Part shown: in pieces, positions 1 through 64,000 of the stretch
Layout of the letters: each line of letters begins with the position of its first letter
How positions within the stretch are numbered: position 1 is the stretch's first letter
NCBI GenBank assembly: GCA_965284605.1
Contig: OZ260101.1
Span: forward strand, 2,654,513 to 2,718,512
From: Cyclobacteriaceae bacterium
Lineage (GTDB): Bacteria > Bacteroidota > Bacteroidia > Cytophagales > Cyclobacteriaceae
Direction: 5' to 3'
Length of the DNA: 64,000 nt
Notes under the pieces: model-generated
What the model was told of the DNA's origin: nothing
Database searches by the model: none
Seen by the model: the letters and a program-made list of their open reading frames with translations, nothing else
Made by a program: the position numbers and the translations under genes

Positions 1-1
1 T

Positions 2-1666
2 AAAAGTTTGAAGGGACATTATCTAATGATTAAAGAACGTTACCGCCTAGCGGAAGCCATCCTAAAAGAAGCTATAACATCAGCTAAGGATTTAGGAGAT
101 CAAATGATAATTTTTAATAGTTATCAACTTTTATCTAGCGTGTATAATCGTCAGAGGAAATTCGATTTAAGCATCGAAAATGCGACAGAGGCCTTGAAGT
201 ATTCCAAAGAAACTTTGCTATTAGTTCCTGTTTATGAACTACTCATTGAATCTTACATCGGAAAGGGAATGACAAAAGAGGCGTTGGAGCAGTTTAATTT
301 GTTAAAAGACCTTAAGGAAAGTGATGCAAAAAAGAAGACAGCACTGTTGCTTGCCGAATACGAGGCAATGCAAGAATTGGAAGCTCAAAAACTGATTAAC
401 GAAAGCTTAGCACAAGAACAGTTGGCCAAGGCTAAATTGATAAAGCGTCAGCAAATTATCATCATTATAGTTTGTGTAAGTGTTCTAATCATTGCCTTGA
501 TCCTGACGCGCCTTAGGGCGCTTCACAAGCGTAACTTGAACTTGTTAAAGGTCAATCAAAAGGAGCGCGAAGAACTCCAAAGTACAAACCTTGAATTGGC
601 AGAGTTGGTGTCTGATCTTGAAGTCACTAAGACTGAAAACCAAGTGTTGTTAGATGCTATTTCGCAAAAGGTCAATAGGATATTTAATGGCATTAAGGGT
701 ATCAGAAGCTTTATTCCAGAGCTAGGTAAACTTAACAATGAGCAGTCAAAATACTTTAATCGTATGACTGATTTGGTGGAAGAAGAAGAAGCGTCATTGA
801 ATTCAATCATTGCTTTGAATTCTGTTTTGGGAGATCATAAGATAGAAATTAGCAGGGTGTCACTGCCTGCTGTCATCAAGTCTGTTAAGGATAAAGCACA
901 AAACATTTTGCATCTCAATCAGGCGATTTTGGAAGTTGATATCAAAGAGAGTCTAGTGTTTCTGGCCGATCGTGAGCTCATTGAAATGACCATTGCGTCA
1001 CTATTGCAACATAGCTTAAGTCAAGACCTAAAAGACAAGAAACTTAAGCTTTCGGTAAGCGCAAACGATGGTCTTCAGATGGTCTTTGAATTTGAAGGAG
1101 GCTCTGTATCATCAGAAGTGATCGATGGCTGGTTGTCAAAGACCAATACAGGTCACAAAGGCTATGTATCTAAGGTGGTTCAATTGAAAGACCTTATGGA
1201 TGGAGACCTTCAGTACTTAACGATGGGCGACACGCATAAGATCACTTTAAACCTTAATCTTATTGAGATTAAGACTTCAGAGAGTAAAGTGGGTGAGGTA
1301 GATGAGTTAGAAATTGATAGTGTCTACGATAAAGTAATGAACTACTTGGTAAAAGAAAAAGGGCTGAGCAATTCAGATTTAACTTTAGTGAGTATATCAG
1401 AAGCCATAGCTATTTCTACTAGGCGTATCTCGTTCGTCATCAATACCCGAGAGCGAACCAACTTTAGTAAGTTTTTATCGCGTTTGCGGGTTGAAAAGGT
1501 CAAAGAGATCCTCGATGGGGGAGTACATACTCACTTGAATATAGCTGGCATTGGTTATGAGGCAGGTTTTAACTCTAAATCCACATTCTTCTCTTCTTTC
1601 AAAGAGTTTGTGGGCTGCACACCTAAAGAGTACATGACTGGTAGTGACCAAAGAGTATCAGCTTGA
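2..1666 (+). CDS. TPR / single-TM / degenerate histidine-kinase-like / AraC-type HTH regulator, paralog 1 (5' part outside window)
   Basis: The frame is open to the window edge (the track start at 8 is an in-frame TTG). The product aligns residue for residue with roughly aa 388-939 of the 2275..5094 product. It has a hydrophobic helix IIIIIVCVSVLIIALIL and a C-terminal AraC-type HTH (NIAGIGYEAGFNSKSTFFSSFKEFVGCTPKEY). Confidence 0.85.
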   Translation, partial: KSLKGHYLMIKERYRLAEAILKEAITSAKDLGDQMIIFNSYQLLSSVYNRQRKFDLSIENATEALKYSKETLLLVPVYELLIESYIGKGMTKEALEQFNLLKDLKESDAKKKTALLLAEYEAMQELEAQKLINESLAQEQLAKAKLIKRQQIIIIIVCVSVLIIALILTRLRALHKRNLNLLKVNQKEREELQSTNLELAELVSDLEVTKTENQVLLDAISQKVNRIFNGIKGIRSFIPELGKLNNEQSKYFNRMTDLVEEEEASLNSIIALNSVLGDHKIEISRVSLPAVIKSVKDKAQNILHLNQAILEVDIKESLVFLADRELIEMTIASLLQHSLSQDLKDKKLKLSVSANDGLQMVFEFEGGSVSSEVIDGWLSKTNTGHKGYVSKVVQLKDLMDGDLQYLTMGDTHKITLNLNLIEIKTSESKVGEVDELEIDSVYDKVMNYLVKEKGLSNSDLTLVSISEAIAISTRRISFVINTRERTNFSKFLSRLRVEKVKEILDGGVHTHLNIAGIGYEAGFNSKSTFFSSFKEFVGCTPKEYMTGSDQRVSA

Positions 1667-2274
1667 GCAAAAACAGGTACTAGCTGTGTTGGACTGGGTG
1701 TTGTTACTCTTAATTCCTCAGGATGAGCTTAAAAGGATGGCACTTTTTTTAACAACTGGAAAAATCAACGGGTACAAGTAGCTTTTTCATAATTACCTCC
1801 TTTTATGTCTATTGATGATATATGAAGCTACCTCATCTCAAAACCCAAAAGCTTGATTGCCGTCAGATATGCACATGATGATGTTTTGGCTAAAATCTTA
1901 AACTGATCAGGTTGAGTATTCTGTAATCAGTTAAATACTCTCTTTGAAGTAGGTGATTAAAAGTGTTTAGAAACCAATCTGCCCGTTTAAATCTCTTAAG
2001 TAGATTGGCTATAATGCAAATTTCTACATTGGATCTGCACTATTTATTATATTTGAATAATGGCTGAATTTAAAAAAAATCAGTCATTTTAAGGAAACGC
2101 AAGGGTTAAACTAGATTCATTCTTCTGTAGGGGTGTGGAAGTGATTCGTCCGAATACTTCGCCTTAATAAGGCCTGGCTGGTCAGAATAGAAGATTTTCA
2201 TCGATGGTATTTAAAATACCATGATGTCCTTCGTTTTATTTGTTATTGATTTTTAACCGTCAGTTCGGATCGAC

Positions 2275-5094
2275 ATGAAGAGACCGTTACTCTTATTACT
2301 GCATCTATTATTCTGCTTGCAATTAATCGGGCAAGACCTGCCTAAGACAGAGTTAGACCTATTTACGGTGACTCTGAATTTTCAAGAGAAGGAAACTATT
2401 CGGCTAATTAAGAAAAATCTTGAAAGCACTAAGGATGGAAGTCCCGAACAAGCACACATGTTTCGACAATTGGGTATTCTCTATGAATCAATTAATCTAA
2501 CCGACTCAGCAACTTATTATCAAGGTAAGACGGATGCTTTTTGGGAAGCGTTCGAAATGCAAAGTGGAGCTGAGGAATACTTTGGCCAATACTTATTAGA
2601 AAAGGGAAAAACGTATAAAAGGGCCAAAGGGATAAGCTATTTAGATAGTGCATTACTCTACTTAAGCAACAAGGAAGACCGAATGCATGCGGAGGTATAT
2701 CGGTTAATCAGAACGTCAATCTTTGAAGAAGAGCCCCTTTATGTAGAGAGGTTAAATGGATTATTAGAAAGGTCAGACCTAACCGATGATTTACGAGGAA
2801 ATGTACTTCTACATGCCGGAATGGGTCTCATGACAACCAATTATTTAGACAGTGCCGTAATTAGTCTGAAACAGATGGAAGGACTTCGGTTAAACAAGTT
2901 CTTCGCCTTTTACCGACAGTTCTATCTGTCATACATTGACTTTTTGCAAGGTAATAAACCAGAAGCTAAGCGAGGGGTCGGCATGCTGGAAGAGCTCGTA
3001 GCAGAAAGTGGATATCACCCAAAAATTGCAACGCCATATCATTTCATCATCACGGAAATTTTGTTAGAAGAAAACCGTTACGATTCGGCTATTTATCATC
3101 AAATCAGAGCAATAGAGATTTCAGAGCAAACTCAAATGATTCCAGAAAATGTAGCCACGCTCTATGCCGATCTGTCGGATACATACTTGATGGTGGGTGA
3201 TTTGGAGAACGCAGAAAATTTCACCAGAAAAGCTAAAGACTTATTACCAGCTACTGCTCTTATTGTTAATGTCGAATTGAATAACTCACTCCTAAAGGTT
3301 CTATTAAATAAATATCCGCTAGAGAATATTGAAGCACGAAAACCACTCATTAAAGAAATTGAGGAATTAATTGCAGCACAAGCACAGCTAGTCTTAAAAA
3401 CAAAATCAACCAGCGAATTGATAAGCTTTAATAACTTGAAGGGACATTATCTGATGCTTACAGAGCGTTATCGCTTAGCGGAAGCCATCTTAAAAGAAGC
3501 TTTAACGTCAGCTAAGGATTTAGGAGATCAAACGATAATTTTTAATAGTTATCAACTTTTATCCAGTGTGTATAATCGTCAGGGGAAATTCGATTTAAGC
3601 ATCGAAAATGCGACAGAGGCTCTGAAGTACTCTAACGAAACACCTCTAATGGTTCCAGTCTATGAACTACTCATTGAATCTTACATTGGTAAGGGAATGG
3701 CTGAAGAAGCCATGGAGCAATTCGAAGCCATACGCAGACTTAAAGAGGATGAAGCCAAGGCTAAAACAGATCTACTATTAGCTGAGTTTGAGGTGAAACG
3801 AGAACTCGAGACTCAAAAACTGTTGAATGAGAGCTTGGAAAGTGAGCAGTTGGTCAAAGCACAGTTAATCGAGCGTCAGCAAATGATCATCATCATCGTC
3901 TGCATAAGTATTATTGTTATTGCGGTGATACTCTTTCGCTTAAGAGCGGTCCATAAGCGTAATTTGAATCTCTTAGAGGTCAATCAAAAGGAGCGCGAAG
4001 AACTCCAAAGTACAAACCTTGAATTGGCAGAGTTGGTGTCTGATCTTGAAGTCACTAAGACTGAAAACCAAGTGTTGTTAGATGCTATTTCGCAAAAGGT
4101 CAATAGGATATTTAATGGCATTAAGGGTATCAGAAGCTTTATTCCAGAGCTAGGTAAACTTAACAATGAGCAGTCAAAATACTTTAATCGTATGACTGAT
4201 TTGGTGGAAGAAGAAGAAGCGTCATTGAATTCAATTATTGCTTTAAATTCTGTTTTGGGAGATCATAAGATAGAAATTAGCAGGGTGTCATTGCCTGCTG
4301 TCATCAAGTCTGTTAAGGATAAAGCACAAAACATTTTGCATCTCAATCAGGCGGTTTTGGAAGTTGATATCAAAGAGAGTCTAGTGTTTCTGGCCGATCG
4401 TGAGCTCATTGAAATGACCATTGCATCACTATTGCAACATAGCTTAAGTCAAGACCTAAAAGACAAGAAACTAAAGCTTTCGGTAAACTCGAACGATGGT
4501 CTTCAGATGGTCTTTGAATTTGAAGGAGGCTCGGTATCATCAGAAGTGATCGATGGCTGGTTGTCAAAGACCAATACAGGTCACAAAGGCTATGTATCTA
4601 AGGTGGTTCAATTGAAAGACCTTATGGATGGAGACCTTCAGTACTTAACGATGGGCGACACGCATAAGATCACTTTAAACCTTAATCTTATTGAGATTAA
4701 GACTTCAGAGAGTAAAGTGGGTGAGGTAGATGAGTTAGAAATTGATAGTGTCTACGATAAAGTAATGAACTACTTGGTAAAAGAAAAAGGGCTGAGCAAT
4801 TCAGATTTAACTTTAGTGAGTATATCAGAAGCCATAGCTATTTCTACTAGGCGTATCTCGTTCGTCATCAATACCCGAGAGCGAACCAACTTTAGTAAGT
4901 TTTTATCGCGTTTGCGGGTTGAAAAGGTCAAAGAGATTCTCGATGGCGGGGTACACACTCACTTGAATATAGCAGGCATTGGTTATGAGGCGGGCTTCAA
5001 TTCTAAGTCTACATTCTTCTCTTCTTTCAAAGAGTTTGTAGGCTGCACGCCAAAGGAATACATGACTGAAGGTAGAGATAAAATTTCAGCATAA
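2275..5094 (+). CDS. TPR / single-TM / degenerate histidine-kinase-like / AraC-type HTH regulator, paralog 2
   Basis: 939-aa ORF with a signal-like N-terminus MKRPLLLLLHLLFCLQLIG and a long TPR-like helical region. One TM helix (MIIIIVCISIIVIAVILF) and a coiled coil follow. The next block aligns by eye to HisKA/HATPase_c, but the H-box His is replaced (LLDAISQKVNRIFNGIKG) and the N/G boxes are degenerate. The C-terminus is an AraC HTH. Confidence 0.85.
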   Translation: MKRPLLLLLHLLFCLQLIGQDLPKTELDLFTVTLNFQEKETIRLIKKNLESTKDGSPEQAHMFRQLGILYESINLTDSATYYQGKTDAFWEAFEMQSGAEEYFGQYLLEKGKTYKRAKGISYLDSALLYLSNKEDRMHAEVYRLIRTSIFEEEPLYVERLNGLLERSDLTDDLRGNVLLHAGMGLMTTNYLDSAVISLKQMEGLRLNKFFAFYRQFYLSYIDFLQGNKPEAKRGVGMLEELVAESGYHPKIATPYHFIITEILLEENRYDSAIYHQIRAIEISEQTQMIPENVATLYADLSDTYLMVGDLENAENFTRKAKDLLPATALIVNVELNNSLLKVLLNKYPLENIEARKPLIKEIEELIAAQAQLVLKTKSTSELISFNNLKGHYLMLTERYRLAEAILKEALTSAKDLGDQTIIFNSYQLLSSVYNRQGKFDLSIENATEALKYSNETPLMVPVYELLIESYIGKGMAEEAMEQFEAIRRLKEDEAKAKTDLLLAEFEVKRELETQKLLNESLESEQLVKAQLIERQQMIIIIVCISIIVIAVILFRLRAVHKRNLNLLEVNQKEREELQSTNLELAELVSDLEVTKTENQVLLDAISQKVNRIFNGIKGIRSFIPELGKLNNEQSKYFNRMTDLVEEEEASLNSIIALNSVLGDHKIEISRVSLPAVIKSVKDKAQNILHLNQAVLEVDIKESLVFLADRELIEMTIASLLQHSLSQDLKDKKLKLSVNSNDGLQMVFEFEGGSVSSEVIDGWLSKTNTGHKGYVSKVVQLKDLMDGDLQYLTMGDTHKITLNLNLIEIKTSESKVGEVDELEIDSVYDKVMNYLVKEKGLSNSDLTLVSISEAIAISTRRISFVINTRERTNFSKFLSRLRVEKVKEILDGGVHTHLNIAGIGYEAGFNSKSTFFSSFKEFVGCTPKEYMTEGRDKISA

Positions 5095-5333
5095 TAATAA
5101 ATCGTATGCCTGCTTATCTTTGGATGAGTCACCAATAATATCTAATTTTCTGTCGTACAGTACAAATTATTTGTAGTTTGAACTGTGCTAAAAGAGCTTT
5201 TTAAAGGGGTATTCTGTCAAACATTGAAGATACAAATCTCATGATAACCTGGCTGGTTAGATTAAATGCTTTATGATCGAAGGAATTTGATTTTTTGAAG
5301 TATGGTTTAAATCCATAATGTTTTGAGACTGAT

Positions 5334-8168
5334 ATGAAAAGGCTACTGATTCTGATTTTTATTTCTTTCAACCTGTTCTCGATAGCGGCACAAGACCTAC
5401 CAGAGAGCATTTATGAGTTGAATGTCGCTAAATTTAATGACAGCCTTGACGCACTCTTACGAAACATTGAGGAAGACCTAAAGTCAGTTAAGGACGGCAG
5501 CCTTTTAAAGGCATATAGAAGCCTTCAAAAGAGTTATCTCTACAGGGATTTAGGTAATCAAGATTCATCACAGTACTTTTTTGATCAGGCTGAGGCGTAT
5601 TGGAGTACACAAAAAATAGATGAAAGCAATTCAGATTACTTTGGTCAATTCTTATTATTCAGAACACTGTCCCCATATTCTGCTGATTTAGGAGCAATCG
5701 CTTATCTCGATAGTGCAACTTCTTACCTTACCAATGCTAAAGATAAGGCATACCTTGAGACTTTAAAGTTTAGAAAAGTTTCTGCCTACAACGAAAGGGA
5801 TGAATATGCCAAGCAACTCAATGATTTTCTATCTGATCCGAAGCTTTCTACTGCCATGCGAGCAGAAGTTTTGGAGTGGCATACTTTCAATTTACTCAAT
5901 ATGGATGAGCAGGACAGCGCGATGCGGGTGTTGGAAGAATTAGAGCCCATTGTAACCTCTAGTACCATGTTGATGGCTGTTGGCTATCGCAAGTTCCTGA
6001 TCCATTTTAGAAAAGAGGATTTGTCAGCTGCCAGGGCCCAGTATTACGAGATTCAGCGTTTAATGAAGCTAAATCGAATTCCATTACAGTCTAATGCAGG
6101 AACACAGTTTATTAGTGCCGCTTCAGCACTTTTTGTCGAAACAGGTCAGTATGATTCCGCCATCTATTATACAAAGGAAAATATTGAGTTTGCCAGAACG
6201 CGCTCTAAGCGAAATACTATGGCCATTAAGTACGGTGTGCTGGCAGACCTAAGCCGAAAAATGAATCGTTTTGATGAGGCGATAGACTACTTTCAGCAAA
6301 GTATAGCGCTGTGTGATGAGAGTAATTACCATAATAAAGTTAAAGGACGATTGAATTATCTACCCTCACTCTTTGAGGCCTATGAAGGAACACTTGATGC
6401 TAGCAGGAAGGAGTATCTGCTAAGCGAAATGAAAGAAGTTGTGGATGCACTAGACGTAGATCAATACACCTATTTTTCTCCTGCTGACCTTTCGCGATAC
6501 AATGTTGAAAAAGCGAAGTACTTTATTCTGATTGATAAGAATCAAGTCGCAGAACCTTTGCTTAAAGATGTGCTGACTTCTGCCTTAAATGAAGACAGAA
6601 TTACGCAAAAATTTTATGCGCACTATTACTTAGCGCAGTTGTATCTCGCTGAGGGAAAGATAGACAATGCCATAGAAAATGCTACAGAGGCTTTGAGCTA
6701 TGAACAAATAAATTATCACGACCTGCTCAAGGTTCATGAATTGTTGATTAAGAGTTATGCAGGCAAAGGAATGGTTGAAAAAGTGGAAGAACTGTTTCTA
6801 ACCTACAAGAATATTCAGTCTGAAAGTATGGAGAGTAAAACGTCACTCTTACTTTCTGAAACTGAGGCACAACAAACCCTTTTGAATCAAGTAAAATTGA
6901 ATGAGTTGTTGGCGAATGAAAAGGAACTAGATGCTTTACTTATCACGCGACTCAGAATTATTGTGGGCATTGCTCTAGCGAGTGCTCTAGTCATTGCTTT
7001 CTTCATGATTCGTACTAGGGTACTGAACAAGCAGAATGTGAATTTATTGCAAGAACTTGTGTCGGAACGAGAAGAGCTGCAAGACACTAATTTAGAATTG
7101 GCAGATGTAGTGTCTGAATTAAAATCAGATCAAGAAAAGAATAAGGAGCTCTTCGATAATTTTTCTTCTCGCACCAATAGAATGTTAAGCATTGTAAAAG
7201 GATTGACAAGCTTTATTCCCGAATTAGGTAAACTTAACAGTGAGCAGTCAAAGTACTTTAACCGTATGACTGACCTGGTGAAAGAAGAAGAAGCCTCATT
7301 GAATGCACTGATTGCCTTAAACTCTGTTTTGGGAGATCATAAGATAGAAATCAGCAGAGTATCGTTAGCCGATACCATTAAATCTGTCGGGGATAAAGCA
7401 CAAAATATTTTGCACCTTAATCAGGCTAGTTTAGAGGTTGACATAGAAGAGAGCCTAGTGTTTCTGGCCGATCGTGAGCTCATTGAAATGACCATTGCAT
7501 CACTTTTACAACATAGCCTGAGTCAAGACCTGAAAGACAAAAGGCTTAAGCTTTCGGTAAGCGCAAACGATGGTCTTCAGATGGTCTTTGAATTTGAAGG
7601 AGGCTCGGTATCATCAGAAGTGATCGATGGCTGGTTGTCAAAGACCAATACAAGTCACAAGGGTTATGTATCTAAGGTGGTTCAGTTGAAAGACCTTATG
7701 GATGGAGAACTTCAATATTTTACTATTGGGGACTTACATAAGATTACCTTAAACCTCAACCTCATTGAGGTAAAACCAGCCGAAAACAAAGTTGGCGAAG
7801 TAGATGAGTTAGAAATTGATGGCGTCTATGACAAGGTCATGGGTTACTTAGTAAAAGAAAATGGCTTGTCACATACCGATTTAACTTTAGTATCACTTTC
7901 GGAAGCACTGTCAATTACCACTAGGCGTATCTCGTTTGTCATCAATACCCGTGAACGCACCAATTTTAGTAAGTTTTTAGCGCGCCTGCGGGTTGAAAAG
8001 GTCAAAGAGATCCTCGATGGCGGGGTACACACTCACCTGAATATAGCTGGCATTGGTTATGAGGCAGGCTTCAATTCTAAGTCTACATTCTTCTCTTCTT
8101 TCAAAGAGTTTGTAGGCTGCACGCCAAAGGAATATATGACCGAAAGTAGTGGGCAGCAGTCTGCATAA
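5334..8168 (+). CDS. TPR / single-TM / degenerate histidine-kinase-like / AraC-type HTH regulator, paralog 3
   Basis: 944-aa ORF with the same architecture: signal-like MKRLLILIFISFNLFSIAAQ and TM helix IIVGIALASALVIAFFMI. The H-box position reads FDNFSSRTNRMLSIVKG. The last ~310 aa are very similar to paralogs 1/2, while the N-terminal sensor half is divergent. Confidence 0.85.
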   Translation: MKRLLILIFISFNLFSIAAQDLPESIYELNVAKFNDSLDALLRNIEEDLKSVKDGSLLKAYRSLQKSYLYRDLGNQDSSQYFFDQAEAYWSTQKIDESNSDYFGQFLLFRTLSPYSADLGAIAYLDSATSYLTNAKDKAYLETLKFRKVSAYNERDEYAKQLNDFLSDPKLSTAMRAEVLEWHTFNLLNMDEQDSAMRVLEELEPIVTSSTMLMAVGYRKFLIHFRKEDLSAARAQYYEIQRLMKLNRIPLQSNAGTQFISAASALFVETGQYDSAIYYTKENIEFARTRSKRNTMAIKYGVLADLSRKMNRFDEAIDYFQQSIALCDESNYHNKVKGRLNYLPSLFEAYEGTLDASRKEYLLSEMKEVVDALDVDQYTYFSPADLSRYNVEKAKYFILIDKNQVAEPLLKDVLTSALNEDRITQKFYAHYYLAQLYLAEGKIDNAIENATEALSYEQINYHDLLKVHELLIKSYAGKGMVEKVEELFLTYKNIQSESMESKTSLLLSETEAQQTLLNQVKLNELLANEKELDALLITRLRIIVGIALASALVIAFFMIRTRVLNKQNVNLLQELVSEREELQDTNLELADVVSELKSDQEKNKELFDNFSSRTNRMLSIVKGLTSFIPELGKLNSEQSKYFNRMTDLVKEEEASLNALIALNSVLGDHKIEISRVSLADTIKSVGDKAQNILHLNQASLEVDIEESLVFLADRELIEMTIASLLQHSLSQDLKDKRLKLSVSANDGLQMVFEFEGGSVSSEVIDGWLSKTNTSHKGYVSKVVQLKDLMDGELQYFTIGDLHKITLNLNLIEVKPAENKVGEVDELEIDGVYDKVMGYLVKENGLSHTDLTLVSLSEALSITTRRISFVINTRERTNFSKFLARLRVEKVKEILDGGVHTHLNIAGIGYEAGFNSKSTFFSSFKEFVGCTPKEYMTESSGQQSA

Positions 8169-8324
8169 ATGGGTTTATCAAAATGAATTTAGAGCAGCGT
8201 TCATAGTTACCTGTGCTGAGTACATTTTCATCAAATGCTAACAGCTTATTTAACCCATAGCTTCGGCAGATAATGGCTAAATCTTCAAAACAGAAAGGTT
8301 TTACGAGTACTAATTTCTAATGGC

Positions 8325-8359
8325 TACTTTTTTAGCACCTCTTTACTTTTTTTAGCACC
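8325..8359 (+). promoter_or_regulatory. Direct repeat TAC-T(6-7)-AGCACC x2 with ~20 bp period, upstream of the 8428 gene (candidate activator half-sites)
   Basis: tacttttttagcacc occurs at 8325-8339 and tactttttttagcacc at 8344-8359, about 70-100 bp upstream of the ATG at 8428. The function is inferred only. Confidence 0.3.
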
Positions 8360-8427
8360 GCTCACAACGAGGGGTAAATTTATTTGCATACAAATAATAG
8401 AACAGGTTGCTAAAGTAGGTGGAGTAA

Positions 8428-8982
8428 ATGGCTATGATCAATTTTAAAAGTCCAATGCTCGGGACTTGCTCAGTGACGAATTATAATAGAGAGCGGATGT
8501 TTTTGGTTACAGGTCAAATGAGCAAAGAGTTATATGGGATTTTAGAACAGGTTTTTATAGACCAAACCATCTCAAAAATCGAACGGATGAAATTCGAACT
8601 TATGAGTAAATCATCTAAACTCACTGTTTCTAATGACGATACAAAAAAGTGGTGTATGGATAAGATCAATGAATTGAATGATCTCATCGTTCAGTTTGAT
8701 CAAACACAACTCGGTAACAACCTAAATCATCTCATCAATCGTGGCTTAGATTCCTTTTGGGACGAACACTCAGACCTGAATAAATCGGATGTTTTGTTTT
8801 GTGGAGTGCTCGCCACTATGTCTAGTGATGCTGAGGCAGCGCAATTCTTACAAATTGATATGAATGACTTTTCAGAAAGAAAAGTTGAGATATCTCGACA
8901 GCTTGAATTAAAAACACCCTTTCAATTGAGAGGCTACGTTTTGGGAAGCATAAAAAGGCTATACGAAACAGAAAAGCGGTAG
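8428..8982 (+). CDS. Small protein with a degenerate LuxR/GerE-like C-terminal HTH, no receiver domain
   Basis: 184-aa ORF. Its C-terminal LNKSDVLFCGVLATMSSDAEAAQFLQIDMNDFSERKVEISRQLELK aligns by eye with the LuxR HTH pattern LTxRExEVLxLxAxGxSxKEIAxxLxISxxTVKxHxxxIxxKL. Confidence 0.55.
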   Translation: MAMINFKSPMLGTCSVTNYNRERMFLVTGQMSKELYGILEQVFIDQTISKIERMKFELMSKSSKLTVSNDDTKKWCMDKINELNDLIVQFDQTQLGNNLNHLINRGLDSFWDEHSDLNKSDVLFCGVLATMSSDAEAAQFLQIDMNDFSERKVEISRQLELKTPFQLRGYVLGSIKRLYETEKR

Positions 8983-9094
8983 TTGACCTCTATAAAAATG
9001 CGGTACGTATTTGTGCAGAATACAAAAATCCGAACTGGTCTGCTTGTTTTCACACCCTTTAGCCCTTCTTAGTTGACACATTTGCTTTCAATCG

Positions 9095-12000
9095 TTGGCA
9101 AGGCAAATGTTAAAACAAATCACTCATTCTTTATTAGAACTAGTCGCAGCGTATGCAGCGAGGAGCTCAGCAACACGAAGCAAATACCTGAGTTGCTGGA
9201 TGGTGATGTTAGCATGTCTCATGCTTGGTACACAGGTACAATTAAAAGCGAACACATCTATTCCAAGTGAGGACCTACCTTTCGCACCAACAGTGACGAG
9301 CATTACCGTTTCAGGTAATCCAAATATTGCTGCTACCAATATCAGCTTTGTGGTCACGTTCAGTGAATCTGTTACTGGAGTAGACTTGTCAGATTTTGAA
9401 ATAGACAAAACCAGTCTGGTGTCCGCCACGCTAAGTTCTATTTCGGGCAGTGGGTCAGTGTATACTGTTAATCTTACAGACGTAGGTGGTTTCGGTCCTC
9501 TAAGCATAGACTTGAAAGCAAGTGGCTCAGGCATCAGTGGTGTCAGTGGGCCCATAGCTGATGGCTTTAAAGATGGTGCCTTCCATTTGGTAGGAGAAAC
9601 CTACGATATTACCCAAGCCATATACACGGGAGAAAGAGATGACTTGAACGTTGAGTCTCAAACCGAAGTGCCTTATTCCCTTGATTTTGATGATACAGGG
9701 CTAAAATTATTTGTGTTAGCTCCAATAACTAGCGGAGCAACCATTTTTGAATATGATTTGTCAGCACCCTATGATATTTCAACCGCTAGCTATGCTGGTG
9801 ATGTGGAGAGTTTCACCTATAGTGAACCCGGTCTTACCTTTGATTTTCAGTTCAATGGAGATGGAACCAAACTCTATTTTTTGGAAGGATTCAGGAGTGG
9901 ACGTATAACCACTTTCACTTTGAGCACGCCCTATGACGTGTCTACGGCAGTTGATGCAGGGAGCACAATCACTACAACCATTCCTGGTTTAAGAATGAGC
10001 CTAAGATTTAATCAATTAGGTTCAAAAATGTATGTTATTGGTACCTCGAGTGCTTTAGTTTATAGCTATAATTTATCCACAAATTTTGACGTATCGACCG
10101 CGGTAGTATCTGGAGCGCCATTTAGCCTAGTAGCAGATGGTATTAGTACTAATCTGACGTCTATTAGCTTTACTCCTGATGGTGAGAGATTCTTTGCTTC
10201 TGCGAATAGACAAACTTTAGAATATGCCTTAACTACACCCTTTGACCTATCCACGGCTAGTCTTCTTAGAAGGTCAACGATTTCAAATACAGCGGGTTCA
10301 TTTTATTTTCTTGACTTGGAGTTTAATTCGGATGGTACTAAGGTTTTTGTTTTAGAAGCTGGGTCTATCGTTGGTATCAGAACGGAAACAATGGAAGAGT
10401 ACTCTCTAGCCGAACCTGTGATTACGGGTTCGGTGATTGACCAAAATGTGAATGATAATGCCTCGATCAGCCCATTTGCTTCAATTATTGTGGCTGACCC
10501 TAACCAAGATCCTGTATCAGCACTGATCACATTAGATGATGACTCCAAAGGTACCTTGTCAGGTAATGGACTATCTGGTACAGGACCATATACTATGGCA
10601 AGTACTGATTTTGCAACACTTCAGAATCAGCTCAGGGCACTTTCATTTGTGCCGACAGCCAACCGAGTAGCTATTGGCAGTACCGAAAAAACCACCTTTA
10701 CTTTGGAGCTAAGTGACGGAGTACTTTCTGATACAGATATTTTTAGTTCTGTGATTTCAAACCCTGTGGCACCGAGTGCTACTATTAGTAGCGCTGAAGG
10801 AACTGTAACCAACGGGGCATTTACTACGACTATTACTTTTACCGAATCTGTATCTGGCTTTGAGGCTAGCGACCTTGTGATGGCGAACGGAACAGCCGGT
10901 ACGCTAAGCACAAATGATAATATTACTTACACTACTACCGTAACACCTACCCCTGGATTTAATGGTAGCCTGACCATTGACTTACCAGCCAATAGGGTAC
11001 AGGATGCAGGTGCCAGTGATAATGTAGCGGCAAGCCAATTCAGTATTCAGATTGATCAACAAAGCCCTGGGGTGGCCATTAGTACCTCTGCTGTTGCGCC
11101 CGCTACAGGCCCATTTCTGGTTACTATCACTTTTGATGAAGCGGTAACGGGCTTTAATTCATCAGATATCATTGTGGTAAATGGCGTTATTGATGGTTTT
11201 ACAACGGTAAGTACTACAGAATATACACTTAATATCACTCCATCAGCTACGGGTACAATTACTGTAAATGTTCCTGCCGATGCGGCTCAAGATGCAGCTG
11301 AAAATGGAAATACCGCAGCCACGGAGTTTACTATCGCTGCATCTCTTACCAACCCTTCAGTAATCATCGAAAGTGCTTCTAATAGTGCGATCAACGGTGC
11401 TTTTGATGTCACTTTTACTTTTTCTGAAGCAGTGACCAATTTTATCGCAGCCGATGTCACCGCCACGAATGCTACGGTAGGTGCACTGTCGACTGCCGAT
11501 GGGGGATTGACTTATACCGGAACAATTACGCCAGTAGCAAGTGGTGTCGTTGTATTAAGCGTTCCAAGTGATGTGGCTGAAAGTATAGCCACGGGTAATG
11601 GTAATTCAGTTTCTTCTCCTTTCAATAGGACATTCGATAATACAGGACCAACTGTAGGGATTTCAAGCGGTGTTGGTGCAACTAACGGACCATTTACAAC
11701 CACTTTTACCTTCTCAGAGGATGTAACGGGTTTTGGTCTAGACGATATTACACTGGGTAACGGCACTGCCTCCAATCTTGCAACGCTAAGTGCAACTACA
11801 TACACAGTAACCATTACACCCAACTCAGACTTTAATGGAGTACTTACCATAGATGTGGCTGCCGATCGAGTGAATGATTTAGCAGGTAATGGTAATACAA
11901 TATCAAGTCAAAAAACGGTAACTATTGATCAGACAAAGCCCAGCGTAAGCGTTAGTACGAACGTTGCAGGAAGTGAGACTAATCAAACTTCCTACACGGC

Positions 12001-15000
12001 TACTTTCACTTTTTCGGAAGATGTCACAGGTTTTGACCTAAGCGATATTATCGTTACGAATGGTGTAAAAAGTAATTTTGTTCAAGTAAGTGCTAGCGTA
12101 TATACGGCAACCATCAGTCCGACAGTTCAAGGACCTGTTGTTGTGAATGTTCCTGCCGACAGAGCACAGGATACGTCTGGAAATAATAACACAGCATCGA
12201 ATAATTCGACCCTGATTTATGATTTCACTCAGCCCTTGGTCAATATCAGTGGTTCTGCTTTGGAAAACGGTCCATTCACGGCTACTTTTACTTTTACAGA
12301 GGTTGTCACTGGCTTTGCCGCAGGCGATATACAAATTACTAATGGAACGGTCAGTAATTTGACCTCTGCTGATGGTATTACTTACACGGCTCTCATTACG
12401 CCAGCGGCTGATGGTGCCTTGACCTTATCCGTAACAGGTAGCACCGTCTTGGATAATGCTGGTAATAGTAACCCAGCATCTGATACTTTCACCACTTCAA
12501 TCGACTCGTCTGTTCCTACTGTTTCAGTTTCGGGTCCTGCTGGACCGGTCAATGGTGATTTTACAACCACATTTACCTTTAGTGAAGAGGTCAATGGGTT
12601 TGTCAATACTGATGTAAGCTTGGTCAATGCTACGATGGGTGCGCTGAGCACATCAGATAATATAACGTACACCGCTACAGTCACGCCAACATCAGATGGC
12701 AACGTTCAAATTGATGTGCCAAGTGGTGCGGTATCTGATAATGCGGGTAACAATAATTCGGCTTCAAATAGCTACACTGTTGTTAGTGATTTAACAAGGC
12801 CAACGGTAACAATTACTACACTTGGCTCTGCCACTGCCACAAGCTTTAGACCCATCAATGTAAGTGTTACTTTCTCAGAAGACGTTACTGGTTTTGATGC
12901 TTCCGATTTAAACCTTTCGGGAGGTACCATCGCGTCATTTACAGCGAATAGTCCTAGTGCCTATACCATACGAGTTACTCCTGATAATCCATCTGCTGGA
13001 AATATTTTTGTCAATGTTGCTGAAAATGTTGCGCAAGACCTGGCCAGTAATGGCAACACCGCAGCTACTGAGCTTGAATTTACAGTAGATCAGGTCAGCC
13101 CTGTGTTAACGATTGACACAGGCTTGCCTAGTGGTACTACCAATGCTGCCTATACTGCGACTTTTACATTTTCTGAACCTGTGACGGGATTTGAATTGAG
13201 TGATCTGGAGATTATCAACGGAACCCTCTCTGATTTTGTACAAACGGATGCCAGTAATTATTCCGTTTTGGTTACTCCGACAAGTGATGGTACGGTTACG
13301 CTCAACGTTGCTGCTCGAGCAGGAATAGATGAAGCAAGGCTTGGAAATGATGCGGTGAGTTCTTCGGTTACTTTCGATGGTTCACAGCCTACTGTGTCGG
13401 TTACGACAGATGTGGCCACTGGAAGAACCAACAGTCCATTCACAGCTACGATTACATTCTCTGAAGATGTCACAGGTTTTGCCTTTGATGATATCGAAGT
13501 AACTAATGGAAGTGCCAGTGATTTTACTGTGACTACCACAGACAGGGTATTTACGGTACTTATTACGCCTGCCGCTGATGGAGACGTTATCATTCGAGTG
13601 CCGGCTGAAGCAGCAGCCGATGGGGTAGGTAATTTGAATACTTTGGGTGAAACTACTATAATCGCAGACACGGTTTCACCAGAGGTAATCATTACCTCTA
13701 CTATAAGTAATGGGGTAACAATAGACCCTTTTCTTGTTGTCATTAATTTCAATGATAAAGTGAATGATTTCGATATTAATGACATTACTGTCAGCAATGG
13801 TATCGTCAGCAATTTCATTACGCTGCTTCCTAGGTTAACCTTTCAAGTCTTAATTACACCAACAGTAGGTGGCGATGTCACGGTGGATGTGCTCGCCAAT
13901 GTGGTTCAGGATTTGGCGGGTAATCCAAACTTGGCTTCTAATACTTTAAGTATTAATTACGATTTAATACGCCCTACAGTAGTTGTTACAAGTGAGAGGA
14001 GCTCAGTTAACGGTCCATTTACAGCTACCTTTACTTTCGATGAAGACGTAGTCAATTTTGATATTAATGATATTGGACTTACCAACGGATCGGCCTCTGA
14101 CTTTGCCGTAGTTAGCCCAAGCGTATATACAGCTAGGATCACACCTTTATCAGCATCGCAGGTCCGTGTGAGTGTACCATCCAATGCAGCTGAAGACCTT
14201 GTAGGAAATAAAAGTCAGGCGAGTTTTATACTCAATGTTAATATTGATTCAACGGCCCCGACTGTCACGGTTTCTGGACCGGGAAATGATGTTCGAAGTG
14301 CTTTTACGGCTACGATAACGTTTTCTGAAGATGTTACTGGTTTTGAGTTATCGGATATATCCGCAAGTAATGCATCACTCAGTAATTTTTCGCAAGTCAA
14401 CGGTCGAACTTACAATGTGACAGTTACACCAACGCTGGAAGGTTTAGTAACCTTACAAATACCAGCTGAAGCCGCAATTGACGTAGCAACTAATCAGAGT
14501 ACAGAATCCAATCTTTTGAGCATCAATTATGATGCTACACGCCCTAGCGTTGTCGTTTCGAGTGCTGCCGACCGTGTCAATGGTCCTTTTACTGCCACTT
14601 TCACCTTTGATGAAGATGTCCTTAATTTCGATGTTAATGATATTGGTCTGACCAATGGTGCCGCATCCGATTTTATTGTGGTTAGCCCGAGTGTCTATAC
14701 AGCTACCATCACTCCTCAATCTGAGTCGATTGTCCGTGTGAGTGTGCCATCAAATACTGCTAATGATGCAGCAGGCAATGTAAATCAAGCGAGTTCGATA
14801 TTGAATTTAGCGGCTGATTTTACTCGCCCGACTTCACAACTTAGCCAACCGGCAACTCATGTGAACACTGCTTTTACGACCACGATTACTTTCTCAGAGG
14901 CGATGACAAACTTCGACTTAGGGGATTTGACTATCACCAATGGTACGGCAAGCAATTTGGTTGCTGTTAATAGTAGCAGCTTTACTGCCACAATAACTCC

Positions 15001-18000
15001 TGCCGCAGATGGTTTGGTCACTGTTGGTTTGGCTGAGAATGTAGCCAACGACCTAGCGGGTAATGGTAATATAGCTGCTCCGACTGTCTCTACAACATTT
15101 GATGGAACAAGACCTAGCCTAGCGATAATCACTAGTGCAGATCCAGCCAACGGCCCATTCACCGCCACCTTCACCTTTAGTGAAGCGGTTACGGGCTTTG
15201 AAGAAACCGATATAAATATCACCAATGGAACGATCAGCAACTTTACCGAAGTAAGCCCAGGTGTTTACACTGCAACTGTTACCCCAGCAGCAGATGGAAC
15301 AGTTACCGTTGAAGTACCAGCCGATGTAGCTCAAGATTCCGCAGATAATGGCAATGAAGCCAGCTCAAGTTCAGTAGTCTTTGACAGTGCAAGACCAAGC
15401 CTCACTATCGCTACAAGTGCAGATCCAGCCAATGGTCCATTCACCGCCACCTTTACCTTTAGCGAGGCGGTTACTGGTTTTGAAGCCTCAGATATTACGA
15501 TTACGAATGGTACTGTGGGATCATTGAGCACTTCAGACAATATCACTTATACGACAACAATCACCCCAACGACATCATTTACAGGAAGCCTGACGCTTGA
15601 CGTTTTCGAGAATTTAGCGGAAGACTCAGCGGGCAATGGTAATACCCCAGCCAGCCAGCGAACTATTGCCGTGGACCAAAGTAGACCGAGTGTGTCGGTT
15701 TCGGTTCCCTCAGGCCCTGTTAATGGTCCTTTTACAGCGACCTTCACTTTTGATGAACCAGTTACTGGTTTCGAAGAAACTGATATCAATCTGACCAACG
15801 GAACACTTAGTGACTTTACTGAAGTAAGTCCTGGTGTTTACACTGCTACCGTTACCCCAACAGCAGACGGAACAGTTACTGTTGAGGTACCAGCTGACGT
15901 AGCTCAGGATACAGCTGGCAATGGCAATGAAGCAAGCTCAAGTTCAGTAACCTTTGATAGTTCAAGGCCAAGCCTAACTATTACCACAAGTGCTGATCCA
16001 GCTAATGGTCCTTTTACAGCCACCTTTACCTTTAGCGAAGCAGTAACCGGTTTTGAAGTATCAGACATTACGATTACGAATGGTACTGTGGGAACACTCA
16101 CCACCTCAGACAATATCACTTACACGAGTACAATCACCCCAACGACATCATTTACAGGAAGCCTGACGCTTGACGTCTTCGAGAATTTAGCGGAAGACTC
16201 AGCGGGCAATGGTAATACCCCAGCCAGCCAGCGAACTATTGCAGTGGACCAAAGTAGACCGAATGTGTCGATCACTGCTCCCTCAGGCCCTGTTAATGGT
16301 CCTTTTACAGCGACCTTCACTTTTGATGAACCAGTTACTGGTTTCGAAGAAACTGATATCAATCTGACCAACGGAACGCTCAGAGACTTTACTGAAGTAA
16401 GTCCAGGTGTTTACACTGCTACCGTTACCCCAACAGCAGACGGAACAGTTACTGTTGAACTGCCAGCCGATGTAGCTCAAGATTCCGCAGGCAACGGCAA
16501 CGAAGCAAGTTCAAGTTCAGTAGTCTTTGACAGTGCAAGACCAAGCCTAGCGATAACCACTAGTGCAGATCCGGCCAACGAACCTTTTACAGCCACCTTT
16601 ACCTTTAGCGAGGTGGTTACTGGGTTTGAAGCTTCAGACATTACGATTACGAATGGTATTGTGGGAACACTCACCACCTCAGACAATATCACTTACGCGA
16701 GTACAATCACCCCAACGACATCATTTACAGGAAGCCTGACGCTTGACGTCTTCGAGGATTTAGCGGAAGACTCAGCGGGCAATGGTAATACCCCAGCCAG
16801 CCAGCGAACCATTGCAGTGGACCAAAGTAGACCGAGTGTGTCGGTTTCGGTTCCCTCAGGCCCTGTTAATGGTGCTTTTACAGCCACCTTCACCTTTAGC
16901 GAAGCAGTAACCGGTTTTGAAGCCTCAGACATTACGATTACGAATGGTACTGTGGGATTATTGAGCACTGCAGACAATATCACTTATACGACAACAATCA
17001 CCCCAACGACATCATTTACAGGAAGCCTGACGCTTGACGTTTTCGAGAATTTAGCGGAAGACTCAGCGGGCAATGGTAACACCCCAGCCAGCCAGCGAAT
17101 CATTGCAGTGGACCAAAGTAGACCGGGTATTACGGTTTCGGTTCCCTCAGGCCCTGCGAATGGTCCTTTTACAGCGACCTTCACTTTTGATGAACCAGTT
17201 ACTGGTTTCGAAGAAACTGATATCAATCTGACCAACGGAACACTTAGTGACTTTACTGAAGTAAGTCCAGGTGTTTACACTGCTACAGTCACACCAACAG
17301 CAGATGGCACTGTTACTGTTGAAGTACCAGCTGACGTAGCTCAAGACTCAGCAGGCAATGGCAATGAAGCCAGCTCTACTTCTATCAACTTTGATAGCTC
17401 GGCACCAAGCCTTGTGATCACCACTAGCGCAGATCCAGCCAATGGACCTTTTACAGCCACCTTCACCTTTAGTGAAGCGGTTACTGGTTTTGAAGTATCA
17501 GATATTAATTTGACCAACGGAACACTCAGTAACTTTACCGAAGTAAGTCCAGGCGTTTATACTGCAACTGTTACCCCAACGGCAGACGGCACTGTTACTG
17601 TTGAAGTACCAGCCGATGTAGCCCAAGACTCAGCAGGCAATGGCAATGAAGCCAGCTCTACTTCTATCAACTTTGATAGCTCGGCACCAAGCCTTGTGAT
17701 CACCACTAGCGCAGATCCAGCCAATGGACCTTTTACAGCCACCTTCACCTTTAGTGAAGCGGTTACTGGTTTTGAAGTATCAGATATTAATTTGACCAAC
17801 GGAACACTCAGTAACTTTACCGGAGTAAGTCCAGGCGTTTATACTGCAACTGTTACCCCAACGGCAGACGGCACTGTTACTGTTGAAGTACCAGCCGATG
17901 TAGCCCAAGACTCAGCAGGCAATGGCAATGAAGCCAGCTCTACTTCTATCAACTTTGATAGCTCGGCACCAAGCCTTGTGATCACCACTAGCGCAGATCC

Positions 18001-21000
18001 AGCCAATGGACCTTTTACAGCCACCTTCACCTTTAGTGAAGCGGTTACTGGTTTTGAAGTATCAGATATTAATTTGACCAACGGAACACTCAGTAACTTT
18101 ACCGAAGTAAGTCCAGGTGTTTACACTGCTACAGTCACACCAACAGCAGACGGCACTGTTACCGTTGAAGTACCAGCCGATGTAGCTCAAGATTCCGCAG
18201 GCAACGGCAACGAAGCAAGTTCAAGTTCAGTAGTCTTTGACAGTGCAAGACCTAGCCTCACCATCGCTACAAGTGCCGATCCAGCCAATGGACCTTTTAC
18301 CGCCACCTTTACCTTTAGCGAAGCGGTCACCGGTTTTGAAGCCTCAGACATCAACCTCACCAACGGAACGCTGAGTGACTTTACTGAAGTAAGTCCTGGT
18401 GTTTATACTGCTACGGTCACTCCAACAGCAGACGGAACAGTTACTGTTGAACTGCCAGCCGATGTAGTCCAAGATTCCGCAGGCAATGGCAATGAAGCCA
18501 GCTCAAGTTCAGTAGTCTTTGACAGTGCAAGACCGAGTCTGGCGATAACCAGTAGTGCAGATCCAGCCAACGGCCCTTTTACAGCCACCTTCACCTTTAG
18601 TGAAGCGGTCACCGGTTTTGAAGCCTCAGACATTAACCTTACCAACGGAACGCTGAGTGACTTCACTGAAGTAAGTCCTGGTGTTTATACTGCTACGGTC
18701 ACTCCAACAGCAGACGGCACTGTTAGTGTTGAAGTACCAGCCGATGTAGCTCAAGATTCAGCAGGTAATGGCAATGAAGCCAGCTCAACTACCTCGACAA
18801 CCTTTGATAGTGCAAGACCTAGCCTCACCATCGCTACAAGTGCAGATCCAGCCAACGGTCCATTCACGGCCACCTTCACTTTCAGTGAAGTAGTAACGGG
18901 CTTTGAAGCCTCAGACATTACCATTACGAATGGTACTGTGGGATCATTGAGCACTGCAGACAATATCACTTATACGACAACAATCACCCCAACGACATCA
19001 TTTACAGGAAGCCTGACGCTTGACGTTTTCGAGAATTTAGCGGAAGACTCAGCGGGCAATGGTAACACCCCAGCCAGCCAGCGAACTATTGCCGTGGACC
19101 AAAGTAGACCGAGTGTGTCGGTTTCGGTTCTCTCAGGCCCTGCGAATGGTCCTTTTACAGCTACCTTCACCTTTAGTGAAGCGGTTACAGGCTTTGAAGC
19201 CTCAGATATTAATTTGATCAACGGAACACTTAGCAATTTCACTGAAGTAAGCCCGGGCGTTTACACTGCAACTGTTACCCCAGCAGCAGATGGAACAGTT
19301 ACTGTTGAAGTACCAGCCGATGTAGCTCAAGATTCCGCAGGCAATGGCAATGAAGTAAGTTCAAGTTCAGTACTCTTTGACAGTGCAAGACCGAGTCTGG
19401 CGATAACCAGTAGTGCAGATCCAGCCAACGGTCCATTCACAGCCACCTTCACCTTTAGTGAAGCGGTTACAGGCTTTGAAGCCTCAGACATTACCATTAC
19501 GAATGGTACTGTGGGATCATTGAGCACTGCAGACAATATCACTTATACGAGCACAATCACCCCAACGACATCATTTACAGGAAGCCTGACGCTTGATGTT
19601 TTCGAGAATTTAGCGGAAGACTCAGCGGGCAATGGTAATACCCCAGCCAGCCAGCGAACTATTGCCGTGGACCAAAGTAGACCGAGTGTGTCGGTTTCGG
19701 TTCCCTCAGGCCCTGCGAATGGTCCTTTCACAGTGACCTTCACTTTCGATGAACCAGTTATAGGCTTTGAAGCCTCAGATATTAATTTGACCAACGGAAC
19801 ACTTAGCAACTTCACTGAAGTAAGCCCAGGTGTTTACACTGCAACTGTTACCCCAGCAGCAGATGGCACTGTTAGCGTTGAAGTACCAGCCGATGTAGCT
19901 CAAGACTCAGCAGGTAATGGCAATGAAGCAAGCTCAAGTTCAGTAACCTTTGATAGTGCAAGACCTAGCCTCACCATCGCTACAAGTGCAGATCCAGCCA
20001 ACGGTCCATTCACAGCCACCTTCACCTTTAGTGAAGCGGTTACAGGCTTTGAAGCCTCAGACATTACCATTACGAATGGTACTGTGGGATCATTGAGCAC
20101 TTCAGACAATATCACTTATACGACAACAATCACCCCAACGACATCATTTACAGGAAGCCTGACGCTTGACGTTTTCGAGAATTTAGCGGAAGACTCAGCG
20201 GGCAATGGTAATACCCCAGCCAGCCAGCGAACTATTGCAGTGGATCAAAGTAGACCGAGTGTGTCGGTTTCGGTTCCCTCAGGCCCTGCGAATGGTCCTT
20301 TTACAGCCACCTTCACTTTTAGTGAAGCGGTTACAGGCTTTGAAGTCTCAGATATAACTGTGACTAATGGAGTGGCCAATAACCTGATCGAAGTAAGCCC
20401 AGGTGTTTACACCGCTACGATTACCCCAACAACATCATTTACAGGAAACTTGACCCTAAACATTGCTGCAGACGTAGCGATAGACAGAGCAGGTAATGGT
20501 AATACCCCAGCCAGCCAGCTAATTATTACCATAGACCAATCGCAATCCAATGTTTTAATTACGGGTCCAGAAGGCCCTTTAAATGAGCCTTTTACAGTCA
20601 CATTTACATTCAGTAAAAATGTGACAGGTTTTGAAGTTAATAACATTTCTATTATTAATGGAAGAATAAGTGGCTTTTTAAAAATTGAGTCAGGCGTTTT
20701 TACGGCTCTGGTTACGCCAATAGCTGATGGCGAAGTGACTATTCAAGTCCCAGCAAATGTTGCAGAAGACTCATTAGGCAATGGTAACCTCATATCTAAT
20801 GCGTTCATTGTTTTAGCTGATTTAATTAACCCAGTGCTGGTAGTTCAAGATGTGCCAACAGTTGTTAACTCACTGAATTCGTTCACCGTGACTTATCTGG
20901 CAGACGAGAGTGTAAAAGATTTTGACATATCTGATTTGGAGGCCGTTAACGCTACTCTTTCAGAATTTGAAATTATCAATGATAGAACATTTCAGGTCAC

Positions 21001-22006
21001 TGTTACTCCAAATCAACAGTTAACAATAACTATTAGTCTCCCTGAAAACTCGTTAACAGATATAGCAGGAAACCCGAATTTGAATGGTTTGGTAAGTGAA
21101 ATTCCATTCAATGCTCCCCCGACAGACATAAGCCTGTCTTCTCTCTCCATCGATGAGAACAGTGTTTCGCCAGAGATTGTAGGCATGTTGTCAACCACAG
21201 ACATCAATCTGGCCGATGTTCATCAATACACTCTGCTATCAGGGGGCGATGAATTTGCCGTGAACCTTGATGCCCTAATGCTTCGCCCAGATGTTGATTT
21301 AGATTTTGAAACTAAATCGAGCTATGACATTCGTTTGAAAACGGATGATGGGAATGGTGGTGTTTTCGAGAAAGACTTTGTGATCTCAATTAACGACATC
21401 AATGAGGTGCCAACCGATATGTTACTGAGTAATCAAATACTGACCGAATCGGACGATTTAGATCAATTCTTGGGAGTCTTATCGACTATTGATCAAGATA
21501 ACAATGAGGTGTTTAGTTACGCGCTAGTCGATGGAGCAGGAGATGATCACAATGAATTTTTCAGACTTGAGACAGATGAGATCTACACGATGCGCATGAT
21601 CAATTTTGAAGAGACAGCAGTCTTGACTATTCGGGTGCAAGTCACCGACAAGGGAGGACTCACTTTTGAAAAAATCTTTGAAATAGCAGTCGGAGATATT
21701 GAATTAGAACCTCTTAGAGACTTTACGAAAGACTCGCCTGATGCTAGAATAAAGAATTTCTTCACGCCAAATGGTGATGGTATAAATGACTTTTGGGTGA
21801 TAGAAGACATTCGAGACAATCCTATCAATACAGTAAAGGTCTGGTCTCAGGATGGGCAACTATTGTTTGAAGCTAACAATTATCAGAACGATTGGGCTGG
21901 AACTTACAAATCTCAAAGGCTCCCGAGTGGCTCCTATTACTATGAAGTGAACATCTACAACGGAGAAGCCATCATTAGAGGCATACTCTTAATTCTTGAA
22001 AAATAA
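9095..22006 (+). CDS. Giant (4303 aa) cell-surface adhesin-like protein: Ig-like repeat array, cadherin-like domains, T9SS type-B C-terminal sorting domain
   Basis: One uninterrupted 12.9-kb ORF. I count about 37 repeats of ~95 aa with the signature (G)PFTATFTFSExVTGF...D(I/L)...NG...Y(T/S)xxxTP...G...(V/L)...D.AGN.N. The start is uncertain: ATG at 9095, 9107 or 9200 (the last gives MVMLACLMLGTQVQLKA). Confidence 0.9.
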   Translation: MARQMLKQITHSLLELVAAYAARSSATRSKYLSCWMVMLACLMLGTQVQLKANTSIPSEDLPFAPTVTSITVSGNPNIAATNISFVVTFSESVTGVDLSDFEIDKTSLVSATLSSISGSGSVYTVNLTDVGGFGPLSIDLKASGSGISGVSGPIADGFKDGAFHLVGETYDITQAIYTGERDDLNVESQTEVPYSLDFDDTGLKLFVLAPITSGATIFEYDLSAPYDISTASYAGDVESFTYSEPGLTFDFQFNGDGTKLYFLEGFRSGRITTFTLSTPYDVSTAVDAGSTITTTIPGLRMSLRFNQLGSKMYVIGTSSALVYSYNLSTNFDVSTAVVSGAPFSLVADGISTNLTSISFTPDGERFFASANRQTLEYALTTPFDLSTASLLRRSTISNTAGSFYFLDLEFNSDGTKVFVLEAGSIVGIRTETMEEYSLAEPVITGSVIDQNVNDNASISPFASIIVADPNQDPVSALITLDDDSKGTLSGNGLSGTGPYTMASTDFATLQNQLRALSFVPTANRVAIGSTEKTTFTLELSDGVLSDTDIFSSVISNPVAPSATISSAEGTVTNGAFTTTITFTESVSGFEASDLVMANGTAGTLSTNDNITYTTTVTPTPGFNGSLTIDLPANRVQDAGASDNVAASQFSIQIDQQSPGVAISTSAVAPATGPFLVTITFDEAVTGFNSSDIIVVNGVIDGFTTVSTTEYTLNITPSATGTITVNVPADAAQDAAENGNTAATEFTIAASLTNPSVIIESASNSAINGAFDVTFTFSEAVTNFIAADVTATNATVGALSTADGGLTYTGTITPVASGVVVLSVPSDVAESIATGNGNSVSSPFNRTFDNTGPTVGISSGVGATNGPFTTTFTFSEDVTGFGLDDITLGNGTASNLATLSATTYTVTITPNSDFNGVLTIDVAADRVNDLAGNGNTISSQKTVTIDQTKPSVSVSTNVAGSETNQTSYTATFTFSEDVTGFDLSDIIVTNGVKSNFVQVSASVYTATISPTVQGPVVVNVPADRAQDTSGNNNTASNNSTLIYDFTQPLVNISGSALENGPFTATFTFTEVVTGFAAGDIQITNGTVSNLTSADGITYTALITPAADGALTLSVTGSTVLDNAGNSNPASDTFTTSIDSSVPTVSVSGPAGPVNGDFTTTFTFSEEVNGFVNTDVSLVNATMGALSTSDNITYTATVTPTSDGNVQIDVPSGAVSDNAGNNNSASNSYTVVSDLTRPTVTITTLGSATATSFRPINVSVTFSEDVTGFDASDLNLSGGTIASFTANSPSAYTIRVTPDNPSAGNIFVNVAENVAQDLASNGNTAATELEFTVDQVSPVLTIDTGLPSGTTNAAYTATFTFSEPVTGFELSDLEIINGTLSDFVQTDASNYSVLVTPTSDGTVTLNVAARAGIDEARLGNDAVSSSVTFDGSQPTVSVTTDVATGRTNSPFTATITFSEDVTGFAFDDIEVTNGSASDFTVTTTDRVFTVLITPAADGDVIIRVPAEAAADGVGNLNTLGETTIIADTVSPEVIITSTISNGVTIDPFLVVINFNDKVNDFDINDITVSNGIVSNFITLLPRLTFQVLITPTVGGDVTVDVLANVVQDLAGNPNLASNTLSINYDLIRPTVVVTSERSSVNGPFTATFTFDEDVVNFDINDIGLTNGSASDFAVVSPSVYTARITPLSASQVRVSVPSNAAEDLVGNKSQASFILNVNIDSTAPTVTVSGPGNDVRSAFTATITFSEDVTGFELSDISASNASLSNFSQVNGRTYNVTVTPTLEGLVTLQIPAEAAIDVATNQSTESNLLSINYDATRPSVVVSSAADRVNGPFTATFTFDEDVLNFDVNDIGLTNGAASDFIVVSPSVYTATITPQSESIVRVSVPSNTANDAAGNVNQASSILNLAADFTRPTSQLSQPATHVNTAFTTTITFSEAMTNFDLGDLTITNGTASNLVAVNSSSFTATITPAADGLVTVGLAENVANDLAGNGNIAAPTVSTTFDGTRPSLAIITSADPANGPFTATFTFSEAVTGFEETDINITNGTISNFTEVSPGVYTATVTPAADGTVTVEVPADVAQDSADNGNEASSSSVVFDSARPSLTIATSADPANGPFTATFTFSEAVTGFEASDITITNGTVGSLSTSDNITYTTTITPTTSFTGSLTLDVFENLAEDSAGNGNTPASQRTIAVDQSRPSVSVSVPSGPVNGPFTATFTFDEPVTGFEETDINLTNGTLSDFTEVSPGVYTATVTPTADGTVTVEVPADVAQDTAGNGNEASSSSVTFDSSRPSLTITTSADPANGPFTATFTFSEAVTGFEVSDITITNGTVGTLTTSDNITYTSTITPTTSFTGSLTLDVFENLAEDSAGNGNTPASQRTIAVDQSRPNVSITAPSGPVNGPFTATFTFDEPVTGFEETDINLTNGTLRDFTEVSPGVYTATVTPTADGTVTVELPADVAQDSAGNGNEASSSSVVFDSARPSLAITTSADPANEPFTATFTFSEVVTGFEASDITITNGIVGTLTTSDNITYASTITPTTSFTGSLTLDVFEDLAEDSAGNGNTPASQRTIAVDQSRPSVSVSVPSGPVNGAFTATFTFSEAVTGFEASDITITNGTVGLLSTADNITYTTTITPTTSFTGSLTLDVFENLAEDSAGNGNTPASQRIIAVDQSRPGITVSVPSGPANGPFTATFTFDEPVTGFEETDINLTNGTLSDFTEVSPGVYTATVTPTADGTVTVEVPADVAQDSAGNGNEASSTSINFDSSAPSLVITTSADPANGPFTATFTFSEAVTGFEVSDINLTNGTLSNFTEVSPGVYTATVTPTADGTVTVEVPADVAQDSAGNGNEASSTSINFDSSAPSLVITTSADPANGPFTATFTFSEAVTGFEVSDINLTNGTLSNFTGVSPGVYTATVTPTADGTVTVEVPADVAQDSAGNGNEASSTSINFDSSAPSLVITTSADPANGPFTATFTFSEAVTGFEVSDINLTNGTLSNFTEVSPGVYTATVTPTADGTVTVEVPADVAQDSAGNGNEASSSSVVFDSARPSLTIATSADPANGPFTATFTFSEAVTGFEASDINLTNGTLSDFTEVSPGVYTATVTPTADGTVTVELPADVVQDSAGNGNEASSSSVVFDSARPSLAITSSADPANGPFTATFTFSEAVTGFEASDINLTNGTLSDFTEVSPGVYTATVTPTADGTVSVEVPADVAQDSAGNGNEASSTTSTTFDSARPSLTIATSADPANGPFTATFTFSEVVTGFEASDITITNGTVGSLSTADNITYTTTITPTTSFTGSLTLDVFENLAEDSAGNGNTPASQRTIAVDQSRPSVSVSVLSGPANGPFTATFTFSEAVTGFEASDINLINGTLSNFTEVSPGVYTATVTPAADGTVTVEVPADVAQDSAGNGNEVSSSSVLFDSARPSLAITSSADPANGPFTATFTFSEAVTGFEASDITITNGTVGSLSTADNITYTSTITPTTSFTGSLTLDVFENLAEDSAGNGNTPASQRTIAVDQSRPSVSVSVPSGPANGPFTVTFTFDEPVIGFEASDINLTNGTLSNFTEVSPGVYTATVTPAADGTVSVEVPADVAQDSAGNGNEASSSSVTFDSARPSLTIATSADPANGPFTATFTFSEAVTGFEASDITITNGTVGSLSTSDNITYTTTITPTTSFTGSLTLDVFENLAEDSAGNGNTPASQRTIAVDQSRPSVSVSVPSGPANGPFTATFTFSEAVTGFEVSDITVTNGVANNLIEVSPGVYTATITPTTSFTGNLTLNIAADVAIDRAGNGNTPASQLIITIDQSQSNVLITGPEGPLNEPFTVTFTFSKNVTGFEVNNISIINGRISGFLKIESGVFTALVTPIADGEVTIQVPANVAEDSLGNGNLISNAFIVLADLINPVLVVQDVPTVVNSLNSFTVTYLADESVKDFDISDLEAVNATLSEFEIINDRTFQVTVTPNQQLTITISLPENSLTDIAGNPNLNGLVSEIPFNAPPTDISLSSLSIDENSVSPEIVGMLSTTDINLADVHQYTLLSGGDEFAVNLDALMLRPDVDLDFETKSSYDIRLKTDDGNGGVFEKDFVISINDINEVPTDMLLSNQILTESDDLDQFLGVLSTIDQDNNEVFSYALVDGAGDDHNEFFRLETDEIYTMRMINFEETAVLTIRVQVTDKGGLTFEKIFEIAVGDIELEPLRDFTKDSPDARIKNFFTPNGDGINDFWVIEDIRDNPINTVKVWSQDGQLLFEANNYQNDWAGTYKSQRLPSGSYYYEVNIYNGEAIIRGILLILEK
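9602..10408 (+). other. Beta-propeller-like repeat region inside the giant protein (about 5-6 units of ~50 aa ending in (Y/F)D(I/V/L)STA)
   Basis: The motifs recur as YDITQA, LSAPYDISTA, LSTPYDVSTA, LSTNFDVSTA and TTPFDLSTA. Each is preceded by a F..DG(T/S)K(L/M/V)(Y/F)(V/F)L-type strand. Confidence 0.45.
15109..20545 (+). repeat. Block of 19 very similar in-frame Ig-like domain cassettes (282-291 bp units; 573-bp two-domain periodicity in places)
   Basis: The protein repeats fall into two cassette types: ...INLTNGTLSxFTEVSPGVYTATVTP.ADGTVTVEVPADVAQDSAGNGNEASS... and ...ITITNGTVGSLSTxDNITYTTTITPTTSFTGSLTLDVFENLAEDSAGNGNTPASQRTIAVDQS.... The spurious antisense ORFs on the track recur at 573-bp and 282-bp spacing. 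Confidence 0.9.
21110..21712 (+). other. Two cadherin-like domains of the giant protein
   Basis: The segments run NAPPTDISLSSLSIDENS...YDIRLKTDDGNGGVFEKDFVISINDINEVPTDMLLSNQILTESDD...LTIRVQVTDKGGLTFEKIFEIAVGDIE. The DxNDxxP / DxD-type patterns are typical of cadherin repeats. Confidence 0.6.
21758..22003 (+). other. T9SS type-B C-terminal sorting domain (gliding-motility-associated CTD)
   Basis: FFTPNGDGINDFWVIEDIRDNPINTVKVWSQDGQLLFEANNYQNDWAGTYKSQRLPSGSYYYEVNI matches the remembered signature (F)TPNGDGxND...W(D/A)G...LP.G(T/S)YYY. Confidence 0.8.
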
Positions 22007-22015
22007 TATATAAGT

Positions 22016-23650
22016 ATGAAACGCTGGCAAAAATATGTTTCCGTATACCTATTGATGACCTGTGGCTTTCTGGCTAATGCTCAGCAAGTTCCGTTGATTA
22101 ATCAGTACTTTAGAATTCCCACCTTGGCTTATGCGTCATCTAGTTCATTCGAAAGAAGGCCAGTGCTTAGTATGTTTTACCGAGGGCAGTGGTCAAACTT
22201 AGTTGGTGCTCCTGAGACGCTTGCTATAAACTATACAAATCCATTAGATAGAACGATTTCCTATAATATTAACCTCAGTAGTTTTAAGCTGGGTGTTTTA
22301 AATCAGAACCATTTCTCCGCTGGTATTTCGAGGGCCTTTATAGCAGGCGGTCATTATTTTTCACTGGGTGCAGAATTAGGAGGCTCACTCTTTTCATTAA
22401 ATGATGATAGGATTAGCGTTGAAACAATCAGTGATCAATTGCTTCAACAGTTAATAGGTAATACGGGAATTGGAGTCTTTGTGAATCCATCCGTCTCGTA
22501 CAGGTATGGCACCTTTTCAATGAATTTTGCCATGCCGGGATTAATCAGGGAGAGTATCTCAAACGATAGTTACGCAAGGTTAAATAGTGATAATCAAGCT
22601 GATTACCTGTTAAACTTTGCTTATGCTATGGCCTTGGATTCAAAGGAAAAGATAATTTTTACTCCTTCGGTGACTTGGCGAAACCAAGTGTTACTAGGAA
22701 GTCAATTCGATGTAATGGCTTCTCTCGACTTTGATCAAAAATTTCAGGTAACAGGAGGATATCGAGATGAATTTGGCTCCACGATTGGCGTAGGTGTTAG
22801 GGTGAAAGAAAATATCCATTTTACCTATAACTATGAGTTCGGGAAAAAAGGTGTACCCTTTATTTCAGATGGGTTTAGTGAAATAGCGCTTCATTTTTCA
22901 TTTAAAAATCAAGAAGAAAAATCTAGGGAGCTTGAAAAAGAAGCACTAGAAATCGTAAAGGTGCTACAAGGAAGAGGGATTTATAACCCAGACTTGATTG
23001 GCAATGCGGACCGTGAGATACTAATGAAATATCTGTTTTCGATTCAGGGTGGAAATAAAAAGCAAAGAGGCGAATTGGCCGAACAAGCTTTCGGAATTTT
23101 ATTACAGCGTATTGAGCAAAATGGTAGAAAAAGACTCGCTGCCGAAGCAATTCAAAGAAAGGCAACAGCTGATAGTTTGATACGTGTGCAAGAAGAGTTG
23201 GCTTTGCAGGCCGCTGAGGAAGAGAGAAAAAGGCTGTTGGATATTGAATTACAAGCGCTAAAGGAAAGGGAGGCCATTGAACTAAAAAGGGACGAGAGGA
23301 TTAATAGGGCATTGTCACTGGCTACTGAGTCAATTTCTTTTAATTCTGGAAGTGCAATTCTGGAACCATCATCATTCAGCTCTCTAGAAGCTGTGGTAGA
23401 ACTCTTAAATATTCATCCAGAGATAAGGCTAAAATTGATGGGTTTCACGGACGATAGCGGAGATGTTATGGAAAACCTAAACTTGTCTCAGAAAAGAGCT
23501 GAAGCTGTGAGGAATTATATGATTTCAAGTGGTATATCTTCAGACCGATTGTTTTCTGAAGGTTTTGGGAATGCTTACCCAAGAGCTTCTAATAATACTC
23601 CAGCAGGTAGAAAGTTAAACAGAAGGGTAGAAATGAAGATCATTAAGTAA
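22016..23650 (+). CDS. PorP/SprF-family T9SS membrane protein fused to a coiled-coil linker and a C-terminal OmpA-like domain
   Basis: The gene starts 9 nt after the adhesin stop. The N-terminus QQVPLINQYFRIPTLAYAS...LSMFYRGQWSNLVGAPETLAINY shows the PorP/SprF pattern. The C-terminus ISFNSGSAILEP...LMGFTDDSGD...NLNLSQKRAEAV...NRRVEMKI shows the OmpA_C pattern. Confidence 0.8.
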   Translation: MKRWQKYVSVYLLMTCGFLANAQQVPLINQYFRIPTLAYASSSSFERRPVLSMFYRGQWSNLVGAPETLAINYTNPLDRTISYNINLSSFKLGVLNQNHFSAGISRAFIAGGHYFSLGAELGGSLFSLNDDRISVETISDQLLQQLIGNTGIGVFVNPSVSYRYGTFSMNFAMPGLIRESISNDSYARLNSDNQADYLLNFAYAMALDSKEKIIFTPSVTWRNQVLLGSQFDVMASLDFDQKFQVTGGYRDEFGSTIGVGVRVKENIHFTYNYEFGKKGVPFISDGFSEIALHFSFKNQEEKSRELEKEALEIVKVLQGRGIYNPDLIGNADREILMKYLFSIQGGNKKQRGELAEQAFGILLQRIEQNGRKRLAAEAIQRKATADSLIRVQEELALQAAEEERKRLLDIELQALKEREAIELKRDERINRALSLATESISFNSGSAILEPSSFSSLEAVVELLNIHPEIRLKLMGFTDDSGDVMENLNLSQKRAEAVRNYMISSGISSDRLFSEGFGNAYPRASNNTPAGRKLNRRVEMKIIK

Positions 23651-23966
23651 AAGACGACCCTTTAATCAGTTCGAATTTCTGCGCTTGCTTTTATTACTAC
23701 TTCTTGGTGTTTTTTCGAACCCCTGCCTCCGTGAAAAGATGGTTATTCAATTACATTTTAATAGTCGAGCATGTTGACAGCGTGCTAGCATAATTTGTGT
23801 TTTGGTGTAAATATCGTAGGGGCAATCTATACGAGATTGTTCTTACTGTATTTACGAAAATTAAGTTCAGGTCTTTTCCCATCTATCAGGATAACATTTT
23901 AAAATCCTTCAACTTCAGCCTTCCCTTTTTTAGCAACCTTACTCAACAGCTTTCCCGATTGTAAAT

Positions 23967-23994
23967 GCAAAAAGCCCAAGCATTTGCTCAGGCT
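23967..23994 (-). terminator. Intrinsic terminator downstream of the tRNA
   Basis: On the minus strand the hairpin gcctgagca-aa-tgcttgggc is followed by TTTTT. Confidence 0.6.
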
Positions 23995-24005
23995 TTTCGA
24001 CTCTG

Positions 24006-24078
<73 letters not shown>

Positions 24079-24172
24079 ATGTATCAACTTCGAACGATTT
24101 CCGAAGTGGGATACAAATGTAGGTGACAAATCCATTCGAAACAAGTACCTTTGCGACTTAATTTTTGAGTAA

Positions 24173-25060
24173 ATGAGTGATCAACCCCATAAGGCTGGTT
24201 TTGTGAGTATTATAGGTAAGCCCAACGTAGGTAAATCTACCTTGATGAACGCCCTAGTGGGTGAAAGGCTGTCAATTATCACCTCTAAAGCGCAGACCAC
24301 AAGACACCGTATTATGGGTATTCTAAGTGGTGAAAACTTTCAAATCATTTACTCTGATACTCCCGGTATTTTAAAGCCTGAGTATAAACTTCATGACTCG
24401 ATGATGAGCTTTGTCAATAGCTCCTTCGAGGATGCGGATGTGATTCTGTTTGTGGCAGATCTCTATGAGAAATTTGAAGATGAAAAACAGATCAATTTTC
24501 TCAAAGAGAAGAAGGTACCAGTCATTCTTGTGATGAACAAGATTGACCTTTCAAAAGGTAGTCAGGCCGAAGACAAGGCAGCCTATTGGCAAGAAATGTT
24601 CGACTTTGACGATGTTATTCTGGTTTCAGCATTAGAGAAGGAAAATATTGAAACACTTTTTGAAAGTATTCTGAAACACTTACCAGAACATCCAGAGTAT
24701 TTTCCGAAAGATACTTTGACTGATAAACCAGAACGCTTTTTTGTAGATGAAATCATTAGAGAGAAAATCTTCTTAAACTATAAAAAGGAAGTGCCTTACA
24801 GCTGCCAAGTAGTGACGGGAGAGTTTAAGGAAGATGAGAAGATCATAAGAATTCGAGCGGAAATCTACGTAGAGCGGAAGAGCCAGAAGGGGATTATTAT
24901 AGGGCATAAAGGTGAGGCAATCAAGAAGGTCGGAATTGAGGCAAGAAAAGACCTTGAGACTTTTTTCGGAAAGCAGGTACATTTAGAGACCTTTGTGAAG
25001 GTAGAACAAGATTGGAGAAAGAAAGAAATGAAATTAAAGGGTTTCGGATACTCTAATTGA
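24173..25060 (+). CDS. era: GTPase Era
   Basis: The product carries GFVSIIGKPNVGKSTLMNALVG...AQTTRHRI...DTPG...NKID and a C-terminal KH-like region. The 295-aa length is typical. Confidence 0.93.
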   Translation: MSDQPHKAGFVSIIGKPNVGKSTLMNALVGERLSIITSKAQTTRHRIMGILSGENFQIIYSDTPGILKPEYKLHDSMMSFVNSSFEDADVILFVADLYEKFEDEKQINFLKEKKVPVILVMNKIDLSKGSQAEDKAAYWQEMFDFDDVILVSALEKENIETLFESILKHLPEHPEYFPKDTLTDKPERFFVDEIIREKIFLNYKKEVPYSCQVVTGEFKEDEKIIRIRAEIYVERKSQKGIIIGHKGEAIKKVGIEARKDLETFFGKQVHLETFVKVEQDWRKKEMKLKGFGYSN

Positions 25061-25143
25061 CGAATTACGAATTTTGATTGACGAATTATCGGATGATCCA
25101 TTAGGCTCATTCGTATCTCGTACATCAACAATCTAAAATTGAA

Positions 25144-26451
25144 ATGGCAAATATTGTAGCAATAGTAGGCAGACCAAATGTTGGTAAATCGACCTTTTTT
25201 AACAGATTGGTTGAGAGAAGGCAGGCCATCATGGATAATGAAAGTGGCGTAACCCGCGATCGTCATTATGGATATGGGGAATGGGTTGGAAAGCATTTCA
25301 CGGTAATTGACACTGGTGGATATGTTACCGGTTCGGAAGATGTGTTTGAAGGAGCAATCCGCGAACAGGTCGAAGAAGCGATGAATGAAGCTTCGGTAAT
25401 TGTCTTTATGGCCGACTGCCATGATGGCTTGACGGGCTTAGATCAAGATTTTGCCAAGATTGTAAGAGGACTGAAAAAGCCAGTCATTGTTGCAGCAAAT
25501 AAAGCTGACACAGCTGAGTGGTCTTATCAATCTAGCGAGTTTTATGGACTAGGCTTAGGTGAAGTTTTCCCGATTGCTTCATCAAGTGGAAGTGGAACGG
25601 GAGAGCTCTTAGACGAGGTGGTTAAACACTTTGAAGATGATGGCAACGAAAACCCCGAAGATGGCATTCCTAGAATAGCAATTCTCGGTAGGCCGAATGC
25701 CGGAAAGTCTTCATTCATGAATGCCATTTTGGGTAAGGAAAGGACCATTGTTACGGATGTAGCAGGTACGACCCGAGACTCTATCAATACACATTATACG
25801 CTCTTTGGCAAAGATTTTATACTGACGGACACAGCAGGTGTACGGAAAAAGTCAAGAGTTCATGAGGACATTGAGTTCTATTCAGTCATGCGTGCCTTGC
25901 AAGCTTTACAAGACTCTGATGTGTGCGTAATTATGATCGATTGTACGCGTGGTTTAGAGTCACAAGACATGAACCTGATCAGTTTGGCACTGAAGTATAA
26001 GAAAGGCCTCATGCTTATGCTGAACAAGTGGGATTTAGTCGAGAAAGACTCCAATACCATGAACAAGTTCAAAACTGATCTTACCGAAAAGTTAGGGCAC
26101 CTGAATTGGATACCACAGATTTTTACCTCGGTCACTGAGAAACAGCGTATCTATCAGGCCATCGAAATGGCGGTAAAGGTTTATGAGAATAGAATTGGAA
26201 AGATTTCTACTTCACAATTAAATGATGCGCTACTACCTGCCATTGAGCACTACCCACCACCAGCATTGAAGGGTAAGCACATTAAGATCAAATACATAAC
26301 CCAACTGCCAACTCACTCACCAACAATTGCTTTCTTTTGTAATTTGCCTCAGTACATTAAGGCTCCGTACGAACGATATTTGGAGAATCAGATCAGAGAT
26401 AAGTTTGAGTTTGACGGGGTGCCAATAAAGCTAGTATTTAGGAAGAAGTAG
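25144..26451 (+). CDS. der: Ribosome-associated GTPase Der (EngA), double GTPase domain
   Basis: There are two G domains (GRPNVGKSTFFN...DTGG...NKAD and GRPNAGKSSFMN...DTAG...NKWD) plus a C-terminal KH-like domain. Confidence 0.93.
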   Translation: MANIVAIVGRPNVGKSTFFNRLVERRQAIMDNESGVTRDRHYGYGEWVGKHFTVIDTGGYVTGSEDVFEGAIREQVEEAMNEASVIVFMADCHDGLTGLDQDFAKIVRGLKKPVIVAANKADTAEWSYQSSEFYGLGLGEVFPIASSSGSGTGELLDEVVKHFEDDGNENPEDGIPRIAILGRPNAGKSSFMNAILGKERTIVTDVAGTTRDSINTHYTLFGKDFILTDTAGVRKKSRVHEDIEFYSVMRALQALQDSDVCVIMIDCTRGLESQDMNLISLALKYKKGLMLMLNKWDLVEKDSNTMNKFKTDLTEKLGHLNWIPQIFTSVTEKQRIYQAIEMAVKVYENRIGKISTSQLNDALLPAIEHYPPPALKGKHIKIKYITQLPTHSPTIAFFCNLPQYIKAPYERYLENQIRDKFEFDGVPIKLVFRKK

Positions 26452-26455
26452 TCAT

Positions 26456-27115
26456 TTACCAAAGCTGAAAAAATTCTTCGACTCGCCTTAGCTGTCTGCG
26501 AGTATAGAAGGATTCTTGAGGGTGATTTCTAGTGGAGTTTAGGAATGCATATGTGGCATCAAAGACTAAGTAACTAGCATATTTAGCATGCGTTTTTTGT
26601 TTGTCAGCAATAGTAGCTTCCCCTTGCCATATGAGTCTATCACTTTCAATAAGTCTCAATTCTATCGAGAGGGTTTTCTCATAGGTATGAAGCTCTGAAT
26701 ACTCTTGGATGAATTCCCCAGGGATGGTTACTTCGGCTCTCTCCTCCTTGCCTTCATTATTTTTAAAGGTCACTGTTTGTGTTTGGCTGGGTGCTTGTGT
26801 GGTGCTTTGGTTAACTGTTATAATTGGGCCGTTGACTTCAACCATCCAGTTTAATATGAATTTTGCTTTGCTCTCGTCCAGCGTGACCGAATACCCTAAC
26901 TTATGCAAACGGACCCTCAATTTTTTCACATAAGGCATTAGAGATAGATTATTTTTTGCAGCCCGATCATTTACATAGATTTGGGAAATCTTTGACTTAT
27001 CTAGGTTTTCAATTCCGTAGGCATCGGAGGTTATCTTAAGTTTGTAGAATAATTGAGCCGAGGCCTGAAAATGGAGTACAAAAAATATTGAGAGAAAATA
27101 AATGAATCGAGCCAT
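26456..27115 (-). CDS. Secreted protein of unknown function
   Basis: 219-aa ORF with a signal peptide MARFIYFLSIFFVLHFQASAQ. No motif was recognised. Confidence 0.6.
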   Translation of the reverse strand: MARFIYFLSIFFVLHFQASAQLFYKLKITSDAYGIENLDKSKISQIYVNDRAAKNNLSLMPYVKKLRVRLHKLGYSVTLDESKAKFILNWMVEVNGPIITVNQSTTQAPSQTQTVTFKNNEGKEERAEVTIPGEFIQEYSELHTYEKTLSIELRLIESDRLIWQGEATIADKQKTHAKYASYLVFDATYAFLNSTRNHPQESFYTRRQLRRVEEFFQLW

Positions 27116-27725
27116 AACCGTTGAGGATTTACGCCAACTACTATCAACAAAAGTGCCAACTGAGGCCTTGGGCTATTGTCTGCGCTTGTGGGTAGAACAA
27201 CCATTCTTCTTTCGACTCGCTTCAAATAGAAGCTCCAAACTAGGAGACTACCGCTATAACTCCAGGGATAAATCGCATATGGTTACAGTGAATAGTGATC
27301 TGAATGCGTATCAATTCCTCATCACATATGTTCATGAGGTTGCTCATAGAGTGGTGCACAGAACTCGGCTTGGGCAGAAGCCTCATGGTATAGAATGGAA
27401 ATCTTGTTTTCAGAAGTTAATGCTGCCTTTACTGCGTCCAGAGGTATTTCCTGATGACATCCTGCGAATTTTGGCCAAGCATATGAAAAACCCGAAGGCA
27501 AGTAGTTCGGCAGACTTTAAATTGTTGCAAGTGCTTTCAAAATACGATGAGTATAAAATCGATAGCACTACATTGAAAGATTTGGAACTTGATACGGAAT
27601 TCAAGTTTAGGAAAAGGGCTTTCCGAAAGCTTCAAGAAAAAAGGACAAGGGCGGTTTGTCTAGAACTGAATAGTCAAAGGCGTTATTTAATCCCTATGGT
27701 TGCTGAGGTAGAGGTGATGGAGTAG
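27102..27725 (+). CDS. SprT-like zinc-metallopeptidase-motif protein
   Basis: 207-aa ORF with an HExxH motif in YVHEVAHRVVH. Size and context resemble SprT-like domain proteins. The annotated ATG overlaps the divergent gene's start by 14 bp. Confidence 0.6.
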   Translation: MNRAITVEDLRQLLSTKVPTEALGYCLRLWVEQPFFFRLASNRSSKLGDYRYNSRDKSHMVTVNSDLNAYQFLITYVHEVAHRVVHRTRLGQKPHGIEWKSCFQKLMLPLLRPEVFPDDILRILAKHMKNPKASSSADFKLLQVLSKYDEYKIDSTTLKDLELDTEFKFRKRAFRKLQEKRTRAVCLELNSQRRYLIPMVAEVEVME

Positions 27726-27728
27726 TAA

Positions 27729-27762
27729 CCTCCCCCAGCCCCTCCTTGAAAAGGAGGGGAGT
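27729..27762. repeat. GC-rich palindromic repeat unit (forward type)
   Basis: The sequence is cctcccccagCCCCTCCTTgaaaAGGAGGGGagt, lying 4 nt after the SprT-like stop codon. Confidence 0.8.
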
Positions 27763-27990
27763 AGTTAGTGCCTCACATTTCATATCAATAAACCTTCCCG
27801 GTCTGATTCTGAAAAAGTCAGATCTAATAATTTGAACTTTTCGGTTTTGAAATTGAACCGGGTTCCCTTACCTAAAGATCAGGGGAGTAATTGGCCTTTA
27901 TAAAATCGCCTTATATACAATGGTTTCGATTGGTGTCTAAACGATCATATGCTAATCAATTGAGTATTCTCTATCAATAAATTGAGTCCA

Positions 27991-28022
27991 ATTCCCCTCC
28001 TTTTAGGAGGGGTCAGGGGTGG
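27991..28022. repeat. GC-rich palindromic repeat unit (reverse type), overlapping the 3' end of the DUF559 ORF
   Basis: The sequence is attCCCCTCCttttAGGAGGGGtcaggggtgg. Its reverse complement matches the forward unit CCACCCC..CCCCTCC..GGAGGGG. Confidence 0.8.
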
Positions 28023-28374
28023 TAAAACCACTTTTAATCTTGTCTAGAACAGCCATAGTTGCTAAGAAGACATCTTCATTTTCGATTCGAACAATTTTGA
28101 AACCGAGTCGCCTAAGTTCATCATCACGTTTTTGATCATAGGCAAGGCCTGCGGCTGAGAAATGTACGTCTCCATCAAGCTCTACAATGAGTTTTTCGGA
28201 TGGACAATAGAAGTCCACTATGTAGTTTTTGATGCTATGTTGTCTTCGAAATTTGCGGCCTTCCAGTTGCTTTTTCGAAAGCAGTGTCCATAGTGTAGCT
28301 TCTGCTGAAGTCCCATTATTTCTGAGATGCTTTCGCCTTTGTTTTAGGGCGAGTCTGTTGTGAATCCTTCCCAA
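28003..28374 (-). CDS. DUF559 / Vsr-like endonuclease-domain protein
   Basis: The 123-aa product LRNNGTSAEATLWTLLSKKQLEGRKFRRQHSIKNYIVDFYCPSEKLIVELDGDVH...DDELRRLGFKIVRIENEDV shows the typical DUF559 pattern. The last codons (TTPDPS*) are encoded by the repeat unit. Confidence 0.8.
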   Translation of the reverse strand: MGRIHNRLALKQRRKHLRNNGTSAEATLWTLLSKKQLEGRKFRRQHSIKNYIVDFYCPSEKLIVELDGDVHFSAAGLAYDQKRDDELRRLGFKIVRIENEDVFLATMAVLDKIKSGFTTPDPS

Positions 28375-28410
28375 TTGTACGTGTTTACTTCAATTTAAGA
28401 AATGTATCAA

Positions 28411-28507
28411 CCACCCCCAACCCCTCCTTGAAAAAGGAGGGGAGTGAAACGACCTTTTTCTTATGAGTAATCTAATTTCCCTCCTGTCATGGAGGGGGGT
28501 AGGGATG
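28411..28507. repeat. Composite ~97-bp element: forward unit + conserved spacer + reverse unit (MITE-like)
   Basis: The sequence is ccacccccaaCCCCTCCTTgaaaaAGGAGGGGagtgaaacgacctttttcttatgagtaatctaatttCCCTCCtgtcatGGAGGGgggtagggatg. Confidence 0.8.
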
Positions 28508-28620
28508 TAAAAAATGGACTTAATCTTCTTAAGAGAGTTGGTGAAGGAAGTATAAGGTTGTTGTGCAATTTCTTTCCAAATCCGCCTAGAAGGTAAGTTG
28601 TACAATTAGGATCACCCCAA

Positions 28621-28721
28621 CCACCCCCAAACCCCTCCTTTAAAAGGATGTGAGTGAAACGAACATTTTCTTATGAGTAATCTAATTCCCCTCCTTCTAG
28701 GAGGGGTGCGAAGCGGGGTGG
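28621..28721. repeat. Second composite element of the same family
   Basis: The sequence is ccacccccaaaCCCCTCCTTtaaaAGGAtGtGagtgaaacgaacattttcttatgagtaatctaattCCCCTCCttctAGGAGGGGtgcgaagcggggtgg. It shares the same spacer, ...gtgaaacga.c.ttttcttatgagtaatctaatt.... Confidence 0.8.
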
Positions 28722-28733
28722 TCGGCCTTTTAG

Positions 28734-29300
28734 TTAGCCTATCCTTCGGCCAATGATGTGATCTATTTTCTCGAAGAACAATTGTGGTTTTAACGTACGC
28801 CAGTTCACTATATCAAGTTCGCCTCCAAAATTGAGATAGCTATCGATATTGAAGTTTTTCATCTCATCTTGAACGAAATCTCGAAAGTTCACAGCAGTGA
28901 TCCAGCCATCTTCCATGTCTTCAAACCATTCTTCATAATAGCTGTCATCTGACCCGTGAAAATTCAGGATGTTTTCACCGATCAGTATGTACTTTGTGAT
29001 GCCAAGACCATTAAAGTGATCGATAATGTTTCGCTTTAAAAACATGATGTCATTGTTGATGGCATCATTCCATTCGCCAATAAATTCTATGATGATGAAC
29101 CCACGTTCATAATCAGTGAAGAGAATTTTGATGTAGAGGGTTTCAGAACCCATAAAGTCCCAATGAGGGTCAATGTAGTAGCCGTAAATGTTCTCGGAGT
29201 ACAGATCGAAGTTATACTCTTTACCATCGTATGGTGAATTAGGATCTTCTGCCACATTATAATACTTGAGCCAGCTGTAGTAGGGTTCGATATTATGCAT
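28734..29300 (-). CDS. Hypothetical protein (acidic/aromatic-rich), last gene of the murQ operon
   Basis: 188-aa ORF lying 3 nt downstream of the preceding ORF. No motif was recognised. Confidence 0.6.
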   Translation of the reverse strand: MHNIEPYYSWLKYYNVAEDPNSPYDGKEYNFDLYSENIYGYYIDPHWDFMGSETLYIKILFTDYERGFIIIEFIGEWNDAINNDIMFLKRNIIDHFNGLGITKYILIGENILNFHGSDDSYYEEWFEDMEDGWITAVNFRDFVQDEMKNFNIDSYLNFGGELDIVNWRTLKPQLFFEKIDHIIGRRIG

Positions 29301-29303
29301 CGG

Positions 29304-29660
29304 CTAGGCAGTCTGAATATGTACCCATTTGACTGGTTGGTTTGGCGTGTCTTGATTTAGGATAACCTCGAAATCGAGCGCTTCTCCATTTTCCATGGGT
29401 CCGATTACTGAAACAGTACCCCTAGAATTCGTATTGAACAAATTGGCAACTTGAAGAGACTGAAAAACAAGCTCAGAGTTGGAACTTGCCGACAGTTGGA
29501 CAAGAATATCGGCTTGAAACTGGTAAGGAAATTTTTCATATTTGGCCAACCTTTGAATGTCGAAAACCAAGCCATTTTCCTTCTGGAAGCTATCTAAAAA
29601 TCTTTGAAATTTTTCTTTTTGGGCAACCTGATAATTGATCGTAAGGAGTATAGTTTTCAT
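29304..29660 (-). CDS. Hypothetical protein, translationally coupled to murQ
   Basis: 118-aa ORF whose ATG overlaps the murQ stop (ATGA, 4-nt overlap). Confidence 0.6.
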   Translation of the reverse strand: MKTILLTINYQVAQKEKFQRFLDSFQKENGLVFDIQRLAKYEKFPYQFQADILVQLSASSNSELVFQSLQVANLFNTNSRGTVSVIGPMENGEALDFEVILNQDTPNQPVKWVHIQTA

Positions 29661-30469
29661 TCCTGATCGTTCTTGATAAAGTCAATCACCTTCCGCACAG
29701 AACCATGCTCTTTTAACAATTGCTCGGCTACCTTATAGTTTACCTGAAGCATTTCCATGATCATTTTTGCACCGCGATCCACCAGTTTGTTGTTGGACAA
29801 CTGCATGTCGACCATTCGATTTCCTTTGACTTTACCAAGTTGAATCATTACTGAAGTAGAGATCATATTGAGTACAAGCTTTTGTGCGGTGCCGGCTTTC
29901 ATTCGAGTGCTGCCGGTTACAAATTCGGGTCCGACAATCGGTTCAATTGGGAACGCTGCCTCCCAAGCCAGTTGGCTATCTGGGTTGCATGTGATGCAGC
30001 CGGTAAGAATACCATTTTCTTTGGCTTTTTTGATGCCTCCGATTACATAAGGTGTTCCGCCAGAGGCAGCAATGCCGATTACTGTATCCTTATGATTAAT
30101 CATGTGTTCTTGAAGGTCTTTCCATGCTTGCTCAGTATTGTCTTCTGCAAATTCTACTGCTTTTCTGATTGCGGTATCACCTCCAGCAATGATTCCCACC
30201 ACCACTCCATGTTCTACGCCATAGGTTGGGGGACACTCTGAAGCGTCTACGACACCTAGTCTACCGCTTGTTCCGGCACCTATATAGAAAATACGGCCAC
30301 CTTTCTGCATGCGTGGCACAATTTCTAATACGAGTGCTTCGATCTGAGGGATGACTTTTTGAACAGCGTGCGCAACAGTTTGATCTTCTTGATTAATGCT
30401 CGTCAGTAATTCTTTCACACTCATCTGATCTAAGCCGTTGTGATTTGATTCTGATTCAGTAATGTTCAT
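29657..30469 (-). CDS. murQ: N-acetylmuramic acid 6-phosphate etherase
   Basis: 270-aa SIS-domain protein with GRIFYIGAGTSGRLGVVDASECPPTYG...GIAASGGTPYV...TGSTRMKAGTAQK. Confidence 0.9.
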   Translation of the reverse strand: MNITESESNHNGLDQMSVKELLTSINQEDQTVAHAVQKVIPQIEALVLEIVPRMQKGGRIFYIGAGTSGRLGVVDASECPPTYGVEHGVVVGIIAGGDTAIRKAVEFAEDNTEQAWKDLQEHMINHKDTVIGIAASGGTPYVIGGIKKAKENGILTGCITCNPDSQLAWEAAFPIEPIVGPEFVTGSTRMKAGTAQKLVLNMISTSVMIQLGKVKGNRMVDMQLSNNKLVDRGAKMIMEMLQVNYKVAEQLLKEHGSVRKVIDFIKNDQE

Positions 30470-30478
30470 GGGTGTGGG

Positions 30479-31312
30479 TTATTGATGAAAAAGGGTAAGC
30501 CCAGCGATGGGTTCCTGTGTGATATGTTTGATTTGTAGACCATTCTGCATGGCAACATCTCTCAGAATATTTCCGAAGTAATAGGCCACAGATCCTGTAA
30601 AGTGAATAGGCAAATCTTGATGTCCCTCATACTTCATCACGTTTCTTGTCATAAAAAGCTGGAAGCCATCGGCTACCAATCCGTACATATAAGGGTCTGA
30701 AATATTTTTACCAATGAATTTGGCGAAGCTTGCTAAAAACCTGCCAGGCATAGGTTCTTGATACATTTTTGTAAGAAAGGCATCTTTGGTCAGTTCAAAC
30801 TCCTCTTTGAAAAGAACTCTAAGATGCTTGGGCATATCTTTTCGATAATAATCCGTGACTAGTGTCTTGCCTAGGTAGGTGCCCCCGCCCTCATCTGCCA
30901 CTGCCCAGCCAAGTGATGGAACATTTTCTGTAATTTTTTGGCCGTCATAAAGACAAGAGTTAGTTCCCGTTCCGATGATGCATGCGATACCGGGTTGATT
31001 GCCACAGAGTGATCGGGCAGCTGCTAGTAAGTCGTGGTTAACATCGATAACGGCATGCGGATAATAGCGACTCAGTAGCCTAGAAATTTTATCTCTGTTG
31101 GTAGCAGAAGAACAGCCAGTACCATAGTAATAGATACGGTCCATCTTTTCTGGCATTTGGTTATGGAGGTTTTGAATCTCCTTCAACATTTCTTCCTCGG
31201 TTTGGTAGTAGGGGTTTATTCCTGCTGTTCTGGCCTGGGCTATACCGCCTTGATCATCGATGATCCGCCAATCCGTTTTTGTAAAGCCACTATCGGCAAT
31301 GAGTATCTTCAT
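30479..31312 (-). CDS. BadF/BadG/BcrA/BcrD-type sugar kinase (GlcNAc/MurNAc kinase-like; MurK-like by context)
   Basis: The product reads MKILIADSGFTKTDW...CIIGTGTNSC...ADEGGGTYLG. It lies directly upstream of murQ, as MurK does in Tannerella by my recollection. Confidence 0.75.
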   Translation of the reverse strand: MKILIADSGFTKTDWRIIDDQGGIAQARTAGINPYYQTEEEMLKEIQNLHNQMPEKMDRIYYYGTGCSSATNRDKISRLLSRYYPHAVIDVNHDLLAAARSLCGNQPGIACIIGTGTNSCLYDGQKITENVPSLGWAVADEGGGTYLGKTLVTDYYRKDMPKHLRVLFKEEFELTKDAFLTKMYQEPMPGRFLASFAKFIGKNISDPYMYGLVADGFQLFMTRNVMKYEGHQDLPIHFTGSVAYYFGNILRDVAMQNGLQIKHITQEPIAGLTLFHQ

Positions 31313-31453
31313 TTAATGATGGAATTCTGGGTATGCATTACTAATTGAAACGAATTTAGAAGTGTCCACGGAGCTTTCCAATTCATTTTCCTTTTAAGCA
31401 GTAGTGACTGAAAACTTTCATTTGCATTCTCGTGTTAGTATTAGGTTTATATT

Positions 31454-31471
31454 ATAAACTAGTTTACATTT
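31454..31471. promoter_or_regulatory. Palindromic box ATAAACTAGTTTACATTT (core TAAACTAGTTTA is a perfect palindrome), candidate operator
   Basis: The core palindrome ends about 22 bp upstream of the ATG at 31488. A near-identical box is found at 32372-32389. Confidence 0.45.
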
Positions 31472-31487
31472 GAGCAAATATTAAATC

Positions 31488-32066
31488 ATGGAAGAAAAGG
31501 AAATGTCTCCTCAGGAAAGTATGGCGCTGATCAATAGCATGATCAATCGCGCCAGAAGACGGTATAAGGATAATAGCTTCTTCTTCTTGCTTTGGGGTTG
31601 GATTGTCCTTGTGGCCAGTGGCAGTCATTTTTACTTTTTGGAGTTTACAGACTACCCTTACCCATACATAGGGTGGTCGTTGAATATTATCGGAGCGATT
31701 GCCTCCGTAATTAGAAGCATAAAAGACGCTAAAAAGGCGGTAGTCTCAAGTTATGCCGATCGTATCTATGGGTACTTATGGCTGGCCTTAGGATTGGCTA
31801 TGTTTACCCTTGTTTTCAACGGAGAAATGTTCGAATGGGCCGTGGTTCCGTTTATTCTATTATTAGTAGCCATAGGAACTTTCGTTTCTGGGGCAATGAT
31901 GAAATTCGTACCATTGCAAGTTGGAGGCATAGCTTTCTGGATACTCTGCTTCGTTGCTTTTAGAGTGTCGGAAGCACAGCAAATGTTAATTATGTCGATT
32001 TCTATGATAGGTTATTTGATTCCAGGATACATGATCAGACACAAAGCAAAGCATAATGGGGTTTGA
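31488..32066 (+). CDS. Multi-pass membrane protein of unknown function
   Basis: 192-aa ORF with 4-5 hydrophobic helices. It overlaps the downstream regulator gene by 11 nt. Confidence 0.7.
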   Translation: MEEKEMSPQESMALINSMINRARRRYKDNSFFFLLWGWIVLVASGSHFYFLEFTDYPYPYIGWSLNIIGAIASVIRSIKDAKKAVVSSYADRIYGYLWLALGLAMFTLVFNGEMFEWAVVPFILLLVAIGTFVSGAMMKFVPLQVGGIAFWILCFVAFRVSEAQQMLIMSISMIGYLIPGYMIRHKAKHNGV

Positions 32067-32346
32067 TTTGCCACTAGACCCCCTTTTACATTCACAGTTG
32101 AGGCTTGCGGTCATGTCGCTGTTAATCAGTGTTGACAGTGCGGATTTTGTTTACATCAAGGAGCAGACGAATGCTACTGCGGGAAACCTAAGTGTACAGA
32201 TAGATAAGCTTTCCACAGCCGGATATATTGAAGTGACAAAAGGATATGAAGGAAAGAAACCTAAGACGACTTGTAAAGTAACCCAACAAGGTGTCGATGC
32301 TTTTGAGGCTTATGTAAAAGCGATTCAAAAGTATTTGAAACCATAA
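32056..32346 (+). CDS. Small winged-helix transcriptional regulator (HTH_34-like)
   Basis: The 96-aa product reads LDPLLHSQLRLAVMSLLISVDSADFVYIKEQTNATAGNLSVQIDKLSTAGYIEV... Confidence 0.7.
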   Translation: MGFDLPLDPLLHSQLRLAVMSLLISVDSADFVYIKEQTNATAGNLSVQIDKLSTAGYIEVTKGYEGKKPKTTCKVTQQGVDAFEAYVKAIQKYLKP

Positions 32347-32371
32347 TTTTTTTGAATTTATAGTTTATAAA

Positions 32372-32389
32372 ATAAACCAGTTTACAATT
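32372..32389. promoter_or_regulatory. Second copy of the box: ATAAACCAGTTTACAATT
   Basis: The core ends about 21 bp upstream of the ATG at 32405, the same spacing as the first copy. Confidence 0.45.
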
Positions 32390-32404
32390 AAAAAACGATT
32401 CAAA

Positions 32405-32947
32405 ATGAAACAGTACATCAAAATGAAAAATCTAAAAAAAGTATTTTTATGTGCTTTAGCACTAGTTTTCACTACGCAAATATCATTTGCTCAAGATCCG
32501 TCAGTAGCCAAGTCAGAAATGAAAAAGCTGAGTAAATGGGTAGGTGAATGGCAAGGTGAAGGTTGGCAAACTGATCAGTCAGGCCAACGAAATACCTTCA
32601 AAGTAAGCGAGTTAGTTATATCAAAATTGAATGGTCTTGCCTTGAATGTAGAGGGAAAAGGTACCGGAAGTGATGGTTATGTAGGTCATAATGCCATCGG
32701 TATGATCTACTATGATATAAATAAAAGAACTTTTCAATTTAACTCAGTGACACAAGAGGGCACTAGCGCTTTTACAGAACTTACAATCAACGCAGACGGT
32801 GCGTTTATCTGGGGTTTTGATGTGCCTGGGGGTAAGGTTGAGTTTACCATATCAATTGATGATGAAAACTGGATAGAAAAAGGAGCCTACAGCGATGGTA
32901 GTAATTGGTATCCCTTTCTCGAAATGAAATTGAAGAAGGTAAAGTAA
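32405..32947 (+). CDS. Secreted protein of unknown function
   Basis: 180-aa ORF with a signal peptide ...VFLCALALVFTTQISFAQ. Confidence 0.65.
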   Translation: MKQYIKMKNLKKVFLCALALVFTTQISFAQDPSVAKSEMKKLSKWVGEWQGEGWQTDQSGQRNTFKVSELVISKLNGLALNVEGKGTGSDGYVGHNAIGMIYYDINKRTFQFNSVTQEGTSAFTELTINADGAFIWGFDVPGGKVEFTISIDDENWIEKGAYSDGSNWYPFLEMKLKKVK

Positions 32948-32952
32948 GTCTT

Positions 32953-33435
32953 ATGGAATTCTTAGAAAAACTACATATTATCAATAGTTGGACAGGTTTC
33001 TTTCATACGGTCGTGGCCATTTTGGCCATGACCTTCGGAACCATTGTGCTTCTTGGTAAGAAGGGCACTACTAGGCACAAAAGGATCGGTTATGCCTATG
33101 TAGTTTCCATGCTCTTTTTAAATGCTAGCGCCTTCGGCATATACAATTTCGGAGGCTTCTCTCTCTTTCATGGTTTCGCTCTTGTGAGTTTAGCAGCCTT
33201 GGCTGCGGGCATAATACCCGCTGTAAGGAGGAAGAGTGCCAAATGGTATAGAAGCCACTTTTACTTTATGAGCTGGTCAGTTGTTGGATTATATTGTGCG
33301 TTTTGGGCCGAAACGGGCGTAAGGTTCTTCGATATGAGATATTTCTGGTGGATAGTCATGTTAGCTACTGTACTCACCTCTATGATTGGCGCTATTATGA
33401 TCAACAAGGAAGCAAAGAAATTAAAATTCGGTTGA
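32953..33435 (+). CDS. Membrane protein (4 predicted helices), unknown function
   Basis: The track ORF starts at 32905 and overlaps the previous gene. The first ATG after that gene's stop is at 32953 (MEFLEKLHI...). Confidence 0.6.
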   Translation: MEFLEKLHIINSWTGFFHTVVAILAMTFGTIVLLGKKGTTRHKRIGYAYVVSMLFLNASAFGIYNFGGFSLFHGFALVSLAALAAGIIPAVRRKSAKWYRSHFYFMSWSVVGLYCAFWAETGVRFFDMRYFWWIVMLATVLTSMIGAIMINKEAKKLKFG

Positions 33436-33505
33436 TCACTGCTAATAAGAAGCTAGTTCCTATTTCTCAGGGCTATGCTTATATTCATGATCAAACTGAA
33501 GGATT

Positions 33506-34747
33506 ATGAAACTACGATTATTCGCTATCTGTATAGCACTCGCATTTTTTGCTGTGGCTTGTGACAGTGCTAAAAAAGAACTCACCGATGATGAACTTAG
33601 GGCTAAAGCCACCGAACTGGCACATAAGAATATAATTGTTGATGGGCATGTCGACTTACCTTATCGTATGGAACAGGGTGGTTTTATGGTGCAGCAGAAA
33701 GTGCTTAATGTTTCTGTCGGCACTGCGGATGGTAACTTCGATTTTCCGAGGGCAAAAGAAGGTGGGCTAGACGCTCCTTTCATGTCTATTTATATACCAG
33801 CACAGTATCAACAAGTGCCGGGCTACGCCAAAAAATTCGCAGATTCTTTGATTCAAATGACCAAGCAACTGGCAAACACTTACCCCGATCAATTCGCGAT
33901 AGCTTATAGTCCTGACGATGTGGAAGAACAATTTAAAGCAGGGAAGATTTCTTTACCAATGGGTATGGAGAATGGTGCGCCATTAGAAGGCGATATTTCT
34001 CTCGTTGAGTATTTCCAAAAAGCTGGAATTAGATATGTGACTTTGACGCATGGTAAGGACAACAAGATTTGTGATTCTTCTTACGATACTACCAGAACCC
34101 ATGGCGGGCTGAGTGATTACGGAAAGTTAGTAGTTGCAGAAATGAATAGAGTAGGCATAATGGTGGATATCTCTCACGTATCAGATGACACTTTTTGGCA
34201 AGTAATGGACCTAAGCAAAGCACCTGCCATCGCCTCACATTCTTCCGTACGACATTTTACCCCAGGTTTTGAGCGTAATATGAACGATGATATGATTAAG
34301 AAACTAGGCGAAAATGATGGAGTCATCATGATCAATTTCGGGTCGAGTTTTTTAGACGGAGAATATAGAGCCAGAAGAGCAGCTTATGATGAACACGTGA
34401 TTAATTGGCTAGCTGATAATGAATTATCTCGAAATGACCCGAAAGCCAAAGCTTACATAGAAGAATATACTAAGAATAACGATCCGTGGAGTGATGTAAA
34501 GAAAGTAGCTGATCACATCGATCACGTAGTGGAATTAACGGGCAGCACTGATCATATAGGTTTTGGATCTGATTTCGATGGCGTGGGAGATTCATTGCCC
34601 ACAGGGCTAAAGGATGTTTCTACTTATCCTAACTTGATTTACGAGCTATTGAAACGTGGTTATTCTGATGATGATATTGCTAAAATGTGTTATCAGAATG
34701 TATTCAGAGTTTGGCGTGCAGTGGAGGCTATTGCTTCGGAGGAGTAG
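33506..34747 (+). CDS. Membrane dipeptidase (peptidase family M19), lipoprotein-like N-terminus
   Basis: The product carries DGHVDLPYR...VTLTHGKDN...DISHVSD...ASHSS...IGFGSDFDGV and an N-terminal FFAVAC lipobox-like motif. Confidence 0.85.
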   Translation: MKLRLFAICIALAFFAVACDSAKKELTDDELRAKATELAHKNIIVDGHVDLPYRMEQGGFMVQQKVLNVSVGTADGNFDFPRAKEGGLDAPFMSIYIPAQYQQVPGYAKKFADSLIQMTKQLANTYPDQFAIAYSPDDVEEQFKAGKISLPMGMENGAPLEGDISLVEYFQKAGIRYVTLTHGKDNKICDSSYDTTRTHGGLSDYGKLVVAEMNRVGIMVDISHVSDDTFWQVMDLSKAPAIASHSSVRHFTPGFERNMNDDMIKKLGENDGVIMINFGSSFLDGEYRARRAAYDEHVINWLADNELSRNDPKAKAYIEEYTKNNDPWSDVKKVADHIDHVVELTGSTDHIGFGSDFDGVGDSLPTGLKDVSTYPNLIYELLKRGYSDDDIAKMCYQNVFRVWRAVEAIASEE

Positions 34748-34845
34748 TTAATTAGTAAACTAGTGAATTGGTTAAATGGTGAATTAGTCTTCGTCAGAGC
34801 CTAACTGAGCACAGAATGTTCCCTAATCAACCAATCAACCAATAA

Positions 34846-35076
34846 CTAATCATCCAAGACGCCAATCACAGTGAACTTCTCAAATACTGTATCAGTATGC
34901 GGAGCATCCGGTAATTCATCTGTTAAATCTTGACCAGCCCAGTGTTCATAGTGCTTACCGTTTCGCCAAAGTTTGGAGGAGGTTACATCATATATCTTGC
35001 CTTTGTAAGCCACCCAGACTTCTTCTTTATCCTGCCCATTGCGCAAAGACAATTGTGACAAACTATAGCTATTCAT
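34846..35076 (-). CDS. Cytochrome b5-like heme/steroid-binding domain protein
   Basis: The 76-aa product reads VAYKGKIYDVTSSKLWRNGKHYEHWAGQDLTDELPDAPH. Confidence 0.7.
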   Translation of the reverse strand: MNSYSLSQLSLRNGQDKEEVWVAYKGKIYDVTSSKLWRNGKHYEHWAGQDLTDELPDAPHTDTVFEKFTVIGVLDD

Positions 35077-35719
35077 TGCCGTGGCCTTTTTCCTTCATAT
35101 AACTTCTGATTTCCTCATCGCTGGTATAGAAGGCGAAATCTAATAACTGAGGCCCCAGCTGATGGTCGATGGCAATCTTATCAGCTCCTTTTTCGAACTT
35201 CCTTCTTGCCTTTTTTGAGAGAGACCAACCCGCTAAAGTGGTAAGCGTACCGAAATACCCACGTTGGTCGTATTGGATAAAATGTGCCATTTCATGCGAT
35301 AGCGCTGAAACTTGCTGATTTAAAGTGAGGCGTTCCATAAAGGAGCCTTCTTCGATCTTAATCTTGTAAATTTTGCTTTTACGAGGCTTAATGAAATTCC
35401 ATACTGAAAAACTGGCTTCTACAGGTGCTCCCGGTAATTTCTTCACAATGATCTGTACTTTTCGGGCTTGAAGCATTGGATAATGAGACAAGGCCAAAAG
35501 CGCGGCTAATTCAAATTTTTCACCATTCTTGACCGTCAATTTAGAGCCAAGGGCTTCACGAAGAGAATCTAGTTTTGGAGCCCAAGTGGCTTCATCATAA
35601 TATGCTGGAAATTGAGGAGGGGATTGTGCAGATACTCCTTTGATAAACAGAGTCAACACACAAATCAGGCAGAAAATGAGTGTGCTTGAAATATTTGATG
35701 TTGAAGATTTTGATCTCAT
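35069..35719 (-). CDS. Exported HExxH-motif protein (putative metallopeptidase-like)
   Basis: 216-aa ORF with an N-terminal hydrophobic signal and the motif LSHEMAHFIQ. It overlaps both neighbours (8 nt and 4 nt). Confidence 0.6.
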   Translation of the reverse strand: MRSKSSTSNISSTLIFCLICVLTLFIKGVSAQSPPQFPAYYDEATWAPKLDSLREALGSKLTVKNGEKFELAALLALSHYPMLQARKVQIIVKKLPGAPVEASFSVWNFIKPRKSKIYKIKIEEGSFMERLTLNQQVSALSHEMAHFIQYDQRGYFGTLTTLAGWSLSKKARRKFEKGADKIAIDHQLGPQLLDFAFYTSDEEIRSYMKEKGHGNE

Positions 35720-36426
35720 CTCGTTACGTAGTACGTATGATCTCGGAGTAGTGTATATAAAAACTTTACAGTAGGGAGATCACTTTGGATGTTGTACTTC
35801 TCCTTTAATTTTGCTTCAACCAATCCAATAGGTTTTTTGACAGCGTCATTTTTGAAAACTCGAAGTGCATCTTTGATCAATTGAACCTCTGCATCGGTAA
35901 TGTTGGCAGCTTCAAAGATTTGAGGTTCATAATCTTCGTCCACCGGATCCATTAAAATTTTATTCTGAACATTGGTGGCAGTGATTTTTTTAATTTTCAC
36001 TACGGTTGTTCCAGCCAGTAGATCGCCAATGCGCTGACCGTTCTTAGTCAGAATAATGAAAATTACACCCAGGCCGACAATAAAGAAGTCGATTGGCTCT
36101 AACAACCAGCGAAGGAAGTAAGAAACGAAAGAGGGGGTACTGCCATCAAGTTTCACCACTTTTATACTCAAAGCCATTTTGCCCACGGTTTGTCCATTCA
36201 TAAAGACTTCACAAACTAGCCTGTATAGGTAAACTAACAAGGCTAGTAGACCACCCACAGCAAGTCCTTGTCCCATACCTAAGAAGCCTAGGGTGAAACT
36301 TAAAAGAATATATACGCTACCAATAATAATGATGTCAATAGCAAAGGCCAGAAGACGCTCTCCAATACCCGCTAATGGGTACTCTAACTGAATGTTTTGT
36401 GTGGTTTGAATACTGACAGCTTGCAT
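35716..36426 (-). CDS. RDD-family membrane protein
   Basis: ERLLAFAIDIIIIGSVY plus two further helices resemble the RDD family. I moved the start to the ATG at 36426 (MQAVSIQTTQ...), because the track start at 36579 would overlap the divergent gene at 36449. Confidence 0.7.
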   Translation of the reverse strand: MQAVSIQTTQNIQLEYPLAGIGERLLAFAIDIIIIGSVYILLSFTLGFLGMGQGLAVGGLLALLVYLYRLVCEVFMNGQTVGKMALSIKVVKLDGSTPSFVSYFLRWLLEPIDFFIVGLGVIFIILTKNGQRIGDLLAGTTVVKIKKITATNVQNKILMDPVDEDYEPQIFEAANITDAEVQLIKDALRVFKNDAVKKPIGLVEAKLKEKYNIQSDLPTVKFLYTLLRDHTYYVTR

Positions 36427-36448
36427 AAGAACTATTATTGCATAATTT

Positions 36449-37447
36449 TTGGCTGAAATACGAGAATCTATGAGGGAGTCCGCTTTTGTGAAGGCAAATA
36501 TAAGTAAATGGGAAGAGTTCGAAAGTCTCGTTGCCGCTAAAGCGAAAAAGGATCCTGATGTATTGGCTGATTTGTTCATTCAGCTGACTGATGATCTCTC
36601 TTATGCTAAAACCCATTATCCAAAATCCGAGGTTACGGTTTATCTCAATAACCTGTCTACAAAGGTTCATCAATACATTTACAGAAATAAGAAGGAACGC
36701 AAAAATAGATTTGCCGAATTCTGGAGGAGAGAGCTTCCACTGATCTTTTGGCAGCACCGGAAAGAGTTTAGATCGGCCCTCCTATTCTTTGTTGGCGCAT
36801 GCATTATCGGGGCATTTTCAGCTGCATTTGATGACAATTTTGTTCGGCTGATTTTAGGCGATCAATACGTAAATATGACGCTCAATAATATCGAAAGTGG
36901 AGTGCCACTAGGTGTCTATGGCAAAATGGCCCAAAGCGATATGTTCGTACTTATCACTTTTAACAACGTCAGGGTCTCTTTTATAGCCTTTGCGTTTGGC
37001 ATTATTGCATCAGTAGGAACGGTTTTTATGCTCTTTCAAAACGGTGTGATGCTCGGGTCTTTCCAATACTTCTTCTATACCAAGGGTCTATTACTCACCT
37101 CTATATTGACAATTTGGATTCACGGAACCATTGAAATCATTTCCATCATTATGGCTGGCGGAGCCGGACTCATTATGGGTAATTCAATGCTTTTCCCTGG
37201 TACATACACGCGCATGGAATCGCTTAGAAGAGGAGCCACCACAGGAGCAAAAGTAGTGTTGGGCTTAGTGCCAATGTTTATTTTAGCGGGCTTTTTAGAG
37301 TCTTATGTTACCCGACTTTTTGATATGCCTGCGGCATTAAAAGCAACAATCATCTTGGCCTCGCTGGCCTTCATGATTTATTACATTATCTTATACCCAA
37401 GAAAACTTTATAAAAATGCCCCATCAGCCCCAGATCGAATTTTATAA
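36449..37447 (+). CDS. SpoIIM-like (stage II sporulation protein M family) membrane protein
   Basis: 332-aa ORF beginning MAEIRESMRESAFVKANISKWEEFE..., with multiple helices and ...WIHGTIEIISIIMAGGAG.... Confidence 0.7.
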   Translation: MAEIRESMRESAFVKANISKWEEFESLVAAKAKKDPDVLADLFIQLTDDLSYAKTHYPKSEVTVYLNNLSTKVHQYIYRNKKERKNRFAEFWRRELPLIFWQHRKEFRSALLFFVGACIIGAFSAAFDDNFVRLILGDQYVNMTLNNIESGVPLGVYGKMAQSDMFVLITFNNVRVSFIAFAFGIIASVGTVFMLFQNGVMLGSFQYFFYTKGLLLTSILTIWIHGTIEIISIIMAGGAGLIMGNSMLFPGTYTRMESLRRGATTGAKVVLGLVPMFILAGFLESYVTRLFDMPAALKATIILASLAFMIYYIILYPRKLYKNAPSAPDRIL

Positions 37448-38315
37448 GAAACGCCAGTTTGGCGAAAAGCTGAATGCAACTTTCGTTTTCATCAGAGAGA
37501 ATGCTTGGCCATATCTGAAAGTCCAGTTCATGATTGCCGGACCAATCTTACTGATTGCTAATATTCTCGTGAACCGATTTGCTATTAGCATGATCGGTTT
37601 TGACGGTGAGTTCTCGGCCAACTTTCTGATCGACATGTTTCAAATGTATGGCTTAATTATACTGATTGGCATGGTCAGTACTACGGTAATGCCTGCAGTA
37701 ACCTACGGTTACATGAAAGCCTATCAAAATAATATGCCTTCAGATATCAGTGTGGCGAACGTTACGAGTGGCTTTGCTTCTCGGTTTTTCAATATACTTG
37801 GGCTAAATATCCTTGCCTATATTGTCACTATAATCGCGACCTTTTTCTTCATAATTCCAGGAATTTACGTAGGGATTGTTTTGAGCTTAGGGGCAGCCAT
37901 AATAGTTTTTGAAAATAGTAATCCAATCGATGCTTTTGGTAGAGCCTTTACCTTAATCAAAGGGAAATGGTGGAGTACATTCGGCTTGCTAGTAGTTATT
38001 TCTATCATAGGCTATATCATTAATTTCTTCTTTGGTTTACCTAGATCAATTGTAGTCGGAATAGACGTTTTCACGAGTTTAGACGCCTCTGGAGGTGTGG
38101 ACAGTATTGAAATGGAGAATTCGTCCGATCAAGTACTAAACATCCTCTTTTCTGTGTTTGAAACATTCGGTAGTATCTTAAGCTATTCACTCATTTTTAT
38201 CGCCCTTGCTTTTCAGTACTTTAACCTCGTTGAGCGAAGAGAATCTAAAGGCCTAATGTCGAAGATAGAACAGATGGATGCCGGAGCAGAAGAAGATGCT
38301 GAAGAACAATACTAA
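37416..38315 (+). CDS. Multi-pass membrane protein, paralog A (acidic C-terminal tail)
   Basis: 299-aa ORF that shares its N-terminus (EFYKKRQFGEKLNATFVFIRENAWPYLK) and C-terminus (AFQYFNLVERRESKGLMSKIE) with the next gene. Confidence 0.7.
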   Translation: MPHQPQIEFYKKRQFGEKLNATFVFIRENAWPYLKVQFMIAGPILLIANILVNRFAISMIGFDGEFSANFLIDMFQMYGLIILIGMVSTTVMPAVTYGYMKAYQNNMPSDISVANVTSGFASRFFNILGLNILAYIVTIIATFFFIIPGIYVGIVLSLGAAIIVFENSNPIDAFGRAFTLIKGKWWSTFGLLVVISIIGYIINFFFGLPRSIVVGIDVFTSLDASGGVDSIEMENSSDQVLNILFSVFETFGSILSYSLIFIALAFQYFNLVERRESKGLMSKIEQMDAGAEEDAEEQY

Positions 38316-38403
38316 GGCTGAAAATGCCATTACATTGGTACAATTGAAAACACATAAAGTCATTTGATTGAGAATAGTCTTTTCTGACTGAAAGTGATCT
38401 AAT

Positions 38404-39375
38404 ATGCCAGCAATCAACAAACTAGAATTCTTTCGGAAAAGGAGCTTTTTGGATAAGTTTGGTGCGACTTTTCAGTTTCTCAACGAAAATGCTTGGCCCT
38501 TCTTAAAAGCTCAATTGGTAATTACCGCACCTGTGCTCATTATCATCAGTGTGCTAATGAATGAGGTCTCTGGAGGTCTTATGGCTTTAATTTCAGGCGT
38601 ACAAAACCTAAAGGCAAATGATATCATAGATTTGCTTGGCCTATACGGCCTGTCCCTATTATCCATCTTAGTGACAACAGCACTTATTCCGACTGTTACT
38701 TATGGGTACATGATGCAATATCAAGTGCTGAAGCCTAAAGAGATTACCATCTCAAAGGTGATGGAGGGCTTTACAAGCAAGTTTTTGAATATACTTGGAT
38801 TTTATTTTTTGACTTCGTTAGCCGTTGTGGCTTTCGGATTTTTAATAGGCTTTACTTCATCTGTATCGACTGACCTTATAGGTAAATGGGTACTTATCTT
38901 TTTCTTCCTAGGCTTATTCACTCTTTTAATTTTAACCATAGTGCTTATGCTTGGTGCGCCATCGATAGCCTTTGAAAAGGGAAATCCAATCGATGCGTTT
39001 GGCAGAGTGTTTACCCTAGCAAAAGGTAAATGGCTCAGTACTTTTGGCACTGTAATTTGTGTGGGCATTATAGGCCTTATTATCAGTTTTGTTTTTGCAA
39101 CGCCTCGCGCGGTCACCTTCGGAATTGAGGCTTATCTATCCCCAAATGGTCAAGATGACCTGGAAATTATGGACAAGGCGCTCGTGAATACACCCCTGAG
39201 TGTTTTATTTTCTTGTTTGGAATCTTTAGGAACAATTTGCCTGTATTCTCTGATATATATTGCACTTGGTTTTCAATATTTCAATTTGGTAGAGCGGAGA
39301 GAGTCTAAGGGATTAATAAGTAAGATTGACGGAATTAATGCGGAGGAAGAACATACATCTGATGAGGATTATTAG
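38404..39375 (+). CDS. Multi-pass membrane protein, paralog B
   Basis: The 323-aa product carries EFFRKRSFLDKFGATFQFLNENAWPFLK ... GFQYFNLVERRESKGLISKID. Confidence 0.7.
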   Translation: MPAINKLEFFRKRSFLDKFGATFQFLNENAWPFLKAQLVITAPVLIIISVLMNEVSGGLMALISGVQNLKANDIIDLLGLYGLSLLSILVTTALIPTVTYGYMMQYQVLKPKEITISKVMEGFTSKFLNILGFYFLTSLAVVAFGFLIGFTSSVSTDLIGKWVLIFFFLGLFTLLILTIVLMLGAPSIAFEKGNPIDAFGRVFTLAKGKWLSTFGTVICVGIIGLIISFVFATPRAVTFGIEAYLSPNGQDDLEIMDKALVNTPLSVLFSCLESLGTICLYSLIYIALGFQYFNLVERRESKGLISKIDGINAEEEHTSDEDY

Positions 39376-40060
39376 CCTACTGGTTTTTCTTATGAATGCT
39401 GTTTGCACTGTCTCTGCACAAGAGATTGACAGTACCCAAGCTTCTATGGAACAGAGAGCTTTCGATGAAGAAAAACTGAATGAATATCGTGAAGACGGAA
39501 AGTATCAATATGAACTGCCGACCCCAGAAACTGAAGGTCCTTTTCAGCGTTTTTGGCGAGGTGTTCAAGAGTGGTTTGCAAGACTGATTGGCTCTGGTGC
39601 TACTGCGAATGTCATTAATATCTTGATTCGGGTCTTAGTTGTTGTTGCGTTCGTTTACTTAATCATAAAAATTTTCGGCATAGAAGTAACCAGCGTTTTT
39701 AAGCCGAAAAAGGTGCAAAAGTTACCATATCAGGTCAGCGAGGAACAACTAAATGATATTGACTTTGATAAGGAGATTTCCTTAGCCCTGCGAGAAGAAC
39801 AGTGGCGTTTTGTAGTTCGGTTGACTTATTTATGCGCACTTAAATTATTGGCAGCTAGCGAAGCAGTTACCGTAAAAAAAGGAAAAACCAATCGAGACTA
39901 TCTCTATGAGCTTTCAGGGAAAGATGGAGCGCATGATTTCGAACGGCTGAGCTTTATTTTTGACTATACCTGGTATGGGCACTTCGAAGCAAATGATGCG
40001 ATTGTGGCCCAAGCGCAAGAGCATCTATCAAAGATTAAAAATCTAGGAGGGGTAAAATGA
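39362..40060 (+). CDS. DUF4129-like membrane-anchored protein
   Basis: I chose the start at ATG 39362 (MRIISLLVFLMNAVCTVSAQ). The product has one internal TM helix and a C-terminal ...NRDYLYEL...FIFDYTWYGHF pattern. Confidence 0.6.
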   Translation: MRIISLLVFLMNAVCTVSAQEIDSTQASMEQRAFDEEKLNEYREDGKYQYELPTPETEGPFQRFWRGVQEWFARLIGSGATANVINILIRVLVVVAFVYLIIKIFGIEVTSVFKPKKVQKLPYQVSEEQLNDIDFDKEISLALREEQWRFVVRLTYLCALKLLAASEAVTVKKGKTNRDYLYELSGKDGAHDFERLSFIFDYTWYGHFEANDAIVAQAQEHLSKIKNLGGVK

Positions 40061-41262
40061 AAGACAAGAAGTATGTGATCTTTCTAGTAGCCGTAATTGC
40101 CATGTATGTCTTTTATGAGTTGCAGAAACCCAAACAACTCAATTGGACGGCTACTTATCATGCGAATCATTCGCTCCCTTTTGGTGCCAAAGCAACTCAT
40201 GACTTAGCAAAAGATTTATTCACGAATCAAGCTTTTACTTCCGAGTACAGAACGGTCTATGAATTAGTAGAGGAAGCGGAAATAGAAGCTAACCTGTTGG
40301 TCATTGCCGATGGTATGGGCATGGATGATAATGATGTCGATGCTTTATTTACATATTTAGATTCAGGGGCAACCGTGATGATAAGTGCTAGAGAGTTTAG
40401 TAGGCCGCTCTCAGATACACTTGATTTTGAGGTTTTTGTTAAAAACCCTGCACTGGCTTATGATTTTAAAGCAATACAAGAGGCACTTGCAGGTGAAGCC
40501 AATGAGACCGTTAGCCTAGCACTTGGTAGCGTTGAGGCGAGAGATTACTCATTTCCGATTATCGCCACTACATCTTTTTTTAGTAAGATGGACAAAGAAA
40601 AATTTGAAGTACTAGCCACAAATGAAAATGGTAAACCTGTTTTGATTGGCTCGAAGACGCTAGAAGGTCAGCTATACATTTCCACCATGCCATTAGCTTT
40701 TACGAACTACTTTGTGTTGGACGAGAAGACTACCGAGTTCGCGTCAGCGTTACTCAGCTTATTTCCAAAAGAACAGCCTCTAATTCATAATGAGTATTAT
40801 CAGTTAGGTAGGCTAGAAGCACAAACGCCATTGAGGGTTATCTTAAGTAATTCTTCCCTGAAGTGGGCCTTTTTCATTTTATTGTTTACACTTTTGATTT
40901 TTGTCTTTTTTGAATCGAAGAGAAGACAACGCATCATCCCGCTAATTACACCGCTTAAGAATATGTCAATTGAATTTGTGGAGACACTCGGTAGATTGTA
41001 TTATCGACAAAGCGATCATCGGAAATTGGCGGAAAAGAGGGTTCACTATTGGAAGGACTTTGTGAGGGTACACTATAATCTAAGAACTGATCAATTTGAT
41101 GAACGTTTCGCCAAAGACTTGTCTAATAAGTCAGGTCAGTCGATTAAATCAATTAATGTACTATTAGAATTTATTAAACGAGTAGAGGCCGGAATTGAGA
41201 TTAACGAAGGTGAGTTAATGGAAATCGAAAAACGGCTAACCGCTTTTTACGGAATAAAATAA
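40057..41262 (+). CDS. DUF4350-like protein (N-terminal anchor plus one late TM helix)
   Basis: 401-aa ORF with a 4-nt overlap with the previous gene. The family call rests on size and position in the MoxR/DUF58 cluster and is recollection. Confidence 0.55.
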   Translation: MKDKKYVIFLVAVIAMYVFYELQKPKQLNWTATYHANHSLPFGAKATHDLAKDLFTNQAFTSEYRTVYELVEEAEIEANLLVIADGMGMDDNDVDALFTYLDSGATVMISAREFSRPLSDTLDFEVFVKNPALAYDFKAIQEALAGEANETVSLALGSVEARDYSFPIIATTSFFSKMDKEKFEVLATNENGKPVLIGSKTLEGQLYISTMPLAFTNYFVLDEKTTEFASALLSLFPKEQPLIHNEYYQLGRLEAQTPLRVILSNSSLKWAFFILLFTLLIFVFFESKRRQRIIPLITPLKNMSIEFVETLGRLYYRQSDHRKLAEKRVHYWKDFVRVHYNLRTDQFDERFAKDLSNKSGQSIKSINVLLEFIKRVEAGIEINEGELMEIEKRLTAFYGIK

Positions 41263-41263
41263 T

Positions 41264-42241
41264 ATGGAAAACCAAGAATCATTTGAAAGCAGGGTAGACC
41301 TGACCAAGCTGAAAGAAGGTGTAGCTAAAATAAGAGAACAAGTAGGCAAGGTGATAGTTGGTCAGAAACAGATGGTCGATTTGATCATTACGGCTGTATT
41401 GGCTGACGGGCACATCTTATTAGAGGGCGTACCTGGCGTAGCGAAAACCCTTGCGGCTAAATTGGTAGCTAAGAGTATGTCAGTTGACTTTTCGAGAGTG
41501 CAATTTACTCCTGATCTGATGCCTTCAGACGTCTTAGGCACAAGTGTTTTCAATATGAAGACCTCCGAGTTTGATTTTAAGAAAGGGCCTATCTTTTCAA
41601 ATATTGTGCTGATAGACGAAATCAATCGTGCACCTGCAAAAACCCAATCTGCCCTTTTTGAAGTAATGGAAGAACGTCAAGTCACCATTGATGGCGCTAC
41701 TTATAAAATGGAGGCGCCTTATTTAGTTCTTGCAACCCAAAACCCTGTAGAGCAAGAAGGAACCTACCGTTTACCAGAAGCACAATTAGATCGTTTCCTT
41801 TTCAAAATAGAAATTGGCTATCCTTCTGTCGAGGACGAAACAGAGGTTTTGCTCCGGGCGGCTAATAGAAAAGGTGAACAGCTTGATGAAATTACTCCTG
41901 TAATTTCAGCCGAAGATATTGCGGGCTATAAGTCCACGCTTTCCGACATTATTGTGGATGAGAAGTTATTGGGCTACATCGCTCAGATAGTCAATCAAAC
42001 GAGAAACGATCAGTCGATTTACTTAGGTGCGTCACCTAGGGCATCATTGGCCCTTTTAAATGGATCTCGGGCGTTTGCAGCCATTCAGGGCAGAGACTTT
42101 GTAACACCAGAAGACATAAAATTCTTAGCCGGCCCAGTACTGAAACATAGAATAATCCTCACACCAGAAAAAGAGATGGAGGGCATCTCTGCCTCAGAGG
42201 TAATTCAACAGTTAGTGGCTAAAACCGAGGTGCCTCGTTAA
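41264..42241 (+). CDS. MoxR-family AAA+ ATPase
   Basis: The product carries ILLEGVPGVAKTLAAK (Walker A), VLIDEINRAPAKTQSALFEVMEERQVTIDG (Walker B plus the MoxR signature) and ATQNPVEQEGTYRLPEAQLDRF. Confidence 0.92.
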   Translation: MENQESFESRVDLTKLKEGVAKIREQVGKVIVGQKQMVDLIITAVLADGHILLEGVPGVAKTLAAKLVAKSMSVDFSRVQFTPDLMPSDVLGTSVFNMKTSEFDFKKGPIFSNIVLIDEINRAPAKTQSALFEVMEERQVTIDGATYKMEAPYLVLATQNPVEQEGTYRLPEAQLDRFLFKIEIGYPSVEDETEVLLRAANRKGEQLDEITPVISAEDIAGYKSTLSDIIVDEKLLGYIAQIVNQTRNDQSIYLGASPRASLALLNGSRAFAAIQGRDFVTPEDIKFLAGPVLKHRIILTPEKEMEGISASEVIQQLVAKTEVPR

Positions 42242-43572
42242 TGAACTTTGTCCGTTCATTCTATATCACCAATAGATTTTTCTATGCCGCAGGGACTTTA
42301 GTCTTTCTGTTCATTATTGGCTTTGCTGTGCCTTTTGTCGCGGTAATTGCCGAAGTACTTTTTTACCTATCATTGGCATGCATGGTTATAGATACGCTCT
42401 TGCTCTATCGTATCAGAGACGGTATCAGCCTTGAACGACTCTGTACGGAGAAGTTTTCAAATGGTGATCCTAACCTTGTTAGAATTATCATTGAAAATCG
42501 ATATCCAATTCAGCTGCGTCTGCAAGTCGTAGATGAATTGCCTGAACAACTTCAGATCAGAGATCAGGTTTTTGATCTAGTGTTACCTTCCGGATCAGTA
42601 AAAGAGATAGATTACAGCATTAGGCCAACAAAGCGCGGAGCTTATGCTTTTGGTTTTGTAAATGTCTTTGTTTCTAATACGCTGGGCATTGTGCGAAGGC
42701 GTTATCAATTGGGTGATGAGAAAGAGGTAGCAGTCTATCCGTCATTCATCCAAATGAGAAAGTATGAACTATTGGCGATTTCAAATCAGCTGCAAGAATT
42801 TGGTGTAAAGAAGATCAGGCGAATAGGAAATAACATGGAGTTTGAGCAAATCAAAAACTATGTTTCCGGAGATGATTATCGGAAAGTGAATTGGAAAGCT
42901 ACAGCCAGACGAGGCCACTTGATGGTCAACCAGTACCAAGATGAGCGGTCTCAACAAGTATACTCCGTAATTGACAAAGGCAGAGTGATGCAGATGCCTT
43001 TCGAAGGTCTCAGCCTTTTAGATTATGCAATCAATTCAAGTCTCGTCATTTCAAATATCGCCTTGAAAAAGGGAGACAAAGCTGGCGTGGTTACTTTCCA
43101 ACAAAAAGTGAATTCCATACTGCCTGCATCATCTCGAAATATGCAGTTGAACCTTATTTTAGAGCACCTATACAAACAGAAAACAGGATACAAAGAGTCT
43201 GACTATAGTAAGCTATACATTGCGCTTAAGAGAAAGGTGACGCAACGATCTTTGGTATTACTTTATACCAATTTTGAGTCATTATCGGCCTTAAAGCGGC
43301 AGTTGCCTTTTTTGAAACGCATAAAGCAGCAGCATCTGCTTGTGTGTATCTTCTTCCAAAATACTGAGGTTGAAAAAATTATACATTCGAAAGCGGATGA
43401 CATAGAAGAGGTGTACATGAAAGGCATTGCTGAACAACTGGCCTTTGAAAAGAAACTGATCGTCAAAGAACTACAAGCCCATGGTATTCATACCATTTTG
43501 ACCCCACCAAAGGAGTTAAGTATCAATACTATTAATAAATATTTGGAGCTTAAATCAAGGGGATTGATATGA
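42241..43572 (+). CDS. DUF58-domain protein (MoxR partner)
   Basis: 443-aa ORF with two N-terminal TM helices and SGDDYRKVNWKATARRGHLMVNQYQDERSQ. Its start overlaps the moxR stop. Confidence 0.85.
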   Translation: MNFVRSFYITNRFFYAAGTLVFLFIIGFAVPFVAVIAEVLFYLSLACMVIDTLLLYRIRDGISLERLCTEKFSNGDPNLVRIIIENRYPIQLRLQVVDELPEQLQIRDQVFDLVLPSGSVKEIDYSIRPTKRGAYAFGFVNVFVSNTLGIVRRRYQLGDEKEVAVYPSFIQMRKYELLAISNQLQEFGVKKIRRIGNNMEFEQIKNYVSGDDYRKVNWKATARRGHLMVNQYQDERSQQVYSVIDKGRVMQMPFEGLSLLDYAINSSLVISNIALKKGDKAGVVTFQQKVNSILPASSRNMQLNLILEHLYKQKTGYKESDYSKLYIALKRKVTQRSLVLLYTNFESLSALKRQLPFLKRIKQQHLLVCIFFQNTEVEKIIHSKADDIEEVYMKGIAEQLAFEKKLIVKELQAHGIHTILTPPKELSINTINKYLELKSRGLI

Positions 43573-43970
43573 GAAATAAGAGACTCTGGTTCGGACTAAT
43601 TGCCATAGCCTTTGTCGTTGCTATTCTCTGGAATTCATTCTCTCAACCGGGTTTAAATGATTTTGTCTCTACTTTCGAGGAAGTTGATCTCTACCGCAAT
43701 GCTAATAATACGGGGCCTGTCGAGCGCGTCTACATTGTTACAACCACCGATAGTATTTGGAGTGAAATGGAACGTTATTCAGGCCTTATGCCCTACAGTA
43801 AGCTAGGTACCACTACAGTCTATTTCTTTCACAACGATGGCCAGTATCCAAAAAAGGCAGTCGGTGGGCGAGTAAATTTTGATCCGGTATTTGATGCCTA
43901 CTGCCTAGCGAAGTACACAAAGAATAATTTTGGGGCTACCTCCTTTACCATGTTCCCTTTTAATAAATAG
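43569..43970 (+). CDS. Small membrane-anchored protein, last gene of the cluster
   Basis: 133-aa ORF with a 4-nt overlap with the DUF58 gene and an N-terminal helix LWFGLIAIAFVVAILW. Confidence 0.6.
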   Translation: MRNKRLWFGLIAIAFVVAILWNSFSQPGLNDFVSTFEEVDLYRNANNTGPVERVYIVTTTDSIWSEMERYSGLMPYSKLGTTTVYFFHNDGQYPKKAVGGRVNFDPVFDAYCLAKYTKNNFGATSFTMFPFNK

Positions 43971-44136
43971 CCAATAGGTTATCGCAATTTGATTGTGGAT
44001 GGCACCTACTTCTATCTCATGGGTAGGGTTCAGAATAGATAAGGCGTATTATAAGTGTATCATAGTCGATACTTTATTGTTAGTTGATTAAAACAAAAGT
44101 GCTTTAAGATCATTTTTATTTTAATGACCCAGTAAG

Positions 44137-44170
44137 AACCCCTGATTCAGAAGGAATGAGGGGTTTTTCA
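44137..44170. terminator. Hairpin with flanking T-run between convergent genes
   Basis: aaCCCCTgattcagaaggaatgAGGGGtt is followed by tttcattttt. Confidence 0.45.
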
Positions 44171-44173
44171 TTT

Positions 44174-45280
44174 TTAGAGCAGCTTGCCTTGCGCTTTGAT
44201 CCATCGTTCTGGAAAGTCACCGTGAGTAGCGCCTTTATAATCCTCGTAGCTGCATGGAATATAGGCCCTATCCAACATTTTATCACCATAGTTGACTAAC
44301 ATCCACCATTTTTCCGAAAGGTTACTTTTATAGAAGGTCATGGTGTCTTCAGTGTTTTCGAAGCTGACAGTATACTTGGTGTAGTTTTCAGAATTAAACT
44401 GCCCCGTATCTCTTCTATTATAGAATCCCTCTATGAAGTACCAAATCATTGTGGCCATAACGGATGCTGTTTTGAGCGCATCGTCATCTAAGGACGGATA
44501 GTATTCATGAAAACCGACAGAAGTCATTTTTTCATTAATTCCGGCATACCAACTGAGTTGGCAAGCCTCTTCACCTGAAAGACCAAAGGGTTGTGCTTTC
44601 GGGTTACCCGGTGCATCTGAAGAACGAATCGCGGAGATGTCAAAGGTTAACATATCAGCCATCCGAATCAGGGGCTCGGCCTGTTTAATGTCATACCGAA
44701 TCTCCCCAAGGCGGAGCGATTCAAAATAAAGTTTATCCAATGCCTTTAACATGGCGGCATCAATGAGATAAGTTTGATGTGCCAGATGGCTATAGTTCAA
44801 TAAGAAGTTCGGCTGATGGAGTAACAAAGCATTGAGGAAGTTGGCAGAAGACTCCGCTTCCTCTTCCATGTCCATGAAAGCATCAACATTGGCTACAGAG
44901 ATTAATTTATTGGCGGTTTCGTACGCCTTGAACTGTCCCAAAGCCAGATCTTGATTTCCCCCGATCATTATAGGAAGTACTCTTTGTGCCATTAAAAATT
45001 CACAGATCTCTCTTATTCTGGCCTGCGTTTGCTCTTTATCAGTACCTGGTTGGATATTACCCAAATCGGCTACTCTATATGCCGCAGCGCTTCGTTTTAA
45101 GGCAAAGAGCTTGGCGCGAATTAAATCCGCTTCTCCTCGGGCGTTAATTCCGATAATCGCTACGTCCATTTTAGCTATGTCGAAGTCTTCGTCATTTAAA
45201 TGCTTTATGCTTTGGCCGAGGGCATTATTGGGTAAATCGTAGTCTGTGGAAAGCGGAGAGAAGAAAAGGTTGAGATTCAT
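44174..45280 (-). CDS. Arginase/formiminoglutamase-fold protein with degenerate metal-binding motifs
   Basis: In this 368-aa product IMIGGNQDLALG, NVDAFMDME and LTFDISAIRSSDAPG occupy the places of the GGDHS, DAHxD and SxDxDxxDP motifs. Confidence 0.7.
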   Translation of the reverse strand: MNLNLFFSPLSTDYDLPNNALGQSIKHLNDEDFDIAKMDVAIIGINARGEADLIRAKLFALKRSAAAYRVADLGNIQPGTDKEQTQARIREICEFLMAQRVLPIMIGGNQDLALGQFKAYETANKLISVANVDAFMDMEEEAESSANFLNALLLHQPNFLLNYSHLAHQTYLIDAAMLKALDKLYFESLRLGEIRYDIKQAEPLIRMADMLTFDISAIRSSDAPGNPKAQPFGLSGEEACQLSWYAGINEKMTSVGFHEYYPSLDDDALKTASVMATMIWYFIEGFYNRRDTGQFNSENYTKYTVSFENTEDTMTFYKSNLSEKWWMLVNYGDKMLDRAYIPCSYEDYKGATHGDFPERWIKAQGKLL

Positions 45281-45338
45281 ATGATATGCTATATGCTAAA
45301 ATAAAGATAGAACATTTAGGGTGAATATGAGAACCAAT

Positions 45339-45372
45339 AAAAAAAGCCCAGCTCGAAATTTCGAACTGGGCT
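45339..45372 (-). terminator. Intrinsic terminator after nqrF
   Basis: On the minus strand, agcccagttcgaaatttcgagctgggct forms a 14-bp stem with one mismatch, followed by TTTTTTT. Confidence 0.75.
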
Positions 45373-45396
45373 TTGAATTTTATATGAATGAGTGAA

Positions 45397-46698
45397 TTAC
45401 CCTCCGAAGTCGTCAAACGCGACATTCTCATCGGGAACTCCCCAATCTTCGCACATCTTAATTACTGCCGCATTCATCATTGGAGGGCCACAGAAGTAGA
45501 ATTCGATTTCTTCTGGAGCATCGTGCTTGCTTAAGTAATGATCAATTACGGCTTGGTGTACAAAACCTACGAAACCATCGCCTTCGTCTTCCATTGCTTT
45601 CTTCTCTACCCAATTGTCTTCTGGCACAGGTTCAGAAAGCACAAGATGAAATTTGAAGTTTGGAAACTCTCTCTCGATTTGCCTGAAATCTTCTAAGTAG
45701 AAGAGCTCTCTTTTAGATCGTCCACCATACCAGTAAGAAACTTTTCTTCCCGTTTTCAGGGTATGGAAAAGGTGGAATAAATGAGATCTCATTGGTGCCA
45801 TTCCAGCACCACCACCGATGTAAAGCATTTCTTCCTCAGTCGGCTTGATGAAGAATTCACCGTAAGGTCCTGAGATAGTTACTTTATCACCTGGTTTTCT
45901 AGTAAAGACATAAGAAGAACAAATGCCAGGATTTACAGCCATCCATTTGTTATTCGCTCTATCCCAAGGTGGCGTTGCAATACGAATATTTAGCATCACA
46001 ATGTTACCTTCTGCTGGGTGGTTAGCCATTGAGTAAGCACGGAAGATTTCTTCCTTGTTTACCATTTGAAGATCCCAAAGACTGAATTTGTCCCAATCTT
46101 CTTTGAATTTGTCTGGGCCAGCAGGATCATCAGGGTGTGGCTCAATGTTCATGTCTTTGAAGTCACAAACTACTGGAGGAACATCCACTTGAATGTATCC
46201 ACCTGCTTCAAAATCCAAAGTTTCACCTTCAGGAAGCTTCACCACAAATTCTTTAATAAAAGATGCCACATTGTAGTTCGAAACTACTTCACATTCCCAC
46301 TTTTTAATACCGAAGATTTCTTCGGGAATGTGGATACGCATGTCATTCTTTACTTTTACTTGGCAAGTAAGGCGAACACCTTCTTTTTGCTCTGCACGGC
46401 TCAAGTGACCCACTTCAGTAGGAAGTACGTCTCCTCCACCTTCGTTGATCGTACACTTACACATGGCACAAGTTCCGCCACCACCACAAGCGGATGGTAA
46501 GAATATTTTCTTTCCAGAAAGTGTATTGAGCAAGGTAGAACCTGCCGCGGCCACGATCGGATTTTCTTCATCTCCGTTGACGATGATTTTCACATCTCCG
46601 GACTGAACTAATTTTGACTGAGCGTAAAGCAAGATCAACACTAGTAACAGGATGACTGCGGAGAACGCAACGATTGACGTAATTATGATTGACGACAT
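45397..46698 (-). CDS. nqrF: Na+-translocating NADH:quinone reductase subunit F
   Basis: The product has an N-terminal TM helix, a 2Fe-2S motif [13 protein letters not shown], and FAD/NADH-binding modules (RAYSMANHP...[12 protein letters not shown]). Confidence 0.92.
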
Positions 46699-46737
46699 CT
46701 ATTAATCGATTTTAAATCAACAATTTGAATCTAAAGA

Positions 46738-46753
46738 CCCTGACTTATCAGGG
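46738..46753 (-). terminator. Short hairpin between hom and nqrF (weak terminator candidate)
   Basis: ccctga-ctta-tcaggg is followed on the minus strand by tctttag. The T-tract is poor. Confidence 0.3.
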
Positions 46754-46824
46754 CTACAAATATATTGACTAAAAGCTTAAATCTGTAAGTGAAATCGAAA
46801 AAAGATGTACAATCAAAAACCACA

Positions 46825-48102
46825 TTAAACAGTGATTTTTTCTAGTAATTGCTGACCTTTTTTCAACTCCTCAATTTCGGCATTTAGTCTTTTGACACAT
46901 AGATTTCCTAAAACGTTTTCTATGCCAGTTGAGCAAAGAACAATATTGTTTTTAGGATTGTTTAACCAATCTTTATCTAACAGGTCGTTGATACATATTT
47001 TTCCGACAACATAGCTATGGTCAAAACTAAAGTACTTGTGCTGAATGCTTTCGAAGCGGTCTAAGTTTATCTCATGTGGTTTTTCAAAACTAACATAAAC
47101 CTTTAATAGAGAGTCGTTACAGAAAGGTAGTTTACCTAGGTTGTAATGCTTCTTATACTCGTATCGGTAATTATAACTTATTGCTGAGATATCTGATAAT
47201 ACAGCAGCCCCAGTAGGTAAACTGCCGGCTCCTTTTCCAATAAATAGCTGATCGTCACAAAATTCTCCATTCAGTGTAACAGCATTAAATTCATTTTTAA
47301 TAGCAGCTAAGTCGTTGTCTGGCTTTATGAATTGAGGGGTCACAAATCCATAAACCTTATCGTTAATTCGTGTGGCTTGCGCAATTAACTTAATCGTGAA
47401 TCCATTCTTTTTTGCATATTCTAAATCAGCAGCTTTTAAATGGTCGATTCCCAAATTGACAATTTCACTAGGCGATACGTGTATACCGAAGGCATGTGTT
47501 AAAAGTATGCTCAGCTTATATTTTGCATCAAAGCCCTTAACATCTAAGGTTGGGTCAGATTCAGCAAATCCCAGCGATTGCGCTTGTCGAAGGGCTGTAT
47601 CATAGTCGAGGTTTTCTTCAAATATTTTGGTTAGGATGTAGTTGGTAGAACCATTGAAGATTCCCTTAATTTCATTGATAGGCTCATGCCCAAAGTATTC
47701 TTCTAAAGTTCTAATGATTGGGATACTACCACAAACAGCACCTTCATAGAGTAAAGCCTGACCTGTTTCTGCTTGTAATTCAACTAAGTCTGCAAGGTTT
47801 TCAGCAACCATTTTTTTATTAGCTGTTACAACAGACTTACCACTCTTTAAGGCAGAAGTAACTATTTGAAGGGCAGCTTCGGCATCGTCAATCAGCTCGA
47901 CTACTACGTCAATATCAGGATCGTTGAGTATCTCTTCAGCATGGATCGTGAATAGTTTAGGGTTGAGACTTCGTGGCTTGCTTGGGTTTTTGATACAAAT
48001 TCTTTTGATCTCCCCAGAGAAGTTCTTGGCGTTATTTAATGTTTCATAAAGCCCTTGACCAACGCAACCAAAACCAAAGAGTCCTATTTTAATATTTTTC
48101 AT
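46825..48102 (-). CDS. hom: Homoserine dehydrogenase
   Basis: The product carries IKIGLFGFGCVGQGL..., ...GSTNYILT... and ...GFAESDPTLDVKGFDAKYKL.... Its start overlaps the metX stop. Confidence 0.88.
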   Translation of the reverse strand: MKNIKIGLFGFGCVGQGLYETLNNAKNFSGEIKRICIKNPSKPRSLNPKLFTIHAEEILNDPDIDVVVELIDDAEAALQIVTSALKSGKSVVTANKKMVAENLADLVELQAETGQALLYEGAVCGSIPIIRTLEEYFGHEPINEIKGIFNGSTNYILTKIFEENLDYDTALRQAQSLGFAESDPTLDVKGFDAKYKLSILLTHAFGIHVSPSEIVNLGIDHLKAADLEYAKKNGFTIKLIAQATRINDKVYGFVTPQFIKPDNDLAAIKNEFNAVTLNGEFCDDQLFIGKGAGSLPTGAAVLSDISAISYNYRYEYKKHYNLGKLPFCNDSLLKVYVSFEKPHEINLDRFESIQHKYFSFDHSYVVGKICINDLLDKDWLNNPKNNIVLCSTGIENVLGNLCVKRLNAEIEELKKGQQLLEKITV

Positions 48103-49169
48103 AAAGACATATTTAAAAAGTGTTTGAGGGTATTACTGATGGCAGGTGCTTCAACCAAGAAGCCATCATGTCCATAATGCGAAGGGATGATATCTAGTCG
48201 TGCATTTGGAATATGTTCCGTTAGCAAACGATGGTCTTTTTCAGAGAAAAGCAAGTCACCCTCGATACCAATTACTTGAACTCTAGCTTCAATGGTACTT
48301 AGAGCGTTCTCAACCCCATTTCGACCTCTGCCTACATCATGCGTGTCCATGGCTTTATTTAAGGTATAGTAGGTTCTAGCATCGAATCGTTTGCTCAGCT
48401 TTTCTCCTTGATAGCGTTGATAACTCTCGGCTCGAAGATCATCTAGTTTGTCTTCTGGGTCTTTTTGGTTTTGATTAAAGGTTCTATGGTTTCGGTAGGA
48501 TATCATGGCCATGGCTCGCGCAGCCTCTAACCCCTTCCAACCTCCTTTTGGAGAGGATGAATAGAAAGAAGGATCAGCCTCTATCGCCATGCGCTGGGCA
48601 GTTCTAATCGCTATGCCCCAAGGCGAGCTCTTGGCAGAGGTGGCAACCACTGCCAGGTTTTGGAATAATTGAGGGTCTTGAACCGCCCACTCTAAGGCTT
48701 GTTGTCCCCCTGTGGAGCCACCGATGCCTAGATAGATGGACGTAATACCAAGGTGTTTTTGCAAGAGGCGGTGCGCCTTGACCATATCACGAATGGTAAG
48801 GTTAGGGAAATCTCTCAAATAGCGTTCGCCATTGCGAATGTCAAAATCTTTTGGTCCAGTACTTCCATAACAAGACCCTAAGATGTTTGCACAAATAATA
48901 AAGTGATCTTGTGGATTGATTAGGTCGTTTTCACCTATGAGGCCGGGCCACCATTCTAAAGGATTGGCATTGGCCGTAAGGGCATGAAATACCCAAACGA
49001 TATTACTTTTGTCCTCATTGACTTGCCCGAAAGTGTGATAGGCGATCCTAATTTCAGGCAGATGTGCTCCGCTCTCTAGTGCGAATGATTCCTCATAAAA
49101 GAAATATTTTGGCTCCGAAAATCCTGTGTTGTCAGACTCAATATGAGTTATGTAGCTGTCTTTGAACAT
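48099..49169 (-). CDS. metX: Homoserine O-acetyltransferase
   Basis: 356-aa alpha/beta hydrolase with ...FHALTANA... and ...GIGGSTGGQQALEWA.... Confidence 0.88.
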   Translation of the reverse strand: MFKDSYITHIESDNTGFSEPKYFFYEESFALESGAHLPEIRIAYHTFGQVNEDKSNIVWVFHALTANANPLEWWPGLIGENDLINPQDHFIICANILGSCYGSTGPKDFDIRNGERYLRDFPNLTIRDMVKAHRLLQKHLGITSIYLGIGGSTGGQQALEWAVQDPQLFQNLAVVATSAKSSPWGIAIRTAQRMAIEADPSFYSSSPKGGWKGLEAARAMAMISYRNHRTFNQNQKDPEDKLDDLRAESYQRYQGEKLSKRFDARTYYTLNKAMDTHDVGRGRNGVENALSTIEARVQVIGIEGDLLFSEKDHRLLTEHIPNARLDIIPSHYGHDGFLVEAPAISNTLKHFLNMSL

Positions 49170-49313
49170 ACTTTTAAATAAAATTGAAAAATGGGAATTG
49201 GTAATTAGGATCGAGTTCGCCTAATACAGCACATAAGGGGGTGCTTTGTCAAGTTGTTGTAACGAGACAATTGTAGATACTCAAGAATAGATGGAATGCG
49301 CATACTTACCAAT

Positions 49314-49433
49314 TTATATTCTCCCGAATGTCACTCGACACCCTTTGGGATCTGGATTTAGCACCTTTTCCAAGTGTGTTAGGAATGGTTGCTAGCGCTT
49401 CAAAGAGCCAGTCTCTCCACGCTTCTTTATAAA
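49314..49433 (-). promoter_or_regulatory. SAM-I (S-box) riboswitch aptamer in the metX-hom leader
   Basis: The minus strand reads UUAUAAAGAAGCGUGGAGAGACUGGCUCUUUGAAGCGCUAGCAACCAUUCC...GGAAAAGGUGCUAAAUCCAGAUCCC...GGGAGAAUAUAA. This contains the conserved GAGGGA-CUGG-CCC..UGA, GCAACC and AAGGUGCUAAAUCC blocks. P1 pairs UUAUA with UAUAA. Confidence 0.8.
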
Positions 49434-49531
49434 TCGATTCAATCCGGTTACGGAAATGAATGACTTGATGCTGCAAACGTAGCAGCATGAAATGATGTTT
49501 CAAAAAAGAATTTGAAAAATTTGATAGCTTC

Positions 49532-50371
49532 CTACTGAAGCATCCTCAATACAGTTGTCAATTGCTTCTTAAGGTCGCGTCTATCGACAATGAAATCAAG
49601 AAAACCGTGGTCCAGAACAAACTCAGAACTCTGGAAACCTTTTGGAAGGTCTTTCCCTACCGTATCACGGATTACTCTTGGGCCTGCAAAACCGATCAAA
49701 GCACCAGGTTCGGCAATATTGAAGTCTCCTAACATTGCATAAGAGGCTGTTACACCACCTGTTGTTGGATCTGTCAATAACGAAACATAGGGTATTTTTG
49801 CTTCTGCAAGAAGTGCCAACTTAGCCGAAGTCTTGGCCATTTGCATGAGTGAATAGCCTGCTTCCATCATACGTGCCCCACCTGATTTTGAGATCATGAG
49901 AAAAGGAATTTTATGCTTCAAAGAATAATCAATTCCCCGAGCTATTTTCTCACCAACTACCGAACCCATTGACCCTCCGATAAAGGCAAAGTCCATACAG
50001 CAAACAACTAGGTCTATCCCATTCATTTTGCCGTGTGCAGTTCGCGCAGCGTCTTTCAGGTTAGTTTTTTCTTGGGTAGCAACGATTCGCTTAGGATATG
50101 GCTTGCTATCAACAAATTTCAGCGGATCGCCAGAGCTCATGTTAGCATCTAGTTCCGTGAATTTATTGTCATCAAAGAGTATTTCGAAATACTCTTTTGA
50201 TCCAATACGTACATGAAATCCATCTTCTGGACTCACATAAGCATTGTTTTTTAACTCACGTGTGTGGACGATTGTGCCGCCCGGGGTCTTAAACCATAAA
50301 CCATCAGGAGCATCTTTCTTCTGATCGGTTGGAGTGGTAATACCCTTAATTTTTCGCTGAAACCAAGACAT
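49532..50371 (-). CDS. accD: Acetyl-CoA carboxylase carboxyltransferase beta subunit
   Basis: The product carries ...[16 protein letters not shown]...[18 protein letters not shown]...[13 protein letters not shown].... Confidence 0.9.
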
Positions 50372-50517
50372 ATAGTAGCGTTATCGTCTAATTTTTTTCA
50401 AAGAGTAGGCAAAAATAGACTAAAAGTATTCACCTGCCAAAAGATAAGGCAAGAGTCGTACGGTTTAAAAACTATTGAAAACACTTGGGAGACAATGATA
50501 TTGTCTTTTCCTTTGTA

Positions 50518-50539
50518 GCGGAATGAACGTTCATTCCGC
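50518..50539. promoter_or_regulatory. Perfect 22-bp palindrome GCGGAATGAACGTTCATTCCGC, candidate TetR operator
   Basis: The palindrome ends 8 bp upstream of the ATG at 50547. The two halves are exact reverse complements. Confidence 0.55.
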
Positions 50540-50546
50540 ACCGAAT

Positions 50547-51125
50547 ATGATCGATAACAAGACTATTGATAAGAAATCTGCCATTCTTGAGGCCACGTTG
50601 GACGCGCTTTGTGAGCATGGATTTCATGGCACACCCATCTCTATGATTGCCCAGCGGGCAGGTGTTGGGGCAGGCACGATTTACCGCTACTTTGAAAATA
50701 AGGAGCAATTGATCAACGAACTTTTTACTTCGATCAAAAAACGAGTGATAAAGGCCATGCTCAATGGATACCGAGAGGAAGGAACACATAAAGAGCGCTT
50801 TAAGCATTTATGGATGAATTTGATCAATTATTGTATCGCTCATCCGAAGGAATTTCAATTTGTAGAACAGTATCGTTACGCACCGTTTATGAGCAATGTA
50901 ACGCGTGAGGAAAGCTTTATAATTCTGGCGCCTATTATGTCTTTTTTCATCGAAGCAAAAAGAGCTGGAGAGATGAAGGATTTGCCGCTCTATACAATAG
51001 TTTCTTTGCTCTACGGGCCAATCGTATCGCTGTCTAAACTACACATAGATCATAATCAATCTTTAACAAAAGAACGCATTGAACAAGCTGCCGAGGCTTG
51101 TTGGGATGCTGTGAGAAATCATTAG
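50547..51125 (+). CDS. TetR-family transcriptional regulator
   Basis: ILEATLDALCEHGFHGTPISMIAQRAGVGAGTIYRYFENKEQL is a TetR HTH. I chose the start at 50547 because the track ATG at 50523 lies inside the palindrome. Confidence 0.85.
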   Translation: MIDNKTIDKKSAILEATLDALCEHGFHGTPISMIAQRAGVGAGTIYRYFENKEQLINELFTSIKKRVIKAMLNGYREEGTHKERFKHLWMNLINYCIAHPKEFQFVEQYRYAPFMSNVTREESFIILAPIMSFFIEAKRAGEMKDLPLYTIVSLLYGPIVSLSKLHIDHNQSLTKERIEQAAEACWDAVRNH

Positions 51126-51127
51126 TA

Positions 51128-52207
51128 ATGAGTATACCAAATGTAATAATTAGTGGGGTTGGAAGTTGCATTCCAACAAGGGTAGTAAAGAATGAGGACT
51201 TCCTAGAAGCCGAATTCTTTCAAGAAAATGGAGAACGATTTGCCGACCCTAATGATGTAATCATTAGAAAGTTTGAAAAGATTACCGGCATTAGAGAAAG
51301 ACGCTATGCTGAGCCCGGTCAAAAGGCTTCCGATCTGGGGGCAATCGCTGCTAAGAATGCACTGGAAGATGGTAGTATAGAGGCCAATGATCTAGACTAC
51401 ATCATTTTTGCACACAATTTCGGTGACATGCAAAGGGAGAATAACCGCATCGATATGATGCCCAGTCTAGCTGCTCGAGTCAAAGGACATTTAGGTATTA
51501 CCAACGCTTCTACCACATGTTATGACATCATTTTTGGCTGCCCAGGATGGGTTCAAGGTGCTATTCAAGCAACGCAGATGATTAGGTGCGGTGATGCGAA
51601 GCATGTGATGGTGATTGGTGGGGAAACCTTGAGCCAGACTGTCGATCCGCATGATCGTGATTCAATGATTTTTGCCGATGGGGCAGGAGCAACGATTTTC
51701 TCAGCGTCTGATAATAGCAAAGGGGGATATATAGCCCAATGTTCACGCACCGATGCTAATGAGGAGCTTTGCTATTTAGCGATGGGGCCTTCTTACAATG
51801 AGTCATTTAATGATAACGGAGGTAGCTATATAAAAATGAAGGGTCGAAAGATTTATGAGTACGCCTTAACTAATGTGGCAGATGCCATGAAGTGTGCAAT
51901 TGAAAAGGCTGGTCTTGGATTGGGAGACATTAGTAAAATTTTGATTCATCAAGCAAATGAAAAAATGGACGAAGCCATCCTGCACAAGCTATTCAAATTA
52001 TATGATACCACTGGAGACTCTCATAAGCTGATGCCGATGACTATTCAAACCTTAGGTAACAGTTCCGTGGCGACCATACCCACTATGTTGGATATGATCT
52101 TAAAAGGGAAGCTTGAGGGACATACATTGAGCTCTGGCGATAATGTCATATTTGCTTCTGTGGGAGCAGGCATGCATATTAATGCCATGGTGTATCAAAT
52201 GCCATGA
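51128..52207 (+). CDS. 3-oxoacyl-ACP synthase III (FabH-like KAS III)
   Basis: The start at 51128 (MSIPNVIISGVGSCIP) lies 2 nt after the TetR stop. The product carries ...FGCPGW...IHQANEKM...GNSSVATIP.... Confidence 0.85.
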   Translation: MSIPNVIISGVGSCIPTRVVKNEDFLEAEFFQENGERFADPNDVIIRKFEKITGIRERRYAEPGQKASDLGAIAAKNALEDGSIEANDLDYIIFAHNFGDMQRENNRIDMMPSLAARVKGHLGITNASTTCYDIIFGCPGWVQGAIQATQMIRCGDAKHVMVIGGETLSQTVDPHDRDSMIFADGAGATIFSASDNSKGGYIAQCSRTDANEELCYLAMGPSYNESFNDNGGSYIKMKGRKIYEYALTNVADAMKCAIEKAGLGLGDISKILIHQANEKMDEAILHKLFKLYDTTGDSHKLMPMTIQTLGNSSVATIPTMLDMILKGKLEGHTLSSGDNVIFASVGAGMHINAMVYQMP

Positions 52208-52208
52208 T

Positions 52209-53339
52209 TTAGTTTTTACTTACTTCGTAAGTAATGAATTCAAAATGATCTTCCAGTTCTCTATCGAGTGTAACAAAGAATACTTTGTTACCCATTACGA
52301 AAGGATGGTCCCATACGCGCTCATTGATTTCGACTTCTTTCATTACTTGAAAGTTAGAATCCAATATTGTAAGGTAGCGAAGTCTCACATTATTGCCTTC
52401 AGTAGTCTTAAGCCAGTCGCCATGAGCTCTAGCAAAAAGCCCTGTATCACCTAACGGTAGAATACTAAAGTATTTTGGCCCTGAATAAATGTATTGAGCT
52501 CTACTATTTCTATAAATATCAGGGTTCTCTGGTTCTCTAAAAGGACTAGAATACTTTGAAGGTGCTGCTATGGATTGCACACTATTTTCTAAATTATTGT
52601 ACTCATAAATATTTGAACCAAATTCGAAGGAGAAAACTAGGTTATCACCAATAGGTTGTAAATATGGTTTTGAGTAGTTCGTATAATAACCTTGTAATGG
52701 ATCATATGCTAGTGTCTCAGGTGGATTGTTAATATTAAGTGAATCGAGCCTATTCGTTTTCAAGGAATATTTGTAAACAATGGAATATGTTGGGTCATCT
52801 ATTCCTGCATTGGGTGTACGCAAAGCCCTGTTATGCTTGGCAAATAAAATACTTTCGTCAGATTGATATACAAATGAAGTGAGAAGATAGTGATCATTCC
52901 AACCTTTGATTTCTTCAGCACTAAGTCTGGTAATGATATTTCCATTGTTGGCATCATAAACAGAAAAGAACAATCTCGATAGCACATACAATCTTTCTTC
53001 CTCGAACCAAGTGTCCAGAACAGGTAGTTCTAAAAAGTTGGGGCCATCTTTGGACAGTGTAAGAGACCAAACTGGACGTTTCTTTTGAAGATCAAATATT
53101 ACAAATTGTGAGCTTTGCTGATCAAATATCAAGAGACTATCTTGAGCTATGACTTTCTTAGGGCTCATTCTGGCCAAGATTAAATCGCCATGTGATATTT
53201 TTAGATTGTTTTCAAGTATTTGTATCTCATTACCTGATGAATGTCTATTATCAGTTGTGCAAGAAAGAAAAAATGAAATGAGTAAGATCATTCCAAATAG
53301 TTTGGTAAATGCCATTATAGTAAATAGATAAAGCCTCAT
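52209..53339 (-). CDS. Lipoprotein, possibly 6-bladed beta-propeller type (family call tentative)
   Basis: 376-aa ORF with the lipobox ISFFLSC and repetitive beta-strand-like segments. The stop is 1 nt from the convergent KAS III stop. Confidence 0.65.
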   Translation of the reverse strand: MRLYLFTIMAFTKLFGMILLISFFLSCTTDNRHSSGNEIQILENNLKISHGDLILARMSPKKVIAQDSLLIFDQQSSQFVIFDLQKKRPVWSLTLSKDGPNFLELPVLDTWFEEERLYVLSRLFFSVYDANNGNIITRLSAEEIKGWNDHYLLTSFVYQSDESILFAKHNRALRTPNAGIDDPTYSIVYKYSLKTNRLDSLNINNPPETLAYDPLQGYYTNYSKPYLQPIGDNLVFSFEFGSNIYEYNNLENSVQSIAAPSKYSSPFREPENPDIYRNSRAQYIYSGPKYFSILPLGDTGLFARAHGDWLKTTEGNNVRLRYLTILDSNFQVMKEVEINERVWDHPFVMGNKVFFVTLDRELEDHFEFITYEVSKN

Positions 53340-53444
53340 TGAATTTTTTTTCCAATGAGGCTAGTAGAAGAAATTATAATTTACAGTTGAGCACAAGAGG
53401 AGTTTGGACCATCTATTTGAACGTCAACAGTTCCACTAGTTCCA

Positions 53445-53582
53445 TCAAATACATTTTCCCATTCTACACTTGAGCCTGCGCAGCATTTGATCATAATCAT
53501 CCTCAATATTGCCGTCAACCCACCATGGGTTTTCAAATCTGATACGGTCTAGCACTTGTTCTTTAGAAATCTGCTTGATCAT
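53445..53582 (-). pseudogene. 45-codon ORF resembling the N-terminus of an AAA_14/DUF4143-type ATPase (possible gene remnant)
   Basis: It translates to MIKQISKEQVLDRIRFENPWWVDGNIEDDYDQMLRRLKCRMGKCI*. An NPWW motif near the N-terminus is what I remember for COG1373-type ATPases, but no P-loop region follows. Confidence 0.3.
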
Positions 53583-53600
53583 TCATAAAATATACGAAAT

Positions 53601-53620
53601 AAGATCAATATATTGATCTT
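53601..53620. promoter_or_regulatory. Perfect 20-bp AT-rich palindrome AAGATCAATATATTGATCTT
   Basis: The two halves are exact reverse complements. It lies between the carB-operon terminator and the short ORFs upstream of the lipoprotein gene. Confidence 0.3.
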
Positions 53621-53685
53621 ATAATTAAGTAAAGTCCTTTTTAAGAATTTCTGAGACTTTTTTATTTTTTAAATGATGTTTTTCA

Positions 53686-53728
53686 AGCAAAAGAAAGCCG
53701 AAACCCTTCTCAGGGCTTCGGCTTTTTG
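53686..53728 (-). terminator. Intrinsic (bidirectional-looking) terminator after the carB-DUF4834 operon
   Basis: agccgaaaccct-tctc-agggcttcggct forms a 12-bp stem with one mismatch. T-rich runs flank it on both strands. Confidence 0.7.
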
Positions 53729-53748
53729 ATTTATGTTTTTTAGAGTGG

Positions 53749-53997
53749 TTAATCTACCTCTTCATAGTCTACATAATCTCCGCCTTTAAAGTTGTCGGCT
53801 GACTTCTCGTTTTTATTCTTGGGGGCGTATTCAACCCGTACGTTGCCATCAGCAGGTCTTGTGCTCTTTTGCTGTTGATGCGTATTGCGTTGCTGCGGAT
53901 TACCGCCACCCATCATGCGCGTCATAAAACGACCGATGCTTCTGAATATCCAGTAGATGACTAATATTGGTAGTACGTATTTGAATATATAACCCAT
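53749..53997 (-). CDS. DUF4834-family small membrane protein
   Basis: The 82-aa product has the helix YVLPILVIYWIFRSIGRF, a Gln/Gly-rich middle and a C-terminal GGDYVDYEEVD. It directly abuts the carB stop. Confidence 0.7.
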   Translation of the reverse strand: MGYIFKYVLPILVIYWIFRSIGRFMTRMMGGGNPQQRNTHQQQKSTRPADGNVRVEYAPKNKNEKSADNFKGGDYVDYEEVD

Positions 53998-56811
53998 TTA
54001 TCGGCTTAGGTATAAATTTCGTTTTGAATAAATTTCAAGGAAATAATCATCTAACAAGTCATCTATAAAGTAGATGGCTTCACCAGTCGATTTCATTTCA
54101 GGCCCCAATTCCTTATTAACATTCGGGAATTTATGGAATGAGAATACTGGTTCTTTGATAGCGTAGCCTTTCTTTACTGGCTTGAAATCAAAATCTGTTA
54201 CCTTCTTCTCACCCAACATTACCTTTGTGGCGTAATTCACATAAGGCTCCTGATAAGCTTTTCCTATGAATGGAACGGTTCTAGACGCTCTTGGGTTCGC
54301 TTCAATGATATAAACTTGATCATCTTTTACAGCAAACTGAATGTTGATCAGTCCTTTGGTCTCTAGTGCCAGCGCAATTTTCTTGGTATGCTCCTCAATT
54401 TGACGCATTACAATATCTCCCAGACTGTATGGAGGTAATAGGGCGTATGAATCTCCAGAGTGAATTCCTGCAGGTTCAATGTGCTCCATTATTCCGATGA
54501 TGTAGACATTCTCTCCATCACAGATGGCGTCTGCTTCGGCCTCTTTAGCACCTTCTAAGAAGTGGTCAAGTAGGACTCGGTTACCAGGGATATCTTTTAG
54601 AATATTCACGACATGCTCTTCAAGCTCCTGCTCATTGATCACGATTTTCATACCCTGTCCACCTAATACATAGGAAGGTCTAACTAATAATGGGAATCCG
54701 ATTTCTTTAGAAAGTTCTAAGGCCTCATCAGCATCTTCGATGACACCAAACTTCGGATACGGTATGTCGTTTTCAGCAAGTAATGTAGAGAACCTACCTC
54801 TATCTTCGGCAAGGTCAAGTGCTTTAAAGCTCGTACCAATAATTTTGATACCATAGCGATCTAGCTTTTCAGCAAGCTTTAAGGCTGTTTGACCACCTAA
54901 CTGAACGATGACACCTTCAGGTTTTTCGTGTAGGATGATGTCATATATATGCTCCCAGAACACCGGCTCAAAGTAGAGTTTGTCCGCAGTGTCAAAGTCA
55001 GTAGATACTGTCTCTGGGTTACAATTGATCATGATCGTTTCATAACCACACTCTTTAGCAGCGTAAAGCCCGTGTACACAACAGTAATCGAATTCTATGC
55101 CTTGACCAATTCGGTTGGGTCCTGACCCGAGTACTATGATCTTTTTCTTATCTGTTACGATAGACTCATTTTCGGTATCAAAACTTGAGTAGTAATATGG
55201 TGTTTGTGCTTCAAACTCAGCGGCACAAGTATCTACCATTTTGTAGACTCTCTTAATTCCTAGTTCATGCCTTCTGTTGAAGACTTTACTTTCGAGACAG
55301 TCCAACAAGTGTGCAATCTGTCTATCGGCATAGCCTTTTTCCTTGGCCATTTTTAATAGGCCTTCAGGAAGTGTGTCTAAAGTGTGCTTCTCAATTTCTT
55401 TCTCTAACGATATGAGTTCTTCAATTTGCTGCAAGAACCATTTGTCGATCTTGGTCTTTTTCTGAATGGTTTTGAAAGGAATACCAAGTTTAAAAGCATC
55501 GTAAATATGGAAGAGTCTGTTCCAGCTAGGATTCTCCAGACTATTCAATAATACGGCTTGATCTTTTACTTCTTTCCCATCAGCACCGAGTCCGTTTCGC
55601 TTGATCTCGAGTGATTGACAAGCTTTCTGTAGTGCTTCTTGAAAGTTTCTACCAATACCCATTGCTTCACCTACAGATTTCATCTGAAGGCCTAGCTTTC
55701 TGTCAGCACCTTTGAACTTGTCGAAGTTCCAGCGAGGAATCTTTACAATAACGTAATCCAAAGCCGGCTCAAAGAAGGCTGATGTTGTTTTGGTGATTTG
55801 GTTTTTCAGCTCATCCAAGTTGTAACCGATTGCTAGCTTAGCTGCAATCTTGGCAATAGGATAGCCAGTTGCTTTAGACGCCAAGGCAGATGATCTTGAA
55901 ACCCTGGGGTTAATTTCGATGCCAATGATTTCCTCATTGTCTGGTCCTACAGAAAACTGAACATTACAGCCTCCGGCAAATTGACCAATGGCATTCATCA
56001 TGTGAATGGCCATATCGCGCATGCGCTGATAAGTAGTGTCCGAAAGCGTCATGGCAGGTGCCACGGTAATGGAATCACCGGTATGCACACCCATTGGGTC
56101 GAAGTTCTCAATTGAACAGATGATGATAACGTTTCCTATATCATCCCTCAGTAATTCCAGTTCGTATTCTTTCCAGCCCAGTATACTTTGTTCTACTAAT
56201 ACTTCGTGGATAGGAGAAGCATTCAAACCACGCGTAAGCGCTTCATCAAATTCTTCTTGATTATGGACGAACCCACCACCATAGCCACCTAAAGTGTATG
56301 ATGGTCTAATGACCAATGGGAATCCAATTTCTTGGGCAATTTCTTTACCCTTTAGGAAAGACGTAGCAGTTTCTCCTTTACAGACCCCAACGCCAATCTC
56401 CTGCATTTTGAGACGGAATTTCTCACGATCTTCCGTGGTTTCAATGGCATTAATGTCTACACCAATGATTCGGGTATTGTACTTCTCCCAAATCCCAGCC
56501 TTGTCACAGTCAATGGCAAGATTCAATGCGGTTTGACCACCCATAGTGGGTAATACTGCATCGATTTGATGCTTTTCAAGGATCTCAATAATTGACTTTT
56601 TGGTAAGTGGCTTGAGGTAAATGTTATCAGCCATCACGGGGTCAGTCATGATTGTGGCTGGGTTCGAATTGATGAGTGTTACTTCAATTCCCTCTTCTCT
56701 TAGTGATCGGGATGCTTGAGATCCCGAATAATCAAACTCACAGGCTTGACCAATGATGATTGGCCCACTTCCAATGATTAGGATGGATTTAATGCTATTA
56801 TCTTTCGGCAT
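53998..56811 (-). CDS. carB: Carbamoyl-phosphate synthase large subunit
   Basis: 937-aa product with duplicated ATP-grasp halves (ILIIGSGPIIIGQACEFDYSGSQA... and IIVLGSGPNRIGQGIEFDYCCVH...). Confidence 0.95.
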   Translation of the reverse strand: MPKDNSIKSILIIGSGPIIIGQACEFDYSGSQASRSLREEGIEVTLINSNPATIMTDPVMADNIYLKPLTKKSIIEILEKHQIDAVLPTMGGQTALNLAIDCDKAGIWEKYNTRIIGVDINAIETTEDREKFRLKMQEIGVGVCKGETATSFLKGKEIAQEIGFPLVIRPSYTLGGYGGGFVHNQEEFDEALTRGLNASPIHEVLVEQSILGWKEYELELLRDDIGNVIIICSIENFDPMGVHTGDSITVAPAMTLSDTTYQRMRDMAIHMMNAIGQFAGGCNVQFSVGPDNEEIIGIEINPRVSRSSALASKATGYPIAKIAAKLAIGYNLDELKNQITKTTSAFFEPALDYVIVKIPRWNFDKFKGADRKLGLQMKSVGEAMGIGRNFQEALQKACQSLEIKRNGLGADGKEVKDQAVLLNSLENPSWNRLFHIYDAFKLGIPFKTIQKKTKIDKWFLQQIEELISLEKEIEKHTLDTLPEGLLKMAKEKGYADRQIAHLLDCLESKVFNRRHELGIKRVYKMVDTCAAEFEAQTPYYYSSFDTENESIVTDKKKIIVLGSGPNRIGQGIEFDYCCVHGLYAAKECGYETIMINCNPETVSTDFDTADKLYFEPVFWEHIYDIILHEKPEGVIVQLGGQTALKLAEKLDRYGIKIIGTSFKALDLAEDRGRFSTLLAENDIPYPKFGVIEDADEALELSKEIGFPLLVRPSYVLGGQGMKIVINEQELEEHVVNILKDIPGNRVLLDHFLEGAKEAEADAICDGENVYIIGIMEHIEPAGIHSGDSYALLPPYSLGDIVMRQIEEHTKKIALALETKGLINIQFAVKDDQVYIIEANPRASRTVPFIGKAYQEPYVNYATKVMLGEKKVTDFDFKPVKKGYAIKEPVFSFHKFPNVNKELGPEMKSTGEAIYFIDDLLDDYFLEIYSKRNLYLSR

Positions 56812-57006
56812 GTTGTAAGTAAAGAACGACTGGTTGACTTAGGTACAAATTGGGGCAAAGTTATACCTTAAAGCTAATAATCAAAACGAGTTTTTCATTA
56901 ATCAATCTCGAATCATTTTTTGAACCTTTTGATTTTTATCTAAATGGGAGAATTGAAAAAAGTGCTAATTTGCTTGAACTTACATTTACCTCGAAAATTC
57001 AACAAA

Positions 57007-57429
57007 ATGAAAAACGCTAACCAAATCAAAAGCACCCTTAGTCTATTAATCATGCTTCTATTTGTAGTAGGCTGTGCAGCCTCTAATACCGCAAACACAG
57101 CTGGTGCTTCAAAAAAATCTCGAAAAGAAAAAGCCTATGATCCAACTGGAACTTGGGAGTATACAGTTGATGCACCTGACGGTGCAACAGGTGGAAAACT
57201 TATGATTCAAGGTGCACCAGGAACTTACTCTGCCTCACTAGAGACCGATCAGTTTGGTACGCTAGAACTGACGGACGTAGATTTTCAAGGAACTTCTATG
57301 ACGGGTGTCATCGATGTGATGGGGAACAGCGCAGCCATAGAATGTGATTTTGAAGGAGAATCATTCAGTGGTTACGTTTATTTCGGTGAAGATGCCCTTC
57401 CAATGGAAGGTAGGAGAGTAAGCAAGTAG
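57007..57429 (+). CDS. Small lipoprotein of unknown function
   Basis: I chose the start at 57007 (MKNANQIKSTLSLLIMLLFVVGCAASN, which contains a lipobox). The track start at 56944 adds a non-signal extension. Confidence 0.6.
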   Translation: MKNANQIKSTLSLLIMLLFVVGCAASNTANTAGASKKSRKEKAYDPTGTWEYTVDAPDGATGGKLMIQGAPGTYSASLETDQFGTLELTDVDFQGTSMTGVIDVMGNSAAIECDFEGESFSGYVYFGEDALPMEGRRVSK

Positions 57430-57484
57430 TTTCTCACCTTAGATATTTTAAGGTCTGTTTTAGTTGACCTTCTTAAAGCATAAG

Positions 57485-57515
57485 AAAAGGGAAGTCGATA
57501 TTCGACTTCCCTTTT
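57485..57515. terminator. Bidirectional intrinsic terminator between convergent genes
   Basis: aaaa-GGGAAGTCGA-tat-TCGACTTCCC-tttt has a perfect 10-bp stem. Confidence 0.8.
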
Positions 57516-57536
57516 CTGTTATTATTTATCATCAAC

Positions 57537-58937
57537 TTATACGTTTAGTGCTCTATTATCGGTAGCGGCTAAACAAGCTTCTTTAAATGCTTCGGTATAT
57601 GTTGGGTGTGCATGTGACATGCGAGATATATCTTCAGCAGAAGCTCTGAATTCCATGGCGACAACGGCTTCAGAAATCATATCTGCTGCTCTGGCTCCAA
57701 TCATGTGAACACCTAAGATTTCGTCTGTCTCTTTGTCGGCAAGTACTTTCACTAAGCCAGAGACATCCATAGAGGCTTGTGCTCTACCTAATGCCCTGTA
57801 GGGGAATGAGCCTGATTTGTAAGCTTTTCCACTTTCTTTGAGTTGTTCTTCAGTTTGGCCTACGGCCGCTACTTCTGGCCAAGTGTATACTACGCCAGGA
57901 ATGAGGTTGTAATTAATATGAGGCTTTTGGCCGTTCATCACTTCCGCAACAAATACGCCTTCTTCCTCGGCTTTGTGGGCAAGCATTGCTCCTTTAATGA
58001 CATCGCCAAGGGCGTATATATTATCAACTGAAGTTTTGAGGTGACCATCTACCTCTATTCTACCTTTGTCGTCAGTTTTAATGCCAACGTTTTCCAAGCC
58101 AAGACTATCGGTGTAAGGTCTTCTTCCAATAGAAACCAAGCAATAGTCTCCTTTGAGGTCTATGACTTCACCTTTTTTGTTTTCAGCCGAAACCGTAACC
58201 GTTTTAGCAGTCGATTTCACACCAGTAACTTTGTGCCCTAGGTAGAAATTAAAGCCTAGTTTCTTCAATGACTTTTTCAGCTCACGGCCCATAGTTTTGT
58301 CCATTGACGGGATGATGTCGTCCATAAACTCAACAACCGATACTTCAGCTCCCAAACGCCCGTAAACCGAACCTAATTCCATTCCAATTACACCACCACC
58401 AATAATGATCATGTGTTTAGGAATTTCCTTCAATTCTAAGGCTTCAGTAGAAGTGATTACTCTCTTTTTATCAATGTCGATAAATGGGAGTGAAGAAGGT
58501 TTCGAACCTGTTGCAATGATAATCTTGTCTGTTTCTACTTTGGTTTCTTTACCCTCAGAATCTGTGACCTTAACGTTGTTTTTGTCGATGAAAGAACCCA
58601 TGCCATGGAAGACATCGATTTTATTCTTTTTCATGAGGAAATCTACACCTCCCGTAACTTGAGAAACAACGGCCGCTTTTCTGTCGATCATTTGTTTCAA
58701 GTTCACTTTTAGGTCTTTCAACTCAATCCCATGATCTCCGAAAGTATGGGCGGCATTATGATAGTGCTCGGAAGAATCCAAAAGTGCTTTTGATGGAATA
58801 CAGCCAACATTAAGGCAGGTACCACCAAGCGTATTGTACTTCTCAATAATCGCGGTTTTCATGCCTAACTGAGCACATCTGATGGCCGCAATGTACCCAC
58901 CGGGTCCTGAGCCTATTACTGTTACATCGTATTTCAT
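57537..58937 (-). CDS. lpdA: Dihydrolipoyl dehydrogenase (E3)
   Basis: The product carries VIGSGPGGYIAAIRCAQLG...GGTCLNVGCIPSK... and the C-terminal HAHPTYTEA. Confidence 0.93.
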   Translation of the reverse strand: MKYDVTVIGSGPGGYIAAIRCAQLGMKTAIIEKYNTLGGTCLNVGCIPSKALLDSSEHYHNAAHTFGDHGIELKDLKVNLKQMIDRKAAVVSQVTGGVDFLMKKNKIDVFHGMGSFIDKNNVKVTDSEGKETKVETDKIIIATGSKPSSLPFIDIDKKRVITSTEALELKEIPKHMIIIGGGVIGMELGSVYGRLGAEVSVVEFMDDIIPSMDKTMGRELKKSLKKLGFNFYLGHKVTGVKSTAKTVTVSAENKKGEVIDLKGDYCLVSIGRRPYTDSLGLENVGIKTDDKGRIEVDGHLKTSVDNIYALGDVIKGAMLAHKAEEEGVFVAEVMNGQKPHINYNLIPGVVYTWPEVAAVGQTEEQLKESGKAYKSGSFPYRALGRAQASMDVSGLVKVLADKETDEILGVHMIGARAADMISEAVVAMEFRASAEDISRMSHAHPTYTEAFKEACLAATDNRALNV

Positions 58938-58976
58938 TTTCGAGTATTTAGTATTAAGAACTGAGTATTGAGATAA

Positions 58977-60509
58977 TTAAATTCCGAGCAATAGACGTGT
59001 TGGGTCTTCCAATAATTCCTTCACTCTCACTAAGAAACTTACAGACTCACGTCCATCTACAATCCTGTGATCATAAGAGAGTGCTACGTACATGATTGGT
59101 AAAATTTGAACTTCACCATTGACTGCCATCGGACGCTCCACAATGTTGTGCATTCCAAGGATTGCAGATTGTGGGGAATTGATAATTGGAGTGGATAGCA
59201 TTGAACCGAAAATACCTCCATTGGTCACTGTGAAAGTTCCTCCGGTCATTTCGTCAATCGTCAGTTTTCCGTCTCTAGCTTTAGTAGCTAGGCGAACAAT
59301 CTCTTTTTCGATTTGATCGAAGCTCATTGATTCTGCATTTCGGATTACAGGTACCATTAAGCCTTTAGGCGCTGAAACTGCAATCGAAACGTCAACAAAA
59401 TCACTATATACGATTTCATTGTCCTCAATACGAGCATTGACTGCTGGCCATTCTTTAGCCGCCATAGTTACTGCCTTTGTGAAGAATGACATAAAGCCAA
59501 GTCCAACTTCGTATTTCTCTTTAAACTGCTCCTTATATTTCTTTCTCAGATCCATGATCGGTTTCATGTTCACCTCATTAAATGTGGTTAACATGGCCGT
59601 TTCATTCTTTACAGAGACAAGTCTTTTGGCAACTGTCTTTCTAAGCGCAGACATGCGCTCTCTGCTTTCGTTTCTGCCACCAGAAACCGCAGGTGCCTGA
59701 GGAGCTTCTTCTTTAGCTGGAGTAGCCGCTGGTTTAGGAGCTGAAGCCTGTGCTTTTTTGGCATCTTCCTTTGTAATTCTTCCGTCTTTTCCTGAACCCG
59801 TAACGGCAGAGGCTGATATTCCTTTTTCAGCCAGAATTTTGGCTGCGGCTGGAGAGGCATGCCCGGTAGCATAGGTTTCGTTGCCGCTTGATTGAGTACT
59901 TGATTCTGCAGCAGATGGCGCAGATGCTGGTGCTTCCTCGGCAGGAGCACCCTCCATTACTTCAATTTTACAAATCAAAGCACCTATTTCTATGGTAGAG
60001 TCTTCTTCTGCTACAATGCGTAAGATTCCGTTGGCTTCAGCCGGTAATTCGAAAGTAGCCTTGTCAGAGTCTACTTCAGCGATTACCTCGTCAAGTTCAA
60101 CAAAGTCTCCGTCTGCTTTCAGCCAACTGGAGATCGTTACTTCGGTGATAGATTCACCAACCGTAGGCACAATCATTTCTTTGATTTCGCCAGTGGCTTT
60201 CGGTCCATCAGATGAGGCAGGTGCTTCAGTCTCTTTTGCAGCAGGAGCTTCGTCCTTCGGGGCAGCTGCTGCGTCAGCCTCATCGATTTTACAAATTAGG
60301 TCACCAATTTCGAGTGTATCGCCCTCTTTGGCTATAATTTGAAGTGTGCCGGCTGCTTCCGCATTCAATTCGAAAGTAGCTTTATCAGATTCAAGCTCGC
60401 AGATCACTTCGTCCATTTCGACATGATCTCCTTCTTGCTTGAACCACTGTGCAATGGTTACTTCTGTGATTGATTCACCAACTGCAGGAACTTTGATTTC
60501 CAAACTCAT
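58977..60509 (-). CDS. sucB: Dihydrolipoyllysine-residue succinyltransferase (E2 of 2-oxoglutarate dehydrogenase), two lipoyl domains
   Basis: There are two lipoyl domains ([11 protein letters not shown] and [11 protein letters not shown]), Ala/Pro-rich linkers, and a catalytic domain ending ...[12 protein letters not shown].... Confidence 0.9.
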
Positions 60510-60521
60510 GATTCTATTGAT

Positions 60522-63263
60522 TTAAGCGAAAGCTTTATTAATAATTTCTTCTTGTTCTTGAGCGTGAACCTTGGCGTAACCAGTAGCAGGTGATGCACTT
60601 GCTTTTCTCGATATCAAAGTAAGGCTCTTCTCTTTATATGCACGCTGCACAAAGCTCCAATAGCCCATGTTTTCTGGCTCTTCTTGTAGCCAGAAGTATT
60701 CAGCGTTTTTATACTTATCTAGTATTTTGTTTACCTGACCAGCAGGGAACGGTTGCAATTGCTCAATTCTGATCAATGCAACATCTTTTCTCTTATCCTT
60801 CTCTTTGCGTTCAAGCAGGTCGTAGTAAACTTTGCCCGAACAAAGGATCACTTTTTTGACAGACTTGGCTGTAACATTATCATCACCAATTACTTCTTGG
60901 AATTTACCCGAAGTAAACTCCTCCAGAGGAGAAACTGCCTTAGAATGTCTCAACAATGACTTAGGTGACATAACCACAAGTGGTTTTCTAAACTCCCATG
61001 TCATTTGTCTTCTCAAAGCATGGAAGAAGTTTGATGGTGTGGTGATGTTCGCCACTACCATGTTATACTCCGCACTTAGTTGAAGGTATCTCTCAGGTCT
61101 GGCGTTTGAGTGCTCAGGCCCTTGTCCTTCATAGCCGTGTGGTAATAATAAAACAAGACCATTCATGCGTTGCCATTTCGTTTCTGAACAAGAAACAAAT
61201 TGGTCTATCATTACTTGGGCCCCGTTGGCAAAGTCACCGAACTGGGCTTCCCAAATCGTTAAAGCATTTGGATTAGCCATGGCATATCCAAACTCAAAGC
61301 CCATTACACCGAACTCGGAGAGTAAAGAGTTATAAATTTCAAATTGGTTTTCTATTCCCTCAATATGGTCTAGGCTATTATGTGCATGATTGGTGTTCAT
61401 GTCATGCAATACAGCATGGCGATGAGAGAATGTGCCTCTCTGAACATCTTGACCCGTCAGCCTAACTTTTTTGCCGTCTAATAGGAGAGAGCCATAAGCT
61501 AATAATTCACCACCGGCCCAGTTCAACATTTTGTCCTTGAAGAACATGTCTTTCCTTTGCTTGAGCTGCTTTTCGATCTGCTTCAGCGGTTTAAACCCAT
61601 CCGGCACAGAAGTCAATGCCTTAGCTACTTTATCGATATCATCTTGGGTCATGCCTGTCTCAGGAGAACTATCGAAGTCTTCGGGTTTTGACCTTCTCAG
61701 GTTTCTCCACTCTTCTTCTAGCGGCTGATATACATATGGCAAAGGCTTTTGCTTGACAAGATTCAAACGGTCTTGGAGCGTGCTTCTGAACTCTTTGTCC
61801 ATGTTTTTCGCTAAAGCCGCTTCAACCTCACCTTTCTCAATGAGCTGCTTGTTATAAACCTCTCGCGGGTTGGGGTGCTTGGAAATCTTGTTGTATAAAG
61901 ACGGTTGGGTGAATTTAGGTTCATCACTTTCGTTGTGGCCATGTCTACGGTAGCAGACCATATCGACAAAAATGTCTCGATGAAATTTTTGCCTGTATTC
62001 AACGGCAAATTGAACGCAGAAGATCACGGCTTCAGGATCGTCTCCATTTACGTGGAGGACTGGTGCGTCAATTATTTTCGCAACATCGGTAGAGTAAATA
62101 CTTGAACGCGCATCGTCAAAGTCAGTCGTAAAACCTACTTGGTTGTTTATGACAAAATGAATTGTACCACCTGTACTGTAGCCTTCGAGCTTACTCATTT
62201 GTACAATCTCATACATGATGCCTTGCCCTGCGACTGCGGCATCGCCATGAATGAGAATCGGAAGTATTTTGGATCTATCTCTTTTGTACTCCTCGTCACC
62301 CTTAGCGCGAACAAACCCTTGTACAACAGGATTCACAGCTTCTAAATGAGAAGGGTTTGGTGCAAGTTTTAGCTCGACAGTCTTTCCATTAGTTGCTGTT
62401 ACCTGACTTGAATAGCCTAGGTGATATTTTACGTCACCGTCTCCCATAGTTAGGTCAGGTGTAGCTCCACCTTCAAATTCGTTGAAGATTTGCTCGTAAG
62501 TCTTACCCATTATATTGGCCAAAACATTGAGCCTTCCTCGGTGTGCCATTCCGATCATCACCTCTTCTAGGCCTAGCTCTGCACCTTTATTAATAATGGC
62601 ATCTAAAGCTGGAATAGTGGTTTCGCCACCTTCGAGTGAAAATCGTTTTTGGCCGAGGTATTTAGTGTGCAAAAAGTTTTCAAATACTACCGCCTCATTC
62701 AGTTTAGATAGAATACGCTTGCGCTGATCATGTGATGGGTTGAAGCTCAGTGCGTCTTTTTCAATTTTTTCTCTCAACCATTTGAGTTTCTCTGGCTCTC
62801 TGACGGACATGTATTCAAAACCCACGGTGCCCTCATAGATGTACTTTAAGGTTTCTATAATTTTTCTTAATGAAGACCTGCCAATACCTATCTCCTCTCC
62901 CGAAAGAAACTCTGTATCAAGATCTGCATCACTGAGGCCAAAATCCGGAAGATCGAGAATCGGTTTTCTGTCTTTCCTTTCCCTAACAGGGTTTGTATTT
63001 GACCTTAAGTGTGCTCTTGTTCTATAAGCATGAATCAAATTTCTGACTTGAACTTCTTTATCGCTCACAGTACCGGCTGCTCTCGCGGCTGCGGGAGTAG
63101 CTTGGCCGTTCGGTAGCATTGGAAATTGCTCTTGAGCAAATTCAAAGCCTTCGAAGAATTTCTTCCATCCTTCGTCAACACTTTGGGGGTCATCCTTAAA
63201 TTGTTGGTAAAGCGCGTCTATAGCTTTTGGGTCTGCATTACTTAAGTAGGTGTAATTGTCCAT
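60522..63263 (-). CDS. sucA: 2-oxoglutarate dehydrogenase E1 component
   Basis: The product is about 913 aa from the ATG at 63263 (MDNYTYLSNADPKAIDALYQQF..., the typical SucA N-terminus). The track start at 63293 adds 10 aa. Confidence 0.93.
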   Translation of the reverse strand: MDNYTYLSNADPKAIDALYQQFKDDPQSVDEGWKKFFEGFEFAQEQFPMLPNGQATPAAARAAGTVSDKEVQVRNLIHAYRTRAHLRSNTNPVRERKDRKPILDLPDFGLSDADLDTEFLSGEEIGIGRSSLRKIIETLKYIYEGTVGFEYMSVREPEKLKWLREKIEKDALSFNPSHDQRKRILSKLNEAVVFENFLHTKYLGQKRFSLEGGETTIPALDAIINKGAELGLEEVMIGMAHRGRLNVLANIMGKTYEQIFNEFEGGATPDLTMGDGDVKYHLGYSSQVTATNGKTVELKLAPNPSHLEAVNPVVQGFVRAKGDEEYKRDRSKILPILIHGDAAVAGQGIMYEIVQMSKLEGYSTGGTIHFVINNQVGFTTDFDDARSSIYSTDVAKIIDAPVLHVNGDDPEAVIFCVQFAVEYRQKFHRDIFVDMVCYRRHGHNESDEPKFTQPSLYNKISKHPNPREVYNKQLIEKGEVEAALAKNMDKEFRSTLQDRLNLVKQKPLPYVYQPLEEEWRNLRRSKPEDFDSSPETGMTQDDIDKVAKALTSVPDGFKPLKQIEKQLKQRKDMFFKDKMLNWAGGELLAYGSLLLDGKKVRLTGQDVQRGTFSHRHAVLHDMNTNHAHNSLDHIEGIENQFEIYNSLLSEFGVMGFEFGYAMANPNALTIWEAQFGDFANGAQVMIDQFVSCSETKWQRMNGLVLLLPHGYEGQGPEHSNARPERYLQLSAEYNMVVANITTPSNFFHALRRQMTWEFRKPLVVMSPKSLLRHSKAVSPLEEFTSGKFQEVIGDDNVTAKSVKKVILCSGKVYYDLLERKEKDKRKDVALIRIEQLQPFPAGQVNKILDKYKNAEYFWLQEEPENMGYWSFVQRAYKEKSLTLISRKASASPATGYAKVHAQEQEEIINKAFA

Positions 63264-63555
63264 GGGTATCTTGTTCCTGACAGTTAACGACAAAAGTACC
63301 AGAATGGTTTTGGCTTTAAAAACTGCTTACACGGTTAAAGGATTTTGTTAAGTTGAAATACTTTAGGAGAGACTAACTCAGTCTCTCAGTCCAAAAGTTG
63401 GATCGCAGTAATTACCATTCCAATCAGGTAAGACATAAATATAAACAAGGCTGAAGTACTCCTCTAAAAAAATTAATCACTTATCAAAAATTGGTTATTA
63501 TAAAAATAATTCATTAATATTAGTAAAGTTTGATTTTTAATTAAAATATGAACAC

Positions 63556-63756
63556 ATGAAAAAGAAAACAATTTTAGGATTTTTAGGAGTTGTTGCGATG
63601 ATTGTAACGATGACCATTTCAACGCCAAACAAGGCTCAAGCCTTTGAGGGTCAAAAGGTATTGTATTCAAATGCCGAAGGTACATTTTACTGTTGTGCTG
63701 ATATTTCCAATAAGGAGTGCGAAGCTGCTGACTGTGGAGGCCCAATTATAAATTAA
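63556..63756 (+). CDS. Small secreted Cys-rich peptide (66 aa precursor)
   Basis: The signal peptide is MKKKTILGFLGVVAMIVTMTISTPNKAQA. The putative mature 36 aa, FEGQKVLYSNAEGTFYCCADISNKECEAADCGGPIIN, contains 4 Cys. A strong terminator follows. Confidence 0.55.
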   Translation: MKKKTILGFLGVVAMIVTMTISTPNKAQAFEGQKVLYSNAEGTFYCCADISNKECEAADCGGPIIN

Positions 63757-63764
63757 AATTAGTC

Positions 63765-63790
63765 AAGAGGAGTTCGCTCCTCTTTTTTAT
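63765..63790 (+). terminator. Intrinsic terminator directly after the small peptide gene
   Basis: aagaggag-ttcg-ctcctctt has a perfect 8-bp stem followed by tttttt. Confidence 0.8.
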
Positions 63791-63816
63791 TTTCAACACT
63801 TTTTGTTCTAATCTAT

Positions 63817-64000
63817 ATGCGAAAACCATTCCCTTTTTTAATTCTAGTGTGTCTTTTTTTGAGCTGTGAGCGTGATTTGTCAGACCAAGATCAAGGAGAA
63901 TTGTTGGAGTTCGATCTTGATAAACTGACTACTTCCAGATTGACTAATGATTTTGAGCTTGTCAAAATTGTTCAATTGAGTAGTAGAGATGTCTTGCTCG
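63817..64000 (+). CDS. Lipoprotein (3' end outside window)
   Basis: The product begins MRKPFPFLILVCLFLSCERDLSDQDQGELLEFDLDKLTTSRL... with the lipobox LFLSC. The frame is open to the window end. Confidence 0.65.
   Translation, partial: MRKPFPFLILVCLFLSCERDLSDQDQGELLEFDLDKLTTSRLTNDFELVKIVQLSSRDVLL

Follow-up and report, generated by a model that had tools for sequence, protein, structure and literature searches.

In the hybrid two-component systems (HTCS) of Bacteroidota, the HisKA/HATPase_c core is active and a CheY-like receiver separates the kinase from the AraC domain; their sensors are of the beta-propeller/Y_Y_Y or PBP type, and their operators are direct repeats (PMC3878776). ATP-independent signaling has been proposed for membrane-spanning one-component regulators, among them SusR and BguR of Bacteroidota (PMC3878776; bioRxiv 10.64898/2026.01.10.698779; PMC10269533). 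In BguR, a plain alpha-helical linker leads from the sensor to a GerE HTH, without HisKA, HATPase_c, or REC (bioRxiv 10.64898/2026.01.10.698779). The kinase module of the pseudokinase DivL reads the state of a response regulator (PMC4211667). Here, we analyzed three tandem regulator genes in a 64,000-nucleotide stretch of a Cyclobacteriaceae genome (the window), which apparently combine these familiar signaling parts in an undescribed layout: a dead kinase linking an outside-facing TPR sensor to an AraC domain.

Gene organization and domain architecture

We verified three neighboring plus-strand open reading frames (ORFs), p1 to p3, at the coordinates in Table 1. They share a layout of signal peptide, TPR region, one transmembrane (TM) helix, long helix, block of ~230 amino acids (aa), and AraC HTH; the visible part of p1 comprises the end of the TPR sensor, the TM helix, the coiled coil, the dead kinase core, and the AraC HTH. 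The p2 protein corresponds to P0002 of the representative library in length and match coordinates. TPR repeats and HTH_18 exceeded the Pfam gathering score in all three proteins. In p2, the sensor matched TPR_12 at 54.3 bits (cutoff, 30.1), TPR_8, and weakly TPR_MalT, and the AraC domain matched HTH_18 at 48.6 bits (cutoff, 33.6).

Hydropathy analysis found a signal-like segment at the N terminus and a single TM helix inside the chain, with helix positions taken from p2 and p3. In p2 this helix was the sole internal segment over the threshold of the Kyte-Doolittle scan and is followed by the positively charged RLRAVHKR. The TPR sensor is predicted to be periplasmic. In the AlphaFold model of p2, the coil and DHp-like hairpin form helices 2-64 and 69-99, and the AraC domain consists of seven helices (residues 258-376); ~10 linker residues separate it from the CA-like domain. 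The order of parts proposed in the initial annotation of this DNA was confirmed. The proposed lack of a receiver held as well, as Response_reg, like HisKA and HATPase_c, had no Pfam match in any of the three proteins, even at an E value of ≤1. That Pfam itself misses the kinase domains counts against the explanation we favor below.

Table 1. Coordinates of features within the window
Feature	Position	Strand	Residues or size	Basis or remark
p1 (paralog 1), 3' part	2..1666	+	554 aa	N terminus cut by window edge
p2 (paralog 2), complete	2275..5094	+	939 aa	
p2 predicted signal peptide MKRPLLLLLHLLFCLQLIGQ	2275..2334	+		Read from sequence
p2 predicted periplasmic TPR sensor region	2335..3885	+	aa 21-537	Pfam
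p2 single TM helix	3886..3942	+	aa 538-556	Kyte-Doolittle scan
p2 juxtamembrane coiled coil and DHp-like helical hairpin	3943..4257	+	aa 557-661	AlphaFold; HMMER, hhalign, and PDB registers
p2 CA-like (Bergerat-fold) domain without ATP-binding motifs	4279..4698	+	aa 669-808	
p2 AraC/XylS-type DNA-binding domain	4732..5088	+	aa 820-938	Pfam HTH_18; AlphaFold
p3 (paralog 3), complete	5334..8168	+	944 aa	
p3 TM helix	6954-7025	+	aa 541-564	Hydropathy
p3 coil and DHp	7026-7331	+		
p3 CA-like domain	7353-7772	+		
p3 AraC domain	7806-8162	+		
Tandem direct repeat CTACTTTTTTAGCACCTCT / TTACTTTTTTTAGCACCGCT	8324..8363	+	20-bp spacing	Upstream of small ORF
Small cytoplasmic ORF	8518..8982	+	154 aa	Start at Met 8518 suggested by homologs; longest ORF starts at 8428
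Adhesin region	9095..23650	+	4,303-aa adhesin and PorP/SprF-OmpA gene	Context only

Homology of the central block to histidine kinases

Profile comparisons and a structural model show the ~230-aa block to be a HisKA-type histidine kinase core with DHp and CA parts. We searched a profile of the block exhaustively against 1.84e9 representative proteins; eight family clusters came first, followed by 34 matches at E values of 1e-6 to 1e-3. Outside the family, the 20 matches checked among these 34 were kinase-domain proteins only (19 HisKA+HATPase_c kinases and one HATPase_c+HTH_18 protein). A family HMM built from nine sequences detected those kinases with E values as low as 4e-11, calculated for the whole library, and hhalign aligned the family to kinases over 246 columns (probability, 99.8%; E value, 2e-28), covering both DHp and CA. 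When a profile built from dead kinase-AraC proteins alone was compared with the PDB, DivL (9.7e-8) and HK853 (3.9e-7) were followed by CpxA, ThkA, PhoR, and WalK, and the first nonkinase appeared only at an E value of 0.31. HMMER and hhalign reproduced all four alignments to kinase motifs that had originally been made by eye, in the same register.

The AlphaFold model (pLDDT, 82.3) contains a helical hairpin, an alpha/beta domain, and a seven-helix AraC domain. Foldseek returned 300 PDB matches at E values of ≤1e-3, of which the best 50 were kinase cores or kinase-related domains. Phytochrome A was the top match (E value, 1e-9), and target-normalized TM scores reached 0.68 for RetS and 0.66 for DivL, with HK853 and plant phytochrome also matched. 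This confident model was built on an alignment that included real kinases, so it does not count as evidence separate from the sequence comparisons; a model from a family-only alignment was poor (pLDDT, 50). Kinase-fold homology was thus found by profiles, hhalign, PDB sequence matches, and Foldseek. RetS and DivL, both among the best structural matches, function through partner proteins and not through intramolecular allostery, which counts against the explanation we favor.

Loss of the catalytic site

In these alignments, the core has lost all residues that ATP binding and autophosphorylation require. The phospho-accepting His is replaced by Gln in p1 (codon 665-667) and p2 (Q607, codon 4093-4095, inside the degenerate H-box LLDAISQKVNRIF) and by Ser in p3 (S612, codon 7167-7169), just as the initial annotation had read it. 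That reading had also found the N-box Asn and the G1 and G2 glycines unrecognizable, which proved largely correct: the Asn is an invariant His in the family (H722 in p2, 4438-4440), the G1 Asp position is Phe, and the G2 box falls in an 8-residue alignment gap, but the first G1 glycine is kept in the window paralogs (EFEGGS). Neither an intact catalytic His nor intact ATP-binding motifs were found in this well-anchored alignment. The overall proposal of a membrane-anchored, degenerate kinase core fused directly to an AraC HTH without a receiver is supported by four lines of evidence.

In relatives, the phospho-His position is occupied by V, D, I, or N. Five of eight lineages have a His one residue past the canonical position (H+1), and P0043 keeps one at the canonical position, aligned with the phospho-His of a neighboring intact kinase; some relatives might therefore still join in phosphotransfer.

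Family distribution, origin, and selection

The family is tiny and its layout rare: 1.84 billion representatives include only eight clusters, and those with a name come from Roseivirga-like Cytophagales. The dead kinase-AraC unit also occurs behind REC or behind a short anchor in the membrane: the soluble P0043 is a REC-coil-dead core-AraC protein (E value, 1.3e-37; 94% coverage) whose gene adjoins TPR kinases, and P0031 has two TM helices, a coil, the dead core, and AraC. The cassette is thus portable across inputs. Family-invariant motifs include FIPExGKxNxEQ and KDLMDGxLxY, and those of the CA-like domain include KDLMDG, FLAD, and H722.

The initial annotation suggested that these proteins would be stripped-down relatives of HTCS. 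Among active proteins, the core is most closely related to TPR-TM-HisKA-HATPase_c and REC-HisKA-HATPase_c kinases, for example P0023 and P0012; the AraC domain is closest to AraC proteins of Bacteroidota that are not HTCS. The TPR-TM-coil kinase P0023 has its core intact and carries the same juxtamembrane and DHp-loop motifs as the family. Given these relatives, fusion of a TPR kinase with an AraC domain is at least as likely as an HTCS that lost its REC.

Purifying selection acts on the dead core (Ka/Ks, ~0.08), with values of 0.07-0.09 for the CA-like domain in ortholog pairs, like the sensor. Together with the invariant motifs, this indicates that the core is still functional.

Within this genome, the output halves are homogenized (90–100% identical) and the sensors diverged. 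Between p2 and p3, identity is 28% in the sensor and 90% in the CA-like and AraC parts; past aa ~632 of p2, p3 is 86-94% identical in protein and 74-93% in nucleotide sequence. Ks is saturated in the sensor and amounts to ~0.6 in the output; the breakpoint, at aa ~632, is sharp. The p1 gene is 96-100% identical to p2 in nucleotides from about residue 200 on. The proposed pairing of divergent sensors with near-identical outputs therefore applies to p2 and p3, but the visible p1 sensor is 64-90% identical to that of p2. Gene conversion has probably homogenized the three tandem copies from the DHp loop to the C terminus; tandem paralogs at L004/L005 are not homogenized (~50% CA-like and ~72% AraC identity). 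With homogenized outputs, the different sensors should act on the same DNA sites, and we infer that the three regulators share targets.

Neighborhood and candidate targets

The gene at 8428..8982 had been described as an adjacent HTH gene, but no HTH was detectable in Pfam and PDB searches, neither of which gave any match. It is nonetheless a conserved neighbor, with homologs directly downstream of the regulators at L001/L007-9, L002, L003, L004, and L005 (five of six other locus types) and none at L006. Its product could be a required partner of the regulators, which we note as a point against our preferred explanation. The direct repeat upstream of it was not found in related loci; that it is an AraC-type operator is speculative.

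The adhesin carries 36 Big_12 repeats and a CHU_C type IX secretion (T9SS) signal. The initial annotation named it, along with the small gene, as a candidate target. The Big_12 adhesin is not conserved beside relatives' regulators; a different giant T9SS cargo gene lies near the regulators in one other lineage. No kinase or REC gene is conserved beside the family in the loci compared.

Proposed mechanism and alternatives

We favor, at a probability of roughly 60%, single-polypeptide, membrane-anchored AraC-family regulators in which the dead HisKA-type core is a dimerization and signal transmission module without phosphoryl transfer. One TM helix and an uninterrupted coiled coil would connect the periplasmic TPR domain with a core composed of a DHp four-helix-bundle dimerization hairpin and a CA alpha/beta domain, kept for dimerization and signal transmission and fused through its short linker, with no receiver, to the AraC domain. 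When a ligand or partner binds the TPR domain, helix shifts would pass across the membrane and along the coiled coil, much as they do in real kinases; rearrangement of the DHp and CA-like parts would reposition the dimer's two AraC domains, and at the membrane the pair would then engage or let go of direct-repeat sites in the DNA. Signaling would thus be phosphorylation-independent allostery. Purifying selection and reuse of the cassette behind other inputs make the kinase fold reasonably regarded as a conformational transmitter.

The foremost competitor, possible but distinctly less probable, is that the dead DHp/CA is a docking surface, as in DivL and RetS, and that interaction with a response regulator, a real kinase, or the small downstream ORF product sets AraC activity with or without the TPR domain. 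DivL is the best PDB sequence match, both proteins are among the top Foldseek matches, and the DivL module is known to read response regulator state (PMC4211667); the small ORF lies immediately downstream in most loci, and the REC-fed P0043 adjoins TPR kinases. However, the family has no conserved kinase or REC neighbor, the small ORF has no recognizable REC, HPt, or kinase domain and is missing from L006, and shared degeneracy alone may explain why DivL and RetS rank as they do in a list with many ordinary kinases.

It is very unlikely that the block is a decaying remnant that only tethers the AraC domain, with control elsewhere, for example by regulated proteolysis. The catalytic motifs are all lost and Pfam no longer recognizes the domains, but the low Ka/Ks of the CA-like domain, the many family-invariant residues, the equal block length in all lineages, and the conserved TM-to-H-box spacing (48-53 residues) are unexpected of a spacer, and P0043 reuses the block in a soluble protein that needs no tether. 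Slightly less probable still is phosphorylation of the core in trans, or a phosphatase or phosphotransfer role, through a noncanonical His. The H+1 His of five lineages and the aligned His of P0043 would suit this, yet the H-box helix of the three window paralogs has no His at all (Q-K or S-R at H and H+1), the flanking IKGL motif fixes the H+1 register without gaps, no family member has an N, G1, or G2 box, and there is no REC acceptor. An ordinary active hybrid two-component system with a kinase merely too divergent for Pfam has a negligible chance: the homology to kinase cores is real, but the sequence already contradicts an active system, with phospho-His, N-box Asn, G1 Asp, G2 box, and Response_reg all missing.

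Comparison with known systems

Like the HTCS BT1754 and BT4663, these regulators unite a periplasmic sensor, a core with the HisKA-type kinase fold, and an AraC domain at the C terminus in one inner membrane polypeptide. They differ in their dead kinase, lack of a receiver, TPR sensor, and the non-HTCS sequence neighbors of core and AraC domain. With the transmembrane transcription regulators SusR, which has its own HTH, and BguR, they share a periplasmic sensor, single TM helix, and cytoplasmic DNA-binding domain in one protein, but the family keeps a complete, dead DHp+CA module and an AraC output. DivL (PDB structure 4q20) and RetS (6dk7), among the best sequence and structure matches of the dead core, likewise keep the HisKA-type DHp+CA fold after loss or disuse of autophosphorylation; they act on separate partner proteins and have no DNA-binding domain, whereas the dead core here is covalently fused to a transcription factor output.

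The closest active relatives of the core, P0023 (TPR-TM-HisKA-HATPase_c) and P0012 and P0016 (REC-HisKA-HATPase_c), have the juxtamembrane motif and the DHp-loop motif IKGLxxLIPxxGxLNxEQxxY in common with the family, and P0023 has the same TPR-TM-coiled-coil layout. Unlike the family, these kinases keep the H, N, G1, and G2 boxes intact and do not carry a DNA-binding domain. Plant phytochromes and ethylene receptors are eukaryotic, lack a fused DNA-binding domain, and have no close sequence relationship to the family; the resemblance is in principle only, in that their kinase-related domains are degenerate modules kept for dimerization and output downstream of a sensor.

Three tandem regulators with a TPR sensor and an AraC output

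The three tandem paralogs, here called p1, p2, and p3, each carry TPR repeats and an AraC-type HTH_18 domain above the Pfam gathering score (48.6-49.4 bits for HTH_18, cut-off 33.6). The AraC part matches HTH_18/HTH_AraC in Pfam and gives partial NCBIfam matches to the C termini of FeaR, MelR, and AraC. In an AlphaFold model it has seven helices, as expected for the two-HTH, seven-helix DNA-binding domain of the AraC/XylS type. A hydropathy scan detected a signal-like N terminus and exactly one internal transmembrane (TM) helix, at residues 538-556 of p2, followed by a positively charged stretch. This predicted topology fits a transmembrane one-component layout, in which an extracytoplasmic sensor, a TM helix, and a DNA-binding domain would reside in one protein. 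Thus, the open reading frames, Pfam matches, and hydropathy scan confirm the architecture proposed in the initial annotation, at the coordinates given there.

Pfam detected no HisKA, HATPase_c, or Response_reg domain in p1-p3 even at E ≤ 1, and the NCBIfam scan gave no kinase or receiver (REC) match; for the kinase domains, such a null result does not prove the fold absent. The linker that joins the CA-like domain to AraC is only ~10 residues long, and the earlier claim that no receiver lies between the kinase-like core and the AraC domain holds by both measures. The p1-p2 intergenic region (1667-2274) is unusually long at 608 bp and contains no ORF of at least 100 aa and no Rfam match. An Rfam scan of window positions 1-9200 found no match, and promoter and terminator consensus scans gave nothing above shuffled expectation.

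Features of the window and of related loci (L001-L006)
Feature	Position	Strand	Remarks
p1	2..1666	+	Cut by window edge; last 554 aa present
p2	2275..5094	+	939 aa
p3	5334..8168	+	944 aa
Candidate operator, direct repeat CTACTTTTTTAGCACCTCT / TTACTTTTTTTAGCACCGCT	8324-8363		20-bp spacing; upstream of small ORF
Small ORF	8428..8982	+	After p3; probable start 8518; 154 aa
Adhesin gene	9095..22006	+	4303 aa; 36 Big_12 repeats and C-terminal CHU_C type IX secretion signal
PorP/SprF-OmpA fusion gene	22016..23650	+	After adhesin gene
tRNA gene	24006-24078	-	Ordinary feature
SAM riboswitch	49311-49435	-	71 bits; upstream of 48099..49169 gene; ordinary feature
Small ORF relatives	L001:1671-2153, L002:11397-11915, L003:13208-13684, L004:6566-7006, L005:16015-16455		146-172 aa
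Giant PA14/DUF8202/Por_Secre_tail cargo genes	L004:8025-15515, L005:17479-22829, L006:13529-19003	-	

The block before the AraC domain is a kinase fold

The AraC domain of each paralog is preceded by a block of ~230 residues, which the initial annotation had aligned by eye to a histidine kinase core. A PDB search with a single block sequence gave no match. Word-indexed homolog searches, whether queried with the block or the family profile, returned only one fragment, P0001, and an exhaustive search was needed. An exhaustive HMMER search of 1.84 billion representatives with a three-sequence profile recovered eight family clusters at E ≤ 1e-77; two are the window proteins, one is a fragment, and the other five are full-length relatives of 942-966 aa. 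Beyond the family, the same search matched 34 proteins at E values of 1e-6 to 1e-3; 20 were inspected, and 19 of these have HisKA plus HATPase_c and one has HATPase_c plus HTH_18. Rescored with a nine-sequence family HMM, these proteins reached E values down to 4e-11 when computed for the full library size, and their bias scores were low. Aligned by hhalign to the 34 kinase cores, the family matched with 99.8% probability (E = 2e-28) over 246 columns, from the coiled coil to the last beta-strands of the CA domain.

As a check without any active kinase in the query, we compared a profile of nine dead-kinase-AraC proteins to the PDB. The best matches were DivL (4q20, E = 9.7e-8) and HK853 (4jas, E = 3.9e-7), followed by CpxA, ThkA, PhoR, and WalK, and the first non-kinase appeared at E = 0.31. 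An eight-sequence family profile matched DivL only, at E = 0.08, and significance came after two distant relatives were added.

AlphaFold performed poorly with three sequences in the alignment (pLDDT 50) and reached a pLDDT of 82.3 with seven family members and 24 kinases; since real kinases were included in its alignment, the latter model cannot count as evidence independent of the sequence searches. It comprises a long helix, a helical hairpin, an alpha/beta domain, and the AraC domain. Foldseek matched it to 300 PDB entries at E ≤ 1e-3, and the 50 best are kinase cores or kinase-related domains, among them the kinase-related domain of plant phytochrome A, RetS (target-normalized TM score 0.68), HK853, and DivL (0.66). 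The HMMER, hhalign, PDB profile, and AlphaFold/Foldseek results uphold the kinase-core reading: the block is a DHp plus CA (Bergerat) fold homologous to HisKA/HATPase_c.

Loss of the catalytic motifs

An IKGL motif just after the H-box fixed its register without gaps, and all four by-eye alignments were recovered in register. At the phospho-acceptor position, the anchored alignment bore out the reported replacement of His by Gln in p1 and p2 (Q607 of p2) and by Ser in p3 (S612); the relatives have Val, Asp, Ile, or Asn. The N-box Asn is replaced by a family-invariant His (H722 of p2). The G1 Asp is Phe in the window and in most relatives (Thr in the related protein P0008), and the G2 box falls inside an eight-residue deletion in both. 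The annotated loss of the N-box Asn and of the G1/G2 glycines stands with one correction: the window paralogs still have the first glycine of G1. Judged from its sequence, the core appears to be a kinase fold that has lost catalytic function, which would make p1-p3 histidine pseudokinases of the DivL/RetS type.

Relatives and origin of the dead-core-AraC unit

The family is very small. One match in a genome collection is a Roseivirga metagenome-assembled genome (locus L002), and other members were recovered from GCA_001747105.1, GCA_017592825.1, marine metagenomes, and SRA assemblies. The window itself probably belongs to a related Cytophagales bacterium. The nearest active kinases have juxtamembrane and DHp-loop motifs in common with the family, and P0023 has the same TPR-TM-coiled-coil layout but an intact kinase. 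Two more distant family relatives carry the dead-core-AraC unit behind other inputs. In P0031 it follows a short membrane anchor, with the N-box Asn kept and G2 absent; in P0043 it is preceded by a REC domain at the N terminus (E = 1.3e-37, 94% coverage), with the canonical His kept. Such reuse suggests that the unit is a portable output cassette.

The gene immediately preceding that of P0043 encodes a TPR kinase, and a gene for a REC-HisKA-HATPase_c-REC-AraC protein is close by. Locus L010 (positions 402-11750, Logan ERR13858318) clusters this protein, a 1017-aa TPR kinase, P0043, and a second TPR kinase, and a Por_Secre_tail cargo gene and an ORF of >1979 aa are nearby. Possibly, the cluster represents this circuit in two-component form.

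The initial annotation described the paralogs as stripped-down relatives of the Bacteroidota hybrid two-component systems (HTCS; sensor-kinase-receiver-AraC). The HTCS-like neighbor of P0043 gives no support for a simple REC deletion. That neighbor matches P0043 over the N-terminal REC and coil alone (47% identity, ending at the H-box) and matches the family profile weakly, in the AraC part only. In a homolog search, the nearest relatives of the AraC domain were non-HTCS Bacteroidota AraC proteins, some with TPR repeats. Descent from HTCS by REC loss is possible and is not favored over fusion of a TPR kinase to AraC.

Concerted evolution of the output halves

The initial annotation noted divergent sensors joined to near-identical outputs, and p2 and p3 are indeed only 28% identical in the sensor versus 90% in the CA-like and AraC parts. 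Between lineages, sensor identity is 22-32% for most pairs, so the p2 and p3 sensors are as diverged as those of separate lineages; identity between lineages is 40-55% in the CA-like domain and 62-71% in the AraC domain. The switch is sharp, at about residue 632 of p2 in the DHp loop, near window position 4168. For p2 and p3, the output half has a Ks of ~0.6, whereas Ks in the sensor is saturated. At the nucleotide level, the p2 and p3 output halves are 74-93% identical, and most of the output half is 96-100% identical between p1 and p2. Near-identity of p1 and p2 sets in at about nt 600 / 3030. Tandem copies in the L004/L005 lineage are not homogenized (~50% in the CA-like domain, ~72% in AraC).

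This pattern points to recent gene conversion or recombination among the output halves of the window paralogs. As a sequence pattern, it fits the earlier idea that several sensors would converge on one DNA specificity, and the paralogs may be able to heterodimerize.

Neighborhood of the regulators

The small ORF after p3 had been annotated as an HTH gene. It has no Pfam or PDB match, and comparison of residues 79-134 by hhalign with six LuxR-type sequences gave the expected register at a probability of 0.9%, which is not significant; the HTH label is thus unsupported. A direct repeat upstream of this ORF precedes a TAnnTTTG-like box (8376-8386) by ~13 nt; its geometry is that of an AraC-type operator, for which it is a candidate. 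Upstream of the paralogs or the adhesin gene, matches to the repeat were not above chance (8 versus 5.4 expected), and the repeat is absent from the related loci, being unique to the window. We therefore rejected it as an operator common to the paralogs, the adhesin gene, and the relatives. In the intergenic alignment of L001-L003, the one feature seen is a conserved inverted repeat, GAGTAC...GTACTC, right after the regulator stop codon (L001:1316-1360, L002:11132-11175, L003:12881-12925), probably a terminator hairpin between the regulator and the small ORF.

Type-B cargo of the type IX secretion system (T9SS) is usually paired with its own PorP/SprF-like partner, and the adhesin gene is followed by a gene of this kind. 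G+C content rises to 47-49% in the adhesin repeat region (15-20 kb). The Big_12 adhesin is not conserved beside the regulators of the relatives. The L004/L005/L006 lineage has another giant T9SS cargo gene (PA14 plus Por_Secre_tail, >1800 aa), convergent and one or two genes away; in L005 and L006, a SprB/CHU_C lectin gene is also present, four genes upstream. Roseivirga-type loci have ORFs of 361-443 aa that defied annotation in place of the cargo gene. T9SS cargo near the regulators thus recurs in two of four independent contexts, a pattern that is no more than suggestive. In the related loci, neither a REC gene nor a kinase gene is conserved beside the regulators. The rest of the window holds ordinary chromosomal housekeeping genes, such as the era/der GTPases, carB, and 2-oxoglutarate dehydrogenase genes.

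Proposed mechanism and alternatives

Histidine kinases are thought to signal by helical rearrangements of the DHp bundle, normally read out as phosphorylation. In the regulators described here, the DHp scaffold appears to be read out directly by the fused DNA-binding domain. We favor, with a probability of about 0.6, the reading that p1-p3 are phosphorylation-independent, membrane-anchored one-component regulators. The TPR domain would sense a signal, the TM helix and coiled coil would carry it onward, and the dead DHp/CA dimer would turn it into an altered arrangement of the two AraC domains.

The core could instead be an inert spacer, an active kinase in cryptic form, or a site of residual phosphotransfer. 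When orthologs of two related assemblies are paired, the CA-like domain has a Ka/Ks of 0.07-0.09, equal to that of the sensor. Motifs in the DHp loop (FIPExGKxNxEQ) and the CA-like domain (LxFLAD and KDLMDGxLxY...HKI...LNL) are invariant in the family, and 48-53 residues separate the TM helix from the H-box column in all members. The dead core is maintained, not decaying, and an inert spacer is unlikely in the window paralogs. What defines an active HisKA-type kinase is present in the fold and missing in the phospho-acceptor His, the N-box Asn, G1 DxGxG, and G2 GxGxG; we consider a cryptic active kinase improbable for p1-p3. A His stands at H+1, which is Glu or Asp in kinases, in five of eight lineages; the window paralogs have Lys or Arg there, and residual phosphotransfer is an unlikely explanation for them.

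Alternatively, a partner protein may dock on the dead core, as happens with DivL or RetS; the product of the small ORF is one candidate. Homologs of this ORF lie directly downstream of the regulator(s) in five of six other locus types and are missing in L006; their products are predicted to be cytoplasmic and have invariant GILEQxFIxQ and LxCG motifs. We regard docking as the main rival of the one-component reading, although clearly less likely than it. That reading has a bolder extension, which we hold only tentatively: the dead DHp-CA would be a self-contained, phosphorylation-independent allosteric switch gating AraC, reused as a cassette behind at least three inputs (TPR-TM, short membrane anchor, and REC). 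With dimerization and output halves kept interchangeable by conversion, heterodimers could form, so that periplasmic signals could be integrated combinatorially at one operator, possibly controlling surface-adhesin genes. The structural interpretation of the dead core is supported; the scenarios for its evolutionary origin and the proposed targets are tentative.

Comparison with known regulators

An HTCS, by definition, combines a sensor and an active kinase with a CheY-like receiver and an AraC domain (PMC3878776). The C-terminal AraC domain is common to HTCS and p1-p3, but p1-p3 lack the receiver and a catalytic kinase, and their sensor is built of TPR repeats rather than Reg_prop/Y_Y_Y or PBP-type domains. 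BguR, a recently described regulator of marine Bacteroidota, has an HTCS-like sensor, a plain helix, and a GerE HTH, without HisKA, HATPase_c, or REC (bioRxiv 10.64898/2026.01.10.698779). The output domain of p1-p3 is AraC and not GerE, and Pfam gave no TPR_SusR, DUF6377, or GerE match in p1-p3 at E ≤ 1. Pseudokinases such as DivL are known to repurpose the kinase module (PMC4211667); unlike the dead core of p1-p3, they are not fused to a DNA-binding domain. In the literature searched, we came across no account of a dead kinase core joined directly to AraC, which does not prove that none exists.

A published survey classified transmembrane transcription regulators by their Pfam domains and covered "hybrid" ones that contain two-component domains (PMC10269533); it would score proteins like p1-p3 as non-hybrid. 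Domain-based censuses miss such proteins: Pfam sees TPR and AraC alone, and they would therefore be counted as plain transmembrane regulators. Homogenized outputs joined to divergent sensors illustrate clearly how concerted evolution shapes signal convergence. The rarity of the family and the lack of genetics in these marine Cytophagales limit the practical impact. If our reading is true, p1-p3 offer a natural minimal system for transmembrane and DHp signaling without phosphochemistry. They would represent a third solution among Bacteroidota membrane regulators, beside HTCS, which have a full phosphorelay, and SusR/BguR, which have no kinase module. Comparable to HTCS minus the phosphorelay, and to SusR/BguR plus a kinase-fold transmitter, these regulators are a rare, new variant built from known kinds of system.
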